Origin: a virus
Lineage: Duplodnaviria > Caudoviricetes
IMG/VR virus record: IMGVR_UViG_3300044627_002262
Coordinates: 1 to 62,281 of that record
Reading direction: 5' to 3' (one strand)
DNA length: 62,281 bases
Below, piece after piece: positions 1 to 62,281 of the stretch. The notes under the pieces were generated by a model. The model worked only from the letters and a program-made list of their open reading frames with translations. It was not told where the DNA came from and made no database searches. Within the stretch, counting starts at the first letter, position 1. The number at the start of each line of letters is the position of its first letter. The position numbers and the translations under genes are program-made.

Positions 1-188
1 AGCTGCACGAAATAGACTATGCGATATAGGCTTGCCGCTGTAGCTCTCAGCCCACAAATTTAGATTCTCGATCAGGTCTTTAATTATTACAGACTCTAGT
101 GTATCACTCATTTCGCTCCCTCCTTGATCTGGTCGAGTTCGGCACTGAGGATACCTTTTGCATACGAATGTTCGCCGTATATTTCTGG
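1..188. repeat. Terminal direct repeat, left copy (circular assembly overlap)
   Basis: 1-188 matches 62094-62281; first 127 bp identical, mismatches only at 128, 129 and 132. Confidence 0.95.
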
Positions 189-563
189 GGGGATTAATTT
201 AATCGCCCTCTCCGCGATGTCTCGCAGCTTGGCGTTTTGCTTCCGCACCTCGTCGCGCTCTTGCTTGTACCTACCGCACATTGCTGACCATTCGTTACGC
301 TCGCGTTCCAGTCTTGCCAGTTCCTCGGTTGTGCGCAGTTCAAGCCCAGACAATCTGTCCGCAAGTTGTGCTGCATCTGCCCTCGCCTCGTCGCGCTCGC
401 GTTCCAGTCTGCGGGAAAATTCCAAATCAACGCACGGCACTTGGTAGCCGTAATCATTTACTGCATAGATGATTGGTTGGTCATCCGTCTCTGGTGTGTT
501 TGATGGCGATGAGAAAAATCCCGCTACTGAATTTTCAGTGCCTTTGATTATTTTAATTTTCAT
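108..563 (-). CDS. Hypothetical coiled-coil protein with ERDEAR-type repeats
   Basis: 151-aa ORF with ERERDEAR / ERERNEW / QERDEVR; related to the neighbouring 61578-62204 gene across the circular junction. Confidence 0.75.
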   Translation of the reverse strand: MKIKIIKGTENSVAGFFSSPSNTPETDDQPIIYAVNDYGYQVPCVDLEFSRRLERERDEARADAAQLADRLSGLELRTTEELARLERERNEWSAMCGRYKQERDEVRKQNAKLRDIAERAIKLIPPEIYGEHSYAKGILSAELDQIKEGAK

Positions 564-871
564 ATCAATTCTTGTTGTAATTCTTCATTTTGTTTTTTAG
601 TTTGTTTTTGATTTAGCCTCCACTGTTTTGTTTGCCATTTGAGAACATCCTCTCGGATTAATTCATCTGTCATGGGATTATATATATATTTGAATCCGTT
701 GAAATTGATAGCTCCGTAGTATCTTGCGATTGACAATTGAGTCATCGACACATTGGTGACTCCGTAGGGTGAATCACGATGCAGTGGGCAATCATCGAGA
801 TCGGCAAGGATGCTTTGTTTTTTCGGTGTATCTTGCGCCTCGGAGGCAGTGTTTGGTTGTTTATCGTCCAT
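560..871 (-). CDS. Hypothetical protein
   Basis: 103-aa ORF with ATGA-type overlap with the downstream gene. Confidence 0.65.
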   Translation of the reverse strand: MDDKQPNTASEAQDTPKKQSILADLDDCPLHRDSPYGVTNVSMTQLSIARYYGAINFNGFKYIYNPMTDELIREDVLKWQTKQWRLNQKQTKKQNEELQQELI

Positions 872-1064
872 GATGTGCAGTTTTTTTGTTTATCTTGCGT
901 GAGAACCAGTTTGGGAAGTGACCAAAGTCGCGAGGTTCAGTCACATTGTTATTTTCGCCGCATACATCGCACTTGCCGTAATGCCATGTCGCTATGCGCG
1001 GAGAACGCTTGCCATGCTTTGCACCGCATTCCCAGCAAGTCCATGAAGGGTAGTCTTTGTCCAT
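861..1064 (-). CDS. Small zinc-ribbon protein
   Basis: Start reassigned to MDKDYPSW (ATG at 1064); CWEC and CDVC pairs. Confidence 0.65.
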   Translation of the reverse strand: MDKDYPSWTCWECGAKHGKRSPRIATWHYGKCDVCGENNNVTEPRDFGHFPNWFSRKINKKTAHHGR

Positions 1065-1065
1065 A

Positions 1066-1290
1066 TTAGTCGCTCCAGCAGTCAAATGACCCGTCATAGG
1101 TGTATGGTGATTTGCTTGTCTCGCCGAATGTGAAGGACTGCCCACCGAATCCATGCAGTCCTGCCAGTTCAGCTACAATCTTTTTGTTAAGAGGTTGTGC
1201 TGAAGTGATCGTAAAATCCCCCCAGTCATGGGTTCCTCTGTCGTTTGATTTGATCTCACCAGTGATGGTGATCGTGTTATTTATTTTCAT
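1066..1290 (-). CDS. Hypothetical protein
   Basis: 74-aa ORF packed 1 nt from each neighbour. Confidence 0.6.
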   Translation of the reverse strand: MKINNTITITGEIKSNDRGTHDWGDFTITSAQPLNKKIVAELAGLHGFGGQSFTFGETSKSPYTYDGSFDCWSD

Positions 1291-1291
1291 T

Positions 1292-1987
1292 TTATTTATC
1301 TTTTACTATTGTACTGAAGTCCTTAATTCTTCTCATAATTGCACTGCCTCGGTCTTCTGAAAGCATTGCAACGATTTGGTTCCCGCTTGAGTTTGAAGTG
1401 ACGATTGTCGGGAGCAGGTTTTGTGTCCTGTTCTCCAATAGGTCAAATAACTCTAACTCTGCTCGTTCTGTCATTTTTTGTTTTCCGAGGTCATCGAGTA
1501 GAAGCAGTTTGATTCGGCGGCATTTGTCCATTGCCTCCTCGGCTAATGCTCTCTGTTTTGACTCGGAGTGCCACTGCTCGCCAGCAAATCGGGAGAATTC
1601 AGTGCAGGTTAATCCGTAGACTGAAGTGCCTGCAAAGTGTTCTCTGCGAAGAAGCCACCATGCTGCACGGGTCTTGCCAGTCCCCGGCGTTCCTTGCATG
1701 AACAATCCAGTTGGTGAGTATTGCCATGCTTGGACTGCATCGCTGAATGCCCCGTGGATGCGTTTTAAATCGCTTTCCCGATACAGAGGTGGGCAGATTG
1801 ATTCAAACGCGCAGGAAAGGCGATTCTGGCGATTTGCGGCGGCATCTGCATCTGCCTTCATCTCCTGTTTTGTGGCACAGTCATCGCAGATGACCGATAG
1901 GTTGAGCTTTCTGCCTGCAACAACCAGTTCAGGGATGGTCATTGCTTCAAAGCAAATGGCGCATGAATGTATTTCAAGTGTTGTCAT
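1292..1987 (-). CDS. DnaC/IstB-like AAA+ ATPase (helicase loader)
   Basis: Walker A GTPGTGKT, Walker B LLLLDDLG, TIVTSN, RRI arginine finger, N-terminal CxxC..CxxC; follows the initiator; start reassigned to MTTLEIH. Confidence 0.88.
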   Translation of the reverse strand: MTTLEIHSCAICFEAMTIPELVVAGRKLNLSVICDDCATKQEMKADADAAANRQNRLSCAFESICPPLYRESDLKRIHGAFSDAVQAWQYSPTGLFMQGTPGTGKTRAAWWLLRREHFAGTSVYGLTCTEFSRFAGEQWHSESKQRALAEEAMDKCRRIKLLLLDDLGKQKMTERAELELFDLLENRTQNLLPTIVTSNSSGNQIVAMLSEDRGSAIMRRIKDFSTIVKDK

Positions 1988-1991
1988 ATGT

Positions 1992-2717
1992 TTAGTCCCA
2001 TCCCCATTCGCTCTTAACTTCAGGTTTGGAAGGAAGCGTGACAGGAACAACCCGATTCAGCCAACCAATGATGAACTTGCGAGTCATGTCTCGTTTGTTG
2101 TTTTCGCACCATGCCTGCATCTTGCCGAGTTCGGAATCAAGGTTGATGTCAGGGTAGTGCCGCTTGAGGTCTGCAAGCCATTCGGAATCGACTTGTTTTT
2201 GCTCACGCTTCTTCCTTGGCTTTTCAACCTCGTCATTTTTTTCTGCGTCACTGTTACTTAATATAGCGTTAGCTATATTAATAGAAGATGAAGATGAAGA
2301 TGTAATGTTGCCCAATGGTTGCAAGGGTGGTTGCAAGGGTGGTTGCGCCACCCTTGACTTGCGTAACTCGGCAGATTTCTTTCCGCCTTCGCTCGATTTC
2401 TCCTTCCATTTGAATTGTTTGCTACGCTCTTCCTCCAAACGCTCATGAACAAGAATTGTGCCTCCGCTCAAGGGTGCTACCAAGGGTGGTTGCAAGGGTG
2501 GTTGGAACATGGTTAGTACCCTGCTTGCAAGGGTGGTTGAAGCACCCTTGCCTATGAGTCGTGCAACTGCTTCAGGATCAGCAGGTACAGAACCATGCTG
2601 CCAGCAGTATGCCAGCAAACGGATGTATGCGCCTTCCTCCTCCAGAGTCATCAGAGAGACTCGCTGGCTACCCAACCAATCGCTGGGGTAGAATTGAAAT
2701 GCTGGTGATTTATTCAT
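1992..2717 (-). CDS. Phage replication initiator (DUF1376/YdaU-like, lambda O-type organisation)
   Basis: N-terminus PAFQFYPSDWL..MTLEEEGAYIRLL, GGKKSA motif, internal iterons, adjacent to DnaC-like gene. Confidence 0.85.
   Translation of the reverse strand: MNKSPAFQFYPSDWLGSQRVSLMTLEEEGAYIRLLAYCWQHGSVPADPEAVARLIGKGASTTLASRVLTMFQPPLQPPLVAPLSGGTILVHERLEEERSKQFKWKEKSSEGGKKSAELRKSRVAQPPLQPPLQPLGNITSSSSSSINIANAILSNSDAEKNDEVEKPRKKREQKQVDSEWLADLKRHYPDINLDSELGKMQAWCENNKRDMTRKFIIGWLNRVVPVTLPSKPEVKSEWGWD
2258..2550. repeat. Putative replication origin: 12-bp iterons plus AT-rich inverted repeat
   Basis: CAAGGGTGGTTG at 2322, 2334, 2481, 2493, 2528; variant at 2469; inverted partial copies at 2346 and 2540; TTAATATAGC-GTTA-GCTATATTAA at 2258-2281. 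Confidence 0.8.
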
Positions 2718-3720
2718 GTATTCCCAAAAAGTTTTTTATCCCAGAGATCACTGATTTTTTCTCTGCAATAATAATGTCGTGCAATTTTCGTTGTGAAGAA
2801 ATTATTTCTTCATGGTTTAACGAATCGATGTATTCATTAAGATTCTGCTTGAAGCAATCTTCAGGGAGGATTGCTTTCGAGTTTAAAGTATATCCACTTT
2901 TATTTATGGTTTGAATTGTATTCGGAGCAAACAGGCATCCAACATCGCACATTAGTGCTTCGTAAAACCTATTCGCCATGAATGCAAAGTTATCGTGAGT
3001 ATGCTTGTCCTCGATGTACAAACTGTATTTATAATTGCGAAGTGATTCTCTTCCAATCTCCCAACTTAATGTATTTGTGCATTTAGAAGTGCATCCAAGA
3101 TCAAGCAACTTCTTCCAGTGCTTGCTGCTGGTCGAAACAGTTAATCCAGAGTGCAAATATTTTTGGAAATCATCAGACCTGTGCTTTCTGTATGTTCCAT
3201 AATATATTATACGCTCTTTTTCGTTTTCTATCATGTCTTTCTTAACTTCAATATCATTCCTGAAAATAAGGCAGTTTAAATTGCAGGTATGCCATTTATC
3301 GATAAAGTTGTTCAGTTTTTTATCAGCAATGTTCTTGCTCAAAATCCAATGTCTGTATCCTGACCTTGGGTTATTGCATATCATGTCGTAACTTCTATGC
3401 TTCTCTGTAATCGCATATCTCAACAACTGGTTGTCCTCAAGATCGTGATCGTTTACCAACCAAACCAACCTTGCATCAGGATTATTATCAATGAACTGCC
3501 TGTATAACTTGTGCGGCATATATGGAGATGCGTAGCAGCAAATTATAACATCATATTTATTCGCTATTAATTTATAGAATGCATATTCTCCATCACATAA
3601 ATCTGCATTCAATTCATTTTTAAGTATTATAGAATTTCTGCAATGCACGATTGATGTATCCGAATAGTTTTCGCACAAAGGTTTTGATTTAGAGGTAGCT
3701 TCAATAATTAGAATTTTCAT
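2710..3720 (-). CDS. GT-B glycosyltransferase resembling T4 DNA beta-glucosyltransferase
   Basis: IIYYGTYRKHR and SLYIEDKHTHDNF..NRFYEALMCD resemble recalled T4 BGT motifs; visibly AT-rich; start reassigned to MKILIIE. Confidence 0.6.
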   Translation of the reverse strand: MKILIIEATSKSKPLCENYSDTSIVHCRNSIILKNELNADLCDGEYAFYKLIANKYDVIICCYASPYMPHKLYRQFIDNNPDARLVWLVNDHDLEDNQLLRYAITEKHRSYDMICNNPRSGYRHWILSKNIADKKLNNFIDKWHTCNLNCLIFRNDIEVKKDMIENEKERIIYYGTYRKHRSDDFQKYLHSGLTVSTSSKHWKKLLDLGCTSKCTNTLSWEIGRESLRNYKYSLYIEDKHTHDNFAFMANRFYEALMCDVGCLFAPNTIQTINKSGYTLNSKAILPEDCFKQNLNEYIDSLNHEEIISSQRKLHDIIIAEKKSVISGIKNFLGIHE

Positions 3721-4045
3721 CAGCAACACTCTTCTTGGTTTGAAATATGCCTTCCAAATCATTCTCCTGCTCCATGATCAGGCGAGCATAGCAAGCCCGA
3801 AAATCATTGGAGAGTTTGTATGGTTCTTCCGAATTGGTAGCCATGTAGTAATTCCAACGCAGTACTTCGTAGAGCATGGCAATGCCAAGTTTTGCGTCTG
3901 GTTGACGCTGGCGAAACTGCCTCGCCAACACAACCAGTGAGTCGTACACCTGTGGATTCCCAGCATGGAATCTGGCAAACCTCGCAGGGATGGAATCGTC
4001 CTCTACCTCTGGAAGGTCGAAGTCGATTTCGAGTTGATCTATCAT
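3701..4045 (-). CDS. Conserved phage hypothetical protein
   Basis: 114 aa, RFARFHAGNPQVY..EVLRW..YKLSNDFRACYARL pattern; A-rich leader. Confidence 0.7.
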   Translation of the reverse strand: MIDQLEIDFDLPEVEDDSIPARFARFHAGNPQVYDSLVVLARQFRQRQPDAKLGIAMLYEVLRWNYYMATNSEEPYKLSNDFRACYARLIMEQENDLEGIFQTKKSVADENSNY

Positions 4046-4069
4046 ATATATATTTATTTATTGCTCTGC

Positions 4070-5071
4070 CTATTTCTTCGACTCTGTGAGTCGAGCGTTG
4101 TTTTTAGTGTAGATTGCCTGCTCTGCCTGCGGGAAGTATCCGCGAGGTTCTGCCCACTCGCGTAGAGTCTCTCCTTTAATGTCATCGCCAATGAGTCTGG
4201 CGATTTCGAGGTAGGTAGCCTGTGTAGCTTGTGCTGCCTCGGCAACGACAGCAATCGGGAATGTCTCGCTATCCTTCACCTTGATCATGCGGAACCCGTT
4301 CACGGGAGTTCCTGCCTCAAGCTGACGCTTTGCCTCGTCCTTTGCCCAGTCCCATAGTTCCTTCTTGAAAACATTAGCCTTCTTCAAGAATGCTCCAAGT
4401 CTGGCAGGGTCTGCCGACAACTCGGCCTTGATGGTATCAATTGATACCTCCTGCGACACGATTGCCTGCGTCTCGGTGACTGGGCCTACGACCTCAACAC
4501 AAGTCGAGCGATTTTTACACCACCCGCAGTACTGGCAACTCTCTGGCTTTTTGTTCGGGTCGGTAGCTTTTGCCAAAATTCGTTCAACGATTGCCTTTGC
4601 TTCCAGAAGGGTGAAGTGATGGGTAACCACTGTCCTCTGGTCAGTGAATAGCAGGTGGAATGTCCACTCGTCTGCGAATTCGCGTTCCATGTTCCCGTAG
4701 GAGTATGCTGCCGCCTGCGCCTCGTAATCGTATATCTGCCCTGTCTTGAAATCGAACGAAGTGCAAATCCGAGATGCTCTGGCATCCTCGGTTCCTTCAT
4801 GCGTCATGCCCGGCGTTACGACCTTGAGCTTGGCTTCGTCGGTCTCGACATTCGCTCCATTGGCGAGTCGCAGGAGTTCCTCAACCCCCCAGAGTGCGGC
4901 ATCAATGTCCCGTTGTTCTGTCAGGTCATTGATTGCCGATTTATCTCCAGCGAGCATCCTGCGTTGCACCCCGTCAATTTTGATCCCCCTGCCTGCCGCA
5001 GGGTTTTTACCCCCTGCGGACTCGAAACAAGGACAAGCATCGAGCTTTGGTAGCGATGAGTGCCTGATCAC
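4070..5071 (-). CDS. PD-(D/E)XK / Cas4-like exonuclease
   Basis: GTED..DFKTG..Q..AY nuclease motifs; N-terminal CP and C-terminal CQYCGWC..C; paired with annealase. Confidence 0.8.
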   Translation of the reverse strand: MIRHSSLPKLDACPCFESAGGKNPAAGRGIKIDGVQRRMLAGDKSAINDLTEQRDIDAALWGVEELLRLANGANVETDEAKLKVVTPGMTHEGTEDARASRICTSFDFKTGQIYDYEAQAAAYSYGNMEREFADEWTFHLLFTDQRTVVTHHFTLLEAKAIVERILAKATDPNKKPESCQYCGWCKNRSTCVEVVGPVTETQAIVSQEVSIDTIKAELSADPARLGAFLKKANVFKKELWDWAKDEAKRQLEAGTPVNGFRMIKVKDSETFPIAVVAEAAQATQATYLEIARLIGDDIKGETLREWAEPRGYFPQAEQAIYTKNNARLTESKK

Positions 5072-5886
5072 TTGATTGCCTCCAGTGCTGCGCCAACGAA
5101 CTTCTCTGGCGTTGCCTTGATGCGAGTGAGAAGGTCTCCCTCTTCAAGGTCGCGCCATGTCTGTCCCTCGGCAATCTTCGACTTTTCGATCAAGAATGCA
5201 TTTACTGCCGCCTCGTTTGCCGATAGCAGACCCTGCCAGTCTGTGTCCTCGACAACCTCTGCTACCTCGGCTGGAGTCGGTACTACCTCGACCACTGCCT
5301 CGACTACCTCGGTTGTCTCGACCAGTGCTGGTGCTGGTTCCGATTTCTTACGCTTTGGCTTGTCCTCTGCTGGAGTCGCAACAACTGCAACAGGTGCTGA
5401 TGGAGCGAAGTCCTGAACTTCTTCGGGAGTATAAAATCCCTGCAATACTGCTGGGTATACGCCGCGCACTCCGTCAGAGATAACACGGGCGCGGAGCATC
5501 TGCCTTGGGTATTTTTTCCAGTTATCTTTACCACCAAGACCTGCCGCTTTAGCGCGATTCATGTCCCAGTCCACCTTGAGACTGCCGCCAGAAGGGTGGG
5601 AGAATGTACCGCTGACGCATTCGTCGGTGTACTCATGCCATTCCACCTTGCCATTGGCCGACTGGAAGCGAGCGAGGATTGCGTCTGCCTTCAAAGCTGG
5701 GCGACCCTGAATAATATGGTACTCGCTGGCTACAGTGCCGGGGTGACGACCCTCTGCCTGCGCGATAATCATTAGACTGACTGCCTCTTCGATCTTGCGG
5801 ATACCGAAAAGACCTGATTTGACGAAGTGGTTTGCCATGATTTCCAGTTCGGAAATCGGTTGCTGGGATTGTACTGCGAGTTGCAT
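5068..5886 (-). CDS. RecT/Red-beta-like single-strand annealing protein
   Basis: HIIQGRP, NWKKYPRQMLRAR, GFYTPEE motifs and acidic tail. Confidence 0.8.
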   Translation of the reverse strand: MQLAVQSQQPISELEIMANHFVKSGLFGIRKIEEAVSLMIIAQAEGRHPGTVASEYHIIQGRPALKADAILARFQSANGKVEWHEYTDECVSGTFSHPSGGSLKVDWDMNRAKAAGLGGKDNWKKYPRQMLRARVISDGVRGVYPAVLQGFYTPEEVQDFAPSAPVAVVATPAEDKPKRKKSEPAPALVETTEVVEAVVEVVPTPAEVAEVVEDTDWQGLLSANEAAVNAFLIEKSKIAEGQTWRDLEEGDLLTRIKATPEKFVGAALEAIK

Positions 5887-6033
5887 TTATTTATTTTTTC
5901 TATTTTGGTTGGTTTGTTTTGGTGGATAGACAGTGCTGCGAAACTTCGGAGCAATGTCTGGTAGTCTGCGAATGATTCGCAGGTATGCTTCTGGAGGGAG
6001 ACAGGTCTGGTGGTTGCGTTCGGTTGCGCTCAC
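5887..6033 (-). CDS. Small hypothetical protein, 48 aa (not in ORF track)
   Basis: GTG start overlaps the upstream stop; its stop abuts the RecT-like ATG; MSATERNHQTCLPPEAYLRIIRRL... Confidence 0.55.
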   Translation of the reverse strand: MSATERNHQTCLPPEAYLRIIRRLPDIAPKFRSTVYPPKQTNQNRKNK

Positions 6034-6152
6034 TTGTTCCCTCCTATGGTAAGGAGGGTGGTGAGTATCAGTAGAAGTCCTACTGGGCCGAAAATTTTGA
6101 CTGCCTCCCAGCAGTGCTGGAGCGTTACAGTCAGGGGAATTTCAATGTTCAT
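6030..6152 (-). CDS. Small membrane peptide, 40 aa (not in ORF track)
   Basis: MNIEIPLTVTLQHCWEAVKIFGPVGLLLILTTLLTIGGNK; ATG 7 nt after a -10 box. Confidence 0.55.
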   Translation of the reverse strand: MNIEIPLTVTLQHCWEAVKIFGPVGLLLILTTLLTIGGNK

Positions 6153-6159
6153 ATTGGTC

Positions 6160-6188
6160 AATATCGAGCAGGTTGGGTTTTGCGTCAA
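6160..6188 (-). promoter_or_regulatory. Sigma70-like promoter with AACCCAA box (copy 1)
   Basis: TTGACG-17 nt-GATATT; spacer holds AACCCAACCTG; A-tract upstream. Confidence 0.65.
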
Positions 6189-6197
6189 TAATATTTT

Positions 6198-6446
6198 TTA
6201 TAGCCACTCGTTGGTCGCCAGACCCTGTGCCAATGCCCATCTGGTGAGGTCTGCCGTGTTTCTGAATCCGTATTTTTTGTGCAAGTGATCGCGATGTTTT
6301 TCGACAGTCTTGATGCTGATACCGAGACCAGCACCTACCTCTGCATTGGTGAATCCGCTGGCGATTAAGCCTGCAACTTCGCGTTCCCGTGGAGATGCTG
6401 GATTGTGATTTTCTGGAGCGAATAATTTTTGAATGAGATTTTTCAT
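6198..6446 (-). CDS. LuxR-family HTH transcriptional regulator (stand-alone)
   Basis: SPREREVAGLIASGFTNAEVGAGLGISIKTVEKHR; start reassigned to MKNLIQK (ATGA overlap). Confidence 0.9.
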   Translation of the reverse strand: MKNLIQKLFAPENHNPASPREREVAGLIASGFTNAEVGAGLGISIKTVEKHRDHLHKKYGFRNTADLTRWALAQGLATNEWL

Positions 6447-6661
6447 TTTGTGATGTTGATTGGAGTTACGATTCCGTTTTTTTGAGACGCGAGTTCCTGT
6501 GCATTTTTTAAATCCTGAACAACGATTTCCTCGCACGGGGCGAGGTGATAAACTCGCCTGAAACGATTCTCTGTTGTCCATGCTTCGTACTCGCAATCTT
6601 TCGTTACAACTGCCCACCCGCTATCGCAGGTTGCGTCTTTGTCGTTGAGTTCTTCATTCAT
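6443..6661 (-). CDS. Hypothetical protein
   Basis: 72-aa ORF whose stop overlaps the LuxR start. Confidence 0.6.
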   Translation of the reverse strand: MNEELNDKDATCDSGWAVVTKDCEYEAWTTENRFRRVYHLAPCEEIVVQDLKNAQELASQKNGIVTPINITK

Positions 6662-6670
6662 GGTGATGGT

Positions 6671-6698
6671 AGAGGCGAGGGATTGCTCCCTCGCCCCT
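6671..6698 (-). other. Strong intergenic hairpin with GCAA tetraloop
   Basis: AGGGGCGAGGGA-GCAA-TCCCTCGCCTCT on the minus strand; no U-tract. Confidence 0.65.
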
Positions 6699-6705
6699 GA
6701 TTTAA

Positions 6706-7491
6706 TCAGTTGAGCAGGTACTGCTCAGTGAGGTTCCAGAGTTGCTTGTTTACCTTTAGGTCTGCTGCTGGAGCGGACAGTTTGCGGATGCCAGAACCGG
6801 GGCGACCTTTGGTCAGGTTCTCCTGAACTCGGTTGAATGTAGCCCATAGGTTGGTTCCACCATCAGCGTAACGCCGCGCACGATTGAGATAGAACAAGCG
6901 GGTCTCCCATTCGCGACGATCAAGGTACTCCCCGTCTGCCTCTGGTTGATCATAGCGGAGTTTGAGCGCATCGATCAGGTACTGCTTCTGCGAAGCGTCT
7001 GTCAGTTCTTTCTGGCGAAACAATTCAACTCGCTCGACCAGTTGTGGCACATTGCTACGGAGTTCGTTTGCTGCCGTGATGAAGTGATTCACATCAGTGT
7101 TGCGGTGGTAGACTTTCAGGGTTTGAAAGATGTCACCTGTGACCAGTCCATTTAGGCAGGCGAAGACTCGCAGACCGAGGGACAGTTGAGCCGAGGAAGT
7201 TCCGTCATGCGAATTTATGAGGACGAATTCTGGAGCGACCTCGCCGCCGATATTGGTGATATCGCGATGCTGGAATTTGATGATGTGTTTTTGGAACCCG
7301 CGATTCTCATCCTTGCGGACTTTGCCGTACTGGATTTGGCGAGGTTCGTATCCAGACTCTCCGAGAGCATTGACGATCTCTTGAGTGCTGATGAATCCGT
7401 AGCGAGTGCTGCGGGTCGGTGCGGCATGGACTGCCGTGATTGGGTTCGTGTTTACGAGTTCAGTTTCGAGTGTTGGGATGATGATGTTCAT
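6706..7491 (-). CDS. DUF932-family protein
   Basis: RSTRYGFIST, FQKH, PEFVLINSHDGTSS, RVFACLNGL, NLWATFNRVQEN, NKQLW. Confidence 0.9.
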   Translation of the reverse strand: MNIIIPTLETELVNTNPITAVHAAPTRSTRYGFISTQEIVNALGESGYEPRQIQYGKVRKDENRGFQKHIIKFQHRDITNIGGEVAPEFVLINSHDGTSSAQLSLGLRVFACLNGLVTGDIFQTLKVYHRNTDVNHFITAANELRSNVPQLVERVELFRQKELTDASQKQYLIDALKLRYDQPEADGEYLDRREWETRLFYLNRARRYADGGTNLWATFNRVQENLTKGRPGSGIRKLSAPAADLKVNKQLWNLTEQYLLN

Positions 7492-7540
7492 TGTATTGGT
7501 TTTCTATGTTGATTGTTTGTTGTTCTGGGAGGAACAGTGG

Positions 7541-7879
7541 TTAGGAGTTGCGATGTTTGAAGAACGAGCAAAGCGCATCCTTCGCAAAAGCCTCATGGCG
7601 ATCTCTGATATCGTTGTGGTGAATCACCTCGATCTCGAAAGGGAGAGATGAACGGAGTTGAGCAGCACCCTTGGTAGCCACTTCTTCTGTCCAGTAGGAC
7701 ACGCCGCGATTCCAACTGCCAGAGAAGTTGAATCCCTTACCTTGCCGACTGATTGTCGAGATTCCACCTTTGACTGCAATTGTGTGACCTTGACCGAGGA
7801 GGCAGGAAACAGACTTGTTGTTTTTGATTTCGCGAAGATCGCGAATCAGGGTTTTGATGTATGAGCGGATATTTTTCAC
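7541..7879 (-). CDS. Hypothetical early protein
   Basis: 112-aa ORF, GTG start after an A-rich leader, downstream of promoter copy 2. Confidence 0.6.
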   Translation of the reverse strand: MKNIRSYIKTLIRDLREIKNNKSVSCLLGQGHTIAVKGGISTISRQGKGFNFSGSWNRGVSYWTEEVATKGAAQLRSSLPFEIEVIHHNDIRDRHEAFAKDALCSFFKHRNS

Positions 7880-7939
7880 TGTATTTATTTTTTCTATTTA
7901 TTGGTTTGGTTCGTCGGCAGGTTGCCTTCGATGGAGATG

Positions 7940-7968
7940 ACATTACCGAAGCTGGTTGGGTTTGGCAA
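7940..7968 (-). promoter_or_regulatory. Sigma70-like promoter with AACCCAA box (copy 2)
   Basis: TTGCCA-17 nt-TAATGT; spacer holds AACCCAACCAG. Confidence 0.7.
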
Positions 7969-8044
7969 TAAGTATTTTTACTTATTTTTTGTCATAAGAA
8001 AAATATTTCTAAAAAACTATTGACACCCGCAGATGCTGATAAAA

Positions 8045-8194
8045 TCAGGCTCGGCAGGCATCCTTGCGAGGTCTGCCGCCTTTGAGTCCATTCAGAACTG
8101 CTGCCAGTCGTTTTTTTTCTGTGCTGACTGAACCACCTTTTTTGCCGATCTCGGACAGGAATTTCCGCACTGCTGATGGGAGTGTGTCGCTCAC
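8045..8194 (-). CDS. Small basic KGG/AT-hook-like protein, 49 aa (not in ORF track)
   Basis: MSDTLPSAVRKFLSEIGKKGGSVSTEKKRLAAVLNGLKGGRPRKDACRA; GTGA overlap with the upstream gene. Confidence 0.7.
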   Translation of the reverse strand: MSDTLPSAVRKFLSEIGKKGGSVSTEKKRLAAVLNGLKGGRPRKDACRA

Positions 8195-8442
8195 GATTGC
8201 TGCTCCTCCTGCGCCTGTTGTTTTGCGAATGCCTCTGCCTCTGCTTCTGTAGCGTGTTCTGGGTATGCCTCACGCTTCGCGATCTCTTCCAGCAATGCCG
8301 ATCCTACCAGCAATCGAAACGCTAATGCGCGAGTGTTGCTGACGAGGTCTGCGAGAACCTCGGATGCCTTGAGGGTCTTAAAGTCAATTTGTTTCAGCAC
8401 TGCGTCGAGTGCTTCCTGTGTTTTTGTGTCTGTATCAATCAT
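8191..8442 (-). CDS. Hypothetical protein
   Basis: 83-aa ORF overlapping both neighbours. Confidence 0.65.
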   Translation of the reverse strand: MIDTDTKTQEALDAVLKQIDFKTLKASEVLADLVSNTRALAFRLLVGSALLEEIAKREAYPEHATEAEAEAFAKQQAQEEQQS

Positions 8443-8677
8443 ATTTATTTTCTTCTTTGCGCTTCAGCATTGCTTCAGCGTCTTGATATGCGAGGTCTGC
8501 TACTATGTCGGGATGTTCCTCCGAATACTTTTCGGATGCCCGATAACCGATCAATGCCATTGCTGCGAACCAATCACCGATTGCCATCCCCGTGTTCGGA
8601 CGAACGCTGGGGTTCTTGGAATCGCCCGGATATCCCTGAACAGGGAATGCGGGATGGTTGTTGGTATGCTTCGGCAT
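8435..8677 (-). CDS. Conserved phage hypothetical protein
   Basis: PAFP..GMAIGDWFAAMAL..AYQDAEAML pattern common in phage early regions. Confidence 0.75.
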   Translation of the reverse strand: MPKHTNNHPAFPVQGYPGDSKNPSVRPNTGMAIGDWFAAMALIGYRASEKYSEEHPDIVADLAYQDAEAMLKRKEENKYD

Positions 8678-8726
8678 AGGTGATCGGGCGCAATATGCCC
8701 GACCACCCTGCCAGTGTCAATCGACC

Positions 8727-9323
8727 TCATAACGGAGTCAGGTCGATTGGAAATGTGGTTGGCGCGGATGAGAGGTCATCGATTCCGATTGGCTTGCCTG
8801 CAAGAATCCACTTCTCGTATGCCTCAAGCGAGTAATCGCTCAATGCCTTCGCCAGAAGGCGAGATGCCTCTTCATTGTTGCGAGGCGCGACAATCGATAG
8901 TGTCCAACCGCCACGCTCGTTGATTGCTCCCCAACGGACATGGTCAAATGGAGCGACATCATCGATTCCGACAACTTCAGATACTCGACCATCGTAAACG
9001 CCACGCTTGATCTTTTTGGCCTCCAGTGCGGCGATCACTTCTTCAGGACTGCCAAGTCCATTAGACTCGCCACAGATCGATTTTAAGAAGGAAGATACCC
9101 GCTTGATAGCGGACAGTGATTTTGTGCGAATGCGGATGTTTCCTCCGTACCAGTCTCCTGCTCCTTTGTGGGTTTGCCACTGAAGATCAAAGTCGGTATT
9201 ACTGCGTCCGAATTGATCGTGCCTCCAGTGCGACTCGATAATCTCAATGTTGATGTGTTCATACTCGGCACTGCTTTTGGTGCGTGAGATGCGATAGTAG
9301 GTTTTGGATACTTTGTTTTTCAT
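8727..9323 (-). CDS. Hypothetical protein
   Basis: 198-aa ORF with A-rich leader. Confidence 0.7.
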   Translation of the reverse strand: MKNKVSKTYYRISRTKSSAEYEHINIEIIESHWRHDQFGRSNTDFDLQWQTHKGAGDWYGGNIRIRTKSLSAIKRVSSFLKSICGESNGLGSPEEVIAALEAKKIKRGVYDGRVSEVVGIDDVAPFDHVRWGAINERGGWTLSIVAPRNNEEASRLLAKALSDYSLEAYEKWILAGKPIGIDDLSSAPTTFPIDLTPL

Positions 9324-9360
9324 GGTATTTATTTATTGATGGTTGAGGTTGCGTCTGGGG

Positions 9361-9624
9361 TTACTTCTCCTGCTCGCGCAGGGAAAGAAGATGCTTGATG
9401 AGGTAATCCTCGACTTGAGCGAGTGCCTTGCACTGTTCGATTCGGTGATCCCGCGCCTTGCTGTAGGCTTCGTCGCCTTGGACATAGTAGTCCCGTGCGT
9501 TGAACTCGATCTTTCCGAGTGCCTCCTGTGCTGCGATAATTGCGTTGTATGCCGCCTCGTAGCCTTCCCAGAGGTCTTTGGCAGAGGTTCCGTTCAGGTG
9601 GACTGTTGGTGGTGTAATGGTCAT
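9361..9624 (-). CDS. Hypothetical protein
   Basis: 87 aa, PTVHLNGTS..FNARDYY pattern. Confidence 0.7.
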   Translation of the reverse strand: MTITPPTVHLNGTSAKDLWEGYEAAYNAIIAAQEALGKIEFNARDYYVQGDEAYSKARDHRIEQCKALAQVEDYLIKHLLSLREQEK

Positions 9625-9628
9625 GGTA

Positions 9629-9919
9629 TTATTTTTTAAGTACGATATCTAAAAATAGATTATTGTGCTGGTCGCAGAGTGCCTGCGCTTTTGCACGGGT
9701 CTTAAATCGTGCAAGTGCAGTGCCAGACACATTCTTCTGCGAGGCGGGTTTTACGATGTAGCATTCAATCCTACCTTGATTTGTGCAGGCATAAGCGACT
9801 ATCCAAAACTCATTGCGAGCAAGATCGATGGTCTCCAACAGAGATTCGCGGTAGTGAAGGTATTTTGCTTTCTTTGCTTTTGCGGCGAGTTTGGAGAGTG
9901 TTGTTTCGGTGATATTCAT
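9629..9919 (-). CDS. Hypothetical protein
   Basis: 96-aa ORF in the early operon. Confidence 0.6.
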   Translation of the reverse strand: MNITETTLSKLAAKAKKAKYLHYRESLLETIDLARNEFWIVAYACTNQGRIECYIVKPASQKNVSGTALARFKTRAKAQALCDQHNNLFLDIVLKK

Positions 9920-9937
9920 GTCAGTGATTGGTTGAGG

Positions 9938-10153
9938 TTAGAGTGCCAGTGCTGCTGCCGCTTCCTCGTCAGAGAGGATGAGGTCAGTTCCACAATCCAG
10001 ATAGGCATGGCGACCTGTGGATTGCTGCCAGCAGTAAAGGAGAACTTTACCACTGCGTGAGCGGAATGGAGTTTCGGTTCTTCCGCAGGCGGGAATCCAG
10101 TTTCCCTGTGCGGCTTTTTCTTCAAGTTGCTTGATGAGTTCTGTGATGTTCAT
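9938..10153 (-). CDS. Hypothetical protein, probably leaderless
   Basis: 71 aa; ATG 6 nt after a -10 box. Confidence 0.7.
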   Translation of the reverse strand: MNITELIKQLEEKAAQGNWIPACGRTETPFRSRSGKVLLYCWQQSTGRHAYLDCGTDLILSDEEAAAALAL

Positions 10154-10159
10154 GTGAGT

Positions 10160-10187
10160 AGATTAGCTAACCTGCTTGGGTTTGCAA
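10160..10187 (-). promoter_or_regulatory. Sigma70-like promoter with AACCCAA box (copy 3)
   Basis: TTGCAA-16 nt-TAATCT; box AACCCAAGCAG overlaps the -35 and spacer. Confidence 0.7.
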
Positions 10188-10199
10188 GAGGAATTTTTG

Positions 10200-10373
10200 T
10201 TATATCTTAACAATTTTTGGGATGGAATCATCGCTCCAATTTTTGACGATTTGTAAAAACTTTTCTGCTGGTTTGCGAGTCTTCCACGCAATTCCATTTC
10301 TGAAAAAGAAACCATATCCATCTTTTGTTCTGCAAAGCGTCCTGCCGTGCTGGTCTTTGATTTTGTAAATCAT
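10200..10373 (-). CDS. Small hypothetical protein
   Basis: Start reassigned to MIYKIKDQHG, 2 nt after the upstream stop. Confidence 0.55.
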   Translation of the reverse strand: MIYKIKDQHGRTLCRTKDGYGFFFRNGIAWKTRKPAEKFLQIVKNWSDDSIPKIVKI

Positions 10374-10375
10374 TT

Positions 10376-10729
10376 TTAAATAATTTGAGCAAGTGACCAA
10401 TAGAATCTGGCATCGCATTCAAGTTGATCTGCCTTTCCAATGCGGAGAGCAACAAGGGAATTGTGATTCCACGCTTTTGTTCCAAGTCCTTTTTCTTGAC
10501 GAATGGTTGCGGCAGAAGCATCAAGTTTTTTCGACCTTTGAATCAATTGCTCTTTTGTTGCCGCATCACTTTTCCATGATTTCAAGATTTCTTTAGCCTT
10601 GGATAAATCCCAAATCACTTGTGGGAAAAGATTGGATTTGTATTCGCGGAGTTCAGCAAACCCAGCGTCATTGTGGATACGAAGAACTGTTTTGGTTTTT
10701 TTGTTGATGTAGGTTTCTGTTGTTTTCAT
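10376..10729 (-). CDS. Hypothetical early protein
   Basis: Start reassigned to MKTTETY, after an A-rich leader downstream of promoter copy 4. Confidence 0.6.
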   Translation of the reverse strand: MKTTETYINKKTKTVLRIHNDAGFAELREYKSNLFPQVIWDLSKAKEILKSWKSDAATKEQLIQRSKKLDASAATIRQEKGLGTKAWNHNSLVALRIGKADQLECDARFYWSLAQII

Positions 10730-10784
10730 TTTTGGATTTTTAATTTGTTTTTCGTCGTCGGCGTTGTGCCTCCGATCTGCGAAC

Positions 10785-10812
10785 ACATTACCAAACCCGC
10801 TTGGGTTATCAA
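10785..10812 (-). promoter_or_regulatory. Sigma70-like promoter with AACCCAA box (copy 4)
   Basis: TTGATA-16 nt-TAATGT; perfect AACCC-N4-GGGTT inverted repeat overlaps the spacer. Confidence 0.7.
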
Positions 10813-10914
10813 GAAATATTTTTATCCGTTGTGTCATAGTAAAAACATTTTTGCTTGACGCTTGATCAAAAACCCAAGCAGTCCGTAGACCCGCATGAAT
10901 ACTCGCTCTGCGGG

Positions 10915-10988
10915 TGGTTGCAGGACAAGGAGTCGAACCTTGAACTTCAGGTTATGGGCCTGACGAGATACCTTTTCTCTATCCTGCG
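10915..10988 (-). tRNA. tRNA-Met(CAT), initiator (fMet) type
   Basis: Cloverleaf CGCAGGA/TCCTGCA, GAGA/TCTC, TCAGG-CCCATAA-CCTGA, CAAGG-TTCGACT-CCTTG, encoded ACCA; C1:A72 mismatch and A11-U24 pair. Confidence 0.92.
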
Positions 10989-10992
10989 GAAA

Positions 10993-11148
10993 TTATTTTT
11001 TGCGAGATGCTGCGGCTTTTTTCGCCTTCGCTTTGCGTTGGATACTGTACGCAATTGCGGCAGCTTGCGCTGGCTTTTTGCCTGAACGAATTTCAGCCGC
11101 GATGTTGCGGTCAAAACAATTTTGCGAAGCGCATTTTCGAGTCGGCAT
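10993..11148 (-). CDS. Small basic protein, 51 aa (not in ORF track)
   Basis: MPTRKCASQNCFDRNIAAEIRSGKKPAQAAAIAYSIQRKAKAKKAAASRKK; starts 2 nt after the giant gene stop. Confidence 0.75.
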   Translation of the reverse strand: MPTRKCASQNCFDRNIAAEIRSGKKPAQAAAIAYSIQRKAKAKKAAASRKK

Positions 11149-11150
11149 AG

Positions 11151-14100
11151 TTATTTTTTAGTTTCACCAGTCAAATTGGACAAGGTCATTTTTGCTTTCT
11201 CCAATGATGCCTGAAGTTTTTGCTTTGACTTCTCATCGGTAGCAGTAGCCAATTCGCGTTTAAATTTCGCGACCTTCAACTCTGCTTCTTCCAGTTTTTT
11301 TTCTGCTGCGTTTTCGTCATCTTCTGCTTTTTTGCGAGCGGCAAGCAATGCGACATACTCTTCTGGAGTTTTTGCATTCTGCACACCTGTCAATGCCACT
11401 TCTTCTTCAGGAGTGAGAAGACGAACAATTTCTGTTCTCTTTTTGCCGTCCACTTCAACCAACCGATTAACTTTGAATAGCGATGCATATGCCATGATCT
11501 CGTCCACATTGTCGGCGGCATCGGCATAGTCTGCTGGTTCCGATCCCGAAACTTGCGCTCCGTACAATCCAAACAATTCTTTTTCGTTGTACCAAAGTGC
11601 GGCTTGCATATCTGCGATGGTGATATCGATTCCTTTTCTGCGAAGTTTTTTCTGCGCGATCTCCATCACATCTTGCTGGAAGTCACGCTCCAGATCGGTT
11701 CTCGGAGCGGCAACTGGGTCAGTGCGATTTTCAACCCAGTTCTTTGCTGCTCGTCGCAAGTCGCTTTTAGCTTTGTACTGCCCCTTGCGATACCTGTCCT
11801 CAAGTGCTGTTGCCAACTCCAACATTTTTTGAGGGTCTGCCAGCAACTTGTCGAGTCCATCTCTCGATATGCCGTCCAACTCTGGCTCGTTCATGTAATC
11901 GAAAAACTCTTTTTCGCCATCTTTGTTTATTCGCTTCAGAAGAGGCTCAAATTTCTCGCCAGCACTATTTGCGGAATCTGATCGATACTGCTCCAGAATA
12001 GATTTTCTGAAAGTATCATATTGATTCGCTTCCTTCAGTGGTGCGTGTTGGAAAACATTCCCAAGAATTCTATTCCATGTACGGGTGAACCACAGGTCTG
12101 CCGTGAGCGTTGTGTAGTCGCCATGCAGGTTATTGATGAACGATCCGATCTTAGGCCCAAACACGCTAAACCCAGTCACCATCTGGTCTGCCTGTCCATC
12201 AACTGTTAGAGGCTTGCCTTTGAACCAGAGATTTTTGTTTTTCTTAAAATATCCGTTCCATTCCGAAACAGTCATTTTTTTCCTGAACAATTTATCGAGT
12301 GCCTGAATCCCGTTGTTTTTAATCAACTCATCGAGCTTCAAAAGATTGTTTTCAATCGCACGGGTTTCTCCTCCAAATGTGCCGTACAATTCGTCTTTAA
12401 TCTCTGGCAGTGTCTTTCCGCTTTCGAGCAGGAACTGCACCCTTGCTGCCATCTTTCCGTTCTCAAAAACATTGTTGCCTTGCGATGCTATGCCAAGCAC
12501 CGAGTCAAAGATGAATTCTTTGTCTGCATCGTATGTAGGAGTTCCACGATTCAAGAATGGGAAGAACTCGGAATACTTTTGCTTCATCTTCTTCAGAGCA
12601 GTGTCGTACCACCCGATTGCGTTCGGTGCTTCCGGGTTCTTTGCTGCTCGCTCCATATGCCCTTGGATTTCGTCAACGATTGTCTCGGCAACGATCTGTC
12701 CTGCTCTGGTGCTGTAATCGCCGGGTTGAATGAACCCATCGTCTGCACTGCGTTTCTGCAATGCATACATCAGGTCATTCACCGAGGTCTTCAGCCTGCC
12801 GCCTTTCGTATAGTACGATTCAGGCACTGTGAACTTCTCTGTGCCATCCAGAATTGGAGTCACAGATCGGCTCAACCCACTTGTGGGGTACAACTGCTCT
12901 CGGATGTAATCCGCAACCTCCTGACCTAATCCGTAGCGTTCTGCGAATCGGTCTGGGTCGAAGGTGAACCCTTCTCCTGCGAGGGATTTTGCGTACGGGA
13001 TAAGAACTGAATCGATACCCCTTCGGAGTAGTATGGGGAATCCTCTGGCAAGTCTGGTATCTTGCTGTATTGCCTTTGGAATTCCTCCCTGCTGATCTTG
13101 TGTATTTTCTTCATTTATTGATTCTCCTTTTATCCAATCTGGTACTTTTAGACTTCCATCATCTGCTGTAAAGTCTGAAGTCGTGTCATAGTAAAATGAA
13201 TCGACAAGAGTTTTATTGATATTTTTGATGTTTGATGCTTTTTGAATTTCAATAAGTTTGTCTTCAAATTTATCAATATTATCAAAATTTGCTGCCTTGA
13301 TGCCCCTTCCATCAACAGTCACTGACAACCCGTCAATACCCACTTCTTTTGCTTTTTTAAAGGCATTGAGTATTTGCTCTTCGGTTAGTTTTTTGTCATG
13401 GACAAGGTAGACAGATGGTGCGCCTTCGGTTAGTCCAATACTTGGTTTCCATGCGATGCCAGCATCCTGCGTCATCAAGACTGACAACCACTTTGTGACC
13501 GACTGCGACTGCTCCCATGTCATGTTTGGAGCGGAGAAAACAAAACTTGGTTCAGCCTCAAATTTCCATGTACCAAGAATGTTGTCGAATTGGATGCCAG
13601 TGAGTCCTGCCGCTTCAGCAATAAACTCTTTGAATTTTTTGGTCTTGAAGAGCGTTGCGACTGCCCCCTGAAGGGATTTTAGCCCGACACTTACATCTTG
13701 TTCTTGTTTCTTTACAAGAGCGACATACGCTTCGTATGCGGCAAGGTCTTTTGCGTATTTAGCTTTATCTTCTTTTGAAGCATCCTGCGGTATATCGGCA
13801 GGCTTCTCGACAGGAACAGGCACTTCTCGATTGTCCACTGGGAACTTGAATGGCGCAGGAACCATGCCCCGATTCATCAAGTTTATTGACCTTGTCAATC
13901 GGTCAACCTCGGCAACCTGTGCAGCATCATTCAAAGTAAAATCCCGATCTGGATTTTCCATGAACTCGTTTAGCAAGTCGGCTATTTCTTCCGACCTTTG
14001 GATGTCATCTTGGGATTTATCTTCTTTATTTTTGATATCGATATTTTCCCAATAGAGATTGCCGATATCGAGTAGTGCATCTCGTTTTTTGTTCAACTCA

Positions 14101-17100
14101 TCATTGCGAGGAGTCAACACTTCAATCAGGTACTTTTTTCGATCCTGCGATAGTTCCAATGTGGGAGTGAGATCGGCAACTGTGGTGTACCCAAATCCGT
14201 ACTTGCCGGGCTTGCCGCCGATCACCACAGAGAAGTCGCCAGCATCTGCCTGCATCGTCCTCTCAACGGGAGTTGGCTTCTTCGGCAGTACAACCATGCT
14301 CAATGGTTTTTCAACCTGCTGCTGCTGTTCTGGAGCGGTTGCTTCGCTCAATGGCAAGCCTTCGCCTGCTGGCATGAATCGAATGTCTAACGAGGTAGTC
14401 TGGAACCTCTGCGAGAGAGGGATTACATTGCCTTCGCCATCGTATGTTACTGGGTCTGCTGATTTGATTTGCTCTGGGTTAAATACAGCATAGTTGATTG
14501 GTGCGCCCATCCCATCAGTTACACGAATAGCGTCTTGACCTCTTTCTTTTGCTTTTGCGATAGCGCGAACTTCATCATATGAACGAACAATTCCTTTTCT
14601 AACATTTTCAGCCTTTAAAAATACAGGCATGACTTTCCCAAAAACAGATGCTTCGTTTATATCTGTTGCTACAAAAATAGCACCACCAAGAGCAGAATTA
14701 GGTTCAAAAACATTAAATGGAGATTGTGATCTTGTTCCGTGGAATCCTTTAATATTATATCCAGCCCTCTTTGCCGCCTCATCCACCATCTTCTGCAACT
14801 GCGATTGGTTATCCTCTGGGTTTTTGGCAAAGTTGAGGTACTCTGCATCTGACACTGCTGGCATGAACTGCAACTGCCCTGCACTGACAACTTTTGCCAT
14901 CTCTGGGGTGATGTTTACTCGCCAGATTGGGGTTTGTTTAGATTCTGGTGCTTTATTATATGCATTGAAATCTTCGTAATCAGTTGGTTTGCCTTTTGGA
15001 GTTTCTATTTCAGACTTCTCAACCTTGCCCCCCATCTTGCCAACATATTTACCGATCTCTTTTGGAAGGATTTGATCGTAGAATCCTTTCATGCCTTCGC
15101 CACCGACTTTAAGGTCTGCATTTTCAAGGACGCGCCACCCGTTTTTATCTTTTTCTTGCGCTAAAAGTTTTTGAGCGGTTTCTTTTCCAATATAATCTGC
15201 TAATTTATCAGGGGTAATTCCAGTTTGAATGATTGGCATTTCTCTTCCCTTTTCGCCAGTTAACCTTCCCCCTTGTTTGTCTTCATTGTATTCGATGCGA
15301 TCAATCTGCTTACTCAAATCATATCGTTCAGCTTGCGTGTCTCCAACAGTCCAACCGATCCATTGCTTGCCTGACTCTACGGCATCGCGCAATGCGCGTT
15401 TAAAGAGTTGTAGTGACCAATCTTTTCGGAATGGCGCGTCTGGGATACCTTCTCTTAAAGTTGTATTTCTTGCTTGTCTTGCTTGATTCCTCAAAGAATT
15501 AAGTTCTGTTAATAAATCAGGGGTGAGAGGAGTTGGTGCTTCATTATTCAGATACTCCATACGAGCCTGTTGCTCGTTTGTTAAATCTTCAAAAGATTTA
15601 TCTTCCAAATACCCCTTCTCCCTTCCTGCCTGATGCCTGTCAGACTGCAATTCTTCGATGAACAATCCATCGTTGCCTTCAGCATCTGTGCGCTCATTCA
15701 AGCGCATATGCGCTACATAGTTGTGAACATTTGGGAAGTGGGATGAGGTGTATTCTCCAGCGCGGTTGAAGCGTGAGCGCACTTTATCCATCGCCTGACT
15801 GCGTTCTTGTGGTGTCCAAGATTCCCACTGTTTGCCAGCATCCATCTTAGCCTGATCCTCAATGTCTGATTCAGCGATTCCGCGATTTTTCTCTGGCATT
15901 GCCATCACAACTTCACGATAGTTTTCACCACCGGAGAGTTGGTATTTAGCGTATTTTGGAGCAGGTAATTTTGATGCGTTATCTATTGCATTTTGTAATG
16001 CGAATGGCAGTTCATCAAATTCAAGTGGATCATCAAACTCGTCGTAAAATGCTGCCTCACCATATTGATCTTCAATTTTTATTCTATAGGTATCAGCAAT
16101 ATCTTTAACCGAAGCATCTTCTCCAAGTGTCACTTCTTCAAATTTGACCTGACCTTCGTTGCGAAGATAGTCCATCAGTTCAACCACAGGAACCTTGCCG
16201 TTGTTCTCGCCTGCGAGTCGGTCAATGGCATCCAGTACGCCTGACCATTTGACCTCTTCCTGCTTCACATTCTGCGGGTTCGTAATGACTGCCTTCAACT
16301 GCTCTGGCGTTGCTGTTGCGCCTTGGAATTTGCGTTGGATTTCTGTTTGCAGTTTGCTCTTGAATCCACGCTCGCCAGATGGTGCTTCTGCAACTGCTGG
16401 CATGAACTGCGTGATCGGGCCTAACGATTTATCACCTTTATAAAGAATCTTAATCTTTGAATCATCAAAGATAACATAATTATATGTTTTTGGAACACTT
16501 GTTATTTGTTCAGCAGTAAGTCCAATCTGTTTTTGTTTGGTTTGAGTTATCCTATCAGTAAATTTAATACCATCGAATCCCATCGCTTTTAATTGCATGG
16601 AGGCTTCTTTAGGATTACCAATATATTCGCTTAATGCATCATAATAATCTCCAACTGTATCAATTCTAACTGGGAAAGCAGTGTCTATTTCAATATTTTT
16701 TTTCAAATCGTCTACTTTATCTCGAAGTCTTGAGTCTATATTGCTATTCCAATCAAGAATTTTATCTTCATCTATATCAAGATCAACTTTATATTGATAT
16801 TGAAGAGGAACAAATTTATCTATTTCTTTTCTATTCTCTGCAAAGTAAAGACCCCATCCATACACTTGTTCTTTATTCCCAGAATTAATAAAGTCTAAAT
16901 TAAATTTATCAAAGTCTGCTCTTGATGCATGGAATGCAGGCAGGTATTGCAACCCAGCAGGCGCAACAACTGCGTTTTCAAATCGAGTTCCACTCTGGAT
17001 GCGATCTTTGAGCGATTGGCGATATTGCATCACATCGTTTGCTGCCGCCACGATTTGCTCGTCAGTGATATCCGGCGAGATTTGCAATGCGCCTGCTTCG

Positions 17101-20100
17101 TTCACAACGCTACGGATGTACTCTGGAAGCGTCTGGGTTGCGTTATCGACCCTGCCTTCGTTGTAATTGTCCACTGCCGCCAGAATGAGGTCTTGCGGAG
17201 AATTCATCATATCCACCTCGGTGGTTTCTGGTGCTTCTACGATCTCCTCGGTTGCTGCCGCCTGATCTTGTGCCTGCGATTCCAGTTGCTGGTAGATTTT
17301 TTCCAGTTCGGTTTCGAGTGCTGGAATGATCGGACTACGACCCCCGTCTGCGTAGAGTTGATCGAGTTTGGATGAAAGTACCTTGGCGATGTCTTGCGGC
17401 GGCACAGTGCCGTCCTGTGCGTCCAGAATAGCCAATTCTGCCTCGGTCTCGGCATCGATGTCCGAAACGATCTCCTCTGGTTCAAGCGAGGCGACATTTT
17501 CAGGGTCAAACATCGACACGATCTGAATCCTCGGCATCTGGTCTTGTCCCTGCACCAACTGCAATGACTCGGTTGGGAGCAAATCGTCCATCTGGCGCAA
17601 CTCGCTTTCGAGTGCATCAATCTCGCCAGTTGCCATTGCGCGGCGAACACGGGTAGCAGTGACGCTACCATCGAATCGGTTCTGAACCTCCTCGGCAGTC
17701 ATCGGTGCTGCCATCGGGTTAACCGCTGGCATATAATTTGTGGTTAGGTAGCCATAATTTATCGGCAACTTTTGCGAGGGTGACTCCGAAAAATTATTGA
17801 TGCGATCAAGCCGACGAGACCGAATTACAATGTCAAGATTGTCTTTGCCTCTTGCCCTTGGAAGTGTGCTGCGGTCAGGGTTGGATTCTTTGGTCTCTGC
17901 GTTGTATGCATTGAAAAGATCGTTGATCTTATTCTTCATTTTGCCTGCGATGTATGCGTCAGGATGAAGTCCAGTCTCGCCTTTTTCGCCCCTTGAATGA
18001 TTATCAAGTAGCTTTATTAAAGAGTCCCAGAATGCACCTGTATCGCCATTCCAAGGTTGCAAGTTCTCTGGCTTTTTATCTGACCACGCTTGCATTTTAT
18101 CGTATAGGCGACTGATAGAAATTGTGGTGAGCGCAAAGTTGCCGTCCTTCGTGAGTTGAAACCCGATTGGCACTTCATCGCGAATTTTTGGAGAGAGTGC
18201 TTTGTACCTGCCATTCAGCAGTGATGCTTGGTACTCCATGACAACGCGAGTGCCATCATTCCGCGCCATGAGTTCGTTGAAAAACTTGGTCATGCGCTTC
18301 AGGTTTGGCGAAACCACTTCGTTTGGCAGTGCCATGAATGCCTCGATTTGAGCGGGAGACATAACCCCTCGATAGTTTCCATTTCCAGTGTCTGAAAGTC
18401 TAATGCCAGACCCGTCGTCTTTCGCGGAATCAATCGCATTTTGGATAATTTCTGTCCGCTTCCTTGCGCGAGCTTTCATCTCACGATTTGTCAAGATAAT
18501 CGGACTGCCGTCTGGTTTTCGAGCAATGCGCGTGTCGGTCTCAAATGTAGTTCCGTCTGGCATCGAGCCAAATGTAATTTCAGGCCCAAGTGTCACCACA
18601 TTGCCATTGGCATCGACCAACTGACCCCCCTGCGTCCTGTATACATCAACGAATGGATCAATTTTCGCACCAGCAGGAACAACGATTTCGGTGACACTAC
18701 CATCAGGCGCAGTCGCTTTGATGATCTGCTCCTTCTCGAAAAAGTCTGCGTGTCGATATTTATTTTGGAGCGCAACACTGCCCAGAACCTTGGTCAACGG
18801 AATGTCTGGTTCATCGGATTCGCGACTCTGCTGGACAGTCATTGTGCCGTCAAAATCTTTTAGACCTCTCTGGTACTGACGCACCATTGCAAGCGTCTCT
18901 GGTGACATCTGCGCTCCAAGAACAGAAGAGTATCCACCAGCATTGTCAAAAAGGATTCCGTTTTTTCGGAGCGTCTCTTTCAGTTGCTTCAGCCTACCAC
19001 TTTTGGTCTTGACCTCAAACCAGTCCATGACATTGCGACCAACATCATCGAGCGATGCGCGAGTTCCACCTGCATACTCGCCAGTGGCAGCAGCAGTCTC
19101 TGCAAGAATTTCGTCTTTGATGTACGCTCGCATCTTCTCGACCTCCCCGCCGAATTGAGCGTAGAAACTCGCCCCATTGTCGCTCGGAGACATCATCTTT
19201 GCGTACTGCGTAGCGTACCTGTCCAAGTCTTCGTCAGAGTAAATTCCCTGCTGGTAAACCTCGACACTACCATCATCGTTTTTGATTTTCTGGTCGAACA
19301 ATTGACCACGCAACGGAGCGAGCATCTTGTTTACTTCTGCGAACTGTTGCACTGCGTGTTGAACCTCATGCTGGAGCGTGTGGCGCAAATTTAGACCCTG
19401 CGAGGTCATGTGCTTGATTAGGTCTGCATTGATTACAGCAGTTGCTCCCTGCTGGTTGATTCGGCGCAAATGTGGAGGAACGAATCCCTCTGAATTCGGG
19501 TCAGCATTGTCTTCCTGCAATGCGAATCCACGCGCAGATTTTGCGCCTTCAACATCGTTCTGGAACTTCTGCAAGAGTTGCCGTGCCTCAGTGAGCTTTT
19601 GACTGTCAGTCTCGGTGAGAGATGGAATGCCAGTGAGCAGATTGATAGTAGTCTCTGCTTGTTTCAATGAGTCACCATAAAGGTCACGGAAAAATTGATC
19701 AGCGTTTGCTGGATCAAGAACGGCAATTTTAACTCCGCGAAGTCCAGCAACTCCACCTGTGGATTGTGCAAGATCGTATGCGTCAATGAATGCGAGTGCG
19801 GTCTGGCGAGTTGCCTCTGCCTGCGTTTCTGGAGTTGATTTGGAAAGTGCTTCCCGTTGCTTCAGGAACCCGTCAATCTGTTTTTGATCAAAGGCAGCAT
19901 CTTCTGGGTTGATTTGAGCGTCTCGCTTCTTTTCGAGACTTGCAATGCTGGTCTCGATTGCTGCTTTGCGACTCTCGATGTTTGATAGATCGGCAATGTT
20001 TTGCTGAATCTCTGGAGATGCTTGCGCCATGAACCGCTTGATATCGGCATCTTCATCGCGGCGATAGGCAGCAGGGTCTGGAGTGACAAGATTGGTGATC

Positions 20101-21602
20101 TTTTCTGCCATCGTCGTGCGAGGATCAATCAGTCCACCAATTCGCTCGTACGATCTCGTCCCTGCCAGACTGCCAATGCCAAATCCTGTTCCAGCACTGA
20201 ATCCGAGGTCTTCTGCCGTCTCGATGTCTGGCAGACCCATTACGACATTCATCGCGGCAGCATTAATGCCCGGTTGAATCAACGCATTCGATTGGCGAAT
20301 CGTCCAGTCGGCTAACTTTGCTCGCGCAACTCCACCTTTTCCTTGCGCCCCAAAAAGTTTTTTTGTCAGGTCACTGGAATCTATTGCTTGCCCTGCTCGC
20401 TCAACCATTCCCCTTCTTCCTGCCGTTCCGGCAATGTCAGCTTGCTTTGTGATGTCCTTGATCACCCTTGCAGTTGCAGAAACAGGTTTTGCAACGCTAA
20501 CAACGGGTAGGATTGCAGTGTTTACAGTACCTTTGATCCAAGTGTCTGGATCATTTATTGCGTACTCGCCAATTTTTTTTGCGCCAGTCTGAAGAAGTTC
20601 AGTTCCCTGAAGGACTTTGTTTGCGGCGTATTCAGTTCCTGCCGCAAGTTTGGAAGTGCCTTGCATTGCAAAGTCTCCTGCCTTGTTCATTACTGGAGCG
20701 GTTACTTTGGAAAGAGGCTTTAAAACTGCTCCGCTCAACCTGCCTCCACCGGGGATAGCCACAGGTGAAACAAACTCTCCCAGCGCAGAAATATTCTGGT
20801 TGATCTGGTCTTTAGTAAGACCCTGATCAAGCATGGTCTGGATATAGTCTTGCTTTACTTTTTCGACTTCTTCAGGAGACAATCCCATCTTCTTTGCCTC
20901 GTACTCAACATATCCCTGAATCAGCGGATTTTGAGAAAGAAGTGCGGCAACTCGGTCTGGATTTTGTTCTGTTTCTTGAGCTTCCAACTGACGCATGGTT
21001 TGTCTGTTTTGCCATGCTCGGAAGCGTTCTTCTTCACTTTTCCCAAACAATTTGTCAGTAGTAGCACTGCCAAACATTCCAAATCTAACAGCAGCATTTA
21101 CTGTTTCTTCAATATCTTTTGCTGCACCAATTCCAAGAGACCTAATTGCCTCTTCGCGTTCTTTAAATACTTTCTTTGCCTCTTCTGAATCTAAACGACC
21201 ATAGCCTCCAGAAAGTGCAAAAGCAGCAGGCTGAACAACTGCTTTGTTTGCTAACTCAACTGCGCCTGATGCAGTTTGCCCAATGATATCTGCTGCTGCT
21301 GGAATAAATGCTCCTACTGCACCAGATGCTTTGTCCGCAAGACTGCGTTCGTCTTCTGCTTTGAACAGTTTCCGTTGGAGTTTGTCAGATAACTTAACCC
21401 CTTCAGACTGCATCTTCTTGATTTCATCGATGCTTAAATCGTCTTCTAATTTAATGCCTTCTGGAACTTCTTTAAATGACTTGGGAGGTTCTAATACAGC
21501 ACCTTCTGGTATTTCTTTAAATGACTTGGGAGGTTCAGGTTCCAACCCGATAACTTTAACTCCTTCAGGTGGTTCTTTAAACGATTGTTGCGGTTCAGCC
21601 AT
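11151..21602 (-). CDS. Giant polyvalent (probably ejected internal virion) protein with zincin, LPD23-like, ART-PolyVal-like and HhH-GPD-like modules
   Basis: 3483 aa; HEVQH..DEILAE; AFHAS..FDKF..GWGLYFAE; FHGT..VMPVFLK..YAVFNPEQIKS; FGPKIGSF..TADLW..QAALW; last large gene of the structural block. Confidence 0.85.
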   Translation of the reverse strand: MAEPQQSFKEPPEGVKVIGLEPEPPKSFKEIPEGAVLEPPKSFKEVPEGIKLEDDLSIDEIKKMQSEGVKLSDKLQRKLFKAEDERSLADKASGAVGAFIPAAADIIGQTASGAVELANKAVVQPAAFALSGGYGRLDSEEAKKVFKEREEAIRSLGIGAAKDIEETVNAAVRFGMFGSATTDKLFGKSEEERFRAWQNRQTMRQLEAQETEQNPDRVAALLSQNPLIQGYVEYEAKKMGLSPEEVEKVKQDYIQTMLDQGLTKDQINQNISALGEFVSPVAIPGGGRLSGAVLKPLSKVTAPVMNKAGDFAMQGTSKLAAGTEYAANKVLQGTELLQTGAKKIGEYAINDPDTWIKGTVNTAILPVVSVAKPVSATARVIKDITKQADIAGTAGRRGMVERAGQAIDSSDLTKKLFGAQGKGGVARAKLADWTIRQSNALIQPGINAAAMNVVMGLPDIETAEDLGFSAGTGFGIGSLAGTRSYERIGGLIDPRTTMAEKITNLVTPDPAAYRRDEDADIKRFMAQASPEIQQNIADLSNIESRKAAIETSIASLEKKRDAQINPEDAAFDQKQIDGFLKQREALSKSTPETQAEATRQTALAFIDAYDLAQSTGGVAGLRGVKIAVLDPANADQFFRDLYGDSLKQAETTINLLTGIPSLTETDSQKLTEARQLLQKFQNDVEGAKSARGFALQEDNADPNSEGFVPPHLRRINQQGATAVINADLIKHMTSQGLNLRHTLQHEVQHAVQQFAEVNKMLAPLRGQLFDQKIKNDDGSVEVYQQGIYSDEDLDRYATQYAKMMSPSDNGASFYAQFGGEVEKMRAYIKDEILAETAAATGEYAGGTRASLDDVGRNVMDWFEVKTKSGRLKQLKETLRKNGILFDNAGGYSSVLGAQMSPETLAMVRQYQRGLKDFDGTMTVQQSRESDEPDIPLTKVLGSVALQNKYRHADFFEKEQIIKATAPDGSVTEIVVPAGAKIDPFVDVYRTQGGQLVDANGNVVTLGPEITFGSMPDGTTFETDTRIARKPDGSPIILTNREMKARARKRTEIIQNAIDSAKDDGSGIRLSDTGNGNYRGVMSPAQIEAFMALPNEVVSPNLKRMTKFFNELMARNDGTRVVMEYQASLLNGRYKALSPKIRDEVPIGFQLTKDGNFALTTISISRLYDKMQAWSDKKPENLQPWNGDTGAFWDSLIKLLDNHSRGEKGETGLHPDAYIAGKMKNKINDLFNAYNAETKESNPDRSTLPRARGKDNLDIVIRSRRLDRINNFSESPSQKLPINYGYLTTNYMPAVNPMAAPMTAEEVQNRFDGSVTATRVRRAMATGEIDALESELRQMDDLLPTESLQLVQGQDQMPRIQIVSMFDPENVASLEPEEIVSDIDAETEAELAILDAQDGTVPPQDIAKVLSSKLDQLYADGGRSPIIPALETELEKIYQQLESQAQDQAAATEEIVEAPETTEVDMMNSPQDLILAAVDNYNEGRVDNATQTLPEYIRSVVNEAGALQISPDITDEQIVAAANDVMQYRQSLKDRIQSGTRFENAVVAPAGLQYLPAFHASRADFDKFNLDFINSGNKEQVYGWGLYFAENRKEIDKFVPLQYQYKVDLDIDEDKILDWNSNIDSRLRDKVDDLKKNIEIDTAFPVRIDTVGDYYDALSEYIGNPKEASMQLKAMGFDGIKFTDRITQTKQKQIGLTAEQITSVPKTYNYVIFDDSKIKILYKGDKSLGPITQFMPAVAEAPSGERGFKSKLQTEIQRKFQGATATPEQLKAVITNPQNVKQEEVKWSGVLDAIDRLAGENNGKVPVVELMDYLRNEGQVKFEEVTLGEDASVKDIADTYRIKIEDQYGEAAFYDEFDDPLEFDELPFALQNAIDNASKLPAPKYAKYQLSGGENYREVVMAMPEKNRGIAESDIEDQAKMDAGKQWESWTPQERSQAMDKVRSRFNRAGEYTSSHFPNVHNYVAHMRLNERTDAEGNDGLFIEELQSDRHQAGREKGYLEDKSFEDLTNEQQARMEYLNNEAPTPLTPDLLTELNSLRNQARQARNTTLREGIPDAPFRKDWSLQLFKRALRDAVESGKQWIGWTVGDTQAERYDLSKQIDRIEYNEDKQGGRLTGEKGREMPIIQTGITPDKLADYIGKETAQKLLAQEKDKNGWRVLENADLKVGGEGMKGFYDQILPKEIGKYVGKMGGKVEKSEIETPKGKPTDYEDFNAYNKAPESKQTPIWRVNITPEMAKVVSAGQLQFMPAVSDAEYLNFAKNPEDNQSQLQKMVDEAAKRAGYNIKGFHGTRSQSPFNVFEPNSALGGAIFVATDINEASVFGKVMPVFLKAENVRKGIVRSYDEVRAIAKAKERGQDAIRVTDGMGAPINYAVFNPEQIKSADPVTYDGEGNVIPLSQRFQTTSLDIRFMPAGEGLPLSEATAPEQQQQVEKPLSMVVLPKKPTPVERTMQADAGDFSVVIGGKPGKYGFGYTTVADLTPTLELSQDRKKYLIEVLTPRNDELNKKRDALLDIGNLYWENIDIKNKEDKSQDDIQRSEEIADLLNEFMENPDRDFTLNDAAQVAEVDRLTRSINLMNRGMVPAPFKFPVDNREVPVPVEKPADIPQDASKEDKAKYAKDLAAYEAYVALVKKQEQDVSVGLKSLQGAVATLFKTKKFKEFIAEAAGLTGIQFDNILGTWKFEAEPSFVFSAPNMTWEQSQSVTKWLSVLMTQDAGIAWKPSIGLTEGAPSVYLVHDKKLTEEQILNAFKKAKEVGIDGLSVTVDGRGIKAANFDNIDKFEDKLIEIQKASNIKNINKTLVDSFYYDTTSDFTADDGSLKVPDWIKGESINEENTQDQQGGIPKAIQQDTRLARGFPILLRRGIDSVLIPYAKSLAGEGFTFDPDRFAERYGLGQEVADYIREQLYPTSGLSRSVTPILDGTEKFTVPESYYTKGGRLKTSVNDLMYALQKRSADDGFIQPGDYSTRAGQIVAETIVDEIQGHMERAAKNPEAPNAIGWYDTALKKMKQKYSEFFPFLNRGTPTYDADKEFIFDSVLGIASQGNNVFENGKMAARVQFLLESGKTLPEIKDELYGTFGGETRAIENNLLKLDELIKNNGIQALDKLFRKKMTVSEWNGYFKKNKNLWFKGKPLTVDGQADQMVTGFSVFGPKIGSFINNLHGDYTTLTADLWFTRTWNRILGNVFQHAPLKEANQYDTFRKSILEQYRSDSANSAGEKFEPLLKRINKDGEKEFFDYMNEPELDGISRDGLDKLLADPQKMLELATALEDRYRKGQYKAKSDLRRAAKNWVENRTDPVAAPRTDLERDFQQDVMEIAQKKLRRKGIDITIADMQAALWYNEKELFGLYGAQVSGSEPADYADAADNVDEIMAYASLFKVNRLVEVDGKKRTEIVRLLTPEEEVALTGVQNAKTPEEYVALLAARKKAEDDENAAEKKLEEAELKVAKFKRELATATDEKSKQKLQASLEKAKMTLSNLTGETKK

Positions 21603-21603
21603 T

Positions 21604-23379
21604 TTATTTGCTTAATTTAAATTCAGTTCCATCCCAAACATATTTATATCCATCTTTTACAAAAGAAGTAACACCTTTTTCATATTTAGGTTTTTCAGAT
21701 TGAATATTTTGAAATTTAGTTGGACTTTCAACATTCATTACTTCTTTTTTATCTGCTTCAAGACCAGAAATGAGTCTTGCTGTAGACTCTCTCATGGATT
21801 TTATGTTTTCTAAAAATGTAGCTTCATCCATGTCTGGATCAACTGATCCTTGAAGTGATGTAAGCATTTTTAATTCAGAATCCGATAATGCACCAAGAGA
21901 CCCTCCTTGATTTTTTAATGCAACCAATTCATCAAATCCAACAATTCCTTTTACTGTATCAAGTAAACTTCTTGTTGTCCTTGCGTCATTTGCAAAAAGA
22001 TTGTACTTCATAAGACCTGAAATACCTCCAGCACCAGCAAAAAGATATCCCGGTGCTATTTTTTCAATTTGTTCTAATGTCTTTTTAAGAACTTCTGCCT
22101 TTTTTATATTATTATCAAATGTTGCAATTTGTTGTTTGACAGGCATTTTAGGCTTATATACATATGTTTCCTTGCCATCAGCATCTCTTATTGATTCAGT
22201 AAAATATCCTTCTGGAGCAGTTTTTGCTGGAGGTGCTTCTTCAGAAACTTCAACTTCTACATAGTACAATTTGCTGCCTTTATCTCCTTTTACAGCATCA
22301 ATTTTTGCTTTAACTCCAAGTTTTTGTTGAAGAATTTTCTTTGCCATATTAGCTTCCGCTGGGCTTTTATATGGTCTTGCAGTCAATTGGTTTTCAATTT
22401 GGAATTTGTATTCAGCTTCACTTAATTGAACTGGTTGTGTAGGTTCAGGAGTTGCTGCAAGCGCAGGTTCTGCCTGTGGAAGCGCAGGCTCAACTGGAGG
22501 AGTTCCAGCAAGAGGTTTTTCTTCTGCTCCAGACACTGGCACAAGTTGACTTGTTTCACCAGAAAGCGTGATTTGTCCTACAGTCTCTGGAAGTGTGCCT
22601 TGTTGTCGAGGTGGTTGCAACCCTTCCAAACTATATCCTGCGATTTCTTGCACTGGCACAGGAGTAACTGCGCTAATGTCAGAAAATAAATTAGGTTCAG
22701 CAGGTGATGCTGCAACACTGCGATTTTTAAAAGCATCACGATAAGCAACAAAATTAGGATTTTCGCTTTGCCCAAAAATAGACTTTTGCGAAACGCCAGC
22801 AGGCGCAGCAGGAGCAGTTGTTGGAGTAGCAGGAGCGGCAGGCGCAGTTGTTGGAGTAGCGGGTGAAGTTGCTGGGACTTCTTCTATTTTTGTTTTAAAA
22901 TCTGGTAAATTTGAAAATTGACTAAAATCCATTTCAAAAGGTTCCAGTGGCGCATTTTCATCTACTTCAACAGCACTTTCATTTTTTGTTTTTGCTGCCG
23001 CAATTTGCTGCGTTAACAAATCACTTCTCTGCTGCTGATAAGCAGTTTCTGCTGCTGTTGGCGCGGCTTTAATTTTAGCAATCTCCATTGCTCGATCATG
23101 CTCTAATTTTGAATCTGCCGTTGCCTTTGCCTCTTGCGCCTTCGATGTCAATGCGCCAGTAACTCCACTCAATGCGGAGGTAACGCCTTTAACAATGCCT
23201 TCAGTCAGTGCCTGCCTGCCCTTCCAGAATCCCTCGGTAACAATCTCTGGATTTTGCTTTAGAAATTCCATAGGAGTGTTTGCGGCAAATCGCAAACCCT
23301 CCCCTCGACTTTGAATGGGATTGATACTTGCCAAGGCAGTCGATGCCTTGGGCGCATAAGAGAATGAAAAGGCAGTCAT
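21604..23379 (-). CDS. Putative ejection / internal virion protein
   Basis: 591 aa; Pro/Ala/Thr linker, GGSLGALSDSELKML, C-terminal DGYKYVWDG; directly upstream of the giant protein. Confidence 0.65.
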   Translation of the reverse strand: MTAFSFSYAPKASTALASINPIQSRGEGLRFAANTPMEFLKQNPEIVTEGFWKGRQALTEGIVKGVTSALSGVTGALTSKAQEAKATADSKLEHDRAMEIAKIKAAPTAAETAYQQQRSDLLTQQIAAAKTKNESAVEVDENAPLEPFEMDFSQFSNLPDFKTKIEEVPATSPATPTTAPAAPATPTTAPAAPAGVSQKSIFGQSENPNFVAYRDAFKNRSVAASPAEPNLFSDISAVTPVPVQEIAGYSLEGLQPPRQQGTLPETVGQITLSGETSQLVPVSGAEEKPLAGTPPVEPALPQAEPALAATPEPTQPVQLSEAEYKFQIENQLTARPYKSPAEANMAKKILQQKLGVKAKIDAVKGDKGSKLYYVEVEVSEEAPPAKTAPEGYFTESIRDADGKETYVYKPKMPVKQQIATFDNNIKKAEVLKKTLEQIEKIAPGYLFAGAGGISGLMKYNLFANDARTTRSLLDTVKGIVGFDELVALKNQGGSLGALSDSELKMLTSLQGSVDPDMDEATFLENIKSMRESTARLISGLEADKKEVMNVESPTKFQNIQSEKPKYEKGVTSFVKDGYKYVWDGTEFKLSK

Positions 23380-23387
23380 GGTAATGA

Positions 23388-23924
23388 TTAAGTTCCTCCG
23401 AATTGTAAACCTTGCGTGTTAGGCATCGTATAGCGGTTCTGCACGGCATTTGTGCCGCCAGAGTCCTGATTTAGTTTTTGAGCGATAGCAGCACCTGATG
23501 GAGCAATAGGAGCAGGCATTCCTGCACTTCCCATTGATGCCGCCTGCTGTTGCTTGGCAGCAGCAGGGTTAAATCCACTGGCTTGTGGTCGAGAATAATT
23601 CATCTGCCCACTTTGGATTGGCGTATTCAGTGTGGATTGCAATTTGTTGCTAACATCTTGCTGATTTTGCGTAGCGAGACTACGAGCATTAGCAGATTGA
23701 GTTGAAATGGCTTGCTGCCTTGCTGCCTCTTCTGCCGCTTTCCTTGCTGCTTCCTCTGCCGCTCGCTGCGCGGCAAGAGCGTCCGCTTGCTGTTTTGCGA
23801 ATGCCTGCGCCTGTGCGTCCTGTTGGCGTTGCATTTCTCGCATTTGGGCAGAATTGTCTGGAGCGGGAGTGCTTCCACCACCACCACCACCACTGCGACC
23901 TTTAGATTTTCCTTGTCCTCCCAT
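23388..23924 (-). CDS. Gln/Ala-rich MGG...FGGT protein (paralog C)
   Basis: Starts MGGQG, ends YTMPNTQGLQFGGT. Confidence 0.8.
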   Translation of the reverse strand: MGGQGKSKGRSGGGGGGSTPAPDNSAQMREMQRQQDAQAQAFAKQQADALAAQRAAEEAARKAAEEAARQQAISTQSANARSLATQNQQDVSNKLQSTLNTPIQSGQMNYSRPQASGFNPAAAKQQQAASMGSAGMPAPIAPSGAAIAQKLNQDSGGTNAVQNRYTMPNTQGLQFGGT

Positions 23925-23926
23925 AA

Positions 23927-24499
23927 TTATGATCCTCCAAATGTTAAACCAGTTGTATTTGGAACCAAATACTGATTTTTCTTTTGTTCACCTGTTTGTT
24001 TATTTACAGACGCAGCAGTTGTTGCTGCTGGATTAAGCCCGTAAATATTTGAAAGTGTATTACTTTGTGTTTGCGGCAATGTGCCAGATGCAGCACCAAG
24101 TTGAGTAAGCGCATTTTGCTTGGATTTAGCAAAATCATAGTCGCCAGTCATTGCTTCAGCACCAGTCGTAATGCTTTTATTATATGCTTTTGCGGCATTT
24201 TGATCAGCAAGTTCTTGCATTGTATTTTGACCAGTCAATTTTTGCTGCACATCTGACAAATTTTGCTGTGCTGCCTGCTGCGCCATTTGCGATTGCGACT
24301 GGATTGCTGCTTCCTGTGCTGCCTTTTCTGCTGCAACTCTCTGCCTGTCTGCTGCATCAATTTGAGCTTGCAACATAGATTGTTGCATAGCCATTTGTTG
24401 CTGGTTCATTTGCTGGTTCATTTGCATCATAGCAAGTTCTTGATTTTGCTGTGCTTGAACCTGTGCCTTGCTTGGCCCTTGTTGTCTTCCTCCACCCAT
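23927..24499 (-). CDS. Gln/Ala-rich MGG...FGGS protein (paralog B)
   Basis: Starts MGGGR, ends YLVPNTTGLTFGGS. Confidence 0.8.
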   Translation of the reverse strand: MGGGRQQGPSKAQVQAQQNQELAMMQMNQQMNQQQMAMQQSMLQAQIDAADRQRVAAEKAAQEAAIQSQSQMAQQAAQQNLSDVQQKLTGQNTMQELADQNAAKAYNKSITTGAEAMTGDYDFAKSKQNALTQLGAASGTLPQTQSNTLSNIYGLNPAATTAASVNKQTGEQKKNQYLVPNTTGLTFGGS

Positions 24500-24532
24500 A
24501 ATTAATATCCTTTCATTTTGTTTTATTTTTAA

Positions 24533-25018
24533 TTATTTTCCACCAAAAGTCAAACCACTTAAATTAGGCGACGAAAAGTTAGTTTGAACAGGAGGGTTGC
24601 TCTGTGCCATCATCGAATTAATATTAGCCTGTTGAGCAGCATTTGCTGATGCCAATGCATCTGTTTTTTGATTTAAAAATGCTTGATTCCCTTGTTGTTG
24701 CTGTGCAAGAAAATTATTCATCATACCAGAATTATTTGGTGCTTGGAATTGAGGCACATTAACTTTTGGCAATGAAGTGTATTTGGGAGGTGCGCTTTTA
24801 GCCAATCCAGAATCCATTGCCCAGTCGCGGATTTTCCCTCGGATTGCCCTTTGAATAGGGTCTCCAGAAAGCTCAATGGCTCGACCAAATCCACGCTTCT
24901 CTTCACCCATTAAATAAATTGGAGATTTGAATCCTGCTTTACCAGCAACTTTATGAACCTGATAAATCGGGTCAATTGCCTTAAATGTTTTTGTAAATGT
25001 TTTTCCTACTCCACCCAT
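24533..25018 (-). CDS. MGG...FGGK protein (paralog A)
   Basis: Start reassigned to MGGVGK (AAGGAG upstream); ends FSSPNLSGLTFGGK. Confidence 0.75.
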   Translation of the reverse strand: MGGVGKTFTKTFKAIDPIYQVHKVAGKAGFKSPIYLMGEEKRGFGRAIELSGDPIQRAIRGKIRDWAMDSGLAKSAPPKYTSLPKVNVPQFQAPNNSGMMNNFLAQQQQGNQAFLNQKTDALASANAAQQANINSMMAQSNPPVQTNFSSPNLSGLTFGGK

Positions 25019-25290
25019 AAATTCTCCTTTCTCCTCGCTTCTTTGCAAAGTTCTGAACCAACAACAAAATTAGCACATGATTTAGGTCGATTCGGATAGA
25101 CCATGCAACAAACAGTCTCGCCAACTTTTCCTTCCAAAGCGATGCATCTGTTGTTGTTTGTTTTCATTAGCGGGTAATCCTCTCGCTGCATTTCCACAGG
25201 GATGCCTGTTGCGTCTGAACGATCTCTTCGGAGAATCGGCCATGACCATTTAAAACAACAACACGCGCCACAGGTTTGACAGTCATACAT
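25006..25290 (-). CDS. YkgJ-family cysteine-cluster (Zn/Fe-S) protein
   Basis: CQTCGACC..RCIAL..CMVYPNRPKSC..C; start reassigned to MYDCQ. Confidence 0.85.
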   Translation of the reverse strand: MYDCQTCGACCCFKWSWPILRRDRSDATGIPVEMQREDYPLMKTNNNRCIALEGKVGETVCCMVYPNRPKSCANFVVGSELCKEARRKENLWVE

Positions 25291-26131
25291 TTTTCTTTTT
25301 AGTCCAATCCACGGGTCGGAATCCAAGATCGTTAATAACTATGTCCTCGTAAGGCGCAAGGTGCGAAACATTGGTTATTTTCGCCTTTAGTTTCGGGCAG
25401 TCTACATACTTGCCTTGGTGACGATCCACGCAATTGAAACAAACTGGGTAGAAGTCAGCATTAAGCGACTTATCAGAATTGTTTCCCCATCCTTTTTCGG
25501 TTTTGATGTAGCGTGTCTCGTCAGGTTCAATGCCAGAGTACTCAAGGTAGTCGTAAACATCTTTGTCAGTCCAGTCTCGGAGCAGGTATAGGCTAACTGG
25601 CGACCCGTCTGCATGACGAATGTGAGTAGTTACTGCTACCTCGCCTTTGATCAAGTCTGTGTCAGTGTTTTTTGTGCCAATGTAGACCGCATTCCACGGC
25701 CAATTAAATGTCCCTGTAGGACGCAATAGAAAGTCGTTAACGCCACACAGGAAGTCCTCGCCTTCTTTTGGTCGTTCTGTTCCCAACGACATGACCATAC
25801 ACTTTTCACCCCATTGAAAGTATTTGAGCATATCGAACCGCACCTTGCCAGTCTCGGTGTCAGGCCCATCAGTCAATGCTACTCGCATCGGTGGATACTC
25901 ATAGATTGCAAGTTTCCATTTTTTGATCAGTCGGTCTGAATAAGCGTAGCGTTCACGGAATTTAGGTTCGCGGAATTGAACGACAGGCAGTTCAATTCCT
26001 GCGCGGAATTTGAGTATATGAAGCAATGCCGTGGAGTCTTTGCCTCCAGACCAAAATACAACGCTCTTCGGCCAATTTGTAGCCCAGAGTCGCGCCATTT
26101 CAACTGTCTTATTCAGGAGTTCAATATTCAT
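25283..26131 (-). CDS. PAPS-reductase-family PP-loop protein
   Basis: WSGGKDS PP-loop, YIGTK..D, LRDWTDKDVYDYL, C-terminal CFNC..C. Confidence 0.85.
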   Translation of the reverse strand: MNIELLNKTVEMARLWATNWPKSVVFWSGGKDSTALLHILKFRAGIELPVVQFREPKFRERYAYSDRLIKKWKLAIYEYPPMRVALTDGPDTETGKVRFDMLKYFQWGEKCMVMSLGTERPKEGEDFLCGVNDFLLRPTGTFNWPWNAVYIGTKNTDTDLIKGEVAVTTHIRHADGSPVSLYLLRDWTDKDVYDYLEYSGIEPDETRYIKTEKGWGNNSDKSLNADFYPVCFNCVDRHQGKYVDCPKLKAKITNVSHLAPYEDIVINDLGFRPVDWTKKKNV

Positions 26132-26134
26132 CTA

Positions 26135-27007
26135 TTAAATCATAATTGCTGCTGCTGCGGCGATTCCCAGTGCTGCTCCACCTCCCGCAATGAGTTGCCC
26201 AGTCTGTGCCTGCTGCCCAGCAGATGCGGCAGCATTGGCGGCATTTTCCGAATTCGCATTTCCAAGGAGATTGTTAATCAGTTGTCCTTGGTATTGACGC
26301 AGGTTTGCCTGCTCTGCTTGATTTGCCGATAGGGTCTCTCCCATCATTTTGTTTACAAAATCGGCATACGATTGACCCATTCCAAAAACATTTTGGAGAT
26401 TCTGCTGTTGGAACGCATTCATGGTTCCAGTATTCGCGTCTCTTGTGGCTTGCTGTGCCGCTACTGCCGCGCCGGGATCAATACCTCCCATTGGAGCAGG
26501 AGTCGCTTGTAAAAATGCCTGCCGCTTCGCAATGTTGTCGAACATCATATTCCTGCCTGCTTCAGCAGTCTTGTCGAAGATGGCAGACCTGCCAATCGTG
26601 CTGGATGGATCAATCCCAGTTGATGCAACGGAAGTGATTCCACGCTCGCGAGCGAATCTGCTTAAAAAATCTTCCAAATTATTTGGATCAGTTGCTTCTG
26701 CAACTTGTTGGCTCAATCCCATTCGCATTTCAGCCGCAAATGGATCGGTTAGTTGTTCACCTTCCCGCGATCTTTGGATGTTGCCAAGTCCAAATTCATA
26801 TGCTTGCTGCGAAACCTCTGTAGGGTTGTATTCCAGCATCCTTGGAGGCATTTTTGATGCCAGCGAAATATTGTCGCGCTTCAAATCCAGTGCGCTTTCT
26901 CCTAACTTCATCGACGCACCCAAAATATCGTAAGTTGGTTGCGGATTTGGAGGAGGAATCATCCTCGATGTATTTAATGTTGTTGGTGCTGGTGCGCTTC
27001 CTCCCAT
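26135..27007 (-). CDS. Putative ejection/pilot protein (MGG start, hydrophobic C-terminus)
   Basis: MGGSAPAP; Gln/Ala-rich; ends LIAGGGAALGIAAAAAIMI; GGAG upstream. Confidence 0.7.
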   Translation of the reverse strand: MGGSAPAPTTLNTSRMIPPPNPQPTYDILGASMKLGESALDLKRDNISLASKMPPRMLEYNPTEVSQQAYEFGLGNIQRSREGEQLTDPFAAEMRMGLSQQVAEATDPNNLEDFLSRFARERGITSVASTGIDPSSTIGRSAIFDKTAEAGRNMMFDNIAKRQAFLQATPAPMGGIDPGAAVAAQQATRDANTGTMNAFQQQNLQNVFGMGQSYADFVNKMMGETLSANQAEQANLRQYQGQLINNLLGNANSENAANAAASAGQQAQTGQLIAGGGAALGIAAAAAIMI

Positions 27008-27017
27008 AGTAATCTCC

Positions 27018-27398
27018 TTAAAGGCTAAAAAGTTCTCGATGCATTCGTTTTAAACCAAGTTTTGACATGATTTCGTTTGTAAAATTAGTGCGTTCACTCT
27101 GGAGTGGAACTCCGATATACCCTGCTGCCCCAGACACTTGTGCATACACTTTGAGATCGTGCATACATTGAACTACATCTCTCGGAGTAGTGTGTTTTGG
27201 ATGGAAAGCAGGGTAAAGAACTGGAATGTAAACATGATCGGAATATCCGAATAGTTTTCCATCCTTATAATGCCCAATTACATTCACTTGTGGATGCTCA
27301 ACAACATGGTGATCGAATTCCTCGGCAAAATCAACAAGTTCAAGAAATTCCCCACTGTCTTTTGGAATCGTTTTATATTCTATATTACTAATTTTCAT
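27018..27398 (-). CDS. GNAT-like protein (position of T7 gp13 / P22 gp14)
   Basis: 126 aa; KDGKLFGY and MSKLGLKR; lies between tail and ejection-type genes. Confidence 0.5.
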   Translation of the reverse strand: MKISNIEYKTIPKDSGEFLELVDFAEEFDHHVVEHPQVNVIGHYKDGKLFGYSDHVYIPVLYPAFHPKHTTPRDVVQCMHDLKVYAQVSGAAGYIGVPLQSERTNFTNEIMSKLGLKRMHRELFSL

Positions 27399-27652
27399 AC
27401 TGTTCCAACTACAATGTTTGTTTTATCAAACTGATTGGGTACATAGTTTTTATATCGACTTGCTTGCTCCTCAATGGCATTGATTCTGTCATTAATATTG
27501 CCGCATACGATACATGGCAAGCAATTATTTTCAGCTTCATTAATAAAATTAATAGATGAATACAACGGGATTGTATTTTCGTTTGAAAATGGAAAAACAA
27601 ACTTGCTTGGGAAGTCTGTAACTCGTTCAGATGCTGTAACAATTGATGGCAT
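27395..27652 (-). CDS. Small hypothetical virion-associated protein
   Basis: Start reassigned to MPSIVTAS, 4 nt after the upstream stop; CLPCIVC. Confidence 0.6.
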   Translation of the reverse strand: MPSIVTASERVTDFPSKFVFPFSNENTIPLYSSINFINEAENNCLPCIVCGNINDRINAIEEQASRYKNYVPNQFDKTNIVVGTV

Positions 27653-27656
27653 AGAA

Positions 27657-29804
27657 TTATTCAGGAGGTTGGCAAGGATTCTCCGCTCGATATTGCTGTG
27701 CAGCAGCATTTGCTGCCTGAAGTGCCAATGTACTCGCCTCTGCCTCTGCGTGTTCGTAGCTAATGTAAGATAGGAATGATGCCTCTGCTGTTGCTGCAAT
27801 AGCAGGGGAAGGAGAACCTAATGGACAAATTAATGTCACTGTTTTGTAAACACTGGCATACCACGATCTCTGTTGCCCGTTCGTCGTATCATATGCGTTC
27901 GGTAGAGTGTCAATTGTAATGTTGTTCCCATCCTGACCAACCACGCAGTATTTTTTTTCGTCTCGTTGAGGTACGCCAAGTGATTTTGTCGAGTATGGAT
28001 CGATGTAAATTCGCACGATCTCAACCCCCATTTGACCGCACCATTCTATCAGTATGCTGAATGCTTTATCGATGTCGATTGTGAGGTCACTTTCGCAGGT
28101 GGTGTAGTCGATGGTTCTTTGGGATGATTCGGTAATCAACCTGCGATACTGCGAATTCAAAAATCCCAGTTCCTCGATCTTATCTTGGTACGGAGTGCCT
28201 TTCCACTGCACATCATCGGTAACAGCAAGAAGGCGTTTTTTGAGAACCTGCTTGTGCTTACCCTTGCTCCCTCGGAATGCAACTGTGACATCTACAACGC
28301 CACCGATTTCGCAAGCCTCGATTTCAGAGTAGATGAACTGCTTCAAATCCATTGCATCACCCAGCATCGCAGTCTCCATCTGGCAGTAAATGCGATTGAT
28401 TTTAGGAGTCGTCGTGCCGTCCGAATTTGTGTCGAAGTACGAATCGTACTTTTGAGGTGCAAAAGATTCCCAGATGTGGTTGTAAGACCCATCACTGGTT
28501 GCTGCGTAGTCAACACTAAAATGAAAGCACCTTTGCTGTCCTCCCACAGTGCCTGTAGTCCACTCAACAGGTCGAGTTCCTGTCCATACACCACACCAAG
28601 CAGGAATGCGTTGCTGCGACCATTCTGACGCAGCAGCATAGTCAAGAACCATCGTCTGCGAGTTCAGCTTTTCGAGATACGGAACACTGACCAAAATGTA
28701 GTTTTCAAATGAAGTGCAGCAGATGCCTTTTGTATTGCCTGACAAATACTGCTTCGTCCTCGCCATCTCGACATCTTTGTAGATAATCTGCGACGACAGA
28801 TACGATGCTGCCGCCACATCCGCAGCAATCAACCCACCCTGCGAGTACCACCACATTTGACCTGCCTGAAAAGTGATTGACTTGCCTGCGATACATCCAA
28901 CAGTCGGGAAAAGCGTGTTCTGGAAATTGGCAGTCGATGTCCACTGGGAACGATCAAGAATTCCAGAGGCGAGAGAGAAGGTTGCTCTATCAGTAAACAC
29001 AATCAATCGGGTTGATGTATCCTGACCGACATAGCTAACCATTCCAGTAACTGTCCTCGAAAAGGCAAAGTCTCCGCGACCAGCACCACTCTTGCGTTCT
29101 TGCCATGAGGTCGGGTCTCCGAGATCGCTTGCCAACACAATATTTTTATCAGCAATCCAAAGTCTGTTTCCAGAAAACGCCATCCAGTATCCAGTCGGGA
29201 TCGATGCGGTTTGCGTACCAGTCTTGTTCGACCCATCCCAGTATGCTGGAGCAGAAACGCCATCTTGGATGAAGACTGCTCGATGCGATGGAGTCACAAT
29301 CTCATCTTTACCCGTCGAAAGATTCGCAGATTGCGTAGCGAGGCAGAAGACAAACTGATCGACATCTGGATCGAGTGAGATGTTTGACAATTTGTACTCC
29401 GACCAATCTTTGGGTTGAGTCAAAGGGAATGGAGCGAAATAAACCGATCCTGAAACAGCAAAGACCATGTAGGGTATTTCTTCGGCAATAACCCCCTCGC
29501 CTTCGACATTAAAAATTTTTGCAGGAGTCGTAATCGTGCGACCATTGATGACTTCAATTTTTGCAGACTCTTTTTGCTTATTCGCAGCAAAGAAAATTCC
29601 ACCCTGAAAGTTTCCAGCAGGCAATGAGAGGCGCATTGCTTGGCCGGGACGAGTCTGCACGATGCCGCCTCGCACTTGGACATTGACCCCCCATTTGAAT
29701 TGATTTTCAGGAAGTGACCACGGATTGCGGACAGAATTTACGCCAGCAAACCACCCAGAGGTTGCCTTGACCAATCTGCCAGATGATATCTGCTCGCTTT
29801 TCAT
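27657..29804 (-). CDS. Tail tubular B / nozzle-like protein (P22 gp10 / T7 gp12 type)
   Basis: 715 aa; N-terminus FAGVNS..LPENQ..GVNV..GIVQTRPG; beta-rich; synteny. Confidence 0.65.
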   Translation of the reverse strand: MKSEQISSGRLVKATSGWFAGVNSVRNPWSLPENQFKWGVNVQVRGGIVQTRPGQAMRLSLPAGNFQGGIFFAANKQKESAKIEVINGRTITTPAKIFNVEGEGVIAEEIPYMVFAVSGSVYFAPFPLTQPKDWSEYKLSNISLDPDVDQFVFCLATQSANLSTGKDEIVTPSHRAVFIQDGVSAPAYWDGSNKTGTQTASIPTGYWMAFSGNRLWIADKNIVLASDLGDPTSWQERKSGAGRGDFAFSRTVTGMVSYVGQDTSTRLIVFTDRATFSLASGILDRSQWTSTANFQNTLFPTVGCIAGKSITFQAGQMWWYSQGGLIAADVAAASYLSSQIIYKDVEMARTKQYLSGNTKGICCTSFENYILVSVPYLEKLNSQTMVLDYAAASEWSQQRIPAWCGVWTGTRPVEWTTGTVGGQQRCFHFSVDYAATSDGSYNHIWESFAPQKYDSYFDTNSDGTTTPKINRIYCQMETAMLGDAMDLKQFIYSEIEACEIGGVVDVTVAFRGSKGKHKQVLKKRLLAVTDDVQWKGTPYQDKIEELGFLNSQYRRLITESSQRTIDYTTCESDLTIDIDKAFSILIEWCGQMGVEIVRIYIDPYSTKSLGVPQRDEKKYCVVGQDGNNITIDTLPNAYDTTNGQQRSWYASVYKTVTLICPLGSPSPAIAATAEASFLSYISYEHAEAEASTLALQAANAAAQQYRAENPCQPPE

Positions 29805-32800
29805 TAAAAGATTACAGGATCAGTTCCATCACCATAGGTGATGTTGTTAATCTGTGGTGGAACCTGCGCGTGACCATCAATGTACTCCTGCTGGTTCCGC
29901 AGGTAATTGAATGCGATGCCCCAGTATCTTGTCGATTGATCGGCAAAATCCTTGTCTTCCATGTCGCAGGCGTGGACTGCCGCAATTATTGCCCGTTCAT
30001 GCTCTACAGGAATGTAGTCGTACATCGAAGTGATAAACGGAGGTGACATCCGATATGCCAGACGCACCCAAGCACACTTTTTACCAAGGCGAATCCTGCG
30101 GTATTGTGGATTAACCTCGGATGGGTGATAGCGACCAATCAAGGTCATGTCATTGCTGCGTCCATAATCCCATGCGTAGAGCAAAACAAACCCGTCTGTA
30201 AGCGGTTTTTCGATCTGTGAGATCGATTTGACCAAAACAGAGTCATCCGTTGCATCAATGAAGAATGTAGACTCGGTAGAATTGCCAGATGTTTCAAAAG
30301 CAATCCTGCCTGTAGTTCCCGATCCATTTGCATTGGCAGCAGTGTTGTAAAGCTCGATGTAGTTCTCATCAATTCTGCGAACATAATACTTGGTTCCTGC
30401 CACCAAAGGAACTGGCAATACATCACCCTCGACTGCTCTCACATTAATTGCCTGACCAGTTTCAAAAAGTGAACGCTCGCAATAAATCCTTGTGGATTTG
30501 ACTGGAGTAATTGTTCGCTCGATATCGAGACTTAATTTTCCAGTGCCAGCACTTATAAGAGTAACCAATGTACCTGTTGTTACAGAAAACGCTTTTACAC
30601 TGTCACCAAACAATTTGATTGTGTAATTCTCGCCTGACTGCAATCCGACTGGCATTGTTCCAGATGTAGAAAATTTAACTATCTGATCATCCTTCAAATT
30701 AACAACGCTATCTGGTTTGATAAGATTGTTATATGGTAATGGAGATACGCTATATCTGCGACCATAATATGTTTGCCCAACGCCAAATGATACAACTTGG
30801 ATTAATCCAGATGTTTTATATACTTTTATTCCAACATCTAAATTTGTAGATGGAAGAACTGAATCAATAGCATAAGTAAATGTATCTGTAGTAACTGAAA
30901 TAATTATAGCGTCAGTTTTATTGTATCCAGCATATATTCCTGTTGCTCCAGTAATTGTTACTGAATTACCAGCTACATATCCATGATTTGATGCAGTTTT
31001 TGCAGTGGCTATTGTTCCATCAAAATTTCCAATTTCTATTACATTAATAGAATTTCCATCAACTAAAAGTCCAGCATTTGCATTTACTTCTGTATTATAA
31101 ACTCTTGAAACTCCAGATGTAATTATATTTAAATATCTTGCAACTGTTGGACTTATTGATGGATTTGTTGTCGGAAGAATAAAATCAGTTCCAAAATATA
31201 TAGCATCACCAGTTGAAAGGCTTGAAAAATCTCCCAACCAACGATCTGTAAAGCCAACCCCAAATGAACGAGAAAGGACAGTGTAAAATGTTCCACTCCC
31301 ACCACCAGTAATATTTATTTTTGAAAAGTCTGCATTTTTGATTGTAAATGTTCCACTACTTGTCTCCAGTGGCGACTCTATGCGATATGCAGTTCCAGCA
31401 ACAAGTGGTGCAGGTAAAGTTCCTGTTGAAGAAAATTCAATGAATACACCAGTTGATGGAGTAATAAATACATTTGGTGGAGAAGTATATCCAGTTCCAG
31501 ATGTTATTAAATTTAGTGCTGTTACTTCTCCAGAAAAAACCGATGCTCCAGTAATATTGCTTGGAGTTCCAATTACATTAAATGTAAATGTTGTTGCCGT
31601 TGGATTAGGTATTGAAGAAAAGCCCGGATTAACAACAATTGCAGGTGTATTTGTAATGTTGTATGAAAAAGATAAAGAATCAATTACAGATATTGGATAG
31701 TCTCCATTATAATCAATCGGAGTTACTCCGTAAATTGTAACAATTTGACCAGTATTATAATTATGTGCAGACGCAAATTTTGCAGTTACAACAGTTCCAG
31801 ACCTTGTCAAACTTAAAATTGGTGTAGATAGCATTGGAACGCTACTAATAGTTTTATCTCCACTATATGCCAATTGAGAAGAATCAGATATCGTTACAAC
31901 TTGATCTTTTATAAATCCATGCGGAGTTAATGTTGTTGCTGTTGCAATTGATCCAGTTCTTGATATTGAAACATTATTATATGTTGTTGTATTTACAACT
32001 GCTTGTGCAGTTGCTCCAGAACCTCCTCCTCCAGTAATTTCCACTTGTGGAGATTGCCTATAGTTAGAACCTTTAGAAATTCTGTTAAAATATGAAACAA
32101 AAGATGTTGTAATTCTTGCTTGTGCTGTAGCTTGAGTTCCTACTAATTTTTGAGATGTTATAGTTCCTGTAGCAGGACTTCCTGCCAATGATGAAACTGT
32201 AAAAGTAAATGTTTTTGCTCCCGCATTTATTGCAAGAATTGTTTTTGTTCCATTAAACACTTCTTGATCTGCTCCTGTTATTATTACATTATCTCCAACT
32301 GCATATCCTGTTGTTTCATTTGTTGTTGCTGTAGCTACTGTTCCAGTGTATGCAGTAGAAATCATTGTTCCTGTTGCTGTAGCCGCTGTTATTTGAGACA
32401 ATGTTTGATATGAAAATTGACTTGCACTTATATAATTTATAACAAAGGTTCCATTGTATGCAGAATCATTTGCTACTCCACTAATTGTAACAACTTGATT
32501 GTCTCCATATCCATGAGCAGCAATAGTACAAGTTGCTGTTGTTCCTCCAACTATTCCAGTTAAATTACCAGCAGCAATTGTTTTATTTGCCCCAACTTTT
32601 GTTATTGATACAATTTCAAATAATGGTTGGATTGGAGCGGCAATTGTAATTAATGGAGCGGATGTGTAGCCTGCCCCCGGATTTGTAATAATAACCTGTT
32701 CAACCTTCTTGTTTATTGTGTTAAGAATAGCATATCCAGTTGCAGTAATTGTTTGAATTTTAGAATTTACTGGAGGTTGTGCAGGAGGACTAAATGTAAC

Positions 32801-34303
32801 TTCAGGCGTTGTTATATATTCTGCGCCCTGACTTGTTACTGTGACTGAATTAACTGATCCAGTAACAACTGCTTGAAAATTTGCCCCAGCACCTTGAGGA
32901 ACAGGAATATTAAGTCCCGGCGCAGTTATTTGAGAAAACTCTCCAGATCGATATGTTGATGAAATTAATTTTACAATAAAATTAGTTCCAACTCCTGCAT
33001 CAATAAGTTTGATAGGATTAATTGGATTCGTTGGAGTTGAGGCAACAGCATCTGCTTGCGATTCATGCAGAGTAATTGTAAATTCATCAATGACATTGAC
33101 AAAATAGTTCTGGTTTGCAATCAGCGGATTTGGCAATGTGCCTCCAGCAGTATAAGCCTGCACCTGATCTCCTTGCTTGTAAAAGTGCTGGATAGCAAAA
33201 GTCAGTTTTGATTCAGGAAGAATCTCTTTTCGGATGTCGATCTGAATTGGAGTAGTTGCCCCAGTTGTATAAACTGGATTAACATTATTTTGAGCGTCCT
33301 GAAAAGACTCGAAAATCTGGAGATTTTTAGGGTCGATTAAATTTGCAAAATATGTAACCTTTTCAAGTAGTGGAGGAGGAAGTGTTTGACCTTGCGGAAA
33401 TGCAACAGGATTTGCCGTTGTGATTGGCAAGCTCGGTTCATTTGCAGGCAAGTCGGGGAACCTTAATGCAGTAACAACGGAACTTGGTTTACTGTCCTTA
33501 ATTGTTATCGTTCCAGTTTGCCCTAAAGCCTGAACAATGCTCTGTAGTTTGATCGGAAAATTCCCGTTCTTCGCGTTGTTTTGGTCAGAGAATAGCTGAA
33601 TTGTGACTGCATCGATTACGCCAATGTAGACCACCTGTCCGTTCGACAATGGCACAGGGATAGTGCCAGTGAAGGAGGCAATATTGAATCCCTGCCCAGA
33701 GGTCAATTGGTGAGCGGTTGCTGTTGTAAAGCGAGTAAGCGGATCGATAGCGACACTGCGACTCTCGATGGTCTGATCAGGCGGCAAAATAACTCCGAGC
33801 GGATAGTCATTCTTGGAATTAATTGGAATAAGTATCCCGTCAACGCCAGTTCCATTTTCAAGTTGGCTACGAAGCGGCACATTGCCGTCATTCGTACCAA
33901 GAACGCGAATGACCTTGCCGACATCGTTTTCAACCTCTGCAATTGCGATAAGTTGAGAAGGCTGAATGATTTCCATTGCCGTTGCGGTAAACCCTCGGTC
34001 ATCCCATGCCCACTGAACAGGCGAGAACATTCCTCCTTTGTTTACATGGTACTGGAAAAGCCGATTTCGGAAGTAGACAGGCGAACCATCAACATTAATT
34101 GCCAGAGGCGTGTCAACGCCCCGTGGAAGGACAACGCTACATCCATCCCATCCAGTGCAGATATCGACCTCGGCAGTGCTATGTGACCAGTGTCCAGACT
34201 CCATTAAAGTCTGCACTGCCTGCGAAATCTTGCGGAAGACTTTTTCGCTATTGGTCGTTCCTAAAATTTCCGCACATTCCTCGAAAATTTGCGAGACGAA
34301 CAT
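29804..34303 (-). CDS. Tail adaptor (tubular A-like) protein with large inserted beta-repeat (FCCH-like) array
   Basis: 1499 aa; adaptor-like ends; many T..H(G/Q/N)..GQ.V.I.G..YNG units. Confidence 0.6.
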   Translation of the reverse strand: MFVSQIFEECAEILGTTNSEKVFRKISQAVQTLMESGHWSHSTAEVDICTGWDGCSVVLPRGVDTPLAINVDGSPVYFRNRLFQYHVNKGGMFSPVQWAWDDRGFTATAMEIIQPSQLIAIAEVENDVGKVIRVLGTNDGNVPLRSQLENGTGVDGILIPINSKNDYPLGVILPPDQTIESRSVAIDPLTRFTTATAHQLTSGQGFNIASFTGTIPVPLSNGQVVYIGVIDAVTIQLFSDQNNAKNGNFPIKLQSIVQALGQTGTITIKDSKPSSVVTALRFPDLPANEPSLPITTANPVAFPQGQTLPPPLLEKVTYFANLIDPKNLQIFESFQDAQNNVNPVYTTGATTPIQIDIRKEILPESKLTFAIQHFYKQGDQVQAYTAGGTLPNPLIANQNYFVNVIDEFTITLHESQADAVASTPTNPINPIKLIDAGVGTNFIVKLISSTYRSGEFSQITAPGLNIPVPQGAGANFQAVVTGSVNSVTVTSQGAEYITTPEVTFSPPAQPPVNSKIQTITATGYAILNTINKKVEQVIITNPGAGYTSAPLITIAAPIQPLFEIVSITKVGANKTIAAGNLTGIVGGTTATCTIAAHGYGDNQVVTISGVANDSAYNGTFVINYISASQFSYQTLSQITAATATGTMISTAYTGTVATATTNETTGYAVGDNVIITGADQEVFNGTKTILAINAGAKTFTFTVSSLAGSPATGTITSQKLVGTQATAQARITTSFVSYFNRISKGSNYRQSPQVEITGGGGSGATAQAVVNTTTYNNVSISRTGSIATATTLTPHGFIKDQVVTISDSSQLAYSGDKTISSVPMLSTPILSLTRSGTVVTAKFASAHNYNTGQIVTIYGVTPIDYNGDYPISVIDSLSFSYNITNTPAIVVNPGFSSIPNPTATTFTFNVIGTPSNITGASVFSGEVTALNLITSGTGYTSPPNVFITPSTGVFIEFSSTGTLPAPLVAGTAYRIESPLETSSGTFTIKNADFSKINITGGGSGTFYTVLSRSFGVGFTDRWLGDFSSLSTGDAIYFGTDFILPTTNPSISPTVARYLNIITSGVSRVYNTEVNANAGLLVDGNSINVIEIGNFDGTIATAKTASNHGYVAGNSVTITGATGIYAGYNKTDAIIISVTTDTFTYAIDSVLPSTNLDVGIKVYKTSGLIQVVSFGVGQTYYGRRYSVSPLPYNNLIKPDSVVNLKDDQIVKFSTSGTMPVGLQSGENYTIKLFGDSVKAFSVTTGTLVTLISAGTGKLSLDIERTITPVKSTRIYCERSLFETGQAINVRAVEGDVLPVPLVAGTKYYVRRIDENYIELYNTAANANGSGTTGRIAFETSGNSTESTFFIDATDDSVLVKSISQIEKPLTDGFVLLYAWDYGRSNDMTLIGRYHPSEVNPQYRRIRLGKKCAWVRLAYRMSPPFITSMYDYIPVEHERAIIAAVHACDMEDKDFADQSTRYWGIAFNYLRNQQEYIDGHAQVPPQINNITYGDGTDPVIF

Positions 34304-34305
34304 AA

Positions 34306-34590
34306 TTAAGCACGACTGCGAGCGGAGAGTTCTTTTGCGAACATATCGAGGTCTGCCATGTCTGCCGCTTCCTCGGCCTTTGGCATAGCTTCTTCCTCGC
34401 CTGCTGCCGCCTGCATATCCACAGAGGATGACATAGCAGATAGCGCAGAAGCAAGTTCTTGAACAAGGCTATTGAGATTATCAAAATCCGCTTTGTTGAT
34501 TGACATAGTAACTTCGCCTTCGGGCGCAGTCATCATGTCAGGTGTCATTTCGGGTGCAGGCATTTCTGCCATATCGGGTGTCATTGCCAT
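34306..34590 (-). CDS. Acidic Met/Ala-rich hypothetical protein
   Basis: 94 aa, tightly packed with neighbours. Confidence 0.7.
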   Translation of the reverse strand: MAMTPDMAEMPAPEMTPDMMTAPEGEVTMSINKADFDNLNSLVQELASALSAMSSSVDMQAAAGEEEAMPKAEEAADMADLDMFAKELSARSRA

Positions 34591-34594
34591 AATT

Positions 34595-34972
34595 TTAATC
34601 TTCCTCTTCTTCTGCTTCGTTTAGTCCGTTCTCAATTTCGTTTTCAGCATCCATTTTAGGTGCTGTTGATTTCGGAGTCTTAATACCACAAATGCAGAGT
34701 TCAACGCAATGGTTTTTTTTAGTTTTACCATCGCGAGTTACTACCTCGGTGCGCTCCATTGTTTTTTTGAAATAAATTGTAGCAGTGCCTTCCTTCGGCA
34801 ATTCTTTAAGACCTTCTGCGTTGTTGAAGTAAAGTGAAGGATAGCTGTACTCTGTATCGTCCTCTTCCTCTTCCATTTCTGGCTCGGAAATTGACATTGC
34901 CATCATTGGTTTAACCTCCTCGGACAGGTCAACAAAACCTTCTGGTAGTTCGTATTTTTCTTTCATATACAT
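34595..34972 (-). CDS. Acidic hypothetical protein
   Basis: 125 aa, tightly packed with neighbours. Confidence 0.7.
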   Translation of the reverse strand: MYMKEKYELPEGFVDLSEEVKPMMAMSISEPEMEEEEDDTEYSYPSLYFNNAEGLKELPKEGTATIYFKKTMERTEVVTRDGKTKKNHCVELCICGIKTPKSTAPKMDAENEIENGLNEAEEEED

Positions 34973-34973
34973 A

Positions 34974-35972
34974 TCAAGGATTCAGTTGAGCTTTCAAAGA
35001 AGCAACCTCCGAAGAGAGTTCTTGGATAGCTTTGATCATTGGGCCAATAAGTTCATTGTATCCAACAGTCATTGCCTCATCGCCGCCATCAATTGTATGG
35101 TCTTGGAAACCTCCAAAATCAACTCCAGTTTTTTCAATAACTGCTTTAATTTCTTGAGCAATCAACCCGTGATGGAATCTTGTTCGCTTATGCGTCCCAT
35201 CATGCGTGATGTTTTTTAGTTTAGAATCCTCAAGCCATTTATCTCTAACAACAACATACGCTTCATATACTGCGAGTTCTTCTGCATATTTTTGTTTTTC
35301 TTCATCAGAAGCGTTTTCTTTCGGTTCTAATGGTTTAATAACAATATCAGGTGGCGATGTGCGATAATCTTCACGATAATCCCATTTGTAATCAACTGGT
35401 CGAAGTTCATTGATAAAGTCGAGACCTAAAACAGTATCACGAATATCTGCTTTATCTCTTCCATCAGACCAAGCATTTGTTTGAGAAGTGACACTTGTAA
35501 TAGAAGTATTGCCAATTCTAATTTGATTGCTCCCAGTTACTTGTGCATCGTACCCGAATCCACCAACATTTGTGAATGTTGTATTGTTTGCAAGCGCATT
35601 AAAACCAACTGCTGTATTACGGATTCCAGTAGTATTATCAATTAGAGCACCTGCCCCTACTGCTGTGTTGCTGGATCCTGTCGTGTTATCAACTAGAACA
35701 AAAGCTCCTACTGCTGTATTAGAATTTCCGCTTGTATTAAATTGCAGTGTACTTACACCGAGTGCTGTATTTGATGCTCCTTGTGTATTTCCACTAGATG
35801 CTTGACATCCAACTGCCGTGTTTCCTGATCCTGTTGTATTTGACTGAAGCGCACTAAATCCAACACATGTATTGGCTGCTACTTGCCCACCACCCAAACC
35901 AATTTTGATTGTATTAATTGTTGTGTCTTTATTTAGATCAATTATATCTGTTTTTGCTTTTGTAAGTGGCAT
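34974..35972 (-). CDS. Tail fibre with peptidase S74 intramolecular chaperone
   Basis: NTTG.SNTAVG repeats; SDGRDKADI..LRPVDYKW..GLIAQE..YNELIGPMIKAIQEL. Confidence 0.88.
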   Translation of the reverse strand: MPLTKAKTDIIDLNKDTTINTIKIGLGGGQVAANTCVGFSALQSNTTGSGNTAVGCQASSGNTQGASNTALGVSTLQFNTSGNSNTAVGAFVLVDNTTGSSNTAVGAGALIDNTTGIRNTAVGFNALANNTTFTNVGGFGYDAQVTGSNQIRIGNTSITSVTSQTNAWSDGRDKADIRDTVLGLDFINELRPVDYKWDYREDYRTSPPDIVIKPLEPKENASDEEKQKYAEELAVYEAYVVVRDKWLEDSKLKNITHDGTHKRTRFHHGLIAQEIKAVIEKTGVDFGGFQDHTIDGGDEAMTVGYNELIGPMIKAIQELSSEVASLKAQLNP

Positions 35973-36047
35973 AATTTTAGTTTTTCTATTTTAATTTTTG
36001 TTTTATTATTAAGCCACTGAGAGTGATACGAGTTAGCATAATTTTAT

Positions 36048-36410
36048 TTAATCAAAGAAAGTTGCGTTTACAAGTTGTATATTAGGATGCGTGTAGTCAA
36101 GCCAAGCATTAGCGATGCTGGTGGGATTGTCAAACCATGCGCGGAGGTTGATACTTTGCCAGTATGAATCCCATGCGTAGAGTTTGTTCACGCCAGTCGG
36201 GTAGAGGTAAACGCAGACCGCATGACCCCAGTCTTTCGTCTGGATTCGCAGCACACGGGTCTGTATCGACTTTTCTTTGAGTCCCTGCGCCATTGCTATT
36301 GCTTCGGGAAGACAAGCGTTCCTGTAGCGTCCTGCGAACGCAGGTGGCTCGACTGGAAGCGTAGCGCAACCAGCAAGAGCAACGATAACAATAGCGAGAA
36401 GTAATCTCAT
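36048..36410 (-). CDS. Lipoprotein with putative Cys-His-Asp (transglutaminase/papain-like) triad
   Basis: Lipobox LAGC; NACLPEA, WGHAVCV, YAWDS. Confidence 0.6.
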   Translation of the reverse strand: MRLLLAIVIVALAGCATLPVEPPAFAGRYRNACLPEAIAMAQGLKEKSIQTRVLRIQTKDWGHAVCVYLYPTGVNKLYAWDSYWQSINLRAWFDNPTSIANAWLDYTHPNIQLVNATFFD

Positions 36411-36411
36411 C

Positions 36412-38904
36412 TTACAACGATGTTAAATTTGTTTTTGTAATTGCAGGGTCAATTGCTTTATTCGCGCCAACAGAAAATAACTCAAGAGTTCCAGCAATTC
36501 CACCATAAGTTATAGAATATGTAGCTGAAGATGGAGCAGTAATTGTTGTATTATACAATTTATTATTTCCTTGATTATATGGTTTTGCATTAGATATTCT
36601 ACAATTTGACATTACGACATTGCCTTGAAGCCCCACTTCTGGCATTTGTGTAAATGTAGACGGCCCTTCAAATATACAAGATGAAACTATGCAATTATTC
36701 GTGGAATATCCTTTAAAATTAATTCCTTGACCATTAGTATTTGTTTTAATATAACAACCGCGAATAACTCCGTCAACTCCTTGGTTAGCAATTCCGGCAT
36801 TCCAAGTGCAATTTATCATTGTTCCAACAAATCCACCTTGACCAGTAACTAAATCATACATTGGAACATCTGATTTACAATTTATCCATGTTCCTCGTAA
36901 TGTATAGCCACCTTGAGGGACGGTTGTTCCGCTTCCTTCTTTTGAGAAAATAACATTTTCAAAAAGATTTGTTCCTCCATTGCCACTCACTGAAATTGCA
37001 AACCCACCAGAACCAATAATGGTCATATTTTTAAATGTATAATACCCCTGTTCTCCATAAACCAAATCAACTGTTGGAGCGGTAGTGCATCGAATAATTG
37101 TGTCTTCTGCGTTTCCAGTTCCAATAAATGATTGGAATCCAACATTTGGCGTAATCCCAGAACCAAATCCACCTACTGGCAAATTGTATGTTCCCGGCCC
37201 GATAAATACTGTGAACTTATTTGTTGCAGATTTATTATTGTAAAATGGTTGAGAAATTGATGCAAACTGAACTGCCCTTGCTAATTGAAGTCCATTTTTT
37301 ACTGGATCAGAAAAATCAGCATTCACATACAAATCATTTTGGTAAAATGAATACCAATAATTTCTTACCCCATTTTCGTCTCTATTATTATCATCAAGCC
37401 ATGAACCAACATTGCCACCAAGGCAATTGTTGAAATTCATGTTGTTATAAAAAATATTGTCTTTAATTTGTGCAATATTGCAATTCCCAACAAAAATTGC
37501 ACTTCCGTTGTTTATTGTATTTGTATTTCCATTAAAGCAATAAATTGTATTTTTTTCAATAAGAAGATTATCAACCCCCTCAATTCTGGCAGCACCACCA
37601 CCACCAACATTTAACAACGGAACTTGGATTGTATTTTCAGAAATAATTATATTTGAAGTTTTATTACTTGGTGCGCTAAATGTTAAACCAATACTTCTTG
37701 AGCAATTCCTAAAAAAATTGTTTTTTACATAAAGATTTTTATTTATCCAACTATCACCATAAATGCCTTGAGCTAAATTAAGTAATGTATTTCCAGAAAC
37801 TTCAAGATGGTCATAATTTGCACCAAGAACTATTCCAAATCCACCAACATTTGTAAATGCAGACCCTTCAACTGCTGGGCCAATGCAAATATTGTTTTTG
37901 ATAATGCCATTTGAATCTTTAGGCGTAACACTCGGTGATCCATATCCATCTCCCCCAATTCCAATAAATGTAGCATATCCCGTTGCGCTATCCGCTCCGG
38001 GTTGCAGGTCTGAAACTATGCAATTTTGAATAATACATCCTCTATCCCCAATTAAACTTGGAATTGGATTAGGGTGATTTTCTCCCGAAGTAATAAACAA
38101 TGGGAATGCTTCGTATCCATTTGTTGCATCTCCTCCAAAATTGATTGCTCTAATTCTATCAATCATGCAGTTTCTTCCCATTAAAAAAACCGCTCCATTT
38201 TTACGCATTAACGCTTTAATGTTTTGCCAATTACAATCAATTGTTAAATTTGATACTGTCACATTATCTCCAATAATAGAAATAACAGAATAGCCCGGCC
38301 CAGCTACAGCTTCAGATGGAAGAGCTGAATTTACAATTTTAGTATTGTTAATTCCAGAGCCAATGACACTACAAAAATTAGGCCAAGTTGTATATTTTGT
38401 GTAATATGTCCCCGACAATAAAACAATAGTGCTATTTTGTGGCAATGTAGGAATCAAAGTGTCAAATTTTGATTCAGTCGAAGCATCATACGGATTGTTT
38501 ATTGTGCCATCACCAGCAATGCCGTCCGTTCGGGTAGAAAGATAAACTGTTAATGGTGCTTTGTAAAATCTATCCACCAACCTATACGATTGAGACGCGC
38601 CACTTGAAGTAAATTGGGTGTTCTCATTAAATGTAATTTCTCCATTAACAAAAGCATCAAAACAACGAATAATATAACACAATAGTCCCTCGCCTTCATT
38701 TCGAGGAATAGTTGGGATTTCAGCAGTGTTATTAGGATCACATGGGATATCCCAAACTACTCGACCATTGGTAACGCTTTTATTGATTGTTCCGTAAAGA
38801 GCGTAGACAAGATTGTCAATTAACGAAGGAACGGATTCCCTCGAAATTTGAGGATATGGAACATCTGGACATTCACTTGAGTTGTTATTACATCCGCATG
38901 ACAT
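36412..38904 (-). CDS. Tailspike with right-handed beta-helix (pectin-lyase-like) domains
   Basis: 830 aa; GDGTINNPY, GSGINNTKI, IIxNN beta-helix repeats; AT-rich. Confidence 0.8.
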   Translation of the reverse strand: MSCGCNNNSSECPDVPYPQISRESVPSLIDNLVYALYGTINKSVTNGRVVWDIPCDPNNTAEIPTIPRNEGEGLLCYIIRCFDAFVNGEITFNENTQFTSSGASQSYRLVDRFYKAPLTVYLSTRTDGIAGDGTINNPYDASTESKFDTLIPTLPQNSTIVLLSGTYYTKYTTWPNFCSVIGSGINNTKIVNSALPSEAVAGPGYSVISIIGDNVTVSNLTIDCNWQNIKALMRKNGAVFLMGRNCMIDRIRAINFGGDATNGYEAFPLFITSGENHPNPIPSLIGDRGCIIQNCIVSDLQPGADSATGYATFIGIGGDGYGSPSVTPKDSNGIIKNNICIGPAVEGSAFTNVGGFGIVLGANYDHLEVSGNTLLNLAQGIYGDSWINKNLYVKNNFFRNCSRSIGLTFSAPSNKTSNIIISENTIQVPLLNVGGGGAARIEGVDNLLIEKNTIYCFNGNTNTINNGSAIFVGNCNIAQIKDNIFYNNMNFNNCLGGNVGSWLDDNNRDENGVRNYWYSFYQNDLYVNADFSDPVKNGLQLARAVQFASISQPFYNNKSATNKFTVFIGPGTYNLPVGGFGSGITPNVGFQSFIGTGNAEDTIIRCTTAPTVDLVYGEQGYYTFKNMTIIGSGGFAISVSGNGGTNLFENVIFSKEGSGTTVPQGGYTLRGTWINCKSDVPMYDLVTGQGGFVGTMINCTWNAGIANQGVDGVIRGCYIKTNTNGQGINFKGYSTNNCIVSSCIFEGPSTFTQMPEVGLQGNVVMSNCRISNAKPYNQGNNKLYNTTITAPSSATYSITYGGIAGTLELFSVGANKAIDPAITKTNLTSL

Positions 38905-38953
38905 AATGTTTATTTTCTTTTAATGTTTGTTTATATTTGTGTCAAATTAATTT

Positions 38954-39781
38954 TTATGCTGTAGATAAAGAAACTACAACAAGAGAACTACCATTTGGCA
39001 CAGTTGAAATTGTTAATGTTCTTGGAGACACATTGTTTATAGTGTAATTTGCTGGGGCTTGAAAAATCCCATCAATTGTTACAATATACAGTGCAGAATT
39101 AAGGCTACCAGATGTATTTCCAGTTAGCGTCCAAGTTGTTGTTGATCCATTTCCAGCAAATGTCCAAACATTACCAGCATTAGACGGAGGAAGAACTCCA
39201 GTAGCACCCGTTGCACCTTGAATTCCGATTCCTGTTGCACCAGTACTTCCTTGAACTCCGATTCCAGTCGCACCTGTTGAACCTTGAATCCCTATACCAG
39301 TTGCGCCAGTGCTACCTTGGATTCCAGTCCCAGTTGCCCCAGTTGCACCTTGAATCCCAATCCCAGTCGCCCCAGTGCTACCTTGGATTCCAGTCCCAGT
39401 TGCCCCAGTACTGCCTTGCGTTCCAACACCTGTTGCGCCTGTTGAACCAATTCCTGTACTGCCAGTTGCGCCGACTAAACCTTGAATTCCTGTACTGCCA
39501 GTTGCGCCGACTAAACCTTGAATTCCGCTACTCCCAGTCGCTCCGACCAATCCTGTGCTTCCAGTCGCTCCGACTGGGCCGATATTTCCAGTTGCGCCTG
39601 TACTCCCGATTCCAGTAGCCCCAGTGCTGCCCTGTAAACCTGTTGCTCCGATTGGCCCAGTCGCGCCAACTGCTGCTGTATTAGCAATTGAATCCCAAGC
39701 AAATCCATTCCAACGCCAACCTTTAGCCCCAGCAAAAAATTCCTGCCCAATAAAAGGATTATCTGGAAAAACAATAGGCAT
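38954..39781 (-). CDS. Collagen-like fibre protein
   Basis: GATG/GSTG triplet repeats between an FPDNP..WRWNG..W head and a [18 protein letters not shown] tail. Confidence 0.85.
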
Positions 39782-39782
39782 A

Positions 39783-40325
39783 TTAAATATTTTCTACTAA
39801 AAGATAAGGGATTGTTTTTTGATTGTATCTTGCCATTTCAGAATAAACAAGATTTATAAATCCATTCCATTGTGGTGGATAGATTGTTTGACACCCAGCG
39901 GAACTGGTAGAGTTATAGCCTCCGCGATGAATGTTTATCGCAACTCCCATAGAGTCGCCTTCTTTGTCTCGCGTGACAGGCAACTCCTCTTTTGGGTTAG
40001 CAGGTCGTAGCGCAGGATAACCTCCATCGGGCTTGCTAATGCCATGATTGCCTTTTTTGAAGCGATGTACGCCAGTTTTAAGCACTGCAATGCCTTTTCG
40101 ATATACAGACGGGTCAGTATTCGCATTGAATGTAGCATGGACTGAAGGTGATAAAAGAATAATCGCATCATCATAAATTCCTCTATCGTTCTTTCCTTTG
40201 ATTCCCATCGAGTTGGCATAATATCCGCGAACTCCAACCAGAGCAACACGATCCTCAATCCCTGCGCGAATAGTCATCGCAAGAGTCTTTTCCTTTGCCT
40301 GCTGTGGTCGAGAATTCGGAACCAT
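39783..40325 (-). CDS. Putative endolysin (YkuD/L,D-transpeptidase-like)
   Basis: INIHRGG..SSAGCQT His/Cys motif; directly downstream of small membrane genes. Confidence 0.7.
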
Positions 40326-40495
40326 TACTTGTTGCTATCTTTGGCAAGGATTAGACCAACCCCAGCAGTAACGGCAGCAAAAAGCAAGCCGATATCCCCG
40401 AAGTTTCCAGTTGTCAAAAATTCTTTACCTGCGTCAGAAACTGCTGCAAGAATCGTAAATACTCCGAGGAGCGTTGTTTTCCAATTAGTTTTCAT
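40325..40495 (-). CDS. Holin-like protein, 56 aa (not in ORF track)
   Basis: MKTNWKTTLLGVFTILAAVS..GLLFAAVTAGVGLILAKDSNK; two hydrophobic segments; stop overlaps the lysin ATG. Confidence 0.75.
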   Translation of the reverse strand: MKTNWKTTLLGVFTILAAVSDAGKEFLTTGNFGDIGLLFAAVTAGVGLILAKDSNK

Positions 40496-40650
40496 TTTTT
40501 TGTTCCTTTCGGTTCTGGCAGTTCATAAGTGATCCTGCCGTAATCTGTATGTAAAGAGATACCAAGTGTCTCGCACCCTGTCAAGAATGCCATTGCTAAA
40601 AATGCAAACGAGATCAAAACTAATCCAAGTGCGATTTTTTCTGGTCTCAT
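40492..40650 (-). CDS. Small lipoprotein, 52 aa (spanin-like; not in ORF track)
   Basis: MRPEKIALGLVLISFAFLAMAFLTGC lipobox; ATGA overlaps on both sides. Confidence 0.7.
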   Translation of the reverse strand: MRPEKIALGLVLISFAFLAMAFLTGCETLGISLHTDYGRITYELPEPKGTKK

Positions 40651-40823
40651 TGTTTGCGAATTTTATTGAACATATAAACGATGGTTAAGATTCCCGCAAC
40701 CAACGAAACAAATAATCCACCAAGGCGTAACCCTGTTTCAATGTGCGGCATCAGACTAACCATGAACCCAGTAAAACTGGTTGTTGTTCCTAAAATGCCT
40801 GTAAATGTTGCGTTGTCGTTCAT
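40647..40823 (-). CDS. Small membrane protein, 58 aa (holin-like; not in ORF track)
   Basis: MNDNATFTGILG..LGGLFVSLVAGILTIVYMFNKIRKQ; ATGA overlaps. Confidence 0.7.
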   Translation of the reverse strand: MNDNATFTGILGTTTSFTGFMVSLMPHIETGLRLGGLFVSLVAGILTIVYMFNKIRKQ

Positions 40824-41005
40824 TGTGCGTTAATTAAAGATAGTTTTGCTTCTGCCTTGGAATCAAACCAATACCATCCATCGATAGGATATGTATGTTG
40901 ATCGTGCGTTTCTTTGCGGAGTTCATAGTTTTTATTCAGCACAAAATTAGGCCCGTAAATCAACTCGCCATTTTCCTCTTTGTAAAATCCAGATGTGTCT
41001 TCCAT
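40820..41005 (-). CDS. Small protein downstream of the BspA-like gene
   Basis: Start reassigned to MEDTSGFYK; YPIDGWYWFDS. Confidence 0.65.
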   Translation of the reverse strand: MEDTSGFYKEENGELIYGPNFVLNKNYELRKETHDQHTYPIDGWYWFDSKAEAKLSLINAQ

Positions 41006-41010
41006 AAAAA

Positions 41011-42137
41011 TTATCCTACAACAGTCCAATTTTTTGCTGTTGCAATTGCAGGGTTGTCGGTCGCTATGCCGTAGTTGCCCGTGACAGTTATAGTTTGTGT
41101 TGGTAGCGCAGTTAAATCAGCAAGGTTAGTGTAAATCTCGTTAAGATTTGTTGCGCTTAAAGCGCAATTTGCGAATGAAACAGTGCTTTTTATTCCTGTT
41201 GCTTGGCAACGCTTCAGCCCGTTGCAATTTATTGCAAATGAAATTATACTTGTTGCACTTGAGCAATTAAGGTTAGGGATGCTTTGAAGCGATCTACAAG
41301 CATTAAACATACTAGTCATGTTTGTTACAGCAGAAGTATTAAATAAAGGAACACTCTGAAGTGCAGAGCAAGCTTGAAACATATTGCTCATGTTTGTTAC
41401 AGCAATAGTATTAAATGATGGAACACTCTGAAGTGCGGCGCAAGCTTGAAACATACTAGCCATGTTTGTTACAGCAGAAGTATTAAATAAAGGAACACTC
41501 TGAAGTGCGGCGCAAGCTTGAAACATACTAGCCATGTTTGTTACAGCAGCAGTGTTAAATGATGGAACACTCTGAAGTGCAGAGCAACCAGAAAACAAAT
41601 TAGTCATGTTTGTCGCATTGTGCGAAAGAATAGTGCATTGCTCAAGAAGTCTAAGATTTCCTATTGTTCCACCAATTAGCCATGTCGTGCAGCTAGGAGC
41701 GGATAAAGTAATTTCAAGAATTGGCGTAGTGTATGTTGTCGCGCCAAGTGACGAATGCTTAAAATCAAATGATATAGATGTAAGATTTCGCCCCGCTTGC
41801 GGCGTAATCACAATCATTGCCTGCCGCATTTTAGAACCAACAGGCCCAATCTCTGTTGATGCAGAGAGGCTACTAAACAAATAGTTATGCTCTGCCGTAA
41901 CTCCAGCAGCAACATTTTCAATATTACCATCACCCCAATCAACTGTGTAGTTTCCAGAAAAACGGAACGCAACAAAATTGCTGTCGTTATCTCCCACAAG
42001 AAAAAGCGCGGCTACTTTTTGTTCTGTTGAGATAATTGTCGGCATGGCAATCCAATCACTGGGGCGAGTCCACCATGTAGTGGCTCCGCTGGAAATGAGA
42101 ATGTTGCCAAGGTATATTTTTCCAGTAGTTGTGGGCA

Positions 42138-42138
<1 letters not shown>
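41011..42138 (-). CDS. BspA/DUF285-like leucine-rich-repeat surface protein
   Basis: YTVDWGDG; 24-aa repeats NMxxMFxxCxALQSVPxFNTxAVT. Confidence 0.85.
41280..41612. repeat. 72-bp coding tandem repeat (about 4.5 units)
   Basis: CATGTTTGTTACAGCA at 41317, 41389, 41461 and 41533. Confidence 0.9.
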
Positions 42139-44720
<2,582 letters not shown>

Positions 44721-44740
44721 AGCAGCAATAAACTGATGAA

Positions 44741-44766
44741 GTGGCAGGGTCGTTTGACCCTGCCAC
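44741..44766 (-). terminator. Hairpin after the major capsid gene (probable terminator/attenuator)
   Basis: Perfect 11-bp stem GTGGCAGGGTC-AAAC-GACCCTGCCAC followed by TTCATCAGTTT. Confidence 0.7.
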
Positions 44767-44782
44767 CGATATCAATTCACTA

Positions 44783-45991
44783 TTACAGTCCTGTCGCACC
44801 TGTTGGGCAGGCGAGAGGCATACCATCAAATGGGCAACGCTTATAAACAATCGCGCAAACATTCTGCGGACGAATAGGTTGGATTGCTCGTTGAATTTGA
44901 TAAATATGCTGACCGAAATCTCCGTACAAGTTGCAATCATTGTCTCGGAAATATGTCCATTCCAGTTCACCCATAGCGAGTTGCGGGGCGAAACGGAATG
45001 TACCTTCGCCAGTGTAGGATTCAGGAACGAGACGCTTGAACGCTTCGCCAGCAACGACGAACATCACTTCGTAAGGTGCGCTCACCCATGCTGGGTTGCG
45101 GCGTTGACCGAAACCATTGGTGACAGTGGCAGCAATGGTTGGGTTGACGAGAATCAGATTGCCAGAACCATCGAAACCAGTAGCGCGAAGAGGTTGTTGG
45201 TCGATGCCAAAAGCGAAACCACGATACCCTTGGAACTGGTAACCAGAGATGCTCTGTTCACCAAGTTTGAACTGACCAGTAGTAAGACCGATCAAGTCTT
45301 CTTTCACATCCGCATCGTTGCGGAATGCTTCGATCTGGTCGGCAGATGCCATAACCTGAAAGAAGTCGCCTTCCGAGGTTGCAAAAGGTTCAGCAAGCAT
45401 TTCCTCGCGCAAGAACGAACCGATCTTGTAAAGGGTCTTGAAGTTCATCTGCGCGTTTGGAACGGAACCTGCCGCCCAAGGTGCGCCGAGAACCTGCATA
45501 TCACCCGACAAGTTAGCCGAGAAAGACTTGGTATTATCAACAACGAATTTGATACCACTTTGCAGCAAGTATTGGTAACGAATATCGGCGTTGATAATTT
45601 GAAGGATGGTCTTCTCCAGAGCAATTTGAGCCTGAAGATAGCTACCTTTAAATGCCGTACGGGCTTGCTTCACGCAAACGCGAGGCCCAGCACCACGCAG
45701 GGTCTGAAGTTGGAAGGTGTACTCGGTCGTGCCAACTCGGTCAGGAGTCGCGCCAACACCGCACATTGTGGTGTCGTTGACAAACTGCGGAGCAGCAAGC
45801 GAAGCGTTAGGTACTGCCATTTCCTCGACGACAGAACGCACAACATCCGAAACATTCGGAATAGTGCCGCCATCAATTGAGTTAATGTAAGGAGATTTAC
45901 GAGCAAGAACTCGTCCGATTTGACCGATGATTCGGTTAGTGTCTTTTGAGGCGAAGTTTTGGATAGTCGCCAATGGGATACAATCTGCCAT
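44783..45991 (-). CDS. Major capsid protein (probable)
   Basis: 402 aa; downstream of the scaffold-like gene, long leader, strong 3' hairpin; call rests on synteny. Confidence 0.75.
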   Translation of the reverse strand: MADCIPLATIQNFASKDTNRIIGQIGRVLARKSPYINSIDGGTIPNVSDVVRSVVEEMAVPNASLAAPQFVNDTTMCGVGATPDRVGTTEYTFQLQTLRGAGPRVCVKQARTAFKGSYLQAQIALEKTILQIINADIRYQYLLQSGIKFVVDNTKSFSANLSGDMQVLGAPWAAGSVPNAQMNFKTLYKIGSFLREEMLAEPFATSEGDFFQVMASADQIEAFRNDADVKEDLIGLTTGQFKLGEQSISGYQFQGYRGFAFGIDQQPLRATGFDGSGNLILVNPTIAATVTNGFGQRRNPAWVSAPYEVMFVVAGEAFKRLVPESYTGEGTFRFAPQLAMGELEWTYFRDNDCNLYGDFGQHIYQIQRAIQPIRPQNVCAIVYKRCPFDGMPLACPTGATGL

Positions 45992-46251
45992 AATTTTGGT
46001 TTTCTAATTTAGTTTTGTTGTGATTTTTGCCCTGTAATCACACACTAAAAATTAGAATGCGACACAAAGCGGTTAAGTCTTTTTAAAGACGAAATTTTTT
46101 TGTTTCGCACCAAGCCGAGAGTGCTTTTTTTGCGGCTATTTAATTGGTTTTTAAGTCCAATAAAACTTCCCAAAATTACGGATTTGGTTTCCCGAATGTG
46201 ATAATCCATACGATAGACAAATTTCAATGTCAACTGCTTTTTTAAAAAAAT

Positions 46252-46836
46252 TTATTTAAGCAGTGAATGCATTATTTCAGCCTTTGACTTTCCAATCTCA
46301 AATTGTGGATGAACCAGCATCTGGTCTACATCTGCGGACGAATTCACGCAGTTAAAAATATCGAATTCGCTTTTGATTTCCTGACCAATATTTATGTCTT
46401 CTGAAATAAAAGTTGCGATACAACTTCTGCACATCTCTTCATTTGCGTATACCAAAAAAGACTTTTTATCTCCGATTAAAACGAGTGACTTTTTTTCAAA
46501 GTTCTCTGCATCTGATTTTGTAAAACCACAATTGACTACATCGTACTCTGATAACCATCCACCTCCTGCTGCATGAAGCGCACACCACTTAACAAAACGG
46601 ATGATAATTTTTTGAAAATTATTCTGATCTGCGATTGATAATTCAGGTGCTACGCGAAGGATTTTAGCAACTAATTTTTGGAAAAGTGGACTGCCTTTTG
46701 CATGGCTATTATTAAGCATGATTGGTTCCCATCCATGCCGTTCCCAAGACGCTTTCCAAGCATTTGCTCGGCTAAATTCTTCCTCCTGCCTGCGAGTCGG
46801 AATTGATTCATAGTATGAATAGATTTTTGGTTTCAT
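46252..46836 (-). CDS. GT-A glycosyltransferase-like protein (GT32/Och1-like)
   Basis: KIYSYY..SWERHGWEPIML..ALHAAGGGWLSEYD (DxD-like). Confidence 0.55.
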   Translation of the reverse strand: MKPKIYSYYESIPTRRQEEEFSRANAWKASWERHGWEPIMLNNSHAKGSPLFQKLVAKILRVAPELSIADQNNFQKIIIRFVKWCALHAAGGGWLSEYDVVNCGFTKSDAENFEKKSLVLIGDKKSFLVYANEEMCRSCIATFISEDINIGQEIKSEFDIFNCVNSSADVDQMLVHPQFEIGKSKAEIMHSLLK

Positions 46837-47867
46837 TAATATGTTTTGTAGCCTACATGAAACACTGGAGTGCCAAGGTCAATATGCGGTTGATGACCTG
46901 CTTTCTTTGCTCGATAACAAAATGATATGTCCTCACCAACATGGCCCTGCATTGGCAGAAAATAATCAAACGGATTTTCTGGATTATCTGTTTTTAATTC
47001 AGGGAATGTTTTTTGGATATCTTCAAAAACACTGCGATGAATTAATAGGCATCCCGTGCCGATCCAGTCCACTGGCGCGATGATGTCATGGTAGTCTCTG
47101 GCAGCAGAAACTAATCCTTGATCGCTACACATCAATCGCGCGCCTTCCTGACGACCAAAATAAGCACCCCCGATTAGTGTTTTGTTTGAATTCAAAAGTC
47201 GGTGAATGATGTGCCTCTGGAGCGGAAGATCAGCGACATTTTGAGCCGAATGAACTGTTGCTCTCATCCACGCTGGGCGACCAATGCATGGGATGATGTC
47301 GTCGTCCATCATCAGCAGGTATTTTGCGTCTGTCTGAAGGAATTTTTCAGCCAACTTGTTTCTGGAATGATAAACCATTGCGTCACCGATTGACATATCG
47401 AATCGGATTTTGTCGCGACCAAAGTCGAGTGCCATCGCGATCATAGCGAATGCAGTTACTGGGTTTGTTGTCTTGTAACAAGGGTAAGCCACCATGATGT
47501 CGCGGCCTGAAAATTCTGCGCGATAGGAAGGCATACCTTCGCTATTCCGCGATTCTGTGACCAAATCAGCGGGGTTTGGTGCTGGACATGGAGGAATATC
47601 GTTTGGACGCAATTCTTGCACAGGTTCAGCAACGGGTTCTGGCACATTCTCCAGTGCCTTGGCTTTTACTTTCGGCTTTTTCTTTTCTTTGACTTCTGCT
47701 TTCTGTGATTTTTTCACAACATCAGCGGGATCGTCGAGGTGCGAAAAATCTCTTTGCTGGAAGGGGGTTTTAGGTAGCGACTGAGAAAGTTGCCCCGGTC
47801 TTGCAAAAGGGTCGTTTTGCTCCAGTGCAATTTGTGTGATGCGTTCGTCTGGTGACAATTTATTCAT
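46836..47867 (-). CDS. Glycosyltransferase family 2-like protein
   Basis: SRN..YLLMMDDD..GTGCLLIHRSVFE..GEDISFC..H. Confidence 0.85.
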   Translation of the reverse strand: MNKLSPDERITQIALEQNDPFARPGQLSQSLPKTPFQQRDFSHLDDPADVVKKSQKAEVKEKKKPKVKAKALENVPEPVAEPVQELRPNDIPPCPAPNPADLVTESRNSEGMPSYRAEFSGRDIMVAYPCYKTTNPVTAFAMIAMALDFGRDKIRFDMSIGDAMVYHSRNKLAEKFLQTDAKYLLMMDDDIIPCIGRPAWMRATVHSAQNVADLPLQRHIIHRLLNSNKTLIGGAYFGRQEGARLMCSDQGLVSAARDYHDIIAPVDWIGTGCLLIHRSVFEDIQKTFPELKTDNPENPFDYFLPMQGHVGEDISFCYRAKKAGHQPHIDLGTPVFHVGYKTY

Positions 47868-47888
47868 AAGATAATATTTTTTAGTTTA

Positions 47889-49133
47889 TTAATTTCCTGC
47901 TTCATCAAGACCGAGGTCGATTGCATCCGCAGATGACATTTTAAGCCTGTCAGATACACTGGATACTTTGTTACTCGATGCAGTTGCAAGATTCTGCCGA
48001 GGCATTCTGCCTGCTCCCTTCAGACGATTGTTTTCGTCAGAAAGTTGTTTAATTTGCGCCTCCATCCGTTGCCGTGCTGTCTGTTCTGTTCGCAATTGAT
48101 TGGTCAGCATATGCGACATTGCTGCTGCCGCCGCAACATCTGCCCGTGCCTGTGGAGTTTGCGGGTACATTGCCCCATAGAACAACTCTTCCAACTGTGC
48201 TGCCTGCGCGTTGTGCGATTCAATCGCTTTGCGTTGCTCTGGAGTTGCGCCAGCAGGAATTTCTTTTGGCAATGCCCAGTCGGCATTCTGCGCTTTAATT
48301 TGCTCCTGAATGTAGTTAATCGATTCCTGATCTTGTTGGGTGAATCTCTCAACAAGTGCCTCGTCTCGTTGCTGGTAATACTGTGATGCATTTGCGGCAG
48401 AATGCTGGATTTCTGCAATTCGTTTTTCGCTCAATTCCGCAATATCAACAATTCCACGCTTCAAACGCTCCGCATCTGTCAATGGCAGCTTGTTAAGTGT
48501 ACTCATCCACCACTTTTGATTAACTTTATCAGGCCCACCTTGTGCCTCGATGCTCTGCAATAGTTCATCGCTTGCACCATGTTGTTTCATAATGCCATAA
48601 ATGTTTGCTTTTGCTTGATTTATTGGCACATCGTACTTGTTTTGGAAGTCTGGATCACTCTGGATGTCAAACAATGCGCGGAATTTCCGCAAATCCTCAT
48701 AATCTGCTGGCGCAGGTGGTTTTTGCTCGTATTCTTGGAGTTTTTGGCGCAAAGATTCCGCTTCCTGCGCCTGTTTTTTGTAAACGCTGGCAGTTTCTTG
48801 CAATTTTCTCCAGTTTGACTGGTTTTTCTCGCTCAAATTGCGAGGTTGCTCGATTTGTTGAATTTCTGGGTCGATTTCGACCTGCGGAATCACTGGTTCC
48901 TGTGGAATTTCAGCCTGTGGAGCAGGTTCTTGAACTTGCTCTTGCGGTATTTCCTCTGGTTGCTCTGGAGTTTCCTCCTGAACCTCTTCCTGCACGGGTT
49001 CATCGCCATCCATTGCGGCATCAAGAGCGGCATCGATGGCATTTTCTGTATCTTCATCGATTGGATCAGCATCCAATGATGGGTTCCCGTGTCCAGTTAC
49101 TGGCAATTCTTCTTTTTCGAGTGTATCTTCCAT
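47889..49133 (-). CDS. Capsid scaffolding protein (probable)
   Basis: 414 aa; acidic N-terminus and coiled coils; lies between portal and capsid genes. Confidence 0.65.
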   Translation of the reverse strand: MEDTLEKEELPVTGHGNPSLDADPIDEDTENAIDAALDAAMDGDEPVQEEVQEETPEQPEEIPQEQVQEPAPQAEIPQEPVIPQVEIDPEIQQIEQPRNLSEKNQSNWRKLQETASVYKKQAQEAESLRQKLQEYEQKPPAPADYEDLRKFRALFDIQSDPDFQNKYDVPINQAKANIYGIMKQHGASDELLQSIEAQGGPDKVNQKWWMSTLNKLPLTDAERLKRGIVDIAELSEKRIAEIQHSAANASQYYQQRDEALVERFTQQDQESINYIQEQIKAQNADWALPKEIPAGATPEQRKAIESHNAQAAQLEELFYGAMYPQTPQARADVAAAAAMSHMLTNQLRTEQTARQRMEAQIKQLSDENNRLKGAGRMPRQNLATASSNKVSSVSDRLKMSSADAIDLGLDEAGN

Positions 49134-49195
49134 ATTTATATTAAGTTATAGTGATGTATAGCGAGTTTAGTGTATAAGTTGATAAACTATTTATA

Positions 49196-49456
49196 TTATT
49201 TCATTGATTTACTGCCTCGGCACTTCCATTTTTTCCGAGACAAATTGTTTGGAGAGTTAGGATCAGACTTCCAATCGCCTTTAATTTTGGCAGATCGGGC
49301 GCAGTACGCATCCCCCTTGGCAGTACCGGGTCGAATCCGTTTGCCGCCATCCTTCGCCTTGCCTGCCTGCCCGTAAGAAACCTTTCGAGTCCTGCCAGTC
49401 ATTGCATTTTTTACGATTTTAACGGACGCTTTTCCTGCTGCTGGTTTTGCTTTCAT
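49196..49456 (-). CDS. Small basic conserved phage protein
   Basis: VSYGQAG..KGDAYCARS..SRKKWKC. Confidence 0.75.
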   Translation of the reverse strand: MKAKPAAGKASVKIVKNAMTGRTRKVSYGQAGKAKDGGKRIRPGTAKGDAYCARSAKIKGDWKSDPNSPNNLSRKKWKCRGSKSMK

Positions 49457-49640
49457 TTTTTACAGGTTTTTTCTTTGCGGTTTTTTCCGATTGTTTAAAT
49501 GCCTTGGCAGTGGGTGCGCCTTTACTACCAACCTTACGCATTTTCTCTCCGCTACCAGCAGCAATACGCTTGCGCTTTGCATTAATGTTGGCGTAGAGAC
49601 CGACTACTTTTGCCGACGATGGTTTCTTTTTTATTTTCAT
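49419..49640 (-). CDS. Small basic conserved phage protein
   Basis: GLYANINAKRKRIAAGSGEKMRKVGSKGAPT. Confidence 0.75.
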   Translation of the reverse strand: MKIKKKPSSAKVVGLYANINAKRKRIAAGSGEKMRKVGSKGAPTAKAFKQSEKTAKKKPVKNESKTSSRKSVR

Positions 49641-49643
49641 ATT

Positions 49644-49883
49644 TTACATTGTTATGAAATTTCCTGCTGACGGGTCATCCTTGTCGTCAGGTGACACGGC
49701 AAGGTCATCAAGCTCACGCAGTGCGGACTCAAATCCCTCCTTGTACTTCGCTTGCAATGCAACTTCCTCGATGGTTTTTCCATCCACGCGAGGAATTCTG
49801 GAATGCAGGTATGTTCGGAGGCGAAGTTTTGTCTTCGCGTTGTATTCACGAAGGCGAGCGATGTCTTCAGGTTCCCAGTTCAC
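49644..49883 (-). CDS. Hypothetical protein (post-portal)
   Basis: 79 aa, GTGA overlap. Confidence 0.65.
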   Translation of the reverse strand: MNWEPEDIARLREYNAKTKLRLRTYLHSRIPRVDGKTIEEVALQAKYKEGFESALRELDDLAVSPDDKDDPSAGNFITM

Positions 49884-50161
49884 TTTTTCTCTTCGTCTTT
49901 TTTGCCAGAGATCATCTTCTTTGCGCCTTCGACCATTTTGCCGACTGCCTTCTTGCCTTTGCGGTAAACATTCTTCGCGGCATCAACGAGTTCCTCGGTC
50001 TTGACCATGCCTTGGTCACTCATTTTTTGCTTGTCGAGCTTTTCGTATGCTGCCTCCTCCTCTGCGGACAGGAGGGAATCGAGTTCCATCTCCTTCTCCT
50101 TCATGGTTGGAAGTTGAGTTACTTTTTCTTTGTCTTTTGGTTTTGATTTTAGCTTGTCCAT
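49880..50161 (-). CDS. Charged hypothetical protein
   Basis: 93 aa, directly after the portal gene. Confidence 0.65.
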   Translation of the reverse strand: MDKLKSKPKDKEKVTQLPTMKEKEMELDSLLSAEEEAAYEKLDKQKMSDQGMVKTEELVDAAKNVYRKGKKAVGKMVEGAKKMISGKKDEEKK

Positions 50162-50167
50162 AAATTT

Positions 50168-52591
50168 TTATCCTGCTGTTGGTGGTTTACCGGGGGCGGC
50201 AATCTCGTTGACTGTTTGGTTCTGTGATGGTGCGAGAGTCTGCATTGCATCCCCCATCATGTTTGCTTGCGCTACAGATGGTCGTTTGCCCGTTCCAATG
50301 CCTCTTTGCTGCACTGCGCCTGCTGCTGGAATCAAACCATCAGGAGGCGGCGTTGCAGTGCCTGCCGTGAGTTTCTGAATGGCGAGTTGCAATCCTTCGC
50401 GATACATCGCGGCCTTTTGTTTGTCCATGCCCTTGCCCTCGCCTGCCGCGATATGCGAAGCGTAGTGCTGCATTGCCCTTGTGAATGGCTCAACCAACTC
50501 GACTGGCAGACTGCCTTCAGGCGCATTGGCGATTACTGGCATGAGCTTCTCTGTAAGAGTCTGCAAGTGCAGATCGTCATCGTCCCTCGGAGAGACTGGC
50601 ACTTCCTGACCTGCGAGTATGGACTGAAGCTCGATGACCTGTTGGCGAGTCGCCTCGATAGCATTTGCCTGCACCATGTCGGGCGGCAGTAGCACAGAAT
50701 TCGCCAGTTCCTGACCAACCTTGCGCGACCAGTCGAGCTTCATCAACTCGGCCTGATTTACATTCGGATTGCCAGTGTATCTTTGAATCAAAAGATCAAG
50801 GATTGCGTTATCTTGCGCCAACATATCAGGCAGGAGTTCCTGCGCTGGCGAATATGCCATCAACATTATGTCGGCAGGAGGGAGGTTGCGTTCCAGCATT
50901 CGCAGGCAACAATCGATTGCGTCCTCATCGAGGTGACTTGGAATCTGAAATGGAACCATGAACGATGGCATTTCCATTCCTGCCTCCATAAACGCATCGA
51001 CAACTTCCCGTTTAGCCCAGACAGAGTCAGGATTTGTGAGTCTTGCAATATCGAGCAGTGTCTTTAATTCAGACGCAGTGCGGATGTGTTCAGCATGGCA
51101 GATGCCTCGTTGCATACGACCAACTGCCTGCATCCATTGAGACATCCAACGAGCAAGAATGCCTTCGCGGATTTGATTTTCGATTGCGGCAACACGATTG
51201 ATCTCCGATGCGGTCTTGTCACCTGTCTGAATTCCAATCGCGGAGGATGGTAGGAAAGTACCTACTTGAATCTCTGCGAGTCCGCTGATGAACTGGTCAA
51301 GTTTAATAAAATCCTCGACATCTGCTGGCATCTGTTGTTGCAACAGTTCGTATCCCTCGGAGACAAAAGCCACAGGATGATTGACAGTGAGCGGAGCAAC
51401 TCCAGTCTTTGCTGTCGGGCCTTTTCGCAGCAACAGCATTCCGCGAAGATAGGTATTGTCGATGATCAAATTTCGCGCCTTATCGACTGCGATGTGTGTG
51501 TTGTAAAGATCGCGACCTGCGCCACGGGAGGACATCAGAGAACCGCTTCCAACCTCGATTGCAAACAATGCGAGGCAGTCGCTCATGCGGTTGTATCTAT
51601 CAATTTGAGAGCAGATTTCGTCGCCCGATTTGTCATCAAAAAGATAGCGTGAAATTTTTCCGTTCGGTTCCTTCACCAACAATTCACCGAGTTCGACATA
51701 CTTTGCATCGTTCTCGTAACTCGCACCATAGCTTCCTTCGCGCATCCAGTCCTCGTACCGACGAGCATCGTCGTCACTGTCGAGCGTTCTGCCAGCAGGT
51801 TTCGCGTTGTTAATTGCTCGCACCAAATTTTTGATGTTCCATCCTGCCAGTGCGCTGATCTCTGCGTCTTCCAAGATCGGCAGCAACTCTGCAATTTGAT
51901 ATCGGCGTTTCCGCGCCCAGATTGGCGTGGCATCAGTGTTCTGCGGAGTCTCGATGGAGAAAAATGTATAATCTTGACGCAGGAATTCTGGTTTCCAGTC
52001 GCGGGAGTCGTCCCAACAGAGTGCGGTAAAGCCAAAGGTCGTGTTCTCATGCACAACTTGCGCGATGAGGTCGTTCAATCCATTCCATGACCTGATTGTT
52101 TTGGTAATCTCTTCGCGGAATACTTTCGTCTTCTGCTCGGAGTCAATTCCCTGAATAGGAAACTTGGAATAAGTCAATGTCGATGCAGCATCGATCACTG
52201 TGCGGAATGGTGGCTGAATGCGGGATACCAAGATCGACAGGAACCCAGTCGGACGATTGCTTCGCCAGTTCTGCCCCATCGATTCCAATTTTTTCGGCGA
52301 ATATGGAGGTTCGTTGTTGAGCTTTTTTTGGATCAGCGCATTTTTGCGGTTCCGCTCGACATTCTGTTGTTTCAGCCTTTTGTAGGCACTGAAGGCTTGC
52401 TGCGCGTCCCGAAATGTTCGGCGTACCTTGAGGGTCTTGGGATCGACAACATCGGCATTGTTTGTCCCTGACCCATCTTTAATCTCCAAATTAATTCGCT
52501 GATCTTTGTCGCTCCCATCTCGGAGGCGAGGTGCTTTGGGCGCATAGGTATTGGTGACGATTGCGGGAAGCGGCTTGCTGGAGTTTTTCAT
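50168..52591 (-). CDS. Portal protein (probable)
   Basis: 807 aa downstream of TerL; KTASEI motif; Pro/Ala/Gln-rich tail. Confidence 0.75.
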   Translation of the reverse strand: MKNSSKPLPAIVTNTYAPKAPRLRDGSDKDQRINLEIKDGSGTNNADVVDPKTLKVRRTFRDAQQAFSAYKRLKQQNVERNRKNALIQKKLNNEPPYSPKKLESMGQNWRSNRPTGFLSILVSRIQPPFRTVIDAASTLTYSKFPIQGIDSEQKTKVFREEITKTIRSWNGLNDLIAQVVHENTTFGFTALCWDDSRDWKPEFLRQDYTFFSIETPQNTDATPIWARKRRYQIAELLPILEDAEISALAGWNIKNLVRAINNAKPAGRTLDSDDDARRYEDWMREGSYGASYENDAKYVELGELLVKEPNGKISRYLFDDKSGDEICSQIDRYNRMSDCLALFAIEVGSGSLMSSRGAGRDLYNTHIAVDKARNLIIDNTYLRGMLLLRKGPTAKTGVAPLTVNHPVAFVSEGYELLQQQMPADVEDFIKLDQFISGLAEIQVGTFLPSSAIGIQTGDKTASEINRVAAIENQIREGILARWMSQWMQAVGRMQRGICHAEHIRTASELKTLLDIARLTNPDSVWAKREVVDAFMEAGMEMPSFMVPFQIPSHLDEDAIDCCLRMLERNLPPADIMLMAYSPAQELLPDMLAQDNAILDLLIQRYTGNPNVNQAELMKLDWSRKVGQELANSVLLPPDMVQANAIEATRQQVIELQSILAGQEVPVSPRDDDDLHLQTLTEKLMPVIANAPEGSLPVELVEPFTRAMQHYASHIAAGEGKGMDKQKAAMYREGLQLAIQKLTAGTATPPPDGLIPAAGAVQQRGIGTGKRPSVAQANMMGDAMQTLAPSQNQTVNEIAAPGKPPTAG

Positions 52592-52592
52592 G

Positions 52593-53168
52593 TTATTTTA
52601 ACCAGCACTTTGCTGGCAGATCGTTGCTGATTACAAATTGGTCTTTGTCAAAGAAAACGGCACTGCGGTTATCGTGTCGCATAATAGTGCATCCACCAAG
52701 TCGAGGAGTTGATTCAGTGTCTCTTGCTTGCCTTACACTGGTCGAGATGCGGTCAGTTGCAGTAATGCAAGCACCGCATCCTGCTCGCCAATTAATATTT
52801 TTTGGACAATCTAAACAGGTTTTTGCTCTCGCCTCTGCCAACTCGTCACTCACAAGTGCAACTTGCTTGTTGGAGTGCAATACATTTTTTGCCCAAATGG
52901 TTATGTCCCCAAGTAGTTCCGATTCCCGATTTGGTGGATTAACAGAGGTGATGACGACCATATCAACCCCGTGACAGTAGGTGGGATAATTGCCGCACAA
53001 AAACGAATTAATGTCACCCTGAACATCGCCAATTGGGAGATAATTCTCTGCGCGATAATTTTCAACAGTAGTGTACAACTCGTTGAGGGTATTAGCCTCA
53101 AGAAGTACCTCGCCATCTTTGTAGTGCCACCCTCCCGGTGGTTTAAATCCATGAATTGGGGTCGCCAT
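52593..53168 (-). CDS. Cys-rich hypothetical protein
   Basis: PPGGWHY, RAKTCLDCPKN, CGAC, PAKCW. Confidence 0.75.
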   Translation of the reverse strand: MATPIHGFKPPGGWHYKDGEVLLEANTLNELYTTVENYRAENYLPIGDVQGDINSFLCGNYPTYCHGVDMVVITSVNPPNRESELLGDITIWAKNVLHSNKQVALVSDELAEARAKTCLDCPKNINWRAGCGACITATDRISTSVRQARDTESTPRLGGCTIMRHDNRSAVFFDKDQFVISNDLPAKCWLK

Positions 53169-53240
53169 TTTTAACGCATAATCTTTGTTTTTAACTCCAA
53201 AATTAAAATTATCAAGCGATTTTTAACTCAAATTTAAAAT

Positions 53241-55100
53241 TTATTCAGAAAAATCAACATAACCCATACTCTCGATGCTGGGCAGTGGTTTATCATTCGA
53301 TCTTTCCTTCTTTGGTTCTGTCATTGTCGCGATTAATCCTTCCCTCTGGCGCAATAAATAAACCAGCAGACTTAATGAGTCCAACTGGTCAGGAGAGTTC
53401 TGTCTCGTCCTTTTAACAAAGTCACCCTTGCTCTCGACCCTTACGAGTCCTTGACCGACCTGCTTGTACCTTCGCCCGATAGCTTGCCTGACCAAGTCTT
53501 CAGTGGCAAACGATGGAGATATCTTCAAGTACTCAAATTCCAAGTATTTAGCGAGACCAAATATCAATTCAGTGACAACGCCTGAATAAACCTCATTCGC
53601 TCTTTGCGTGTCCTCACCCAGAAGGTGCGTCTCACTTGCTGCCCATGAGTAGTTAACGCCAAGCACTTCTTTGCCAAACAAACTACACAACGCATCCGAA
53701 ATGCCTGCACCATTGCCAGTGCGGTCAACGCACAACCAATTCGGGGCGATCTTCATTTGTTTGCAGAATTTGATTATTTGATCGGTCTGCTCCAAAGTCG
53801 CCTTCTTGGGAAAGTTAATTTGCGAATCCAGTTGCAACACTACCCTCGGACTGCTCCACGGCACAAACTTTCCACTCCTCGGAGTCCATCCATCCGACAA
53901 TCCAAACCTGCCGTAGCTACACACCACCTGATCTCGACCTTCCAGTGCCAAATCAAATGCTGCCAGCGGCACAACATGACCAATGAAGCGTACGATACCA
54001 AACGAATTGTCCATCATGGCAGGGGTAATAATCCCCATTGCCACACCCTCTTGAGGAAACCATCCCCTTGCCATCGTGTAATACTCTGCTGTCTTCCCTC
54101 GCGACTCGTATGCCTGATAGCCCTGAAAGGTCTGGAACCCGTGGAAGACGATTTTTTTCTTGACCACATTCTCGCACCTCGCGGCATCAAGTCGCAGGAT
54201 ATGCCATCCATCCCTCGACTCCCACTCGAAATCCTCCTCGCAGTCAATCGATCCCCACCCTCGGACTGGTTCGCACCTCTTGCCAAATTCACTGGTTCTG
54301 TCCTTCGGGTTGCTCGCGCCAAAAATTTTAATTCGACCTTTTGCGCCTTCTGTATCGGCGGCAGACAGGATGTTCTGAAGACCCTCCCAAACGCCTGCTG
54401 GCACTTCCTCGGCTTCGTCAAGCACAACATGAGTCCTACTCATCCGACCCCACTTCTGATGCGCTTTCGCTCTTGGACTCGGATGGAATCCACGCAATGT
54501 GCCTGCACCAGAATCACCCTTCGGGACTGCAACAAGGTGGATTCCGTTCTTGTCGTCGTCATTCGCTTGAATCGACTTCACCAAGTCCTCACTACCCTCA
54601 AACTCTGGACGCACCAGAGCAGTCCTGTAAAAGGTCTTGATAGCAGCAAAAACATTTCGTTGAGCGTGAGCTTCGGTCAGGGATACCACCTTGACGCAGG
54701 TGTACTCTGGGTCTCGCATCCAATCCAAAAGGAACCATGCCGCCGCATTGAATGTTTTCCCCATTGCGCCTGCTCCCTGAATAAGCAGTTTGTCATACTC
54801 AAACAGGCATCGCCATGTCTCCTGCGCGGAACTTGGTCGCCAGTCATAAACTGCCTCTCCCCACAACATAGTTGCTGCTGCTTCAAATTGATCTCCATCG
54901 AGAAGTTTCTGCACGAACTGCATGACCAAGTCGCGAGAGTTCTTGTGCGTCAGCACAACCTTTCCACTGCCTCTCGCAACATTTCGTATGATGTATTCTG
55001 CCGCATACAGCAACCCGTCAGTATCACTCCGATCAGCTTGCTCCCGCACATTGCGAGCAATTGCCAGTACCTCCTGCACATATCCATTCTGCTCAACCAT
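53241..55100 (-). CDS. terL: Terminase large subunit
   Basis: Walker A GAGAMGKT, Walker B VVLDEAEE, ASNP; nuclease AFDLA, VDRTGNGAG, SPDQLDSL. Confidence 0.92.
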   Translation of the reverse strand: MVEQNGYVQEVLAIARNVREQADRSDTDGLLYAAEYIIRNVARGSGKVVLTHKNSRDLVMQFVQKLLDGDQFEAAATMLWGEAVYDWRPSSAQETWRCLFEYDKLLIQGAGAMGKTFNAAAWFLLDWMRDPEYTCVKVVSLTEAHAQRNVFAAIKTFYRTALVRPEFEGSEDLVKSIQANDDDKNGIHLVAVPKGDSGAGTLRGFHPSPRAKAHQKWGRMSRTHVVLDEAEEVPAGVWEGLQNILSAADTEGAKGRIKIFGASNPKDRTSEFGKRCEPVRGWGSIDCEEDFEWESRDGWHILRLDAARCENVVKKKIVFHGFQTFQGYQAYESRGKTAEYYTMARGWFPQEGVAMGIITPAMMDNSFGIVRFIGHVVPLAAFDLALEGRDQVVCSYGRFGLSDGWTPRSGKFVPWSSPRVVLQLDSQINFPKKATLEQTDQIIKFCKQMKIAPNWLCVDRTGNGAGISDALCSLFGKEVLGVNYSWAASETHLLGEDTQRANEVYSGVVTELIFGLAKYLEFEYLKISPSFATEDLVRQAIGRRYKQVGQGLVRVESKGDFVKRTRQNSPDQLDSLSLLVYLLRQREGLIATMTEPKKERSNDKPLPSIESMGYVDFSE

Positions 55101-55341
55101 TGCTCTCCTCCCACTTCCCCACAGGACACTGCTCGGTTGCCATAACAGTCTTTATCTCCATGTTGCATCCGCATTCTCGGCATTTGCCCATGCCTCGATA
55201 TCCAGCAGCATCGAACATCTCGCAGTCAGCACAGATGCGTAATCTCCGCGCCACCTCTGCCTCATCCACGCATGGCAAGCCTGCCGCTACAAACGCAGCA
55301 GCACTCGACATAAAGTTCTTCGCCTTCTCAAATATGCTCAT
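55093..55341 (-). CDS. Small Cys-rich protein (CP.GKW type)
   Basis: [20 protein letters not shown]; start reassigned to MSIFEK. Confidence 0.75.
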
Positions 55342-56459
55342 AATGGTTTCAACATCTTCGTCATTGCATGAATCCCGTTCCCCTCGGCGTACCACCCTTC
55401 GCCAGTGTAGATGTCCAAGATGTCGTTGAAGTACTTCTCGTACATCGGTGCTACCTTCTCCAAACTGAAGTTCAGCCCAAATGCCCTACACGCTCTTGAA
55501 CTAATCGTACCCTTCTGGATTTCCCTCACCGCATCCACATAGTCGCCCATCGTCCTGCACCGATACCCAGTGACCCCATGCAGGTTATTCTCGGCGAATG
55601 ATCCCCAGTCGGAAGTGATCGTCGGCGTACCTGACAAAAGGTTCTCGACCTGCACCCCGCCAAATGGCTCGACATACTGCGAAGGCACAAACGATGCCAT
55701 CGCATTTGCCATCAACCTGCGCCTCGTCGGGACATCTGCATATCCGACATACTCGACATGGTCAGGCAATTGGTAACCTTCCTCCTTCTGCCCAGCAATG
55801 ATCAACCGCACTCCTGCCCTCTGCGTTGCCTGAATCGCGATGTCCACTCCCTTGCCACTATAGACCCTGCCCAAGTACAAGAAGTAATCCTCTTTCTGGT
55901 CTGGATTGAAGTCGAAATCTGCGACATCAAAGTAATTCGGGATGACCACCTCGTAGTTGTCCTGCCTGCAATTGCCGACTGCCTGCAAGCCACAATACGC
56001 ATGGTAAATTGCGTAGCTCTCAAAGACCTTGAACCTGCACCAGTGACCACCTGCGTAGCCGATGCCCGGCTCAACTGCAATCATGTCAGGGTGAGCATCC
56101 ACCACTGGTCTCACTCCTGATCCCCAGAACGGCAGGATGAAATCATGCTGCTGCTTTCGCTTGCCGACCTCTTCAATCGCATTGCGGAAGAATGTCTGGT
56201 ACGCATGGTCTCCCATGTCGAACTTGAAGAATGTCTTCCTCCAGTCGTGATCCCCATACGCTACCTTCCAGTCGTCGTTCGTCAGCACTGGCACTGACTC
56301 GGTGCAGATCAAGTCACTGTCCTCATGCCCATAATGAATGACCTCATGCCCTCGCTCCACCATCATCTTGCCGAACTTCACGACCTTTTGCGTGTAGGCA
56401 CAGGCATTGAATTCCTTGCTCGTTACTGTATGCGGTAATCCAAGTATGTGAAATCTCAT
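55338..56459 (-). CDS. Glycosyltransferase family 4 (GT-B)
   Basis: [44 protein letters not shown]. Confidence 0.92.
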
Positions 56460-56746
56460 ATATATTTACTGTTATCTACTCTACCTTGCTCAATGTCGTT
56501 ATACTCCTTCAAAGTGATCCCCATCCTGCTTGCTGCGACCCGCTGAACCTCTTTGCGCTTGATCCTGCCTGCTCTCATGCGCTTCCCAATATCGCTCCAC
56601 TTCTGCATCTCGTCAGGCACTGCGCCAGTTGCTTCACACAGACGGCATGGCAACTTGCAAAATTTGTTGTGGGACTTGCCGTTCACCATGTCGAAATGCG
56701 CGACCCCAATGAAGTAGCCTTTCCCGTGACAGTCAGGACAGTTCAT
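56456..56746 (-). CDS. DnaJ-type zinc finger fused to an XRE-like HTH
   Basis: [16 protein letters not shown] then [26 protein letters not shown]; start reassigned to MNCPDC. Confidence 0.7.
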
Positions 56747-57030
56747 GCTGCTTTCTCTTTTTTTGGTTTGTTGTTCTTGTCCTGAACAAATGCTTCTCTT
56801 CGGATTGCCTGCCAAGGCCAATCGATGGCATCGCATAACTGCTCAAACTCCCTGCTCTTCAAGAAGTGAATCGCATCGTCCTGCCACTTCTTTGCAACAT
56901 TCTCCGTGTTGTTGCGCTTGAATCCTTCTGTCTTCCCAGACGCATCCAAAAACGCTCGGTAGATCATCTCGGTTATGACAGTGCGGGTGAATAGTAGTTC
57001 GTTCTCTTCCTTTTGGTCTCGTATAGTCAT
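56743..57030 (-). CDS. Hypothetical protein
   Basis: 95 aa with ATGA overlaps. Confidence 0.7.
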   Translation of the reverse strand: MTIRDQKEENELLFTRTVITEMIYRAFLDASGKTEGFKRNNTENVAKKWQDDAIHFLKSREFEQLCDAIDWPWQAIRREAFVQDKNNKPKKEKAA

Positions 57031-57239
57031 TCGATTACTTTGATTGTGTCGTCTTCACACTTTAGCCAGTAGAACTCTTCTTGCCAATACATCTCGTTTG
57101 GATCAACTCTTCCTACTCCTTTATAGTCTGGGTAGTTATCTTTTACCCATTTGCGAAGTTGTTTCTTTGTGCGGAATGCCGCGATTGGAAGGCCGTTGCT
57201 GTTGTTTCTGTATCCTTGGAATAAGATGTATACTTTCAT
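57027..57239 (-). CDS. Hypothetical protein
   Basis: Start reassigned to MKVYILF (ATGA overlap). Confidence 0.6.
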   Translation of the reverse strand: MKVYILFQGYRNNSNGLPIAAFRTKKQLRKWVKDNYPDYKGVGRVDPNEMYWQEEFYWLKCEDDTIKVIE

Positions 57240-57496
57240 TCCAGTTCCTCCAAGTAGATCGGCGTACTCTCGCCAACCCATGCGCCTGCCAGATTGAATT
57301 CAAAGTACTCTTCAGCCTGCTCCTCGTCCATGTCACGCATCAGTACCTCGATACATTTGCGCCTGCTGTAGACTGCGATGGGCTTGCCAAACTGCCTTCC
57401 AATGCCGAGGAACGCATCTGCGAACCCATCTGCCAAAGTGATCTCCTCTTCGTCCAGTGCCTCTGCTACCCGTTCTGTGAGTTCGTTGTCGGTCAT
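57236..57496 (-). CDS. Conserved phage hypothetical protein
   Basis: LADGFADAFLGI..AEEYFEFNLAGAWVGESTP; start reassigned to MTDNELT. Confidence 0.75.
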   Translation of the reverse strand: MTDNELTERVAEALDEEEITLADGFADAFLGIGRQFGKPIAVYSRRKCIEVLMRDMDEEQAEEYFEFNLAGAWVGESTPIYLEELE

Positions 57497-57723
57497 AGCT
57501 TGAGCCACTGCGTTGGAGCGACAGGACACATCACTGCGTCCGTTGCCTGAAATACCATGAACTGGAGACCGGGGTGCTTCTCTGCGAGTCTGGATGCCTC
57601 CTGCTTGGCCTTTACCAAGTCCCAATGAATGCGGGTAGGTAGATGCAATGGATCGATGCTACAGGTGCGTTCCTCGATGCAAGAGACCTCGTTAGCCTTG
57701 TGGAGTCGGGTTATGATGTACAT
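57493..57723 (-). CDS. Hypothetical protein
   Basis: 76 aa, AKQEASRLAEKHPG pattern. Confidence 0.65.
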   Translation of the reverse strand: MYIITRLHKANEVSCIEERTCSIDPLHLPTRIHWDLVKAKQEASRLAEKHPGLQFMVFQATDAVMCPVAPTQWLKL

Positions 57724-57725
57724 GG

Positions 57726-57884
57726 TTATTCGTCTTTCGGTGGTTTCGGTTCACTCTGTCCGTAAACATGGTTAGGGTTTCTCCGCTCCCATTGCTGGAG
57801 TCGGTCTATGCCGTCACGCTCATCTCTATCTTCCTTGTCGCGCCAGTATTCCTCTGGGTCGTCGTAGTAGTCTCGTTTTGCCAT
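57726..57884 (-). CDS. Small acidic protein, 52 aa (not in ORF track)
   Basis: MAKRDYYDDPEEYWRDKEDRDERDGIDRLQQWERRNP...; fills the gap exactly. Confidence 0.6.
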   Translation of the reverse strand: MAKRDYYDDPEEYWRDKEDRDERDGIDRLQQWERRNPNHVYGQSEPKPPKDE

Positions 57885-57899
57885 ATAATGTGTTGGTTG

Positions 57900-58169
57900 C
57901 TATTGGTTAATAGTCAATTTGCTTTCACCTTCTGCTCTTTGCAGAAAGCATTTACCTATGGCGAGCGCGGGAGTATTTAAACCATATAAAGATTTGTTAA
58001 TTTCATGGTTTTCAATAACTTTTTTGCTTTTGATATTTTTAGAAAATACCTTTACGCATTTCCATGCTCCATAGTTATTCCCGTGATCGTCTATGATCAA
58101 AATTCCTGTGTGATTTGGTAAACCAATATATTGCGTGTTGTTTATTTTAAATGTAACGAATATTTTCAT
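57900..58169 (-). CDS. Hypothetical protein (AT-rich)
   Basis: 89-aa ORF. Confidence 0.55.
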   Translation of the reverse strand: MKIFVTFKINNTQYIGLPNHTGILIIDDHGNNYGAWKCVKVFSKNIKSKKVIENHEINKSLYGLNTPALAIGKCFLQRAEGESKLTINQ

Positions 58170-58223
58170 TTTGTGTGTTTCTTGGATTCCATTATCTACT
58201 ACCTATCTTATCGGAAGTTATCA

Positions 58224-58424
58224 TCATTTTCGCTTTATAATCTTGCTATTCTCAACGACATACGCTTCAATCGCATTCATGTCATTTTGTGCCTGTTTCA
58301 GTCCCTCTTCGGTCATGGAATAAGTATACGCATAAGGAGGCATTGGTTTGCCTCTGCTCAACCTTGGCCCGACTGGGCATCCGTTGGCACATATGGTGAG
58401 TCGGATTTCAAACTCGATCTTCAT
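58224..58424 (-). CDS. Hypothetical protein
   Basis: 66 aa; start overlaps the TerS stop. Confidence 0.55.
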   Translation of the reverse strand: MKIEFEIRLTICANGCPVGPRLSRGKPMPPYAYTYSMTEEGLKQAQNDMNAIEAYVVENSKIIKRK

Positions 58425-58900
58425 GGTTGCGGTAGTTTGCCTGATTCAAGTTCGATTGCCTCTGGCTTGCCTGATCGTGATGGCAGTGCGAATGACACAG
58501 TGAGCGCAGTATTGCCTGTCTGCTCTACCTCGACTTTGTCACCATACTTCTTGGGTGCAATCTTGCTTGCTGCCCATTTGAGCGCATCCATGCGTAGACG
58601 GCCTATTGCTGCGTCATGGGAGCCAAAGGCTTCGTCAATGATCATCTCGGCATAGCAGTCTGCTTGTTTGATTCGCGCCTGCGTGTATTGCTCCTTAAAA
58701 GTTTGATTAGTATCAAGCCAGCGATAGATTGCAGAGGATGCAGGCATATGATCGTCGAGAACGATCTTGCGTAGAGTCTCACCATTTGCCATGCGTTTAC
58801 AGATTTCATCGGCGATGTCTTGAGTGAAGATGGTAGGTCTACCAATTTTTTTTTGCTTTGGAAGTTCTTGATCAGGTTCTGTTAATGAGTTGTCTGACAT
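58421..58900 (-). CDS. terS: Terminase small subunit (Sf6/P22-like)
   Basis: GRPTIFTQDIADEICKRMANGETLRKI..P..IYRWL..KWAASKIAPKKYGD. Confidence 0.88.
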   Translation of the reverse strand: MSDNSLTEPDQELPKQKKIGRPTIFTQDIADEICKRMANGETLRKIVLDDHMPASSAIYRWLDTNQTFKEQYTQARIKQADCYAEMIIDEAFGSHDAAIGRLRMDALKWAASKIAPKKYGDKVEVEQTGNTALTVSFALPSRSGKPEAIELESGKLPQP

Positions 58901-58908
58901 AATAGGTC

Positions 58909-58938
58909 TTGACTTTTTAGCAATTGTTTACTTATAAT
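58909..58938 (+). promoter_or_regulatory. Near-consensus sigma70 promoter on the non-coding strand
   Basis: TTGACT-18 nt-TATAAT in the gap between terS and the resolvase gene. Confidence 0.5.
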
Positions 58939-58962
58939 GAAGAGTCTTCGTTAAGCGATTGG

Positions 58963-59400
58963 TCAATCGCTTGACTGCGAGGTGAGTGTTTGTGTAGCGT
59001 CCTGCCGTTGTTTCAGAGGTTTTTCTGGGTGGTAGATGATTTCGATGATCGTTTTTTCGTCTGCCCTGTGCTTGCATCGTTGTTGCGAGTAGTTGGCGTT
59101 GATGGATTCTGGGTCATCATCGTGAATGAGTCCAGAGTATCGAAGTTGATCGGTAAGAGGTTTCGTGCCTCCAACGAAATTATCGAAGTCTTGGAGTTTG
59201 ATGCTGACTCTTTCAATGCGGAGAGTAACGCGCTTTTTGCCTTTTGTTTGTGCTTGTGGAGATTTGACCAGTGGGAGGACAGGATCGTGTTGAGGGATGG
59301 TGTCAAGTACCCGTGGAGGTGGAGGCGTAGGGTAATAGTTCCCGTCTGGGTGCAGGTGGTAATTGAGTGCGAGGAGTTGCTCATGCGTCCAGTTGCTCAT
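58963..59400 (-). CDS. RusA-like Holliday junction resolvase
   Basis: DFDNFVGGTKPLTDQL..GLIHDDD. Confidence 0.75.
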   Translation of the reverse strand: MSNWTHEQLLALNYHLHPDGNYYPTPPPPRVLDTIPQHDPVLPLVKSPQAQTKGKKRVTLRIERVSIKLQDFDNFVGGTKPLTDQLRYSGLIHDDDPESINANYSQQRCKHRADEKTIIEIIYHPEKPLKQRQDATQTLTSQSSD

Positions 59401-59656
59401 GTTTTTGTCTGAATTGGTTGAGTCGTTCGATGATGTCTTGGGAGACTGCGAAGAGATCGGGTTTCTTTTCGAGAACGATTGAGAGTTGGGAGATTGAGTG
59501 TGAGATTGCGTTCTGCATATTGGGACTGACTACATGGTCATTGCTTGCTGCAAGTGCCTCGTATTCGCCAAGTAGTTGGTTGAGATTTACAGCAAGGATT
59601 GTTGCTGCGACTGTGAGCTTGATCTCGGTCTTGGTTGGTTCTTTTGATTTAGCCAT
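59381..59656 (-). CDS. Hypothetical protein
   Basis: 91-aa ORF. Confidence 0.6.
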   Translation of the reverse strand: MAKSKEPTKTEIKLTVAATILAVNLNQLLGEYEALAASNDHVVSPNMQNAISHSISQLSIVLEKKPDLFAVSQDIIERLNQFRQKHEQLDA

Positions 59657-59675
59657 TATGTTGTGATTGGGTTGG

Positions 59676-59752
59676 GGGGATGCGAGGTTTTATGTGGTTA
59701 CCTCGCGGGGTTAATGAATGACCAGCATAACATGGATGCCGCCACAATCCCC
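59676..59752 (-). ncRNA. Candidate structured RNA, three-way junction
   Basis: GGGGAU/AUCCCC closes GUGGCGGCAU/AUGCUGGUCAU and GCGAGGU/ACCUCGC. Confidence 0.5.
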
Positions 59753-59760
59753 AGTTTGGA

Positions 59761-59876
59761 TGACAGGTGAGCAGTTTGCGCGTTGCTGCTCTGGGTTCCC
59801 TGCTTAAAGCCCGCCAAGGCATTTAGTTTGGTTTGGTTTATGGTTAATGCGCCCCACATCTTTCGATGACCTGTCA
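59761..59876 (-). ncRNA. Candidate structured RNA, perfect four-way junction
   Basis: UGACAGGU/ACCUGUCA, CAUC-GAAA-GAUG, UGGG/CCCA and GAGCAG/CUGCUC join with no unpaired junction bases. Confidence 0.6.
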
Positions 59877-59883
59877 AAGTGTA

Positions 59884-60450
59884 TCAGAATGGAATCTCGT
59901 CGCCATCCTCGTCATGCGTCTTGACTGGTGGCAATGGTCTGCTGGCAGGTTTGGACGCGACTGCTGGCTTTGTAGGCGCAGCAACAGGCGATCCTGCGCG
60001 GCGAGGCATGGATGCGGCGAGTTCTTTAGCGATCTCTGCTGCCTTGGCTTTAGCTTCAGCTTTTTCAGCCTCGATCTCTTCTGGCGACTTGCCGCCATTG
60101 GTGCGATCCATGTAAGGGTTATTGAGCCACTTTGCTTTGAATGATGTCTTGCCGTTGTACTCCTCCTGCTCGACTACCACTTCGACTTCTTTGCCTGCGA
60201 AGTTGATGTTGTTCCAGTCCCAGTCGATACCAAAACAATTTTCCAATGCCTCGATGGTGCGTTCTTGGGTGCGATCAGTGAGGTAGCCATACCAGTCGAT
60301 GGTCTTGTTCTTCTGTGCGCCTTCAGTGGTGATGGTGACTGGAACTCGGATGAAGCGTGTACCTGTCTTGCTCTCGCCTAACCATCCGTAGATTGGTTCG
60401 GATACTTTGCCAAGGAATGATCCTTCTGCGTCGATTTGATATTTACTCAT
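59884..60450 (-). CDS. Single-stranded DNA-binding protein (DUF669-like)
   Basis: OB-like N-domain (GKEVEVVVEQEEYNGK), Pro/Ala linker, acidic tail DEDGDEIPF. Confidence 0.82.
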   Translation of the reverse strand: MSKYQIDAEGSFLGKVSEPIYGWLGESKTGTRFIRVPVTITTEGAQKNKTIDWYGYLTDRTQERTIEALENCFGIDWDWNNINFAGKEVEVVVEQEEYNGKTSFKAKWLNNPYMDRTNGGKSPEEIEAEKAEAKAKAAEIAKELAASMPRRAGSPVAAPTKPAVASKPASRPLPPVKTHDEDGDEIPF

Positions 60451-60458
60451 ATATTTAT

Positions 60459-60659
60459 TTATTCTGCTTTGTTTGCTGCCGCGATATTGTTCAGTATGTG
60501 CGATTCAAATTCTTTCATTTTTGCACCGATAGCAGTTGTGAAATCGACTGCCGTCTGGTGGTCTTTGATCGGAATTACGATGCGTGTACTTACTGGTTTA
60601 GTGTTCCGCTTGCAGGTTGTCACCCACATTTTGATTTTGGTTACTTTTGGCTCTTTCAT
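60459..60659 (-). CDS. Hypothetical protein
   Basis: 66-aa ORF overlapping the upstream stop. Confidence 0.55.
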   Translation of the reverse strand: MKEPKVTKIKMWVTTCKRNTKPVSTRIVIPIKDHQTAVDFTTAIGAKMKEFESHILNNIAAANKAE

Positions 60660-61228
60660 TTATTAATAATGGTGCTTATCGATTCGTTAATCTCGTAAAT
60701 TTGCTCCTGCAATTTCAAACGCGATGGTTTGCAATTAATGATGTATGATTCATCTTTGAAATATAATCTATTATTTGGAAATATTGTCAAGCGTCCTTCA
60801 GTTGTGACTGCCCAAATCATCGTCTTATCCTGATCTGGAGCGGCAGAGTAGCTATCGTTAAGATGCGTTGTCTGGAATAAATATTCTGCATCAACAAATC
60901 CATTACAGGTCAATATCTCGCATTTCATTCCCCGTAAATGGGGACATTCCAGTATTGCATATTGGTCAGAATAACAATTCCACATTTGCGTTTCTTCAGC
61001 CAACAATTCACTGCCATCAGGCCAAAAAGAAATCGCCCAAGGAGGCACATTTCGGTAGAGCATCCCGCCATCGCGGAAGAGGACATTCAGTCCCCATGCT
61101 CGATTCGGAATGGATACGATCTGCACCCATTGTGCCTCGGCATACCCGATAGGTTCTTCATGGGTATAATTGGTATCGACCCATATATATTTCGCAGTCG
61201 GTAGACTGCCAGTTTTTGTGTATAACAT
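60656..61228 (-). CDS. Conserved phage hypothetical protein
   Basis: 190 aa; SIPNRA..GMLYRNVP..QMWNCYS..FPNNRL. Confidence 0.75.
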   Translation of the reverse strand: MLYTKTGSLPTAKYIWVDTNYTHEEPIGYAEAQWVQIVSIPNRAWGLNVLFRDGGMLYRNVPPWAISFWPDGSELLAEETQMWNCYSDQYAILECPHLRGMKCEILTCNGFVDAEYLFQTTHLNDSYSAAPDQDKTMIWAVTTEGRLTIFPNNRLYFKDESYIINCKPSRLKLQEQIYEINESISTIINK

Positions 61229-61231
61229 AAT

Positions 61232-61312
61232 TTATTTATTGATGCGTTCCAGAATGACGCAGGTCGCGACTATAACCCAAGTAACAATAAGTGCCAGTAT
61301 TTCGTTGTTCAT
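61232..61312 (-). CDS. Tiny membrane peptide, 26 aa (not in ORF track)
   Basis: MNNEILALIVTWVIVATCVILERINK; ATGA overlap with the upstream gene. Confidence 0.45.
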   Translation of the reverse strand: MNNEILALIVTWVIVATCVILERINK

Positions 61313-61581
61313 TTCTTTTTCAATAACGAGTGATATTGACGCATGGTTTCAGTAATTGTTCGTTGCTGATCGAGGGTCAATTGTACATCGAATTCGCCCA
61401 GTGCATAGCTCGCGATATTGACCAATTTTGCTGCCATGTCCTTCCACTCTTGAAGCAGATTGTTTCTTTCTGCTTCAATAATTTTGTATCCATCGGCAAA
61501 TCCACCTCTGTAAATTTCATTGTTATTGTCGATAACAACAAATTTAGAAGGTTTTGTTGAATGATCCCACTTTCCTGTCAT
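61309..61581 (-). CDS. Hypothetical protein
   Basis: 90 aa with ATGA overlap. Confidence 0.65.
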   Translation of the reverse strand: MTGKWDHSTKPSKFVVIDNNNEIYRGGFADGYKIIEAERNNLLQEWKDMAAKLVNIASYALGEFDVQLTLDQQRTITETMRQYHSLLKKK

Positions 61582-62204
61582 TTTGTTCCCTCTTTTAGTT
61601 TATTAAAAGCAGACCATGCTTCATTGATTTCATCGTCAGTTTTCCATAAAAGCGATTGTTCTTCGTCTGGCGCACCAATTATTGCTGCCAACTTTTCAGC
61701 GCATTTGCGCCACTCGTCGCGCTCACGTTCCGATTTTGCAATTTCATTACACAAATCTGCAATGCGATTTGGAATACTTTCGGCAGTGTGCTTCGGTATA
61801 TATCCAACAGGTAAAACAGCTAAAGCAGAAGAAATGATCTGATTCGCCTCGTCTCGCTCGCGCCTTGCCGTCTCAAGGCATTGCTCTTGAACCTTGTAAA
61901 GCTCACGCCGAAACTCTAATGCCTCCCTCGCCTCGTCGCGCTGATATTGCATATCATCCAAATCAACTAGAGCTTGAGCAAGGTTCCGACGAAGATCAAT
62001 AGCAGCATTGATTTCCTCTGTTCCGTATTCCTCTATTTCTTTCAAGTGTTTCCGCGCCTCGTCGCGCCTGCGTTCCAATTCTCCGAGCATCGCAGCTGCA
62101 CGAAATAGACTATGCGATATAGGCTTGCCGCTGTAGCTCTCAGCCCACAAATTTAGATTCTCGATCAGGTCTTTAATTATTACAGACTCTAGTGTATCAC
62201 TCAT
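61578..62204 (-). CDS. Coiled-coil protein with ERDEAR-type repeats
   Basis: RRDEAR, QRDEAR, ERDEAN, ERDEWR. Confidence 0.75.
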   Translation of the reverse strand: MSDTLESVIIKDLIENLNLWAESYSGKPISHSLFRAAAMLGELERRRDEARKHLKEIEEYGTEEINAAIDLRRNLAQALVDLDDMQYQRDEAREALEFRRELYKVQEQCLETARRERDEANQIISSALAVLPVGYIPKHTAESIPNRIADLCNEIAKSERERDEWRKCAEKLAAIIGAPDEEQSLLWKTDDEINEAWSAFNKLKEGTK

Positions 62205-62281
62205 TTCGCTCCCTCCTTGAGTTGATCGAGTTCGGCACTGAGGATACCTTTTGCATACGAATGTTCGCCGTATATTTCTGG
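62094..62281. repeat. Terminal direct repeat, right copy
   Basis: Matches 1-188 with 3 substitutions (62221, 62222, 62225). Confidence 0.95.

Follow-up and report, generated by a model that had tools for sequence, protein, structure and literature searches.

A short peptide with the consensus [ILT]-[QN]-[FY]-[ML]-P-A marks the cassette borders of a giant tailed-phage protein, P0001, and modules are gained, lost and swapped in its relatives exactly at this peptide, which was the check that an earlier note on this DNA had set for its own proposal. We believe that the peptide might be a processing site cut by a zincin-like domain within the same polypeptide, and that it doubles as a joint for cassette exchange, a combined reading that we rate at a little under even chances. 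Specifically, P0001 would be a polyvalent protein organized as beads on a string, with an HExxH...E core of ~1290 residues followed by exchangeable enzyme cassettes (acidic, weakly ART-like, GNAT-like, ART-PolyVal and a large C-terminal module). Situated either where a folded part ends or within a flexible linker, the border peptide would be recognized at the protein level, most likely as a site of proteolytic processing by P0001's own zincin-like domain. Cutting could then produce separate anti-host enzymes from one giant virion-borne protein, either in the capsid or after ejection, and the same 12-17 nucleotides may double as the joint for cassette swapping between related phages. For P0001 we infer the peptidase activity, the cleavage, the identity of the enzyme and the scissile bond, which the earlier note had put at F|M.

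A giant gene of cassettes separated by a recurrent peptide

The window, by which we mean the whole 62,281-nucleotide stretch that was analysed, carries the giant gene on its minus strand (11151..21602), as it does every feature of the gene described below. The product of 3483 aa takes up ~17% of the 62.3-kb phage record, and an ORF check found the frame uninterrupted over all 3483 aa. Its N-terminal conserved core (aa 1-1289, 17736..21602) is common to every full-length relative. Near the N-terminus, three short repeats of the SFKE.PEG type can be recognized in the sequence (aa 6-50, 21453..21587), and relatives of P0001 have short N-terminal repeats of other kinds (for example LPEGF).

The core is closed by junction 1 (NYMPAV context, with YMPA at aa 1290-1293, 17724..17735). 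Cassette A (16947..17723, segment cluster 5) comes next, and the acidic module that the earlier note had described there is borne out by a pI of 4.05 and a net charge of -33 over aa 1294-1556. Junction 2 (QYLPAF context, YLPA at aa 1553-1556, 16935..16946) leads into cassette B (16407..16934, segment cluster 2). The label LPD23-like given to aa 1553-1733 found no support in Pfam, where no LPD23 was matched at E <= 1 and the region instead has a weak resemblance to ART-PolyVal (23.8 bits, below the cutoff of 31.2). Beyond junction 3 (QFMPAV context, FMPA at aa 1733-1736, 16395..16406) lies cassette C (14868..16394, segment cluster 1), which carries EE.QSD, PDAPF and GFYD motifs and appears to have a GNAT-like fold with long insertions. 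Junction 4 (QFMPAV context, FMPA at aa 2246-2249, 14856..14867) is followed by the ADP-ribosyltransferase-like cassette D (14379..14855), whose assignment as an ART-PolyVal module holds in a search with the whole protein (Pfam PF18760, covering aa 2284-2383 and scoring 41.8 bits, with the cutoff at 31.2). Finally, junction 5 (RFMPAG context, FMPA at aa 2409-2412, 14367..14378) precedes a C-terminal module of 1071 aa (11154..14366, segment cluster 6) without a known family; an HhH-like region had been suggested here, and Pfam gave no match at E <= 1 for aa 2413-3483.

The five [FY][ML]PA motifs and the HEVQH of the core were recovered where the earlier note had placed them, with DEILAE downstream of HEVQH. 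Five copies were reached in 0/5000 shuffles of P0001 (mean 0.098, maximum 3), and 121 full-length relatives contain 316 copies against ~10 expected. In the relatives, motif contexts have seven consecutive biased positions followed by E/P/A-rich sequence, and the swaps within the motif are conservative (F200/Y39, M182/L57, Q131/N47). Distant lineages retain F-M-P with flanks of their own, as in AR-FMP-G, PQ-FMP-[GD], S-FMP-T and TK-YLP-K. Throughout this large family, the conserved unit is [FY][ML]P in flanks that differ by lineage, which is wider than the first reading of the motif. A literature search turned up no paper describing this junction motif.

When the whole window was scanned in six frames (frames of at least 100 codons), the only other matches to [FYW][MLI]PA were two on the plus strand, both running antisense to genes, and a FIPA in P0001 itself, close to its N-terminus. 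We weighed this FIPA (aa 99) as a possible sixth site and left it uncounted; it sits in a conserved hydrophobic stretch and the usual flanks are absent. Other simple explanations of the motif were likewise set aside. Its ATG is a poor candidate for an internal translation start, with Leu at this place in 57/239 distinct contexts and with no Shine-Dalgarno-like sequence apparent on visual inspection of a few codons at the window's junctions. Self-cleavage by Asn/Gln cyclisation is disfavoured by the Arg and Ser that are common at position -1, and a sliding-clamp-binding motif by the Pro and Ala that occupy positions where the clamp consensus needs hydrophobic residues.

The earlier note had named motifs inside folded domains among the findings that would count against it. 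Across two AlphaFold models, each of the five motifs is found within, or bordering on, a stretch of pLDDT < 50 that adjoins folded parts, and none sits inside a confidently folded domain, the first of these models being of low quality (mean pLDDT 56.7). Specifically, pLDDT is < 50 from fragment residue 652 onward at junction 1, junction 2 falls within a low-pLDDT stretch (fragment 54-87), and pLDDT is low at fragment 250-266 for junction 3. The functional units of P0001 are joined by exposed linkers that carry a conserved site, as expected of a self-processing polyprotein.

Cassette exchange and the association with an HExxH core

Segments cut at the motif can be clustered at >=70% mutual coverage, and their order and number vary between relatives. 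Internal BLAST endpoints are found within 15 aa of a motif in 35% of 19436 cases, against 4.6% expected. In the junction listings, the flank before the motif tracks the cassette upstream of it, and the flank after the motif tracks the cassette downstream. Cassette C is the most widespread cassette among relatives, and in close relatives cassette D is missing, has been exchanged for another cassette or is joined by one. The C-terminal module is strongly conserved within its own relatives, and other relatives have different C-terminal modules.

The search for core relatives at E <= 0.001 yielded 341 proteins, and motif enrichment was counted in 235 proteins having the N-terminal core. Downstream of the core end in these 235 proteins, [FY][ML]P occurs 704 times against 102.8 expected (6.9-fold enriched), as opposed to 64 times against 92.4 expected (0.69-fold) upstream of it. 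The downstream density remains ~2 per 1000 aa in each identity bin, to below 30%. Core-bearing ORFs have 86 copies against 16 expected; cassette-C proteins without the core have 31 against 30.3 expected and hence no excess. In a contingency count, the motif was present in 19/22 core-bearing ORFs versus 6/58 core-less ORFs. An excess of the motif is seen only in proteins having the HExxH core, an association that is confounded by shared ancestry.

Homology between the core of P0001 and its relatives ends at the first motif. In relatives, down to ~25% identity, the core end often resembles N-[FY]-[ML]-P, and in 136/235 proteins a strict [FY][ML]P is found no more than 6 aa from where the core was mapped to end. 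Five representatives terminate 1-5 residues past the core-end motif; therefore, this copy may also be the structural end of the core. Among three core-only representatives whose loci were sought, one was located and proved to be a fused form, and two were not found. Genes naturally split at the motif were also looked for, and no ORF starting with MP[AE] was found beside a giant ORF in 80 loci.

The proposal that the core is a zincin stands in part. HExxH is present in 105/106 aligned proteins, and in P0001 it takes the form of HEVQH (aa 745-749, 19356..19370), a zincin-type signature. H745, E746, H749, E756 and E831 are all invariant in alignments A3 (64 sequences) and A4 (45 sequences). Located 7 residues past the second His, E756 (19335..19337; alignment column E117 of the fragment) is a candidate third metal ligand, for which E831 (19110..19112), in the DEILAE that begins at aa 830, is the alternative candidate. 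The core has the HExxH and conserved downstream Glu that characterize zincins of the gluzincin type, and its AlphaFold model places a strand and then helices around HExxH. Pfam recognized no peptidase family in the whole of P0001, and neither a peptidase nor MPTase-PolyVal in aa 501-900 at E <= 1. Foldseek against the PDB gave no match at E <= 0.001 for either AlphaFold model. VIA-align of the core model listed only weak WYL-like matches (Z 6.5) and helical noise, and peptidases were absent from its listing; the core model spans 661 aa, and parts outside the HExxH region dominate these structure-match lists. The ESM Atlas gave weak leads only, below 0.9 (ATLF, M26). Because the core matched neither a Pfam family nor a known fold, we call it zincin-like by its signature only. 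A complex prediction combining the HExxH region (A4 residues 40-205), a 35-aa junction peptide and zinc scored 0.02, which speaks neither for nor against binding.

Processing site, recombination joint or other role

The DNA at the junctions is itself conserved, with TTCATGCCAGCAG common to three of the five window junctions and 17 nt common to two of them. TTC is used in 29/33 motif codons against a background of 45%, and CCA in 32/39 against 49%. Within genes, pairs of junctions have the same F codon in 54/59 cases (control 0.52) and the same P codon in 70/91 (control 0.40). Because these codons are more uniform than background, DNA-level copying explains part of the motif conservation, and this codon-level conservation is why we propose that the site probably also serves as a recombination joint. 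It could even be argued that the motif is mainly such a joint and an inter-cassette linker, in which 12-17 nt (CAG TTC ATG CCA GCA G) offer microhomology for exchange between co-infecting phages while the protein stays uncut and multidomain. We judge this unlikely, even though the junction nucleotides are shared, the synonymous codons are uniform across loci and within genes, and the cassette switch falls exactly at the motif. The phage also carries genes for a RecT-like annealing protein and an exonuclease that would suit such exchange, and short gaps between two motif copies in distant relatives resemble scars of cassette loss. Furthermore, an uncut multidomain precedent is given in the text of Iyer et al. 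(PMC5512222), namely the N4 virion RNA polymerase, which is packaged unprocessed. However, the residue pattern is kept where the junction DNA has diverged (AAT TAT ATG CCA GCG and CAA TAC CTG CCT GCA, compared with CAG TTC ATG CCA GCA), and the F/Y, M/L and Q/N swaps are conservative. F-M-P persists although its flanks and the remaining protein have diverged to 25-45% identity, and a motif kept mainly for recombination sits poorly with its under-representation in the core, at 0.69 of expectation. The two roles are not mutually exclusive.

If the peptide is indeed cut, the cutting enzyme might be a prohead or host protease, with the HExxH domain acting elsewhere, for example on a host protein or the cell wall as the phage enters. 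HExxH motifs with muralytic activity occur in some tail or ejection proteins of phages (T5 Pb2), which favours this division of labour, as does the failure of the zincin-like domain to fit any peptidase family or fold. Effector roles of such domains are also listed as an alternative in the text of Iyer et al. (PMC5512222). We nevertheless consider a separate enzyme improbable, given that the motif excess is limited to proteins with the HExxH core, and that no prohead protease was recognized in 10 structural-region ORFs (Pfam) or 30 ORFs (PHROGs), many of which are matchless. Because no other real gene of the window has the motif, it is not a general capsid-maturation site. More improbable still is that the motif serves as a short docking peptide, present once per cassette, for a chaperone, a host factor or a component of the capsid interior, portal or ejection apparatus. 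Docking would suit a linear motif that is short, conserved and located in flexible sequence where cassettes end, and representatives that stop a few residues past the motif would fit a C-terminal tail function. Even so, it is hard to explain why cassettes of unrelated fold should all require one dock, or why that dock would track the HExxH core, and lineage-specific flanks around a fixed F-M-P resemble the evolution of a protease site.

Comparable systems, delivery and cassette repertoire

Processing by a protease within the precursor, as we favour for P0001, has a parallel in MARTX toxins. These carry an exchangeable effector string, the set of which is reshuffled by recombination, together with an in-cis cysteine protease that is activated by a host cofactor. 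This protease is proposed to cut flexible inter-domain linkers by a simple residue rule, and cleavage is proven there. Both MARTX and P0001 are effector strings with a putative or known in-cis protease, but MARTX is a bacterial secreted toxin, whereas P0001 is a candidate virion protein and its domain is zincin-like. Polymorphic toxins have border motifs (VENN in CdiA, PxxxxDPxGL in Rhs) that demarcate variable modules and double as a recombination joint, and the Rhs border motif is a self-cleavage site. CdiA and Rhs have one border before a single C-terminal toxin, in contrast to the several borders and many cassette kinds of the phage protein. In viral polyproteins and phage head proteins, several functional proteins are released per precursor or internal head proteins are trimmed, and the picornavirus 3C sites and the T4 gp21 and phiKZ gp175 motifs are short consensus sequences in exposed linkers that vary by lineage. 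P0001 differs in that the substrate itself contains the putative enzyme, a zincin-like domain, and in that no capsid gene of the window has the motif. P0001 also resembles the polyvalent proteins of phages and conjugative elements, with zincin-like MPTase domains, of Iyer, Burroughs, Anand, de Souza and Aravind (2017, PMC5512222), whose text describes giant multidomain proteins of a late/virion block, where P0001 would probably belong too, and proposes HExxH as the processor. The zincin processing proposed there leaves the cleavage sites unnamed; no cleavage or junction motif is named in the main text of that article (PMC5512222), in which 'linker' has 0 occurrences. Compared with the proteins in that text (PMC5512222), P0001 has a defined [FY][ML]P border tag restricted to one core family and no MPTase-PolyVal match.

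P0001 joins several unrelated effector-type domains in one polypeptide, the mark of a polyvalent protein, on the basis of the ART-PolyVal match above cutoff, the weak ART-like module and the apparent GNAT-like fold of cassette C. Its gene shares a block on one strand with genes for the terminase, tail fibre and spike. The upstream neighbour (591 aa, 21604..23379, minus strand) has a weak match to phrog_2534 (E 3.6e-08), which is annotated as 'released from the phage upon host infection', and this is why we provisionally place the giant gene among those for ejected virion proteins. This gene order suggests that P0001 would be packaged and injected. More tentatively, an uncultured tailed-phage family might possess a giant virion protein with its own zinc protease, a lineage-tuned [FY][ML]P cut code that releases programmable anti-host enzymes on infection, and a DNA-level socket for cassettes. 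If true, the [FY][ML]P system would be a natural plug-and-play device for effector delivery.

Cassette borders are now defined to the residue and are conserved across several hundred proteins, and because they are tied to one HExxH core, the cleavage hypothesis is directly testable. If cleavage is borne out, the tag would make it possible to place cassette borders in metagenomic phages from sequence alone, giant ORFs could be divided into candidate anti-defence enzymes, and there would be a natural design by which phages deliver several cargoes. Should no cleavage occur, the family remains a clear example of cassettes being shuffled at a fixed intragenic joint.

Database searches with P0001 itself gave little. 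The giant protein is without a PHROGs or NCBIfam match, and a PDB sequence search returned nothing meaningful. Among cultured relatives, megablast of the giant gene found none, the terminase had no match, and tblastn of aa 501-2412 gave two weak cassette-C matches only; no core was detected in a search of genome contigs. For cassette C, Pfam finds no GNAT family and the Foldseek match is weak. All 50 matches listed by VIA-align are of the GNAT type (Z 7.6-9.5), through alignments of 109-151 residues scattered over model residues 262-771, where pLDDT is ~70-80. For the C-terminal module, the ESM Atlas returned unnamed viral clusters plus DUF7178 at 33% of members. The cassette repertoire of the relatives, taken from precomputed Pfam annotation, includes GNAT, ParB, C5-methylase, kinase-PolyVal, SLT and LPD domains. 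In distant relatives that lack the motif, cassette C has a domain-intrinsic GQxxF tail, with which the Q..F of the motif aligns.

Cassettes, junctions and the core family

The reading frame 11151..21602(-) is open over 3483 aa, and its five copies of [FY][ML]PA (junctions at aa 1290, 1553, 1733, 2246 and 2409), its HEVQH site and its DEILAE sequence all lie where the earlier note had placed them. Shuffled versions of this giant protein carry 0.098 copies of the motif on average, five copies were reached in 0 of 5000 shuffles, and the motif is absent from every other real gene of the window. The acidic module proposed in that note was confirmed (aa 1294-1556, pI 4.05), but an LPD23-like module at aa 1553-1733 and an HhH-like region in the C-terminal 1071 aa were not borne out by Pfam, which gives just a sub-threshold ART-PolyVal match for the former and no match for the latter. 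The sole Pfam match in the protein is ART-PolyVal at aa 2284-2383 (41.8 bits, cutoff 31.2), in cassette D. For cassette C (14868-16394(-)), all 50 listed VIA matches are GNAT-type (Z 7.6-9.5) and include the tRNA-acetylating toxins AtaT and TacT; the cassette is possibly a GNAT interrupted by long insertions.

Full-length relatives number 296 (1915-6096 aa), and the best 120 of these were analysed together with the query. The resulting 121 proteins hold 316 copies of [FY][ML]PA against about 10 expected, with none in 24 of them, and the logo of 239 distinct contexts reads [ILT]-[QN]-[FY]-[ML]-P-A-[E>V,D,G] and runs on into E/P/A-rich sequence. When each protein is split behind the motif, 437 segments result; they group in clusters whose members cover one another by at least 70%, and they reveal architectures composed of the core, cassettes variable in number and order, and one of several C-terminal modules. 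Compared with the giant protein, one relative (P0002) lacks exactly cassette D, another (P0003) has a different cassette in its place, and a third (P0005) carries both. When 53 queries were run by BLAST against all 121 proteins, 6756 of 19436 internal endpoints (35%, versus 4.6% expected) fell within 15 aa of a motif; moreover, the sequence before FMPA tracks the upstream cassette and that after it the downstream cassette. With endpoints and flanks placed in this way, the breakpoints of homologs do track the motif, so the outcome that the earlier note had named as counting against its cleavage-site idea, breakpoints unrelated to the motif, did not come about.

The core (aa 1-1289) was followed further by a library-wide search with aa 640-1300, which at E <= 0.001 returned 341 proteins. 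Of these, 150 were listed, and for most of them the match stops at query residue 652-661, on the motif or directly behind it; among them the core end often reads LP[IV][DN]Y[GE]K...N-[FY]-[ML]-P, even where identity has fallen to about 25%. In 136 of 235 proteins, no more than 6 aa separate the mapped core end from a strict [FY][ML]P, and the junctions of distant lineages retain F-M-P within flanks of their own (AR-FMP-G, PQ-FMP-[GD], S-FMP-T, TK-YLP-K). Across the 235 core proteins, [FY][ML]P occurs 704 times downstream of the core end (102.8 expected) and 64 times upstream of it (92.4 expected); whatever the identity bin, the downstream stretch holds about 2 copies per 1000 aa.

Cassette C provides a comparison of proteins with and without the core. 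Among 80 IMG/VR ORFs with this cassette, the strict motif is present in 19 of 22 that bear the core versus 6 of 58 that do not; [FY][ML]P counts are 86 against 16 expected with the core, 31 against 30.3 without it, and 18 against 17 in large, untruncated ORFs without it. Stand-alone cassette C in other phages, about 700 aa long, ends shortly past a domain-intrinsic GQPLF and has no FMPA at that position. On sequence grounds, then, the motif goes with the core family and not with the cassettes, an association that matches the prediction of a protease-and-site pair, though it is confounded by shared ancestry.

Several side observations concern other short sequences in these proteins. Seven relatives (P0142, P0158, P0210, P0227, P0228, P0234 and P0243) have two copies 5-35 residues apart directly past the core; these pairs could be traces of cassettes since lost, or redundant sites. 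In P0130, P0131, P0133, P0140 and P0145, from one distant lineage, a short conserved tail, [FY]MPGYNP[RQ], comes after the last junction near the C-terminus; P0134 has the related FMPAGKNPRY. The N-terminus of the giant protein carries three SFKE.PEG-type repeats (21453-21587(-), aa 6-50); relatives have other short repeats at this place (LPEGF.., PPEDELD), and such repeats are possibly a repeated docking peptide. FIPA at aa 99-102 (21297-21308(-)), inside a conserved hydrophobic stretch, may be a sixth site or a coincidence; a simple pattern finds F[ILF]PAA in 11 of 121 relatives, and in some an FLPA that lies about 80-96 aa into the protein is counted as a motif.

A candidate processing site and its rivals

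By the usage of Iyer et al. 2017 (PMC5512222), the giant protein counts as a polyvalent protein; their main text proposes zincin processing of such proteins, names no site and contains the word 'linker' 0 times. A full-text literature search for QFMPA found no paper, and a search for processing of such proteins found nothing. Functional analogues include MARTX toxins, the border motifs of Rhs/CdiA and viral polyproteins.

Our preferred explanation, which we hold tentatively and at slightly less than an even chance, is that an injected polyprotein would be cut at the motif, that the zincin-like domain in cis probably reads it, and that the motif would double as a socket for exchanging cassettes. 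The F|M bond suggested in the earlier note is one option, by which products would start Met-Pro-Ala. Such a start would avoid a bacterial N-degron, and a Q|F cut would expose Phe.

HExxH is kept by 105 of the 106 proteins whose alignment spans the site (P0112 is the exception), and two alignments, one with 64 sequences and one with 45, show no variation at H745, E746, H749, E756 or E831. AlphaFold, run on aa 640-1300 (mean pLDDT 74.5), models a strand and then a helix that holds HExxH. The HExxH region matched no Pfam peptidase model, neither Foldseek nor VIA-align listed a peptidase for the core model, and the ESM Atlas gave weak leads only. The zincin claimed in the earlier note therefore stands as a signature and not as a family assignment. 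That another protease cuts the motif, with the HExxH domain directed at the wall or a host protein, strikes us as improbable, and that the motif is a docking peptide as slightly more so. The last part of the core (17736-18473(-), aa 1044-1289) shows a weak WYL-domain likeness (CapW, BrxR, PafBC; Z 6.3-6.5, about 90 aligned residues), below the level of a trustworthy fold match.

The earlier note had also named motifs inside folded domains as an outcome against its idea. None of the five lies in a confidently folded part of the models; around two of them, the low confidence may stem from an alignment that is shallow. The model of aa 1481-2452 is poor (mean pLDDT 56.7); in it, motifs at fragment residues 73, 253 and 929 lie within stretches below pLDDT 50 (54-87, 250-266 and 918-972), and the fourth, at 766, lies within a long stretch (763-905) where the model left cassette D unresolved. 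In the core model, YMPA (fragment 651-654) sits at the drop below pLDDT 50.

The junctions are also alike as DNA. The sequence TTCATGCCAGCAG is common to three junctions in the window and 17 nt to two. Across loci, the motif uses TTC for Phe (29/33, background 45%), CCA for Pro (32/39, 49%) and CAG for Gln (15/19, 39%), and when different junctions of a single gene are paired, the Phe codon is identical in 54 of 59 pairs (control 0.52) and that for Pro in 70 of 91 (control 0.40). This codon uniformity, together with a phage recombination module comprising a RecT-like single-strand annealing protein (5068-5886(-)) and an exonuclease (4070-5071(-)), is consistent with recombination at the joint as the route of cassette exchange, which that module could drive at short joints. 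The same features favour a recombination joint without cleavage, yet we consider this unlikely as the whole explanation because the residue pattern is retained at junctions whose codons have diverged, substitutions are conservative, and F-M-P survives deep divergence. As far as sequences can tell, the DNA-level role thus does not replace a protein-level one.

Genome context and presumed delivery

The record is rated 98% complete by CheckV (62281 bp) and has a repeat of about 190 nt at both ends (1-190 and 62093-62281, with a small mismatch zone), so the phage genome is probably complete. The minus strand carries all ORFs examined, among them terminase, tail fibre and spike genes, large virion proteins and the RecT-like/exonuclease pair. 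A second very large structural gene (29804-34303(-)) encodes a 1499-aa protein matching several virion structural PHROGs, and a tRNA-Met (CAT) lies directly downstream of the giant gene (10915-10988(-)). The giant gene is preceded by an ORF of 591 aa that weakly matches a PHROG whose annotation reads 'released from the phage upon host infection'. From gene order and the polyvalent-protein precedent, we infer that the giant protein is delivered with the DNA.

There are hints of a cyanobacterial host in a glycosyltransferase (55338-56459(-)), which is 67-69% identical to Synechococcus myophage counterparts (53 records), a ferredoxin-like ORF (60656-61228(-)), a short PAPS-reductase-like match (25283-26131(-)) and the match of cassette C to a Dolichospermum phage.

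What the first reader, a model, noticed from the sequence alone, without database searches (positions are those of the whole stretch)
23388..27398. Candidate virion-protein ligation/modification system: PP-loop ATPase and Fe-S protein among proteins with N-terminal GG and C-terminal FGG-x tags
Seen: three tandem genes end in a shared 14-aa motif right at the stop: FSSPNLSGLTFGGK, YLVPNTTGLTFGGS and YTMPNTQGLQFGGT (consensus [FY]xxPNxxGLxFGG[KST]). The rest of these low-complexity proteins is far more divergent. All three, plus the 290-aa protein at 26135-27007, start MGG. Wedged among them and overlapping or abutting them are a PAPS-reductase-fold PP-loop protein (SGGKDS) and a YkgJ cysteine-cluster protein; a GNAT-like gene precedes the block. 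Established: PP-loop enzymes adenylate substrates to form amide or thio linkages. C-terminal diglycine, often unmasked by clipping, is the activated end of ubiquitin/ThiS/MoaD-type proteins. N-terminal oligoglycine is the nucleophile in sortase-type ligation. Inference: these enzymes process, chain, cyclise or chemically tag the ejection proteins, or the motif is a capsid-sorting signal. The proteins have no ubiquitin fold, so this would be a distinct system.
Basis: partly seen in the sequence, partly recalled or inferred. Interest (0 to 1): 0.9.

Follow-up and report, generated by a model that had tools for sequence, protein, structure and literature searches.

The report
Phage ejection-protein operon with tail-modifying enzymes
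The shared FGG endings are real, but they occur with or without the two enzyme genes, and the ATP-using enzyme instead follows the glycine/alanine-rich tail of the virion protein encoded just upstream, which it probably modifies.

Summary
Three tandem genes end in PNxxGLxFGGx (3 matches, 0 expected). Four genes start MGG. A PAPS-reductase-fold PP-loop gene, a CxxCxxCC gene and a GNAT-fold gene sit among them.

In this uncultured ~60-kb phage family, FGG-tailed proteins are present in 10 of 10 loci that lack the enzymes and in 31 of 31 that have the PP-loop gene. Distant phages with the same PP-loop family have no FGG endings (0 of 373 ORFs).

The PP-loop gene tracks something else: the protein encoded just upstream (26135-27007), which ends in a bare Gly/Ala-rich hydrophobic tail.
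- In this family, 30 of 31 PP-loop loci have that tail, against 0 of 10 enzyme-less loci.
- In distant lineages, 29 of 38 upstream proteins have it, against 4 of 179 other ORFs.
- Cultured phage Bcep22 has the same pairing (gp70-gp73).

In some relatives the same slot holds YcaO-TfuA, a backbone-thioamidation pair.

Best reading: an optional, ATP-dependent enzyme that modifies that tail. The FGG and MGG ends are family-wide features of the ejection proteins, of unknown role. This scan has noted the tail-enzyme pairing before on other DNA. All of this is computational; no modification has been shown.

The parts
27657..29804 (-). 715-aa conserved virion-module protein. I used it as the anchor for finding relatives.
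   Evidence: 291 relatives in viral contigs. 56-78% identical in G001-G005. Weak match to phrog_511 'internal virion protein' and to Bcep22 gp67 'internal virion protein' (E 0.001).
27018..27398 (-). 126-aa GNAT-fold protein. It sits in every family locus whose architecture I listed, just upstream of the run of MGG-start genes.
   Evidence: AF2 pLDDT 85.6. The top Foldseek matches are all GNAT acetyltransferases: 5jq4 at E 4e-4 and TMq 0.62, then GCN5, Naa50 and PanZ. No Pfam, NCBIfam or PADLOC match. 22 invariant columns among 30 homologues.
26135..27007 (-). 290-aa MGG-start, Gln/Ala/Asn-rich ejection-type protein that ends in a bare Gly/Ala-rich hydrophobic tail (...GGGAALGIAAAAAIMI, then the stop). 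It is the proposed substrate of the PP-loop enzyme.
   Evidence: Sequence. It is the only one of 72 window ORFs with such a tail. Tail type follows PP-loop presence. The stop lies 3 nt before the PP-loop ATG. Weak similarity to Bcep22 gp70 (E 0.002). One Atlas neighbour at score 0.93 is a P22 gp7 'DNA transfer protein' cluster; this is a lead only.
25283..26131 (-). 282-aa PP-loop ATP pyrophosphatase of the PAPS-reductase / CysD / FAD-synthase branch, with four invariant cysteines.
   Evidence: PF01507 at 22.3 bits. Invariant in 54 homologues: S28, G30, D32, S33, C129, D157, C231, C234, C245. AF2 pLDDT 95.8. VIA-align: CysD Z 15.7, FAD synthase 15.3, APS reductase 14.6, LarE-[4Fe-4S] 11.2, NcsA 11.1.
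25006..25326 (-). CxxCxxCC (YkgJ-type) cysteine-cluster protein. The probable start is the ATG at 25290, which gives 94 aa.
   Evidence: PF03692 at E 1.1e-7. Relatives are 93-103 aa. Present in 30 of 35 PP-loop loci and in 0 of 12 loci without the PP-loop gene.
24533..25018 (-). Small ejection-type protein M1: MGG start, ends FSSPNLSGLTFGGK.
   Evidence: It clusters apart from M2 and M3 (family 6).
23927..24499 (-). Small ejection-type protein M2: MGG start, ends YLVPNTTGLTFGGS.
   Evidence: 62 homologue clusters, all metagenomic, with no Pfam family; one source name ('FKBP-type peptidyl-prolyl cis-trans isomerase (trigger factor)' on one cluster), the rest 'hypothetical protein' or unnamed.
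23388..23924 (-). Small ejection-type protein M3: MGG start, ends YTMPNTQGLQFGGT.
   Evidence: Same cluster as M2 (family 0).
21604..23379 (-). 591-aa virion or ejection protein.
   Evidence: phrog_2534 'released from the phage upon host infection' at E 3.6e-8. It holds the position of Bcep22 gp74.
11151..21602 (-). 3483-aa giant multidomain protein that closes the operon.
   Evidence: ORF. It holds the position of the Bcep22 gp75 'DarB-like antirestriction' giant.

Best explanation
The region is the ejection (internal-virion) protein operon of an uncultured ~62-kb phage. Its layout matches the late cassette of Bcep22-like podoviruses: GNAT-fold gene, virion protein with a Gly/Ala-rich tail, 'PAPS reductase', virion protein, giant protein.

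(1) The FGG and MGG ends. The three small proteins, and the 290-aa protein for the MGG start, carry family-wide terminal peptides: an MGG start and a [FY]x(aliphatic)P[NSD]xx[GN](aliphatic)xFGGx end. These are kept at the protein level whether or not the enzymes are present. I infer, without a test, that the C-terminal peptide is a docking or assembly signal for packaging into the capsid or for building the ejection conduit.

(2) The PP-loop enzyme. It is an optional accessory gene, tightly coupled to the upstream 290-aa protein. It acts on that protein's bare Gly/Ala-rich hydrophobic C-terminal tail. The inferred mechanism is that it uses ATP to adenylate either the terminal carboxylate or a backbone carbonyl of the tail. 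A sulfur atom (or nitrogen) is then inserted, helped by its own four-cysteine metal or Fe-S site and, in this family, by the CxxCxxCC protein.

Relatives carry YcaO-TfuA, a known backbone-thioamidation pair, in exactly this slot. Thio-modification (thioamide or thiocarboxylate) is therefore the most likely chemistry.

Shown here: gene order, co-variation of enzyme and tail, folds and invariant residues. Inferred: the substrate, the chemistry and the role of the tails.
For: Slot census:
- Directly after the 290-aa-type gene, 47 distinct complete loci hold the PP-loop gene (35, of which 30 also have CxxCxxCC), YcaO+TfuA (2) or nothing (10). The search looked only for these four genes; the ORF listings show a few further unassigned ORFs in some slots but no other recognised enzyme.
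- The G002 pair matches PF02624 at E 5.5e-55 and PF07812 at E 3.1e-33. Its best NCBIfam models are the McrA-glycine thioamidation YcaO and TfuA.

Tail tracking:
- Of 45 distinct rows, 30 of 31 PP-loop phages have a bare hydrophobic Gly/Ala tail and 0 of 10 enzyme-less phages do. Each trait changes at least 4 times on the anchor-protein tree (tails listed).
- Near-identical phages L112 and L096 differ by one replacement. It covers the last ~20 codons of the tail together with the PP-loop gene.
- In 38 distinct loci from distant lineages with this PP-loop family, 29 upstream proteins meet a strict tail criterion, against 4 of 179 other ORFs (Fisher p 6e-24). By eye, 7 more carry the same kind of tail. 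The gene gap is mostly -1 or -4 nt.
- A third lineage has tail protein, SET domain, PP-loop. SET+PP-loop fusions exist.
- Bcep22 gp70 ends ...GLGTIAGAGIMAF and is followed by gp73 'PAPS reductase'.
- In phage JC1, the homologue of the tail protein (gp64) is in the virion. The two enzymes are not in the paper's virion table (PMC9144972, passages and Table 6).

The enzyme:
- SGGKDS, D157 and four Cys are invariant in 54 homologues.
- The fold is that of CysD, FAD synthase and APS reductase.

Precedent: CtaC, an Fe-S member of the same superfamily, is a peptide thioamide synthetase (PMC6772006, abstract).

Independence of FGG from the enzymes. Protein-level constraint on GG.
Against: - No modification has been observed. 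Everything rests on gene neighbourhood and co-variation.
- The phylogenetically independent test has only 4 pairs (3 the same way). Its sign test gives p 0.25 and cannot reach significance. The Fisher test ignores relatedness.
- Enzyme and tail end could travel together simply because they are adjacent, as the L112/L096 replacement would also show.
- The nearest structures are CysD, FAD synthase and APS reductase (Z 12-16). The sulfur-inserting LarE, NcsA and TtuA score lower (Z 9.6-11.2) and YcfA scores 7.6. The thio-chemistry is therefore argued from the YcaO-TfuA swap, not from the fold.
- Most YcaO-type relatives (9 of 11 distinct tails) have the Gly/Ala segment inside the protein, followed by a conserved extension, not at the very end. 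The two enzyme systems need not do the same thing.
- Ten family members do without any enzyme.
- The role I give the FGG tail has no direct support.
Confidence: 0.5

Rival explanations
1. First reader's model. The PP-loop and Fe-S proteins recognise the C-terminal FGG-x and/or N-terminal GG ends of the small proteins. They adenylate the C-terminus and ligate, chain, cyclise or tag these proteins.
For: The genes are interleaved and overlapping. PP-loop enzymes adenylate substrates (established knowledge). In many relatives a small MGG protein lies between the PP-loop and CxxCxxCC genes.
Against: FGG-tailed proteins are present in 10 of 10 enzyme-less family loci. Loci from distant PP-loop phages have 0 FGG ends among 373 ORFs. 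G001-G003 lack both enzymes. The residues after GG vary from 0 to 2, and some ends are FGS or FGK. No E1-like, ubiquitin-like or sortase family was found in the window.
Confidence: 0.07
2. Published reading for the cultured analogues. The 'PAPS reductase' and the acetyltransferase are moron or auxiliary metabolic genes. The reductase feeds host sulfate assimilation and has nothing to do with virion proteins.
For: [quoted passage not shown] The fold is closest to CysD, FAD synthase and APS/PAPS reductases. phrog_424 is filed under auxiliary metabolic genes.
Against: The protein keeps an ATP-type SGGKDS loop like CysD and FAD synthase. By direct reading, its C-terminus lacks the ECGLH catalytic motif of CysH (motif recalled, not from a call). 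No other sulfate-assimilation or sulfur-carrier family was found in the window. The gene is start/stop-coupled to a tail-bearing virion gene across many lineages. It is replaced by YcaO-TfuA, which is not a sulfate-assimilation system.
Confidence: 0.1
3. The position after the 290-aa gene is merely a permissive insertion point. The enzymes act on something else, such as phage DNA (DndC-like phosphorothioation), tRNA thiolation or a host protein. The tail correlation comes from linkage and shared ancestry.
For: The independent-pairs test is not significant (4 pairs, p 0.25). In L112 versus L096 the tail end and the gene are swapped as one block, as linkage alone would give. Superfamily members thiolate tRNA (TtuA, NcsA). 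DndC belongs to the PAPS-reductase family (recalled).
Against: Only two kinds of enzyme cargo were recognised in 47 distinct slots, and both are ATP-dependent carbonyl-activating systems. The same pairing recurs in lineages whose flanking proteins share no detectable similarity. DndC scores only 13.5 bits, over the PP-loop alone. YcaO-TfuA is known only to act on peptides and proteins (PMC5589413 and the PMC8120280 abstract). SET-domain fusions point to protein substrates.
Confidence: 0.15
4. The terminal Gly-Gly of the FGG motif is partly an RNA-level signal. GGAGG in the last codons serves as the ribosome-binding site of the next, closely packed gene.
For: GGAGG is present at 64 of 97 distinct FGG ends. 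The first Gly codon is GGA in 61 of 97, against 41.5% GGA among all Gly codons of these genes. In the window, GGAGGA ends 8 nt before the ATG of 23924 and 14 nt before the ATG of 23379.
Against: 33 of 97 ends lack GGAGG (for example GGCGGG 16 times) yet still encode Gly-Gly. The conserved peptide extends 14 residues upstream. This can explain only a codon bias, not the motif.
Confidence: 0.1

Closest known systems
Late cassette of Bcep22-like phages (Lessievirus): Bcep22 gp69 acyl-CoA N-acyltransferase, gp70 virion protein, gp73 'phosphoadenosine phosphosulfate reductase', gp74 virion protein, gp75 DarB-like giant. JC1 gp63-gp69 are the equivalents.
   Same: Same order of gene types. gp70 ends in a Gly/Ala-rich hydrophobic tail directly before the PP-loop gene. 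The flanking proteins are in the virion by mass spectrometry, and the two enzymes are not listed (PMC9144972 Table 6).
   Different: Sequence similarity is marginal. The PP-loop proteins align only over the PP-loop itself (E 0.001). The GNAT-fold proteins show no similarity. The tail proteins align at E 0.002. Bcep22 and JC1 have no CxxCxxCC gene in the annotated cassette, no MGG start on gp70 and no FGG-tailed small proteins. Published interpretation: moron genes for sulfate reduction.
YcaO-TfuA backbone thioamidation: thioglycine 465 of methyl-coenzyme M reductase McrA, and thioamidated RiPPs.
   Same: In relatives (G002, L128, L142-144 and a ~40-kb phage group), an intact YcaO+TfuA pair occupies the very slot that the PP-loop gene holds here. 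The best NCBIfam models are the McrA-glycine thioamidation pair. ATP-dependent activation of a backbone carbonyl is the chemistry I propose for the slot.
   Different: The window itself has no YcaO or TfuA. The phage pair scores below the equivalog cut-offs (174.7 against 365 bits; 133.5 against 235.2). The McrA site lies within LGFFGFDL as printed in PMC5589413, not in an Ala/Gly-rich tail.
CtaC, the Fe-S cluster-containing adenine nucleotide alpha-hydrolase that thioamidates the closthioamide backbone (PMC6772006).
   Same: PP-loop superfamily enzyme with an Fe-S cluster that converts peptide amides to thioamides (abstract). It is the precedent for a PP-loop enzyme doing what YcaO-TfuA does.
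   Different: CtaC works on carrier-protein-bound (thiotemplated) small peptides. I made no sequence or structure comparison with CtaC. The window protein belongs to the PAPS-reductase / CysD branch.
CysD (ATP sulfurylase small subunit), the FAD synthase PAPS domain, and assimilatory APS/PAPS reductases.
   Same: Nearest solved folds: 1zun Z 15.7, 8rom 15.3, 4bwv 14.6, 2goy 12.8. The best PDB sequence hit is CysD, E 2.9e-4. The PP-loop motif resembles that of CysD and FAD synthase. It has a CxxC plus further conserved Cys, as in Fe-S APS reductases (Fe-S ligand pattern recalled).
   Different: Only 10-21% identity. It has an extra beta-sheet insert at about residues 83-119. Its C-terminal region carries CxxC...C-P-K instead of the CysH ECGLH motif (read; motif recalled). 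Its genomic context is virion genes, not sulfur assimilation.
Ubiquitin-like sulfur carriers and their activators (ThiS/MoaD with ThiF/MoeB; TtuB with TtuA).
   Same: A PP-loop Fe-S enzyme (TtuA) takes in the C-terminal Gly-Gly tail of a small protein (PDB 5gha title). C-terminal activation by adenylation remains a candidate chemistry, but for the upstream protein's tail.
   Different: M1-M3 are low-complexity proteins and carry 0-2 residues after GG. No ThiS/MoaD or ThiF family was found in the window. TtuA is a weaker structural match (Z 9.6) than CysD. The FGG proteins are independent of the enzyme.

Membership tests
PP-loop ATP pyrophosphatases (adenine nucleotide alpha-hydrolase superfamily) | SGGxDS PP-loop at the N-terminus of a Rossmann-like fold | tested here: met
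   SGGKDS is present. S28, G30, D32 and S33 are invariant in 54 homologues. The model has pLDDT 95.8. All top structural matches belong to this superfamily.
PAPS_reduct (PF01507): CysH / CysD / FAD synthase branch | Pfam model at or above the gathering score | tested here: inconclusive
   The window protein scores 22.3 bits against a cut-off of 22.5, over residues 24-84 only. Most relatives carry a precomputed PF01507 hit. G004 and G005 pass when fragments are summed.
Assimilatory PAPS/APS reductase (CysH) | C-terminal catalytic cysteine in an ECGLH-type motif (motif recalled from memory) | tested here: not met
   By direct reading of the translation, the C-terminal 50 residues hold CFNC...C-P-K and no ECGLH. 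NCBIfam gives only weak CysD matches, far below cut-off.
Fe-S dependent sulfur-inserting PP-loop enzymes (TtuA / NcsA / LarE-[4Fe-4S] / CtaC type) | Three or more conserved cysteines placed to bind a [4Fe-4S] cluster at the active site | tested here: inconclusive
   Four invariant Cys (C129, C231, C234, C245). I did not measure their geometry in the model, and no metal can be shown. LarE-[4Fe-4S] Z 11.2, NcsA 11.1 and TtuA 9.6 rank below CysD at 15.7.
CxxCxxCC / YkgJ (PF03692) | Pfam model above the gathering score | tested here: met
   E 1.1e-7, 32.9 bits against 23, residues 15-87. Also over the cut-off in G004 and G005.
GNAT acyltransferases | GNAT fold | tested here: met
   All of the roughly 30 rows shown (ranks 1-50) among Foldseek PDB matches are GNAT enzymes. 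The best is 5jq4, E 4e-4, TMq 0.62, on a model with pLDDT 85.6.
GNAT acyltransferases | Acyl-CoA pyrophosphate-binding motif Q/RxxGxG/A between strand 4 and helix 3 (motif recalled) | tested here: inconclusive
   No Pfam or NCBIfam GNAT model matches. The loop at residues 66-72 reads HPKHTTP, with invariant H66, P67, T70 and P72. A QVSGAAG stretch lies at the end of helix 72-89 instead.
YcaO-TfuA thioamidation pair | Adjacent YcaO (PF02624) and TfuA (PF07812) genes | tested here: not met
   No such family appeared among the window ORFs scanned with Pfam (10, 57). The pair is present in relatives at the same slot: G002 at E 5.5e-55 and 3.1e-33, plus 14 further distinct loci.
Ubiquitin-like / ThiS-MoaD carrier system | Beta-grasp protein ending in GG, together with an E1-like (ThiF/MoeB) activator | tested here: not met
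   No ThiS, MoaD or ThiF family was found in the window. M1-M3 have no Pfam or PHROG match and carry a residue after GG. I did not predict their folds.
Sortase-type ligation | A sortase gene plus a sorting signal, with an oligoglycine nucleophile | tested here: not met
   No sortase family was found among the window ORFs scanned. MGG starts exist, but no sorting signal or enzyme does.
Bcep22-like late (ejection-protein) cassette | Gene order: GNAT, Gly/Ala-tailed virion protein, PAPS-reductase-like gene, virion protein, giant multidomain protein | tested here: met
   Layout of NC_005262 gp69-gp75 and the gp70 tail, compared with window 27398 down to 11151. Pairwise similarity is only marginal, so homology of the whole cassette is not shown.

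The most novel reading that the evidence does not exclude
A phage ejection protein has its Gly/Ala-rich C-terminal tail chemically rewritten before packaging. The change would be oxygen to sulfur in the backbone, or a thiocarboxylate or amide cap at the terminal carboxylate. The agent is a dedicated PP-loop enzyme with a four-cysteine (possibly Fe-S) site. Phages can swap this enzyme for YcaO-TfuA at the same locus. That would be the first post-translational backbone or terminal thio-modification of a viral structural protein. It would also be a new protein-modifying branch of the 'PAPS reductase' family, which is annotated in cultured Bcep22-like phages as a metabolic moron. The GNAT-fold protein upstream may in parallel acylate the Gly exposed at the MGG starts after Met removal.
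Probability: 0.3. Interest if true: 0.85.

Novelty: new variant of a known kind. Interest (0 to 1): 0.6.

Why it matters
If the reading holds, a gene routinely annotated as 'PAPS reductase' and treated as a sulfur-metabolism moron (PMC9144972) is instead a maturation enzyme for a DNA-ejection protein. Phages would then use two unrelated ATP-dependent systems, PP-loop/Cys-cluster and YcaO-TfuA, for the same job.

That would add a new kind of virion-protein chemistry. It would also give the YcaO-TfuA and PP-loop families a protein substrate that can be tested by co-expressing two or three genes. It might explain how hydrophobic tails of ejection proteins are prepared for membrane insertion.

The FGG/MGG terminal peptides mark a large uncultured phage family: 291 relatives of the anchor protein in IMG/VR, none in 50,697 GenBank phage records and none in 185,579 species genomes. 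They are a handle for studying how small ejection proteins are sorted.

My paper searches found nothing on a phage YcaO-TfuA or on protein modification by these phage PAPS-reductase-like genes. 'YcaO + TfuA + phage' found 2 papers and 'YcaO + thioamidation + bacteriophage' found 3 (2 listed); the listed titles and abstract openings do not concern a phage-encoded pair, and I did not open them. Of the 3 papers found by 'Bcep22 + PAPS reductase' I read passages of one (PMC9144972).

Tried and rejected
- GenBank phage records. DNA (blastn) and protein (tblastn) searches of 50,697 records with the region, the PP-loop protein, the 715-aa anchor and the G002 YcaO all found nothing.
- Bacterial and archaeal genomes. 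A genome-contig scan with the anchor alignment found no relative among 84 pattern matches. The host stays unknown.
- PHROGs gave nothing for M1-M3, the 290-aa protein, the 126-aa protein or CxxCxxCC.
- PADLOC gave only a 13.5-bit DndC match over the PP-loop.
- Complex prediction. PP-loop protein with ATP, a 4Fe-4S cluster and the last 70 residues of the 290-aa protein returned 'no answer' (scores 0.47, 0.02, 0.01 against a mark of 0.32). It counts neither for nor against binding.
- A candidate 'cassette' substrate. I tested whether the small MGG family lying between the PP-loop and CxxCxxCC genes in relatives (the F3/U179 family) is specific to enzyme-bearing phages. It is found in 36 of 50 enzyme-bearing slots. 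It is missing from the window's own clade. Its motif occurs inside the large downstream protein of two enzyme-less phages. hhalign finds no relation to M1. Not decisive, so I dropped it.
- An apparent fusion of the 290-aa-type protein with YcaO, seen as ORFs of 779-977 aa, turned out to be a long upstream protein in another frame, not a fusion.
- Small proteins two genes upstream of distant PP-loop genes: 0 of 10 have a Pfam match. I could not test whether they are GNAT-like.
- P0130 as a single query found no viral relatives.
- Protein Atlas gave only unnamed viral clusters. One P22 gp7 cluster scored 0.93 for the 290-aa protein. For M2 the nearest named clusters scored below 0.8. These are leads only.
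- Tree test of tail against enzyme: 4 independent pairs, p 0.25.
- My ORF-calling script can drop short overlapping genes. It missed the CxxCxxCC gene of G004, which one search had found. The census therefore rests on tblastn.
- Row L155 is a split-ORF artefact.

Full report
WHAT THE WINDOW IS
The window is an entire IMG/VR virus record of 62,281 bp, rated 98% complete. Almost all genes lie on the minus strand.

Reading from high to low coordinates, the finding sits in a late operon:
- a 1499-aa protein and a 715-aa protein;
- a 126-aa protein (27018-27398);
- a 290-aa protein (26135-27007);
- the PP-loop gene (25283-26131) and the CxxCxxCC gene (25006-25326);
- three small proteins, M1 to M3;
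- a 591-aa protein that matches phrog_2534, 'released from the phage upon host infection';
- a 3483-aa giant protein.

No GenBank phage record resembles the region, its PP-loop protein or its 715-aa protein. No bacterial or archaeal species genome holds a relative of the 715-aa protein. IMG/VR holds 291 relatives of that protein.

THE OBSERVATION
- The three C-termini are exactly as quoted.
- The back-translated pattern with its stop codon occurs 3 times, against 0 in 100 shuffles.
- Three genes start MGG outright. The fourth (M1) does so from an ATG at 25018 with a good ribosome-binding site.
- The CxxCxxCC assignment is above Pfam's cut-off. The PAPS_reduct assignment is 0.2 bits below it, but SGGKDS is present.
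- The 126-aa protein has no family match, but its model folds as a GNAT.

THE MOTIF IS FAMILY-WIDE AND INDEPENDENT OF THE ENZYMES
A scan of IMG/VR with the motif pattern returned 25 stretches. Some are chance hits in unrelated ORFs. The rest are small Gln/Ala-rich proteins in phages of about 60 kb.

Five near-complete relatives, G001-G005, share the gene order. G001, G002 and G003 have FGG-tailed genes but neither a PP-loop nor a CxxCxxCC gene. This holds by protein search and by Pfam family search.

I then surveyed the best 80 of the 291 relatives and 32 loci related to G002. A tblastn census gave 47 distinct loci with a complete slot:
- 35 have the PP-loop gene, and 30 of these also have CxxCxxCC;
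- 2 have YcaO+TfuA;
- 10 have nothing.

FGG-type ends are present in 31 of 31 PP-loop loci and in 10 of 10 enzyme-less loci. Among 38 loci from distant phages with the same PP-loop family, 0 of 373 ORFs end that way.

The ending itself varies: 0 to 2 residues follow GG, and some ends are FGS or FGK. The Gly-Gly codons vary synonymously, so the constraint is on the protein. They also show a bias to GGAGG (64 of 97 ends), which may double as the next gene's ribosome-binding site.

WHAT THE ENZYME TRACKS
The slot always lies directly after the 290-aa-type gene. In G002 it holds YcaO (PF02624, E 5.5e-55) and TfuA (PF07812, E 3.1e-33). Their best NCBIfam models are the pair that makes thioglycine in McrA, although the scores fall below the equivalog cut-offs.

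Searching IMG/VR with that YcaO gave 23 loci. These include a separate phage group of about 40 kb. There the pair again follows a homologue of the 290-aa-type protein, and there are no FGG ends at all.

Earlier notes of this scan said that such enzymes follow a tail-bearing virion gene. That prompted me to tabulate the C-termini of the upstream protein. The results:
- On 45 distinct rows, 30 of 31 PP-loop phages end in a bare Gly/Ala-rich hydrophobic tail. The exception is a split-ORF artefact.
- 0 of 10 enzyme-less phages end that way. There the Gly/Ala segment is followed by polar or charged residues.
- Both traits change at least 4 times on the tree of the 715-aa protein.
- Only 4 independent pairs exist. 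Three go the same way, and the sign test gives p 0.25.
- L112 and L096 are 96% identical over the first 770 nt of the gene. They then differ by one replacement that spans the last ~20 codons plus the whole PP-loop gene.

The rule holds far outside this family.
- Among 56 loci found with an alignment of distant PP-loop homologues (23-48% identity), there are 38 distinct upstream proteins. Of these, 29 meet a strict tail criterion, against 4 of 179 other ORFs of at least 100 aa (Fisher p 6e-24, not corrected for relatedness).
- Seven of the 9 failures have the same kind of tail with one polar residue. One failure has a SET-domain gene inserted between tail gene and enzyme.
- The gap between the two genes is mostly -1 or -4 nt.
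- In the window, the 290-aa protein is the only one of 72 ORFs with such a tail.

THE ENZYMES
PP-loop family:
- It has 290 clusters at E <= 0.001 among 1.84 billion representatives.
- In 54 aligned members, SGGKDS, D157 and four cysteines (C129, C231, C234, C245) are invariant.
- The model is confident (pLDDT 95.8).
- It is closest to CysD, the FAD-synthase PAPS domain and APS/PAPS reductases (Z 12-16). Sulfur-inserting LarE-[4Fe-4S], NcsA and TtuA come lower, at Z 9.6-11.2.
- It lacks the C-terminal catalytic motif of CysH (read; motif recalled).
- Family members occur fused to SET domains, to TPR plus glycosyltransferase-9-like regions, and with an intein.
- A SET gene precedes the tail protein in one YcaO group. 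In another lineage a SET gene sits between tail gene and PP-loop gene.

CxxCxxCC gene: it accompanies the PP-loop gene in 30 of 35 loci and never occurs without it.

Rest of the window: no ThiS/MoaD, ThiF, desulfurase, rhodanese or sulfate-assimilation family was found among the ORFs scanned with Pfam (10, 57).

THE KNOWN ANALOGUE
Bcep22 (NC_005262) has this order: gp69 acyl-CoA N-acyltransferase, gp70 virion structural protein, gp73 phosphoadenosine phosphosulfate reductase, gp74 virion protein, gp75 DarB-like giant. gp70 ends in a Gly/Ala-rich hydrophobic tail. Pairwise similarity to the window's proteins is marginal.

The JC1 paper (PMC9144972; abstract, passages of sections 2.5, 3.7, 3.8 and 3.11, and tables) calls the acetyltransferase and the PAPS reductase moron genes. 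It suggests sulfate reduction as the role. Its virion table lists gp64, gp67, gp68 and gp69, but not gp63 or gp65. JC1 and Bcep22 have no FGG-tailed proteins.

HOW IT MOST LIKELY WORKS
Shown:
- The enzyme gene is optional.
- It is start/stop-coupled to a gene whose product ends in a bare hydrophobic Gly/Ala tail.
- It co-varies with that tail.
- It can be replaced by YcaO-TfuA.

Inferred:
- The enzyme binds the tail and uses ATP to adenylate either the terminal carboxylate or a backbone carbonyl.
- A sulfur atom (or nitrogen) is then inserted, with the four-Cys site and the CxxCxxCC protein as the metal or sulfur-handling parts.
- Because the tail must be terminal in PP-loop phages but not in most YcaO phages (9 of 11 have an extension), terminal-carboxylate chemistry is a real alternative to backbone thioamidation.

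Precedents: CtaC, an Fe-S member of the superfamily, thioamidates a peptide backbone (PMC6772006, abstract). YcaO-TfuA is required for thioglycine in McrA (PMC5589413, passages).

The FGG tails and MGG heads are left without a demonstrated role. I favour a docking or sorting peptide for the FGG tail. For the MGG start I favour acylation of the exposed N-terminal Gly by the GNAT-fold protein. Both the MGG starts and that protein are family-wide, so no co-variation test was possible inside the family.

LIMITS
- All loci are metagenomic.
- Gene calls are my own scripts.
- The census is biased towards close relatives: the best 80 of 291.
- The association statistics are inflated by relatedness.
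- The one complex prediction gave no answer.
- Supplementary files of papers could not be read.

Noticed in passing
L048 (G002) 9998-12138; also L128, L142-L144 and L129-L148: Intact YcaO+TfuA gene pairs inside phage virion operons. In 14 of 14 distinct complete YcaO-selected loci they lie downstream of a homologue of the 290-aa protein; L134 and L135, which have no such homologue, carry the pair among small genes. tblastn with this YcaO found none in 50,697 GenBank phage records.
   Followed up: partly
L131 5043-5450; L183-L188 around 7001-7405; proteins P0155 and P0193: SET-domain (protein lysine methyltransferase type) genes sit next to, or are fused with, the tail-protein/enzyme pair in other phage lineages.
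   Followed up: partly
L048 12129-13142; L129 3962-5026; L133 6910-8010; L139 6934-8004: In most YcaO-bearing phages the Gly/Ala segment of the upstream protein is followed by a conserved extension of about 70 residues. It begins CW[IV]ARA.FG and contains W..FR and YC..G. Function unknown.
   Followed up: no
window 23388-23396 and 23927-23935; 97 FGG ends in relatives: The Gly-Gly codons of the FGG tail are GGAGG in 64 of 97 distinct ends. They lie 8-14 nt before the next start codon, so they may double as its Shine-Dalgarno site.
   Followed up: yes
L096 about 7030-7880; L062: In two enzyme-less phages nearly identical to PP-loop phages, the upstream protein ends ...AMYFGGR or ...AMYFGGGKFK. 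This is an FGG-like ending in place of the bare hydrophobic tail.
   Followed up: partly
L068 5001-5519; L142 10140-10523; L160 6417-6800; L174 15347-17446: A small MGG-start protein family carries a W.[VI][QE]S.HPE..QG core. It lies between the PP-loop and CxxCxxCC genes, or after TfuA. In two enzyme-less phages the same core sits inside the large downstream protein.
   Followed up: partly
L131 8001-9143; L132, L145, L146, L148: The YcaO reading frame is intact (381 residues without a stop). My ORF caller found no ATG, GTG or TTG start for it, so the true start codon is unresolved.
   Followed up: no
proteins P0208, P0239, P0242, P0229: Members of the PP-loop family also occur with an intein/LAGLIDADG insert, fused to TPR plus a glycosyltransferase-9-like region, and fused to a Peptidase_S74 tail-fibre chaperone domain.
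   Followed up: no
window 11151-21602: The 3483-aa giant protein occupies the position of the 'DarB-like antirestriction' giant gp75 of Bcep22. It is the subject of other notes on this window.
   Followed up: no
window 55338-56459: A glycosyltransferase with a very strong PHROG match (phrog_3408, E 2.8e-187) lies just upstream of the large terminase gene.
   Followed up: no
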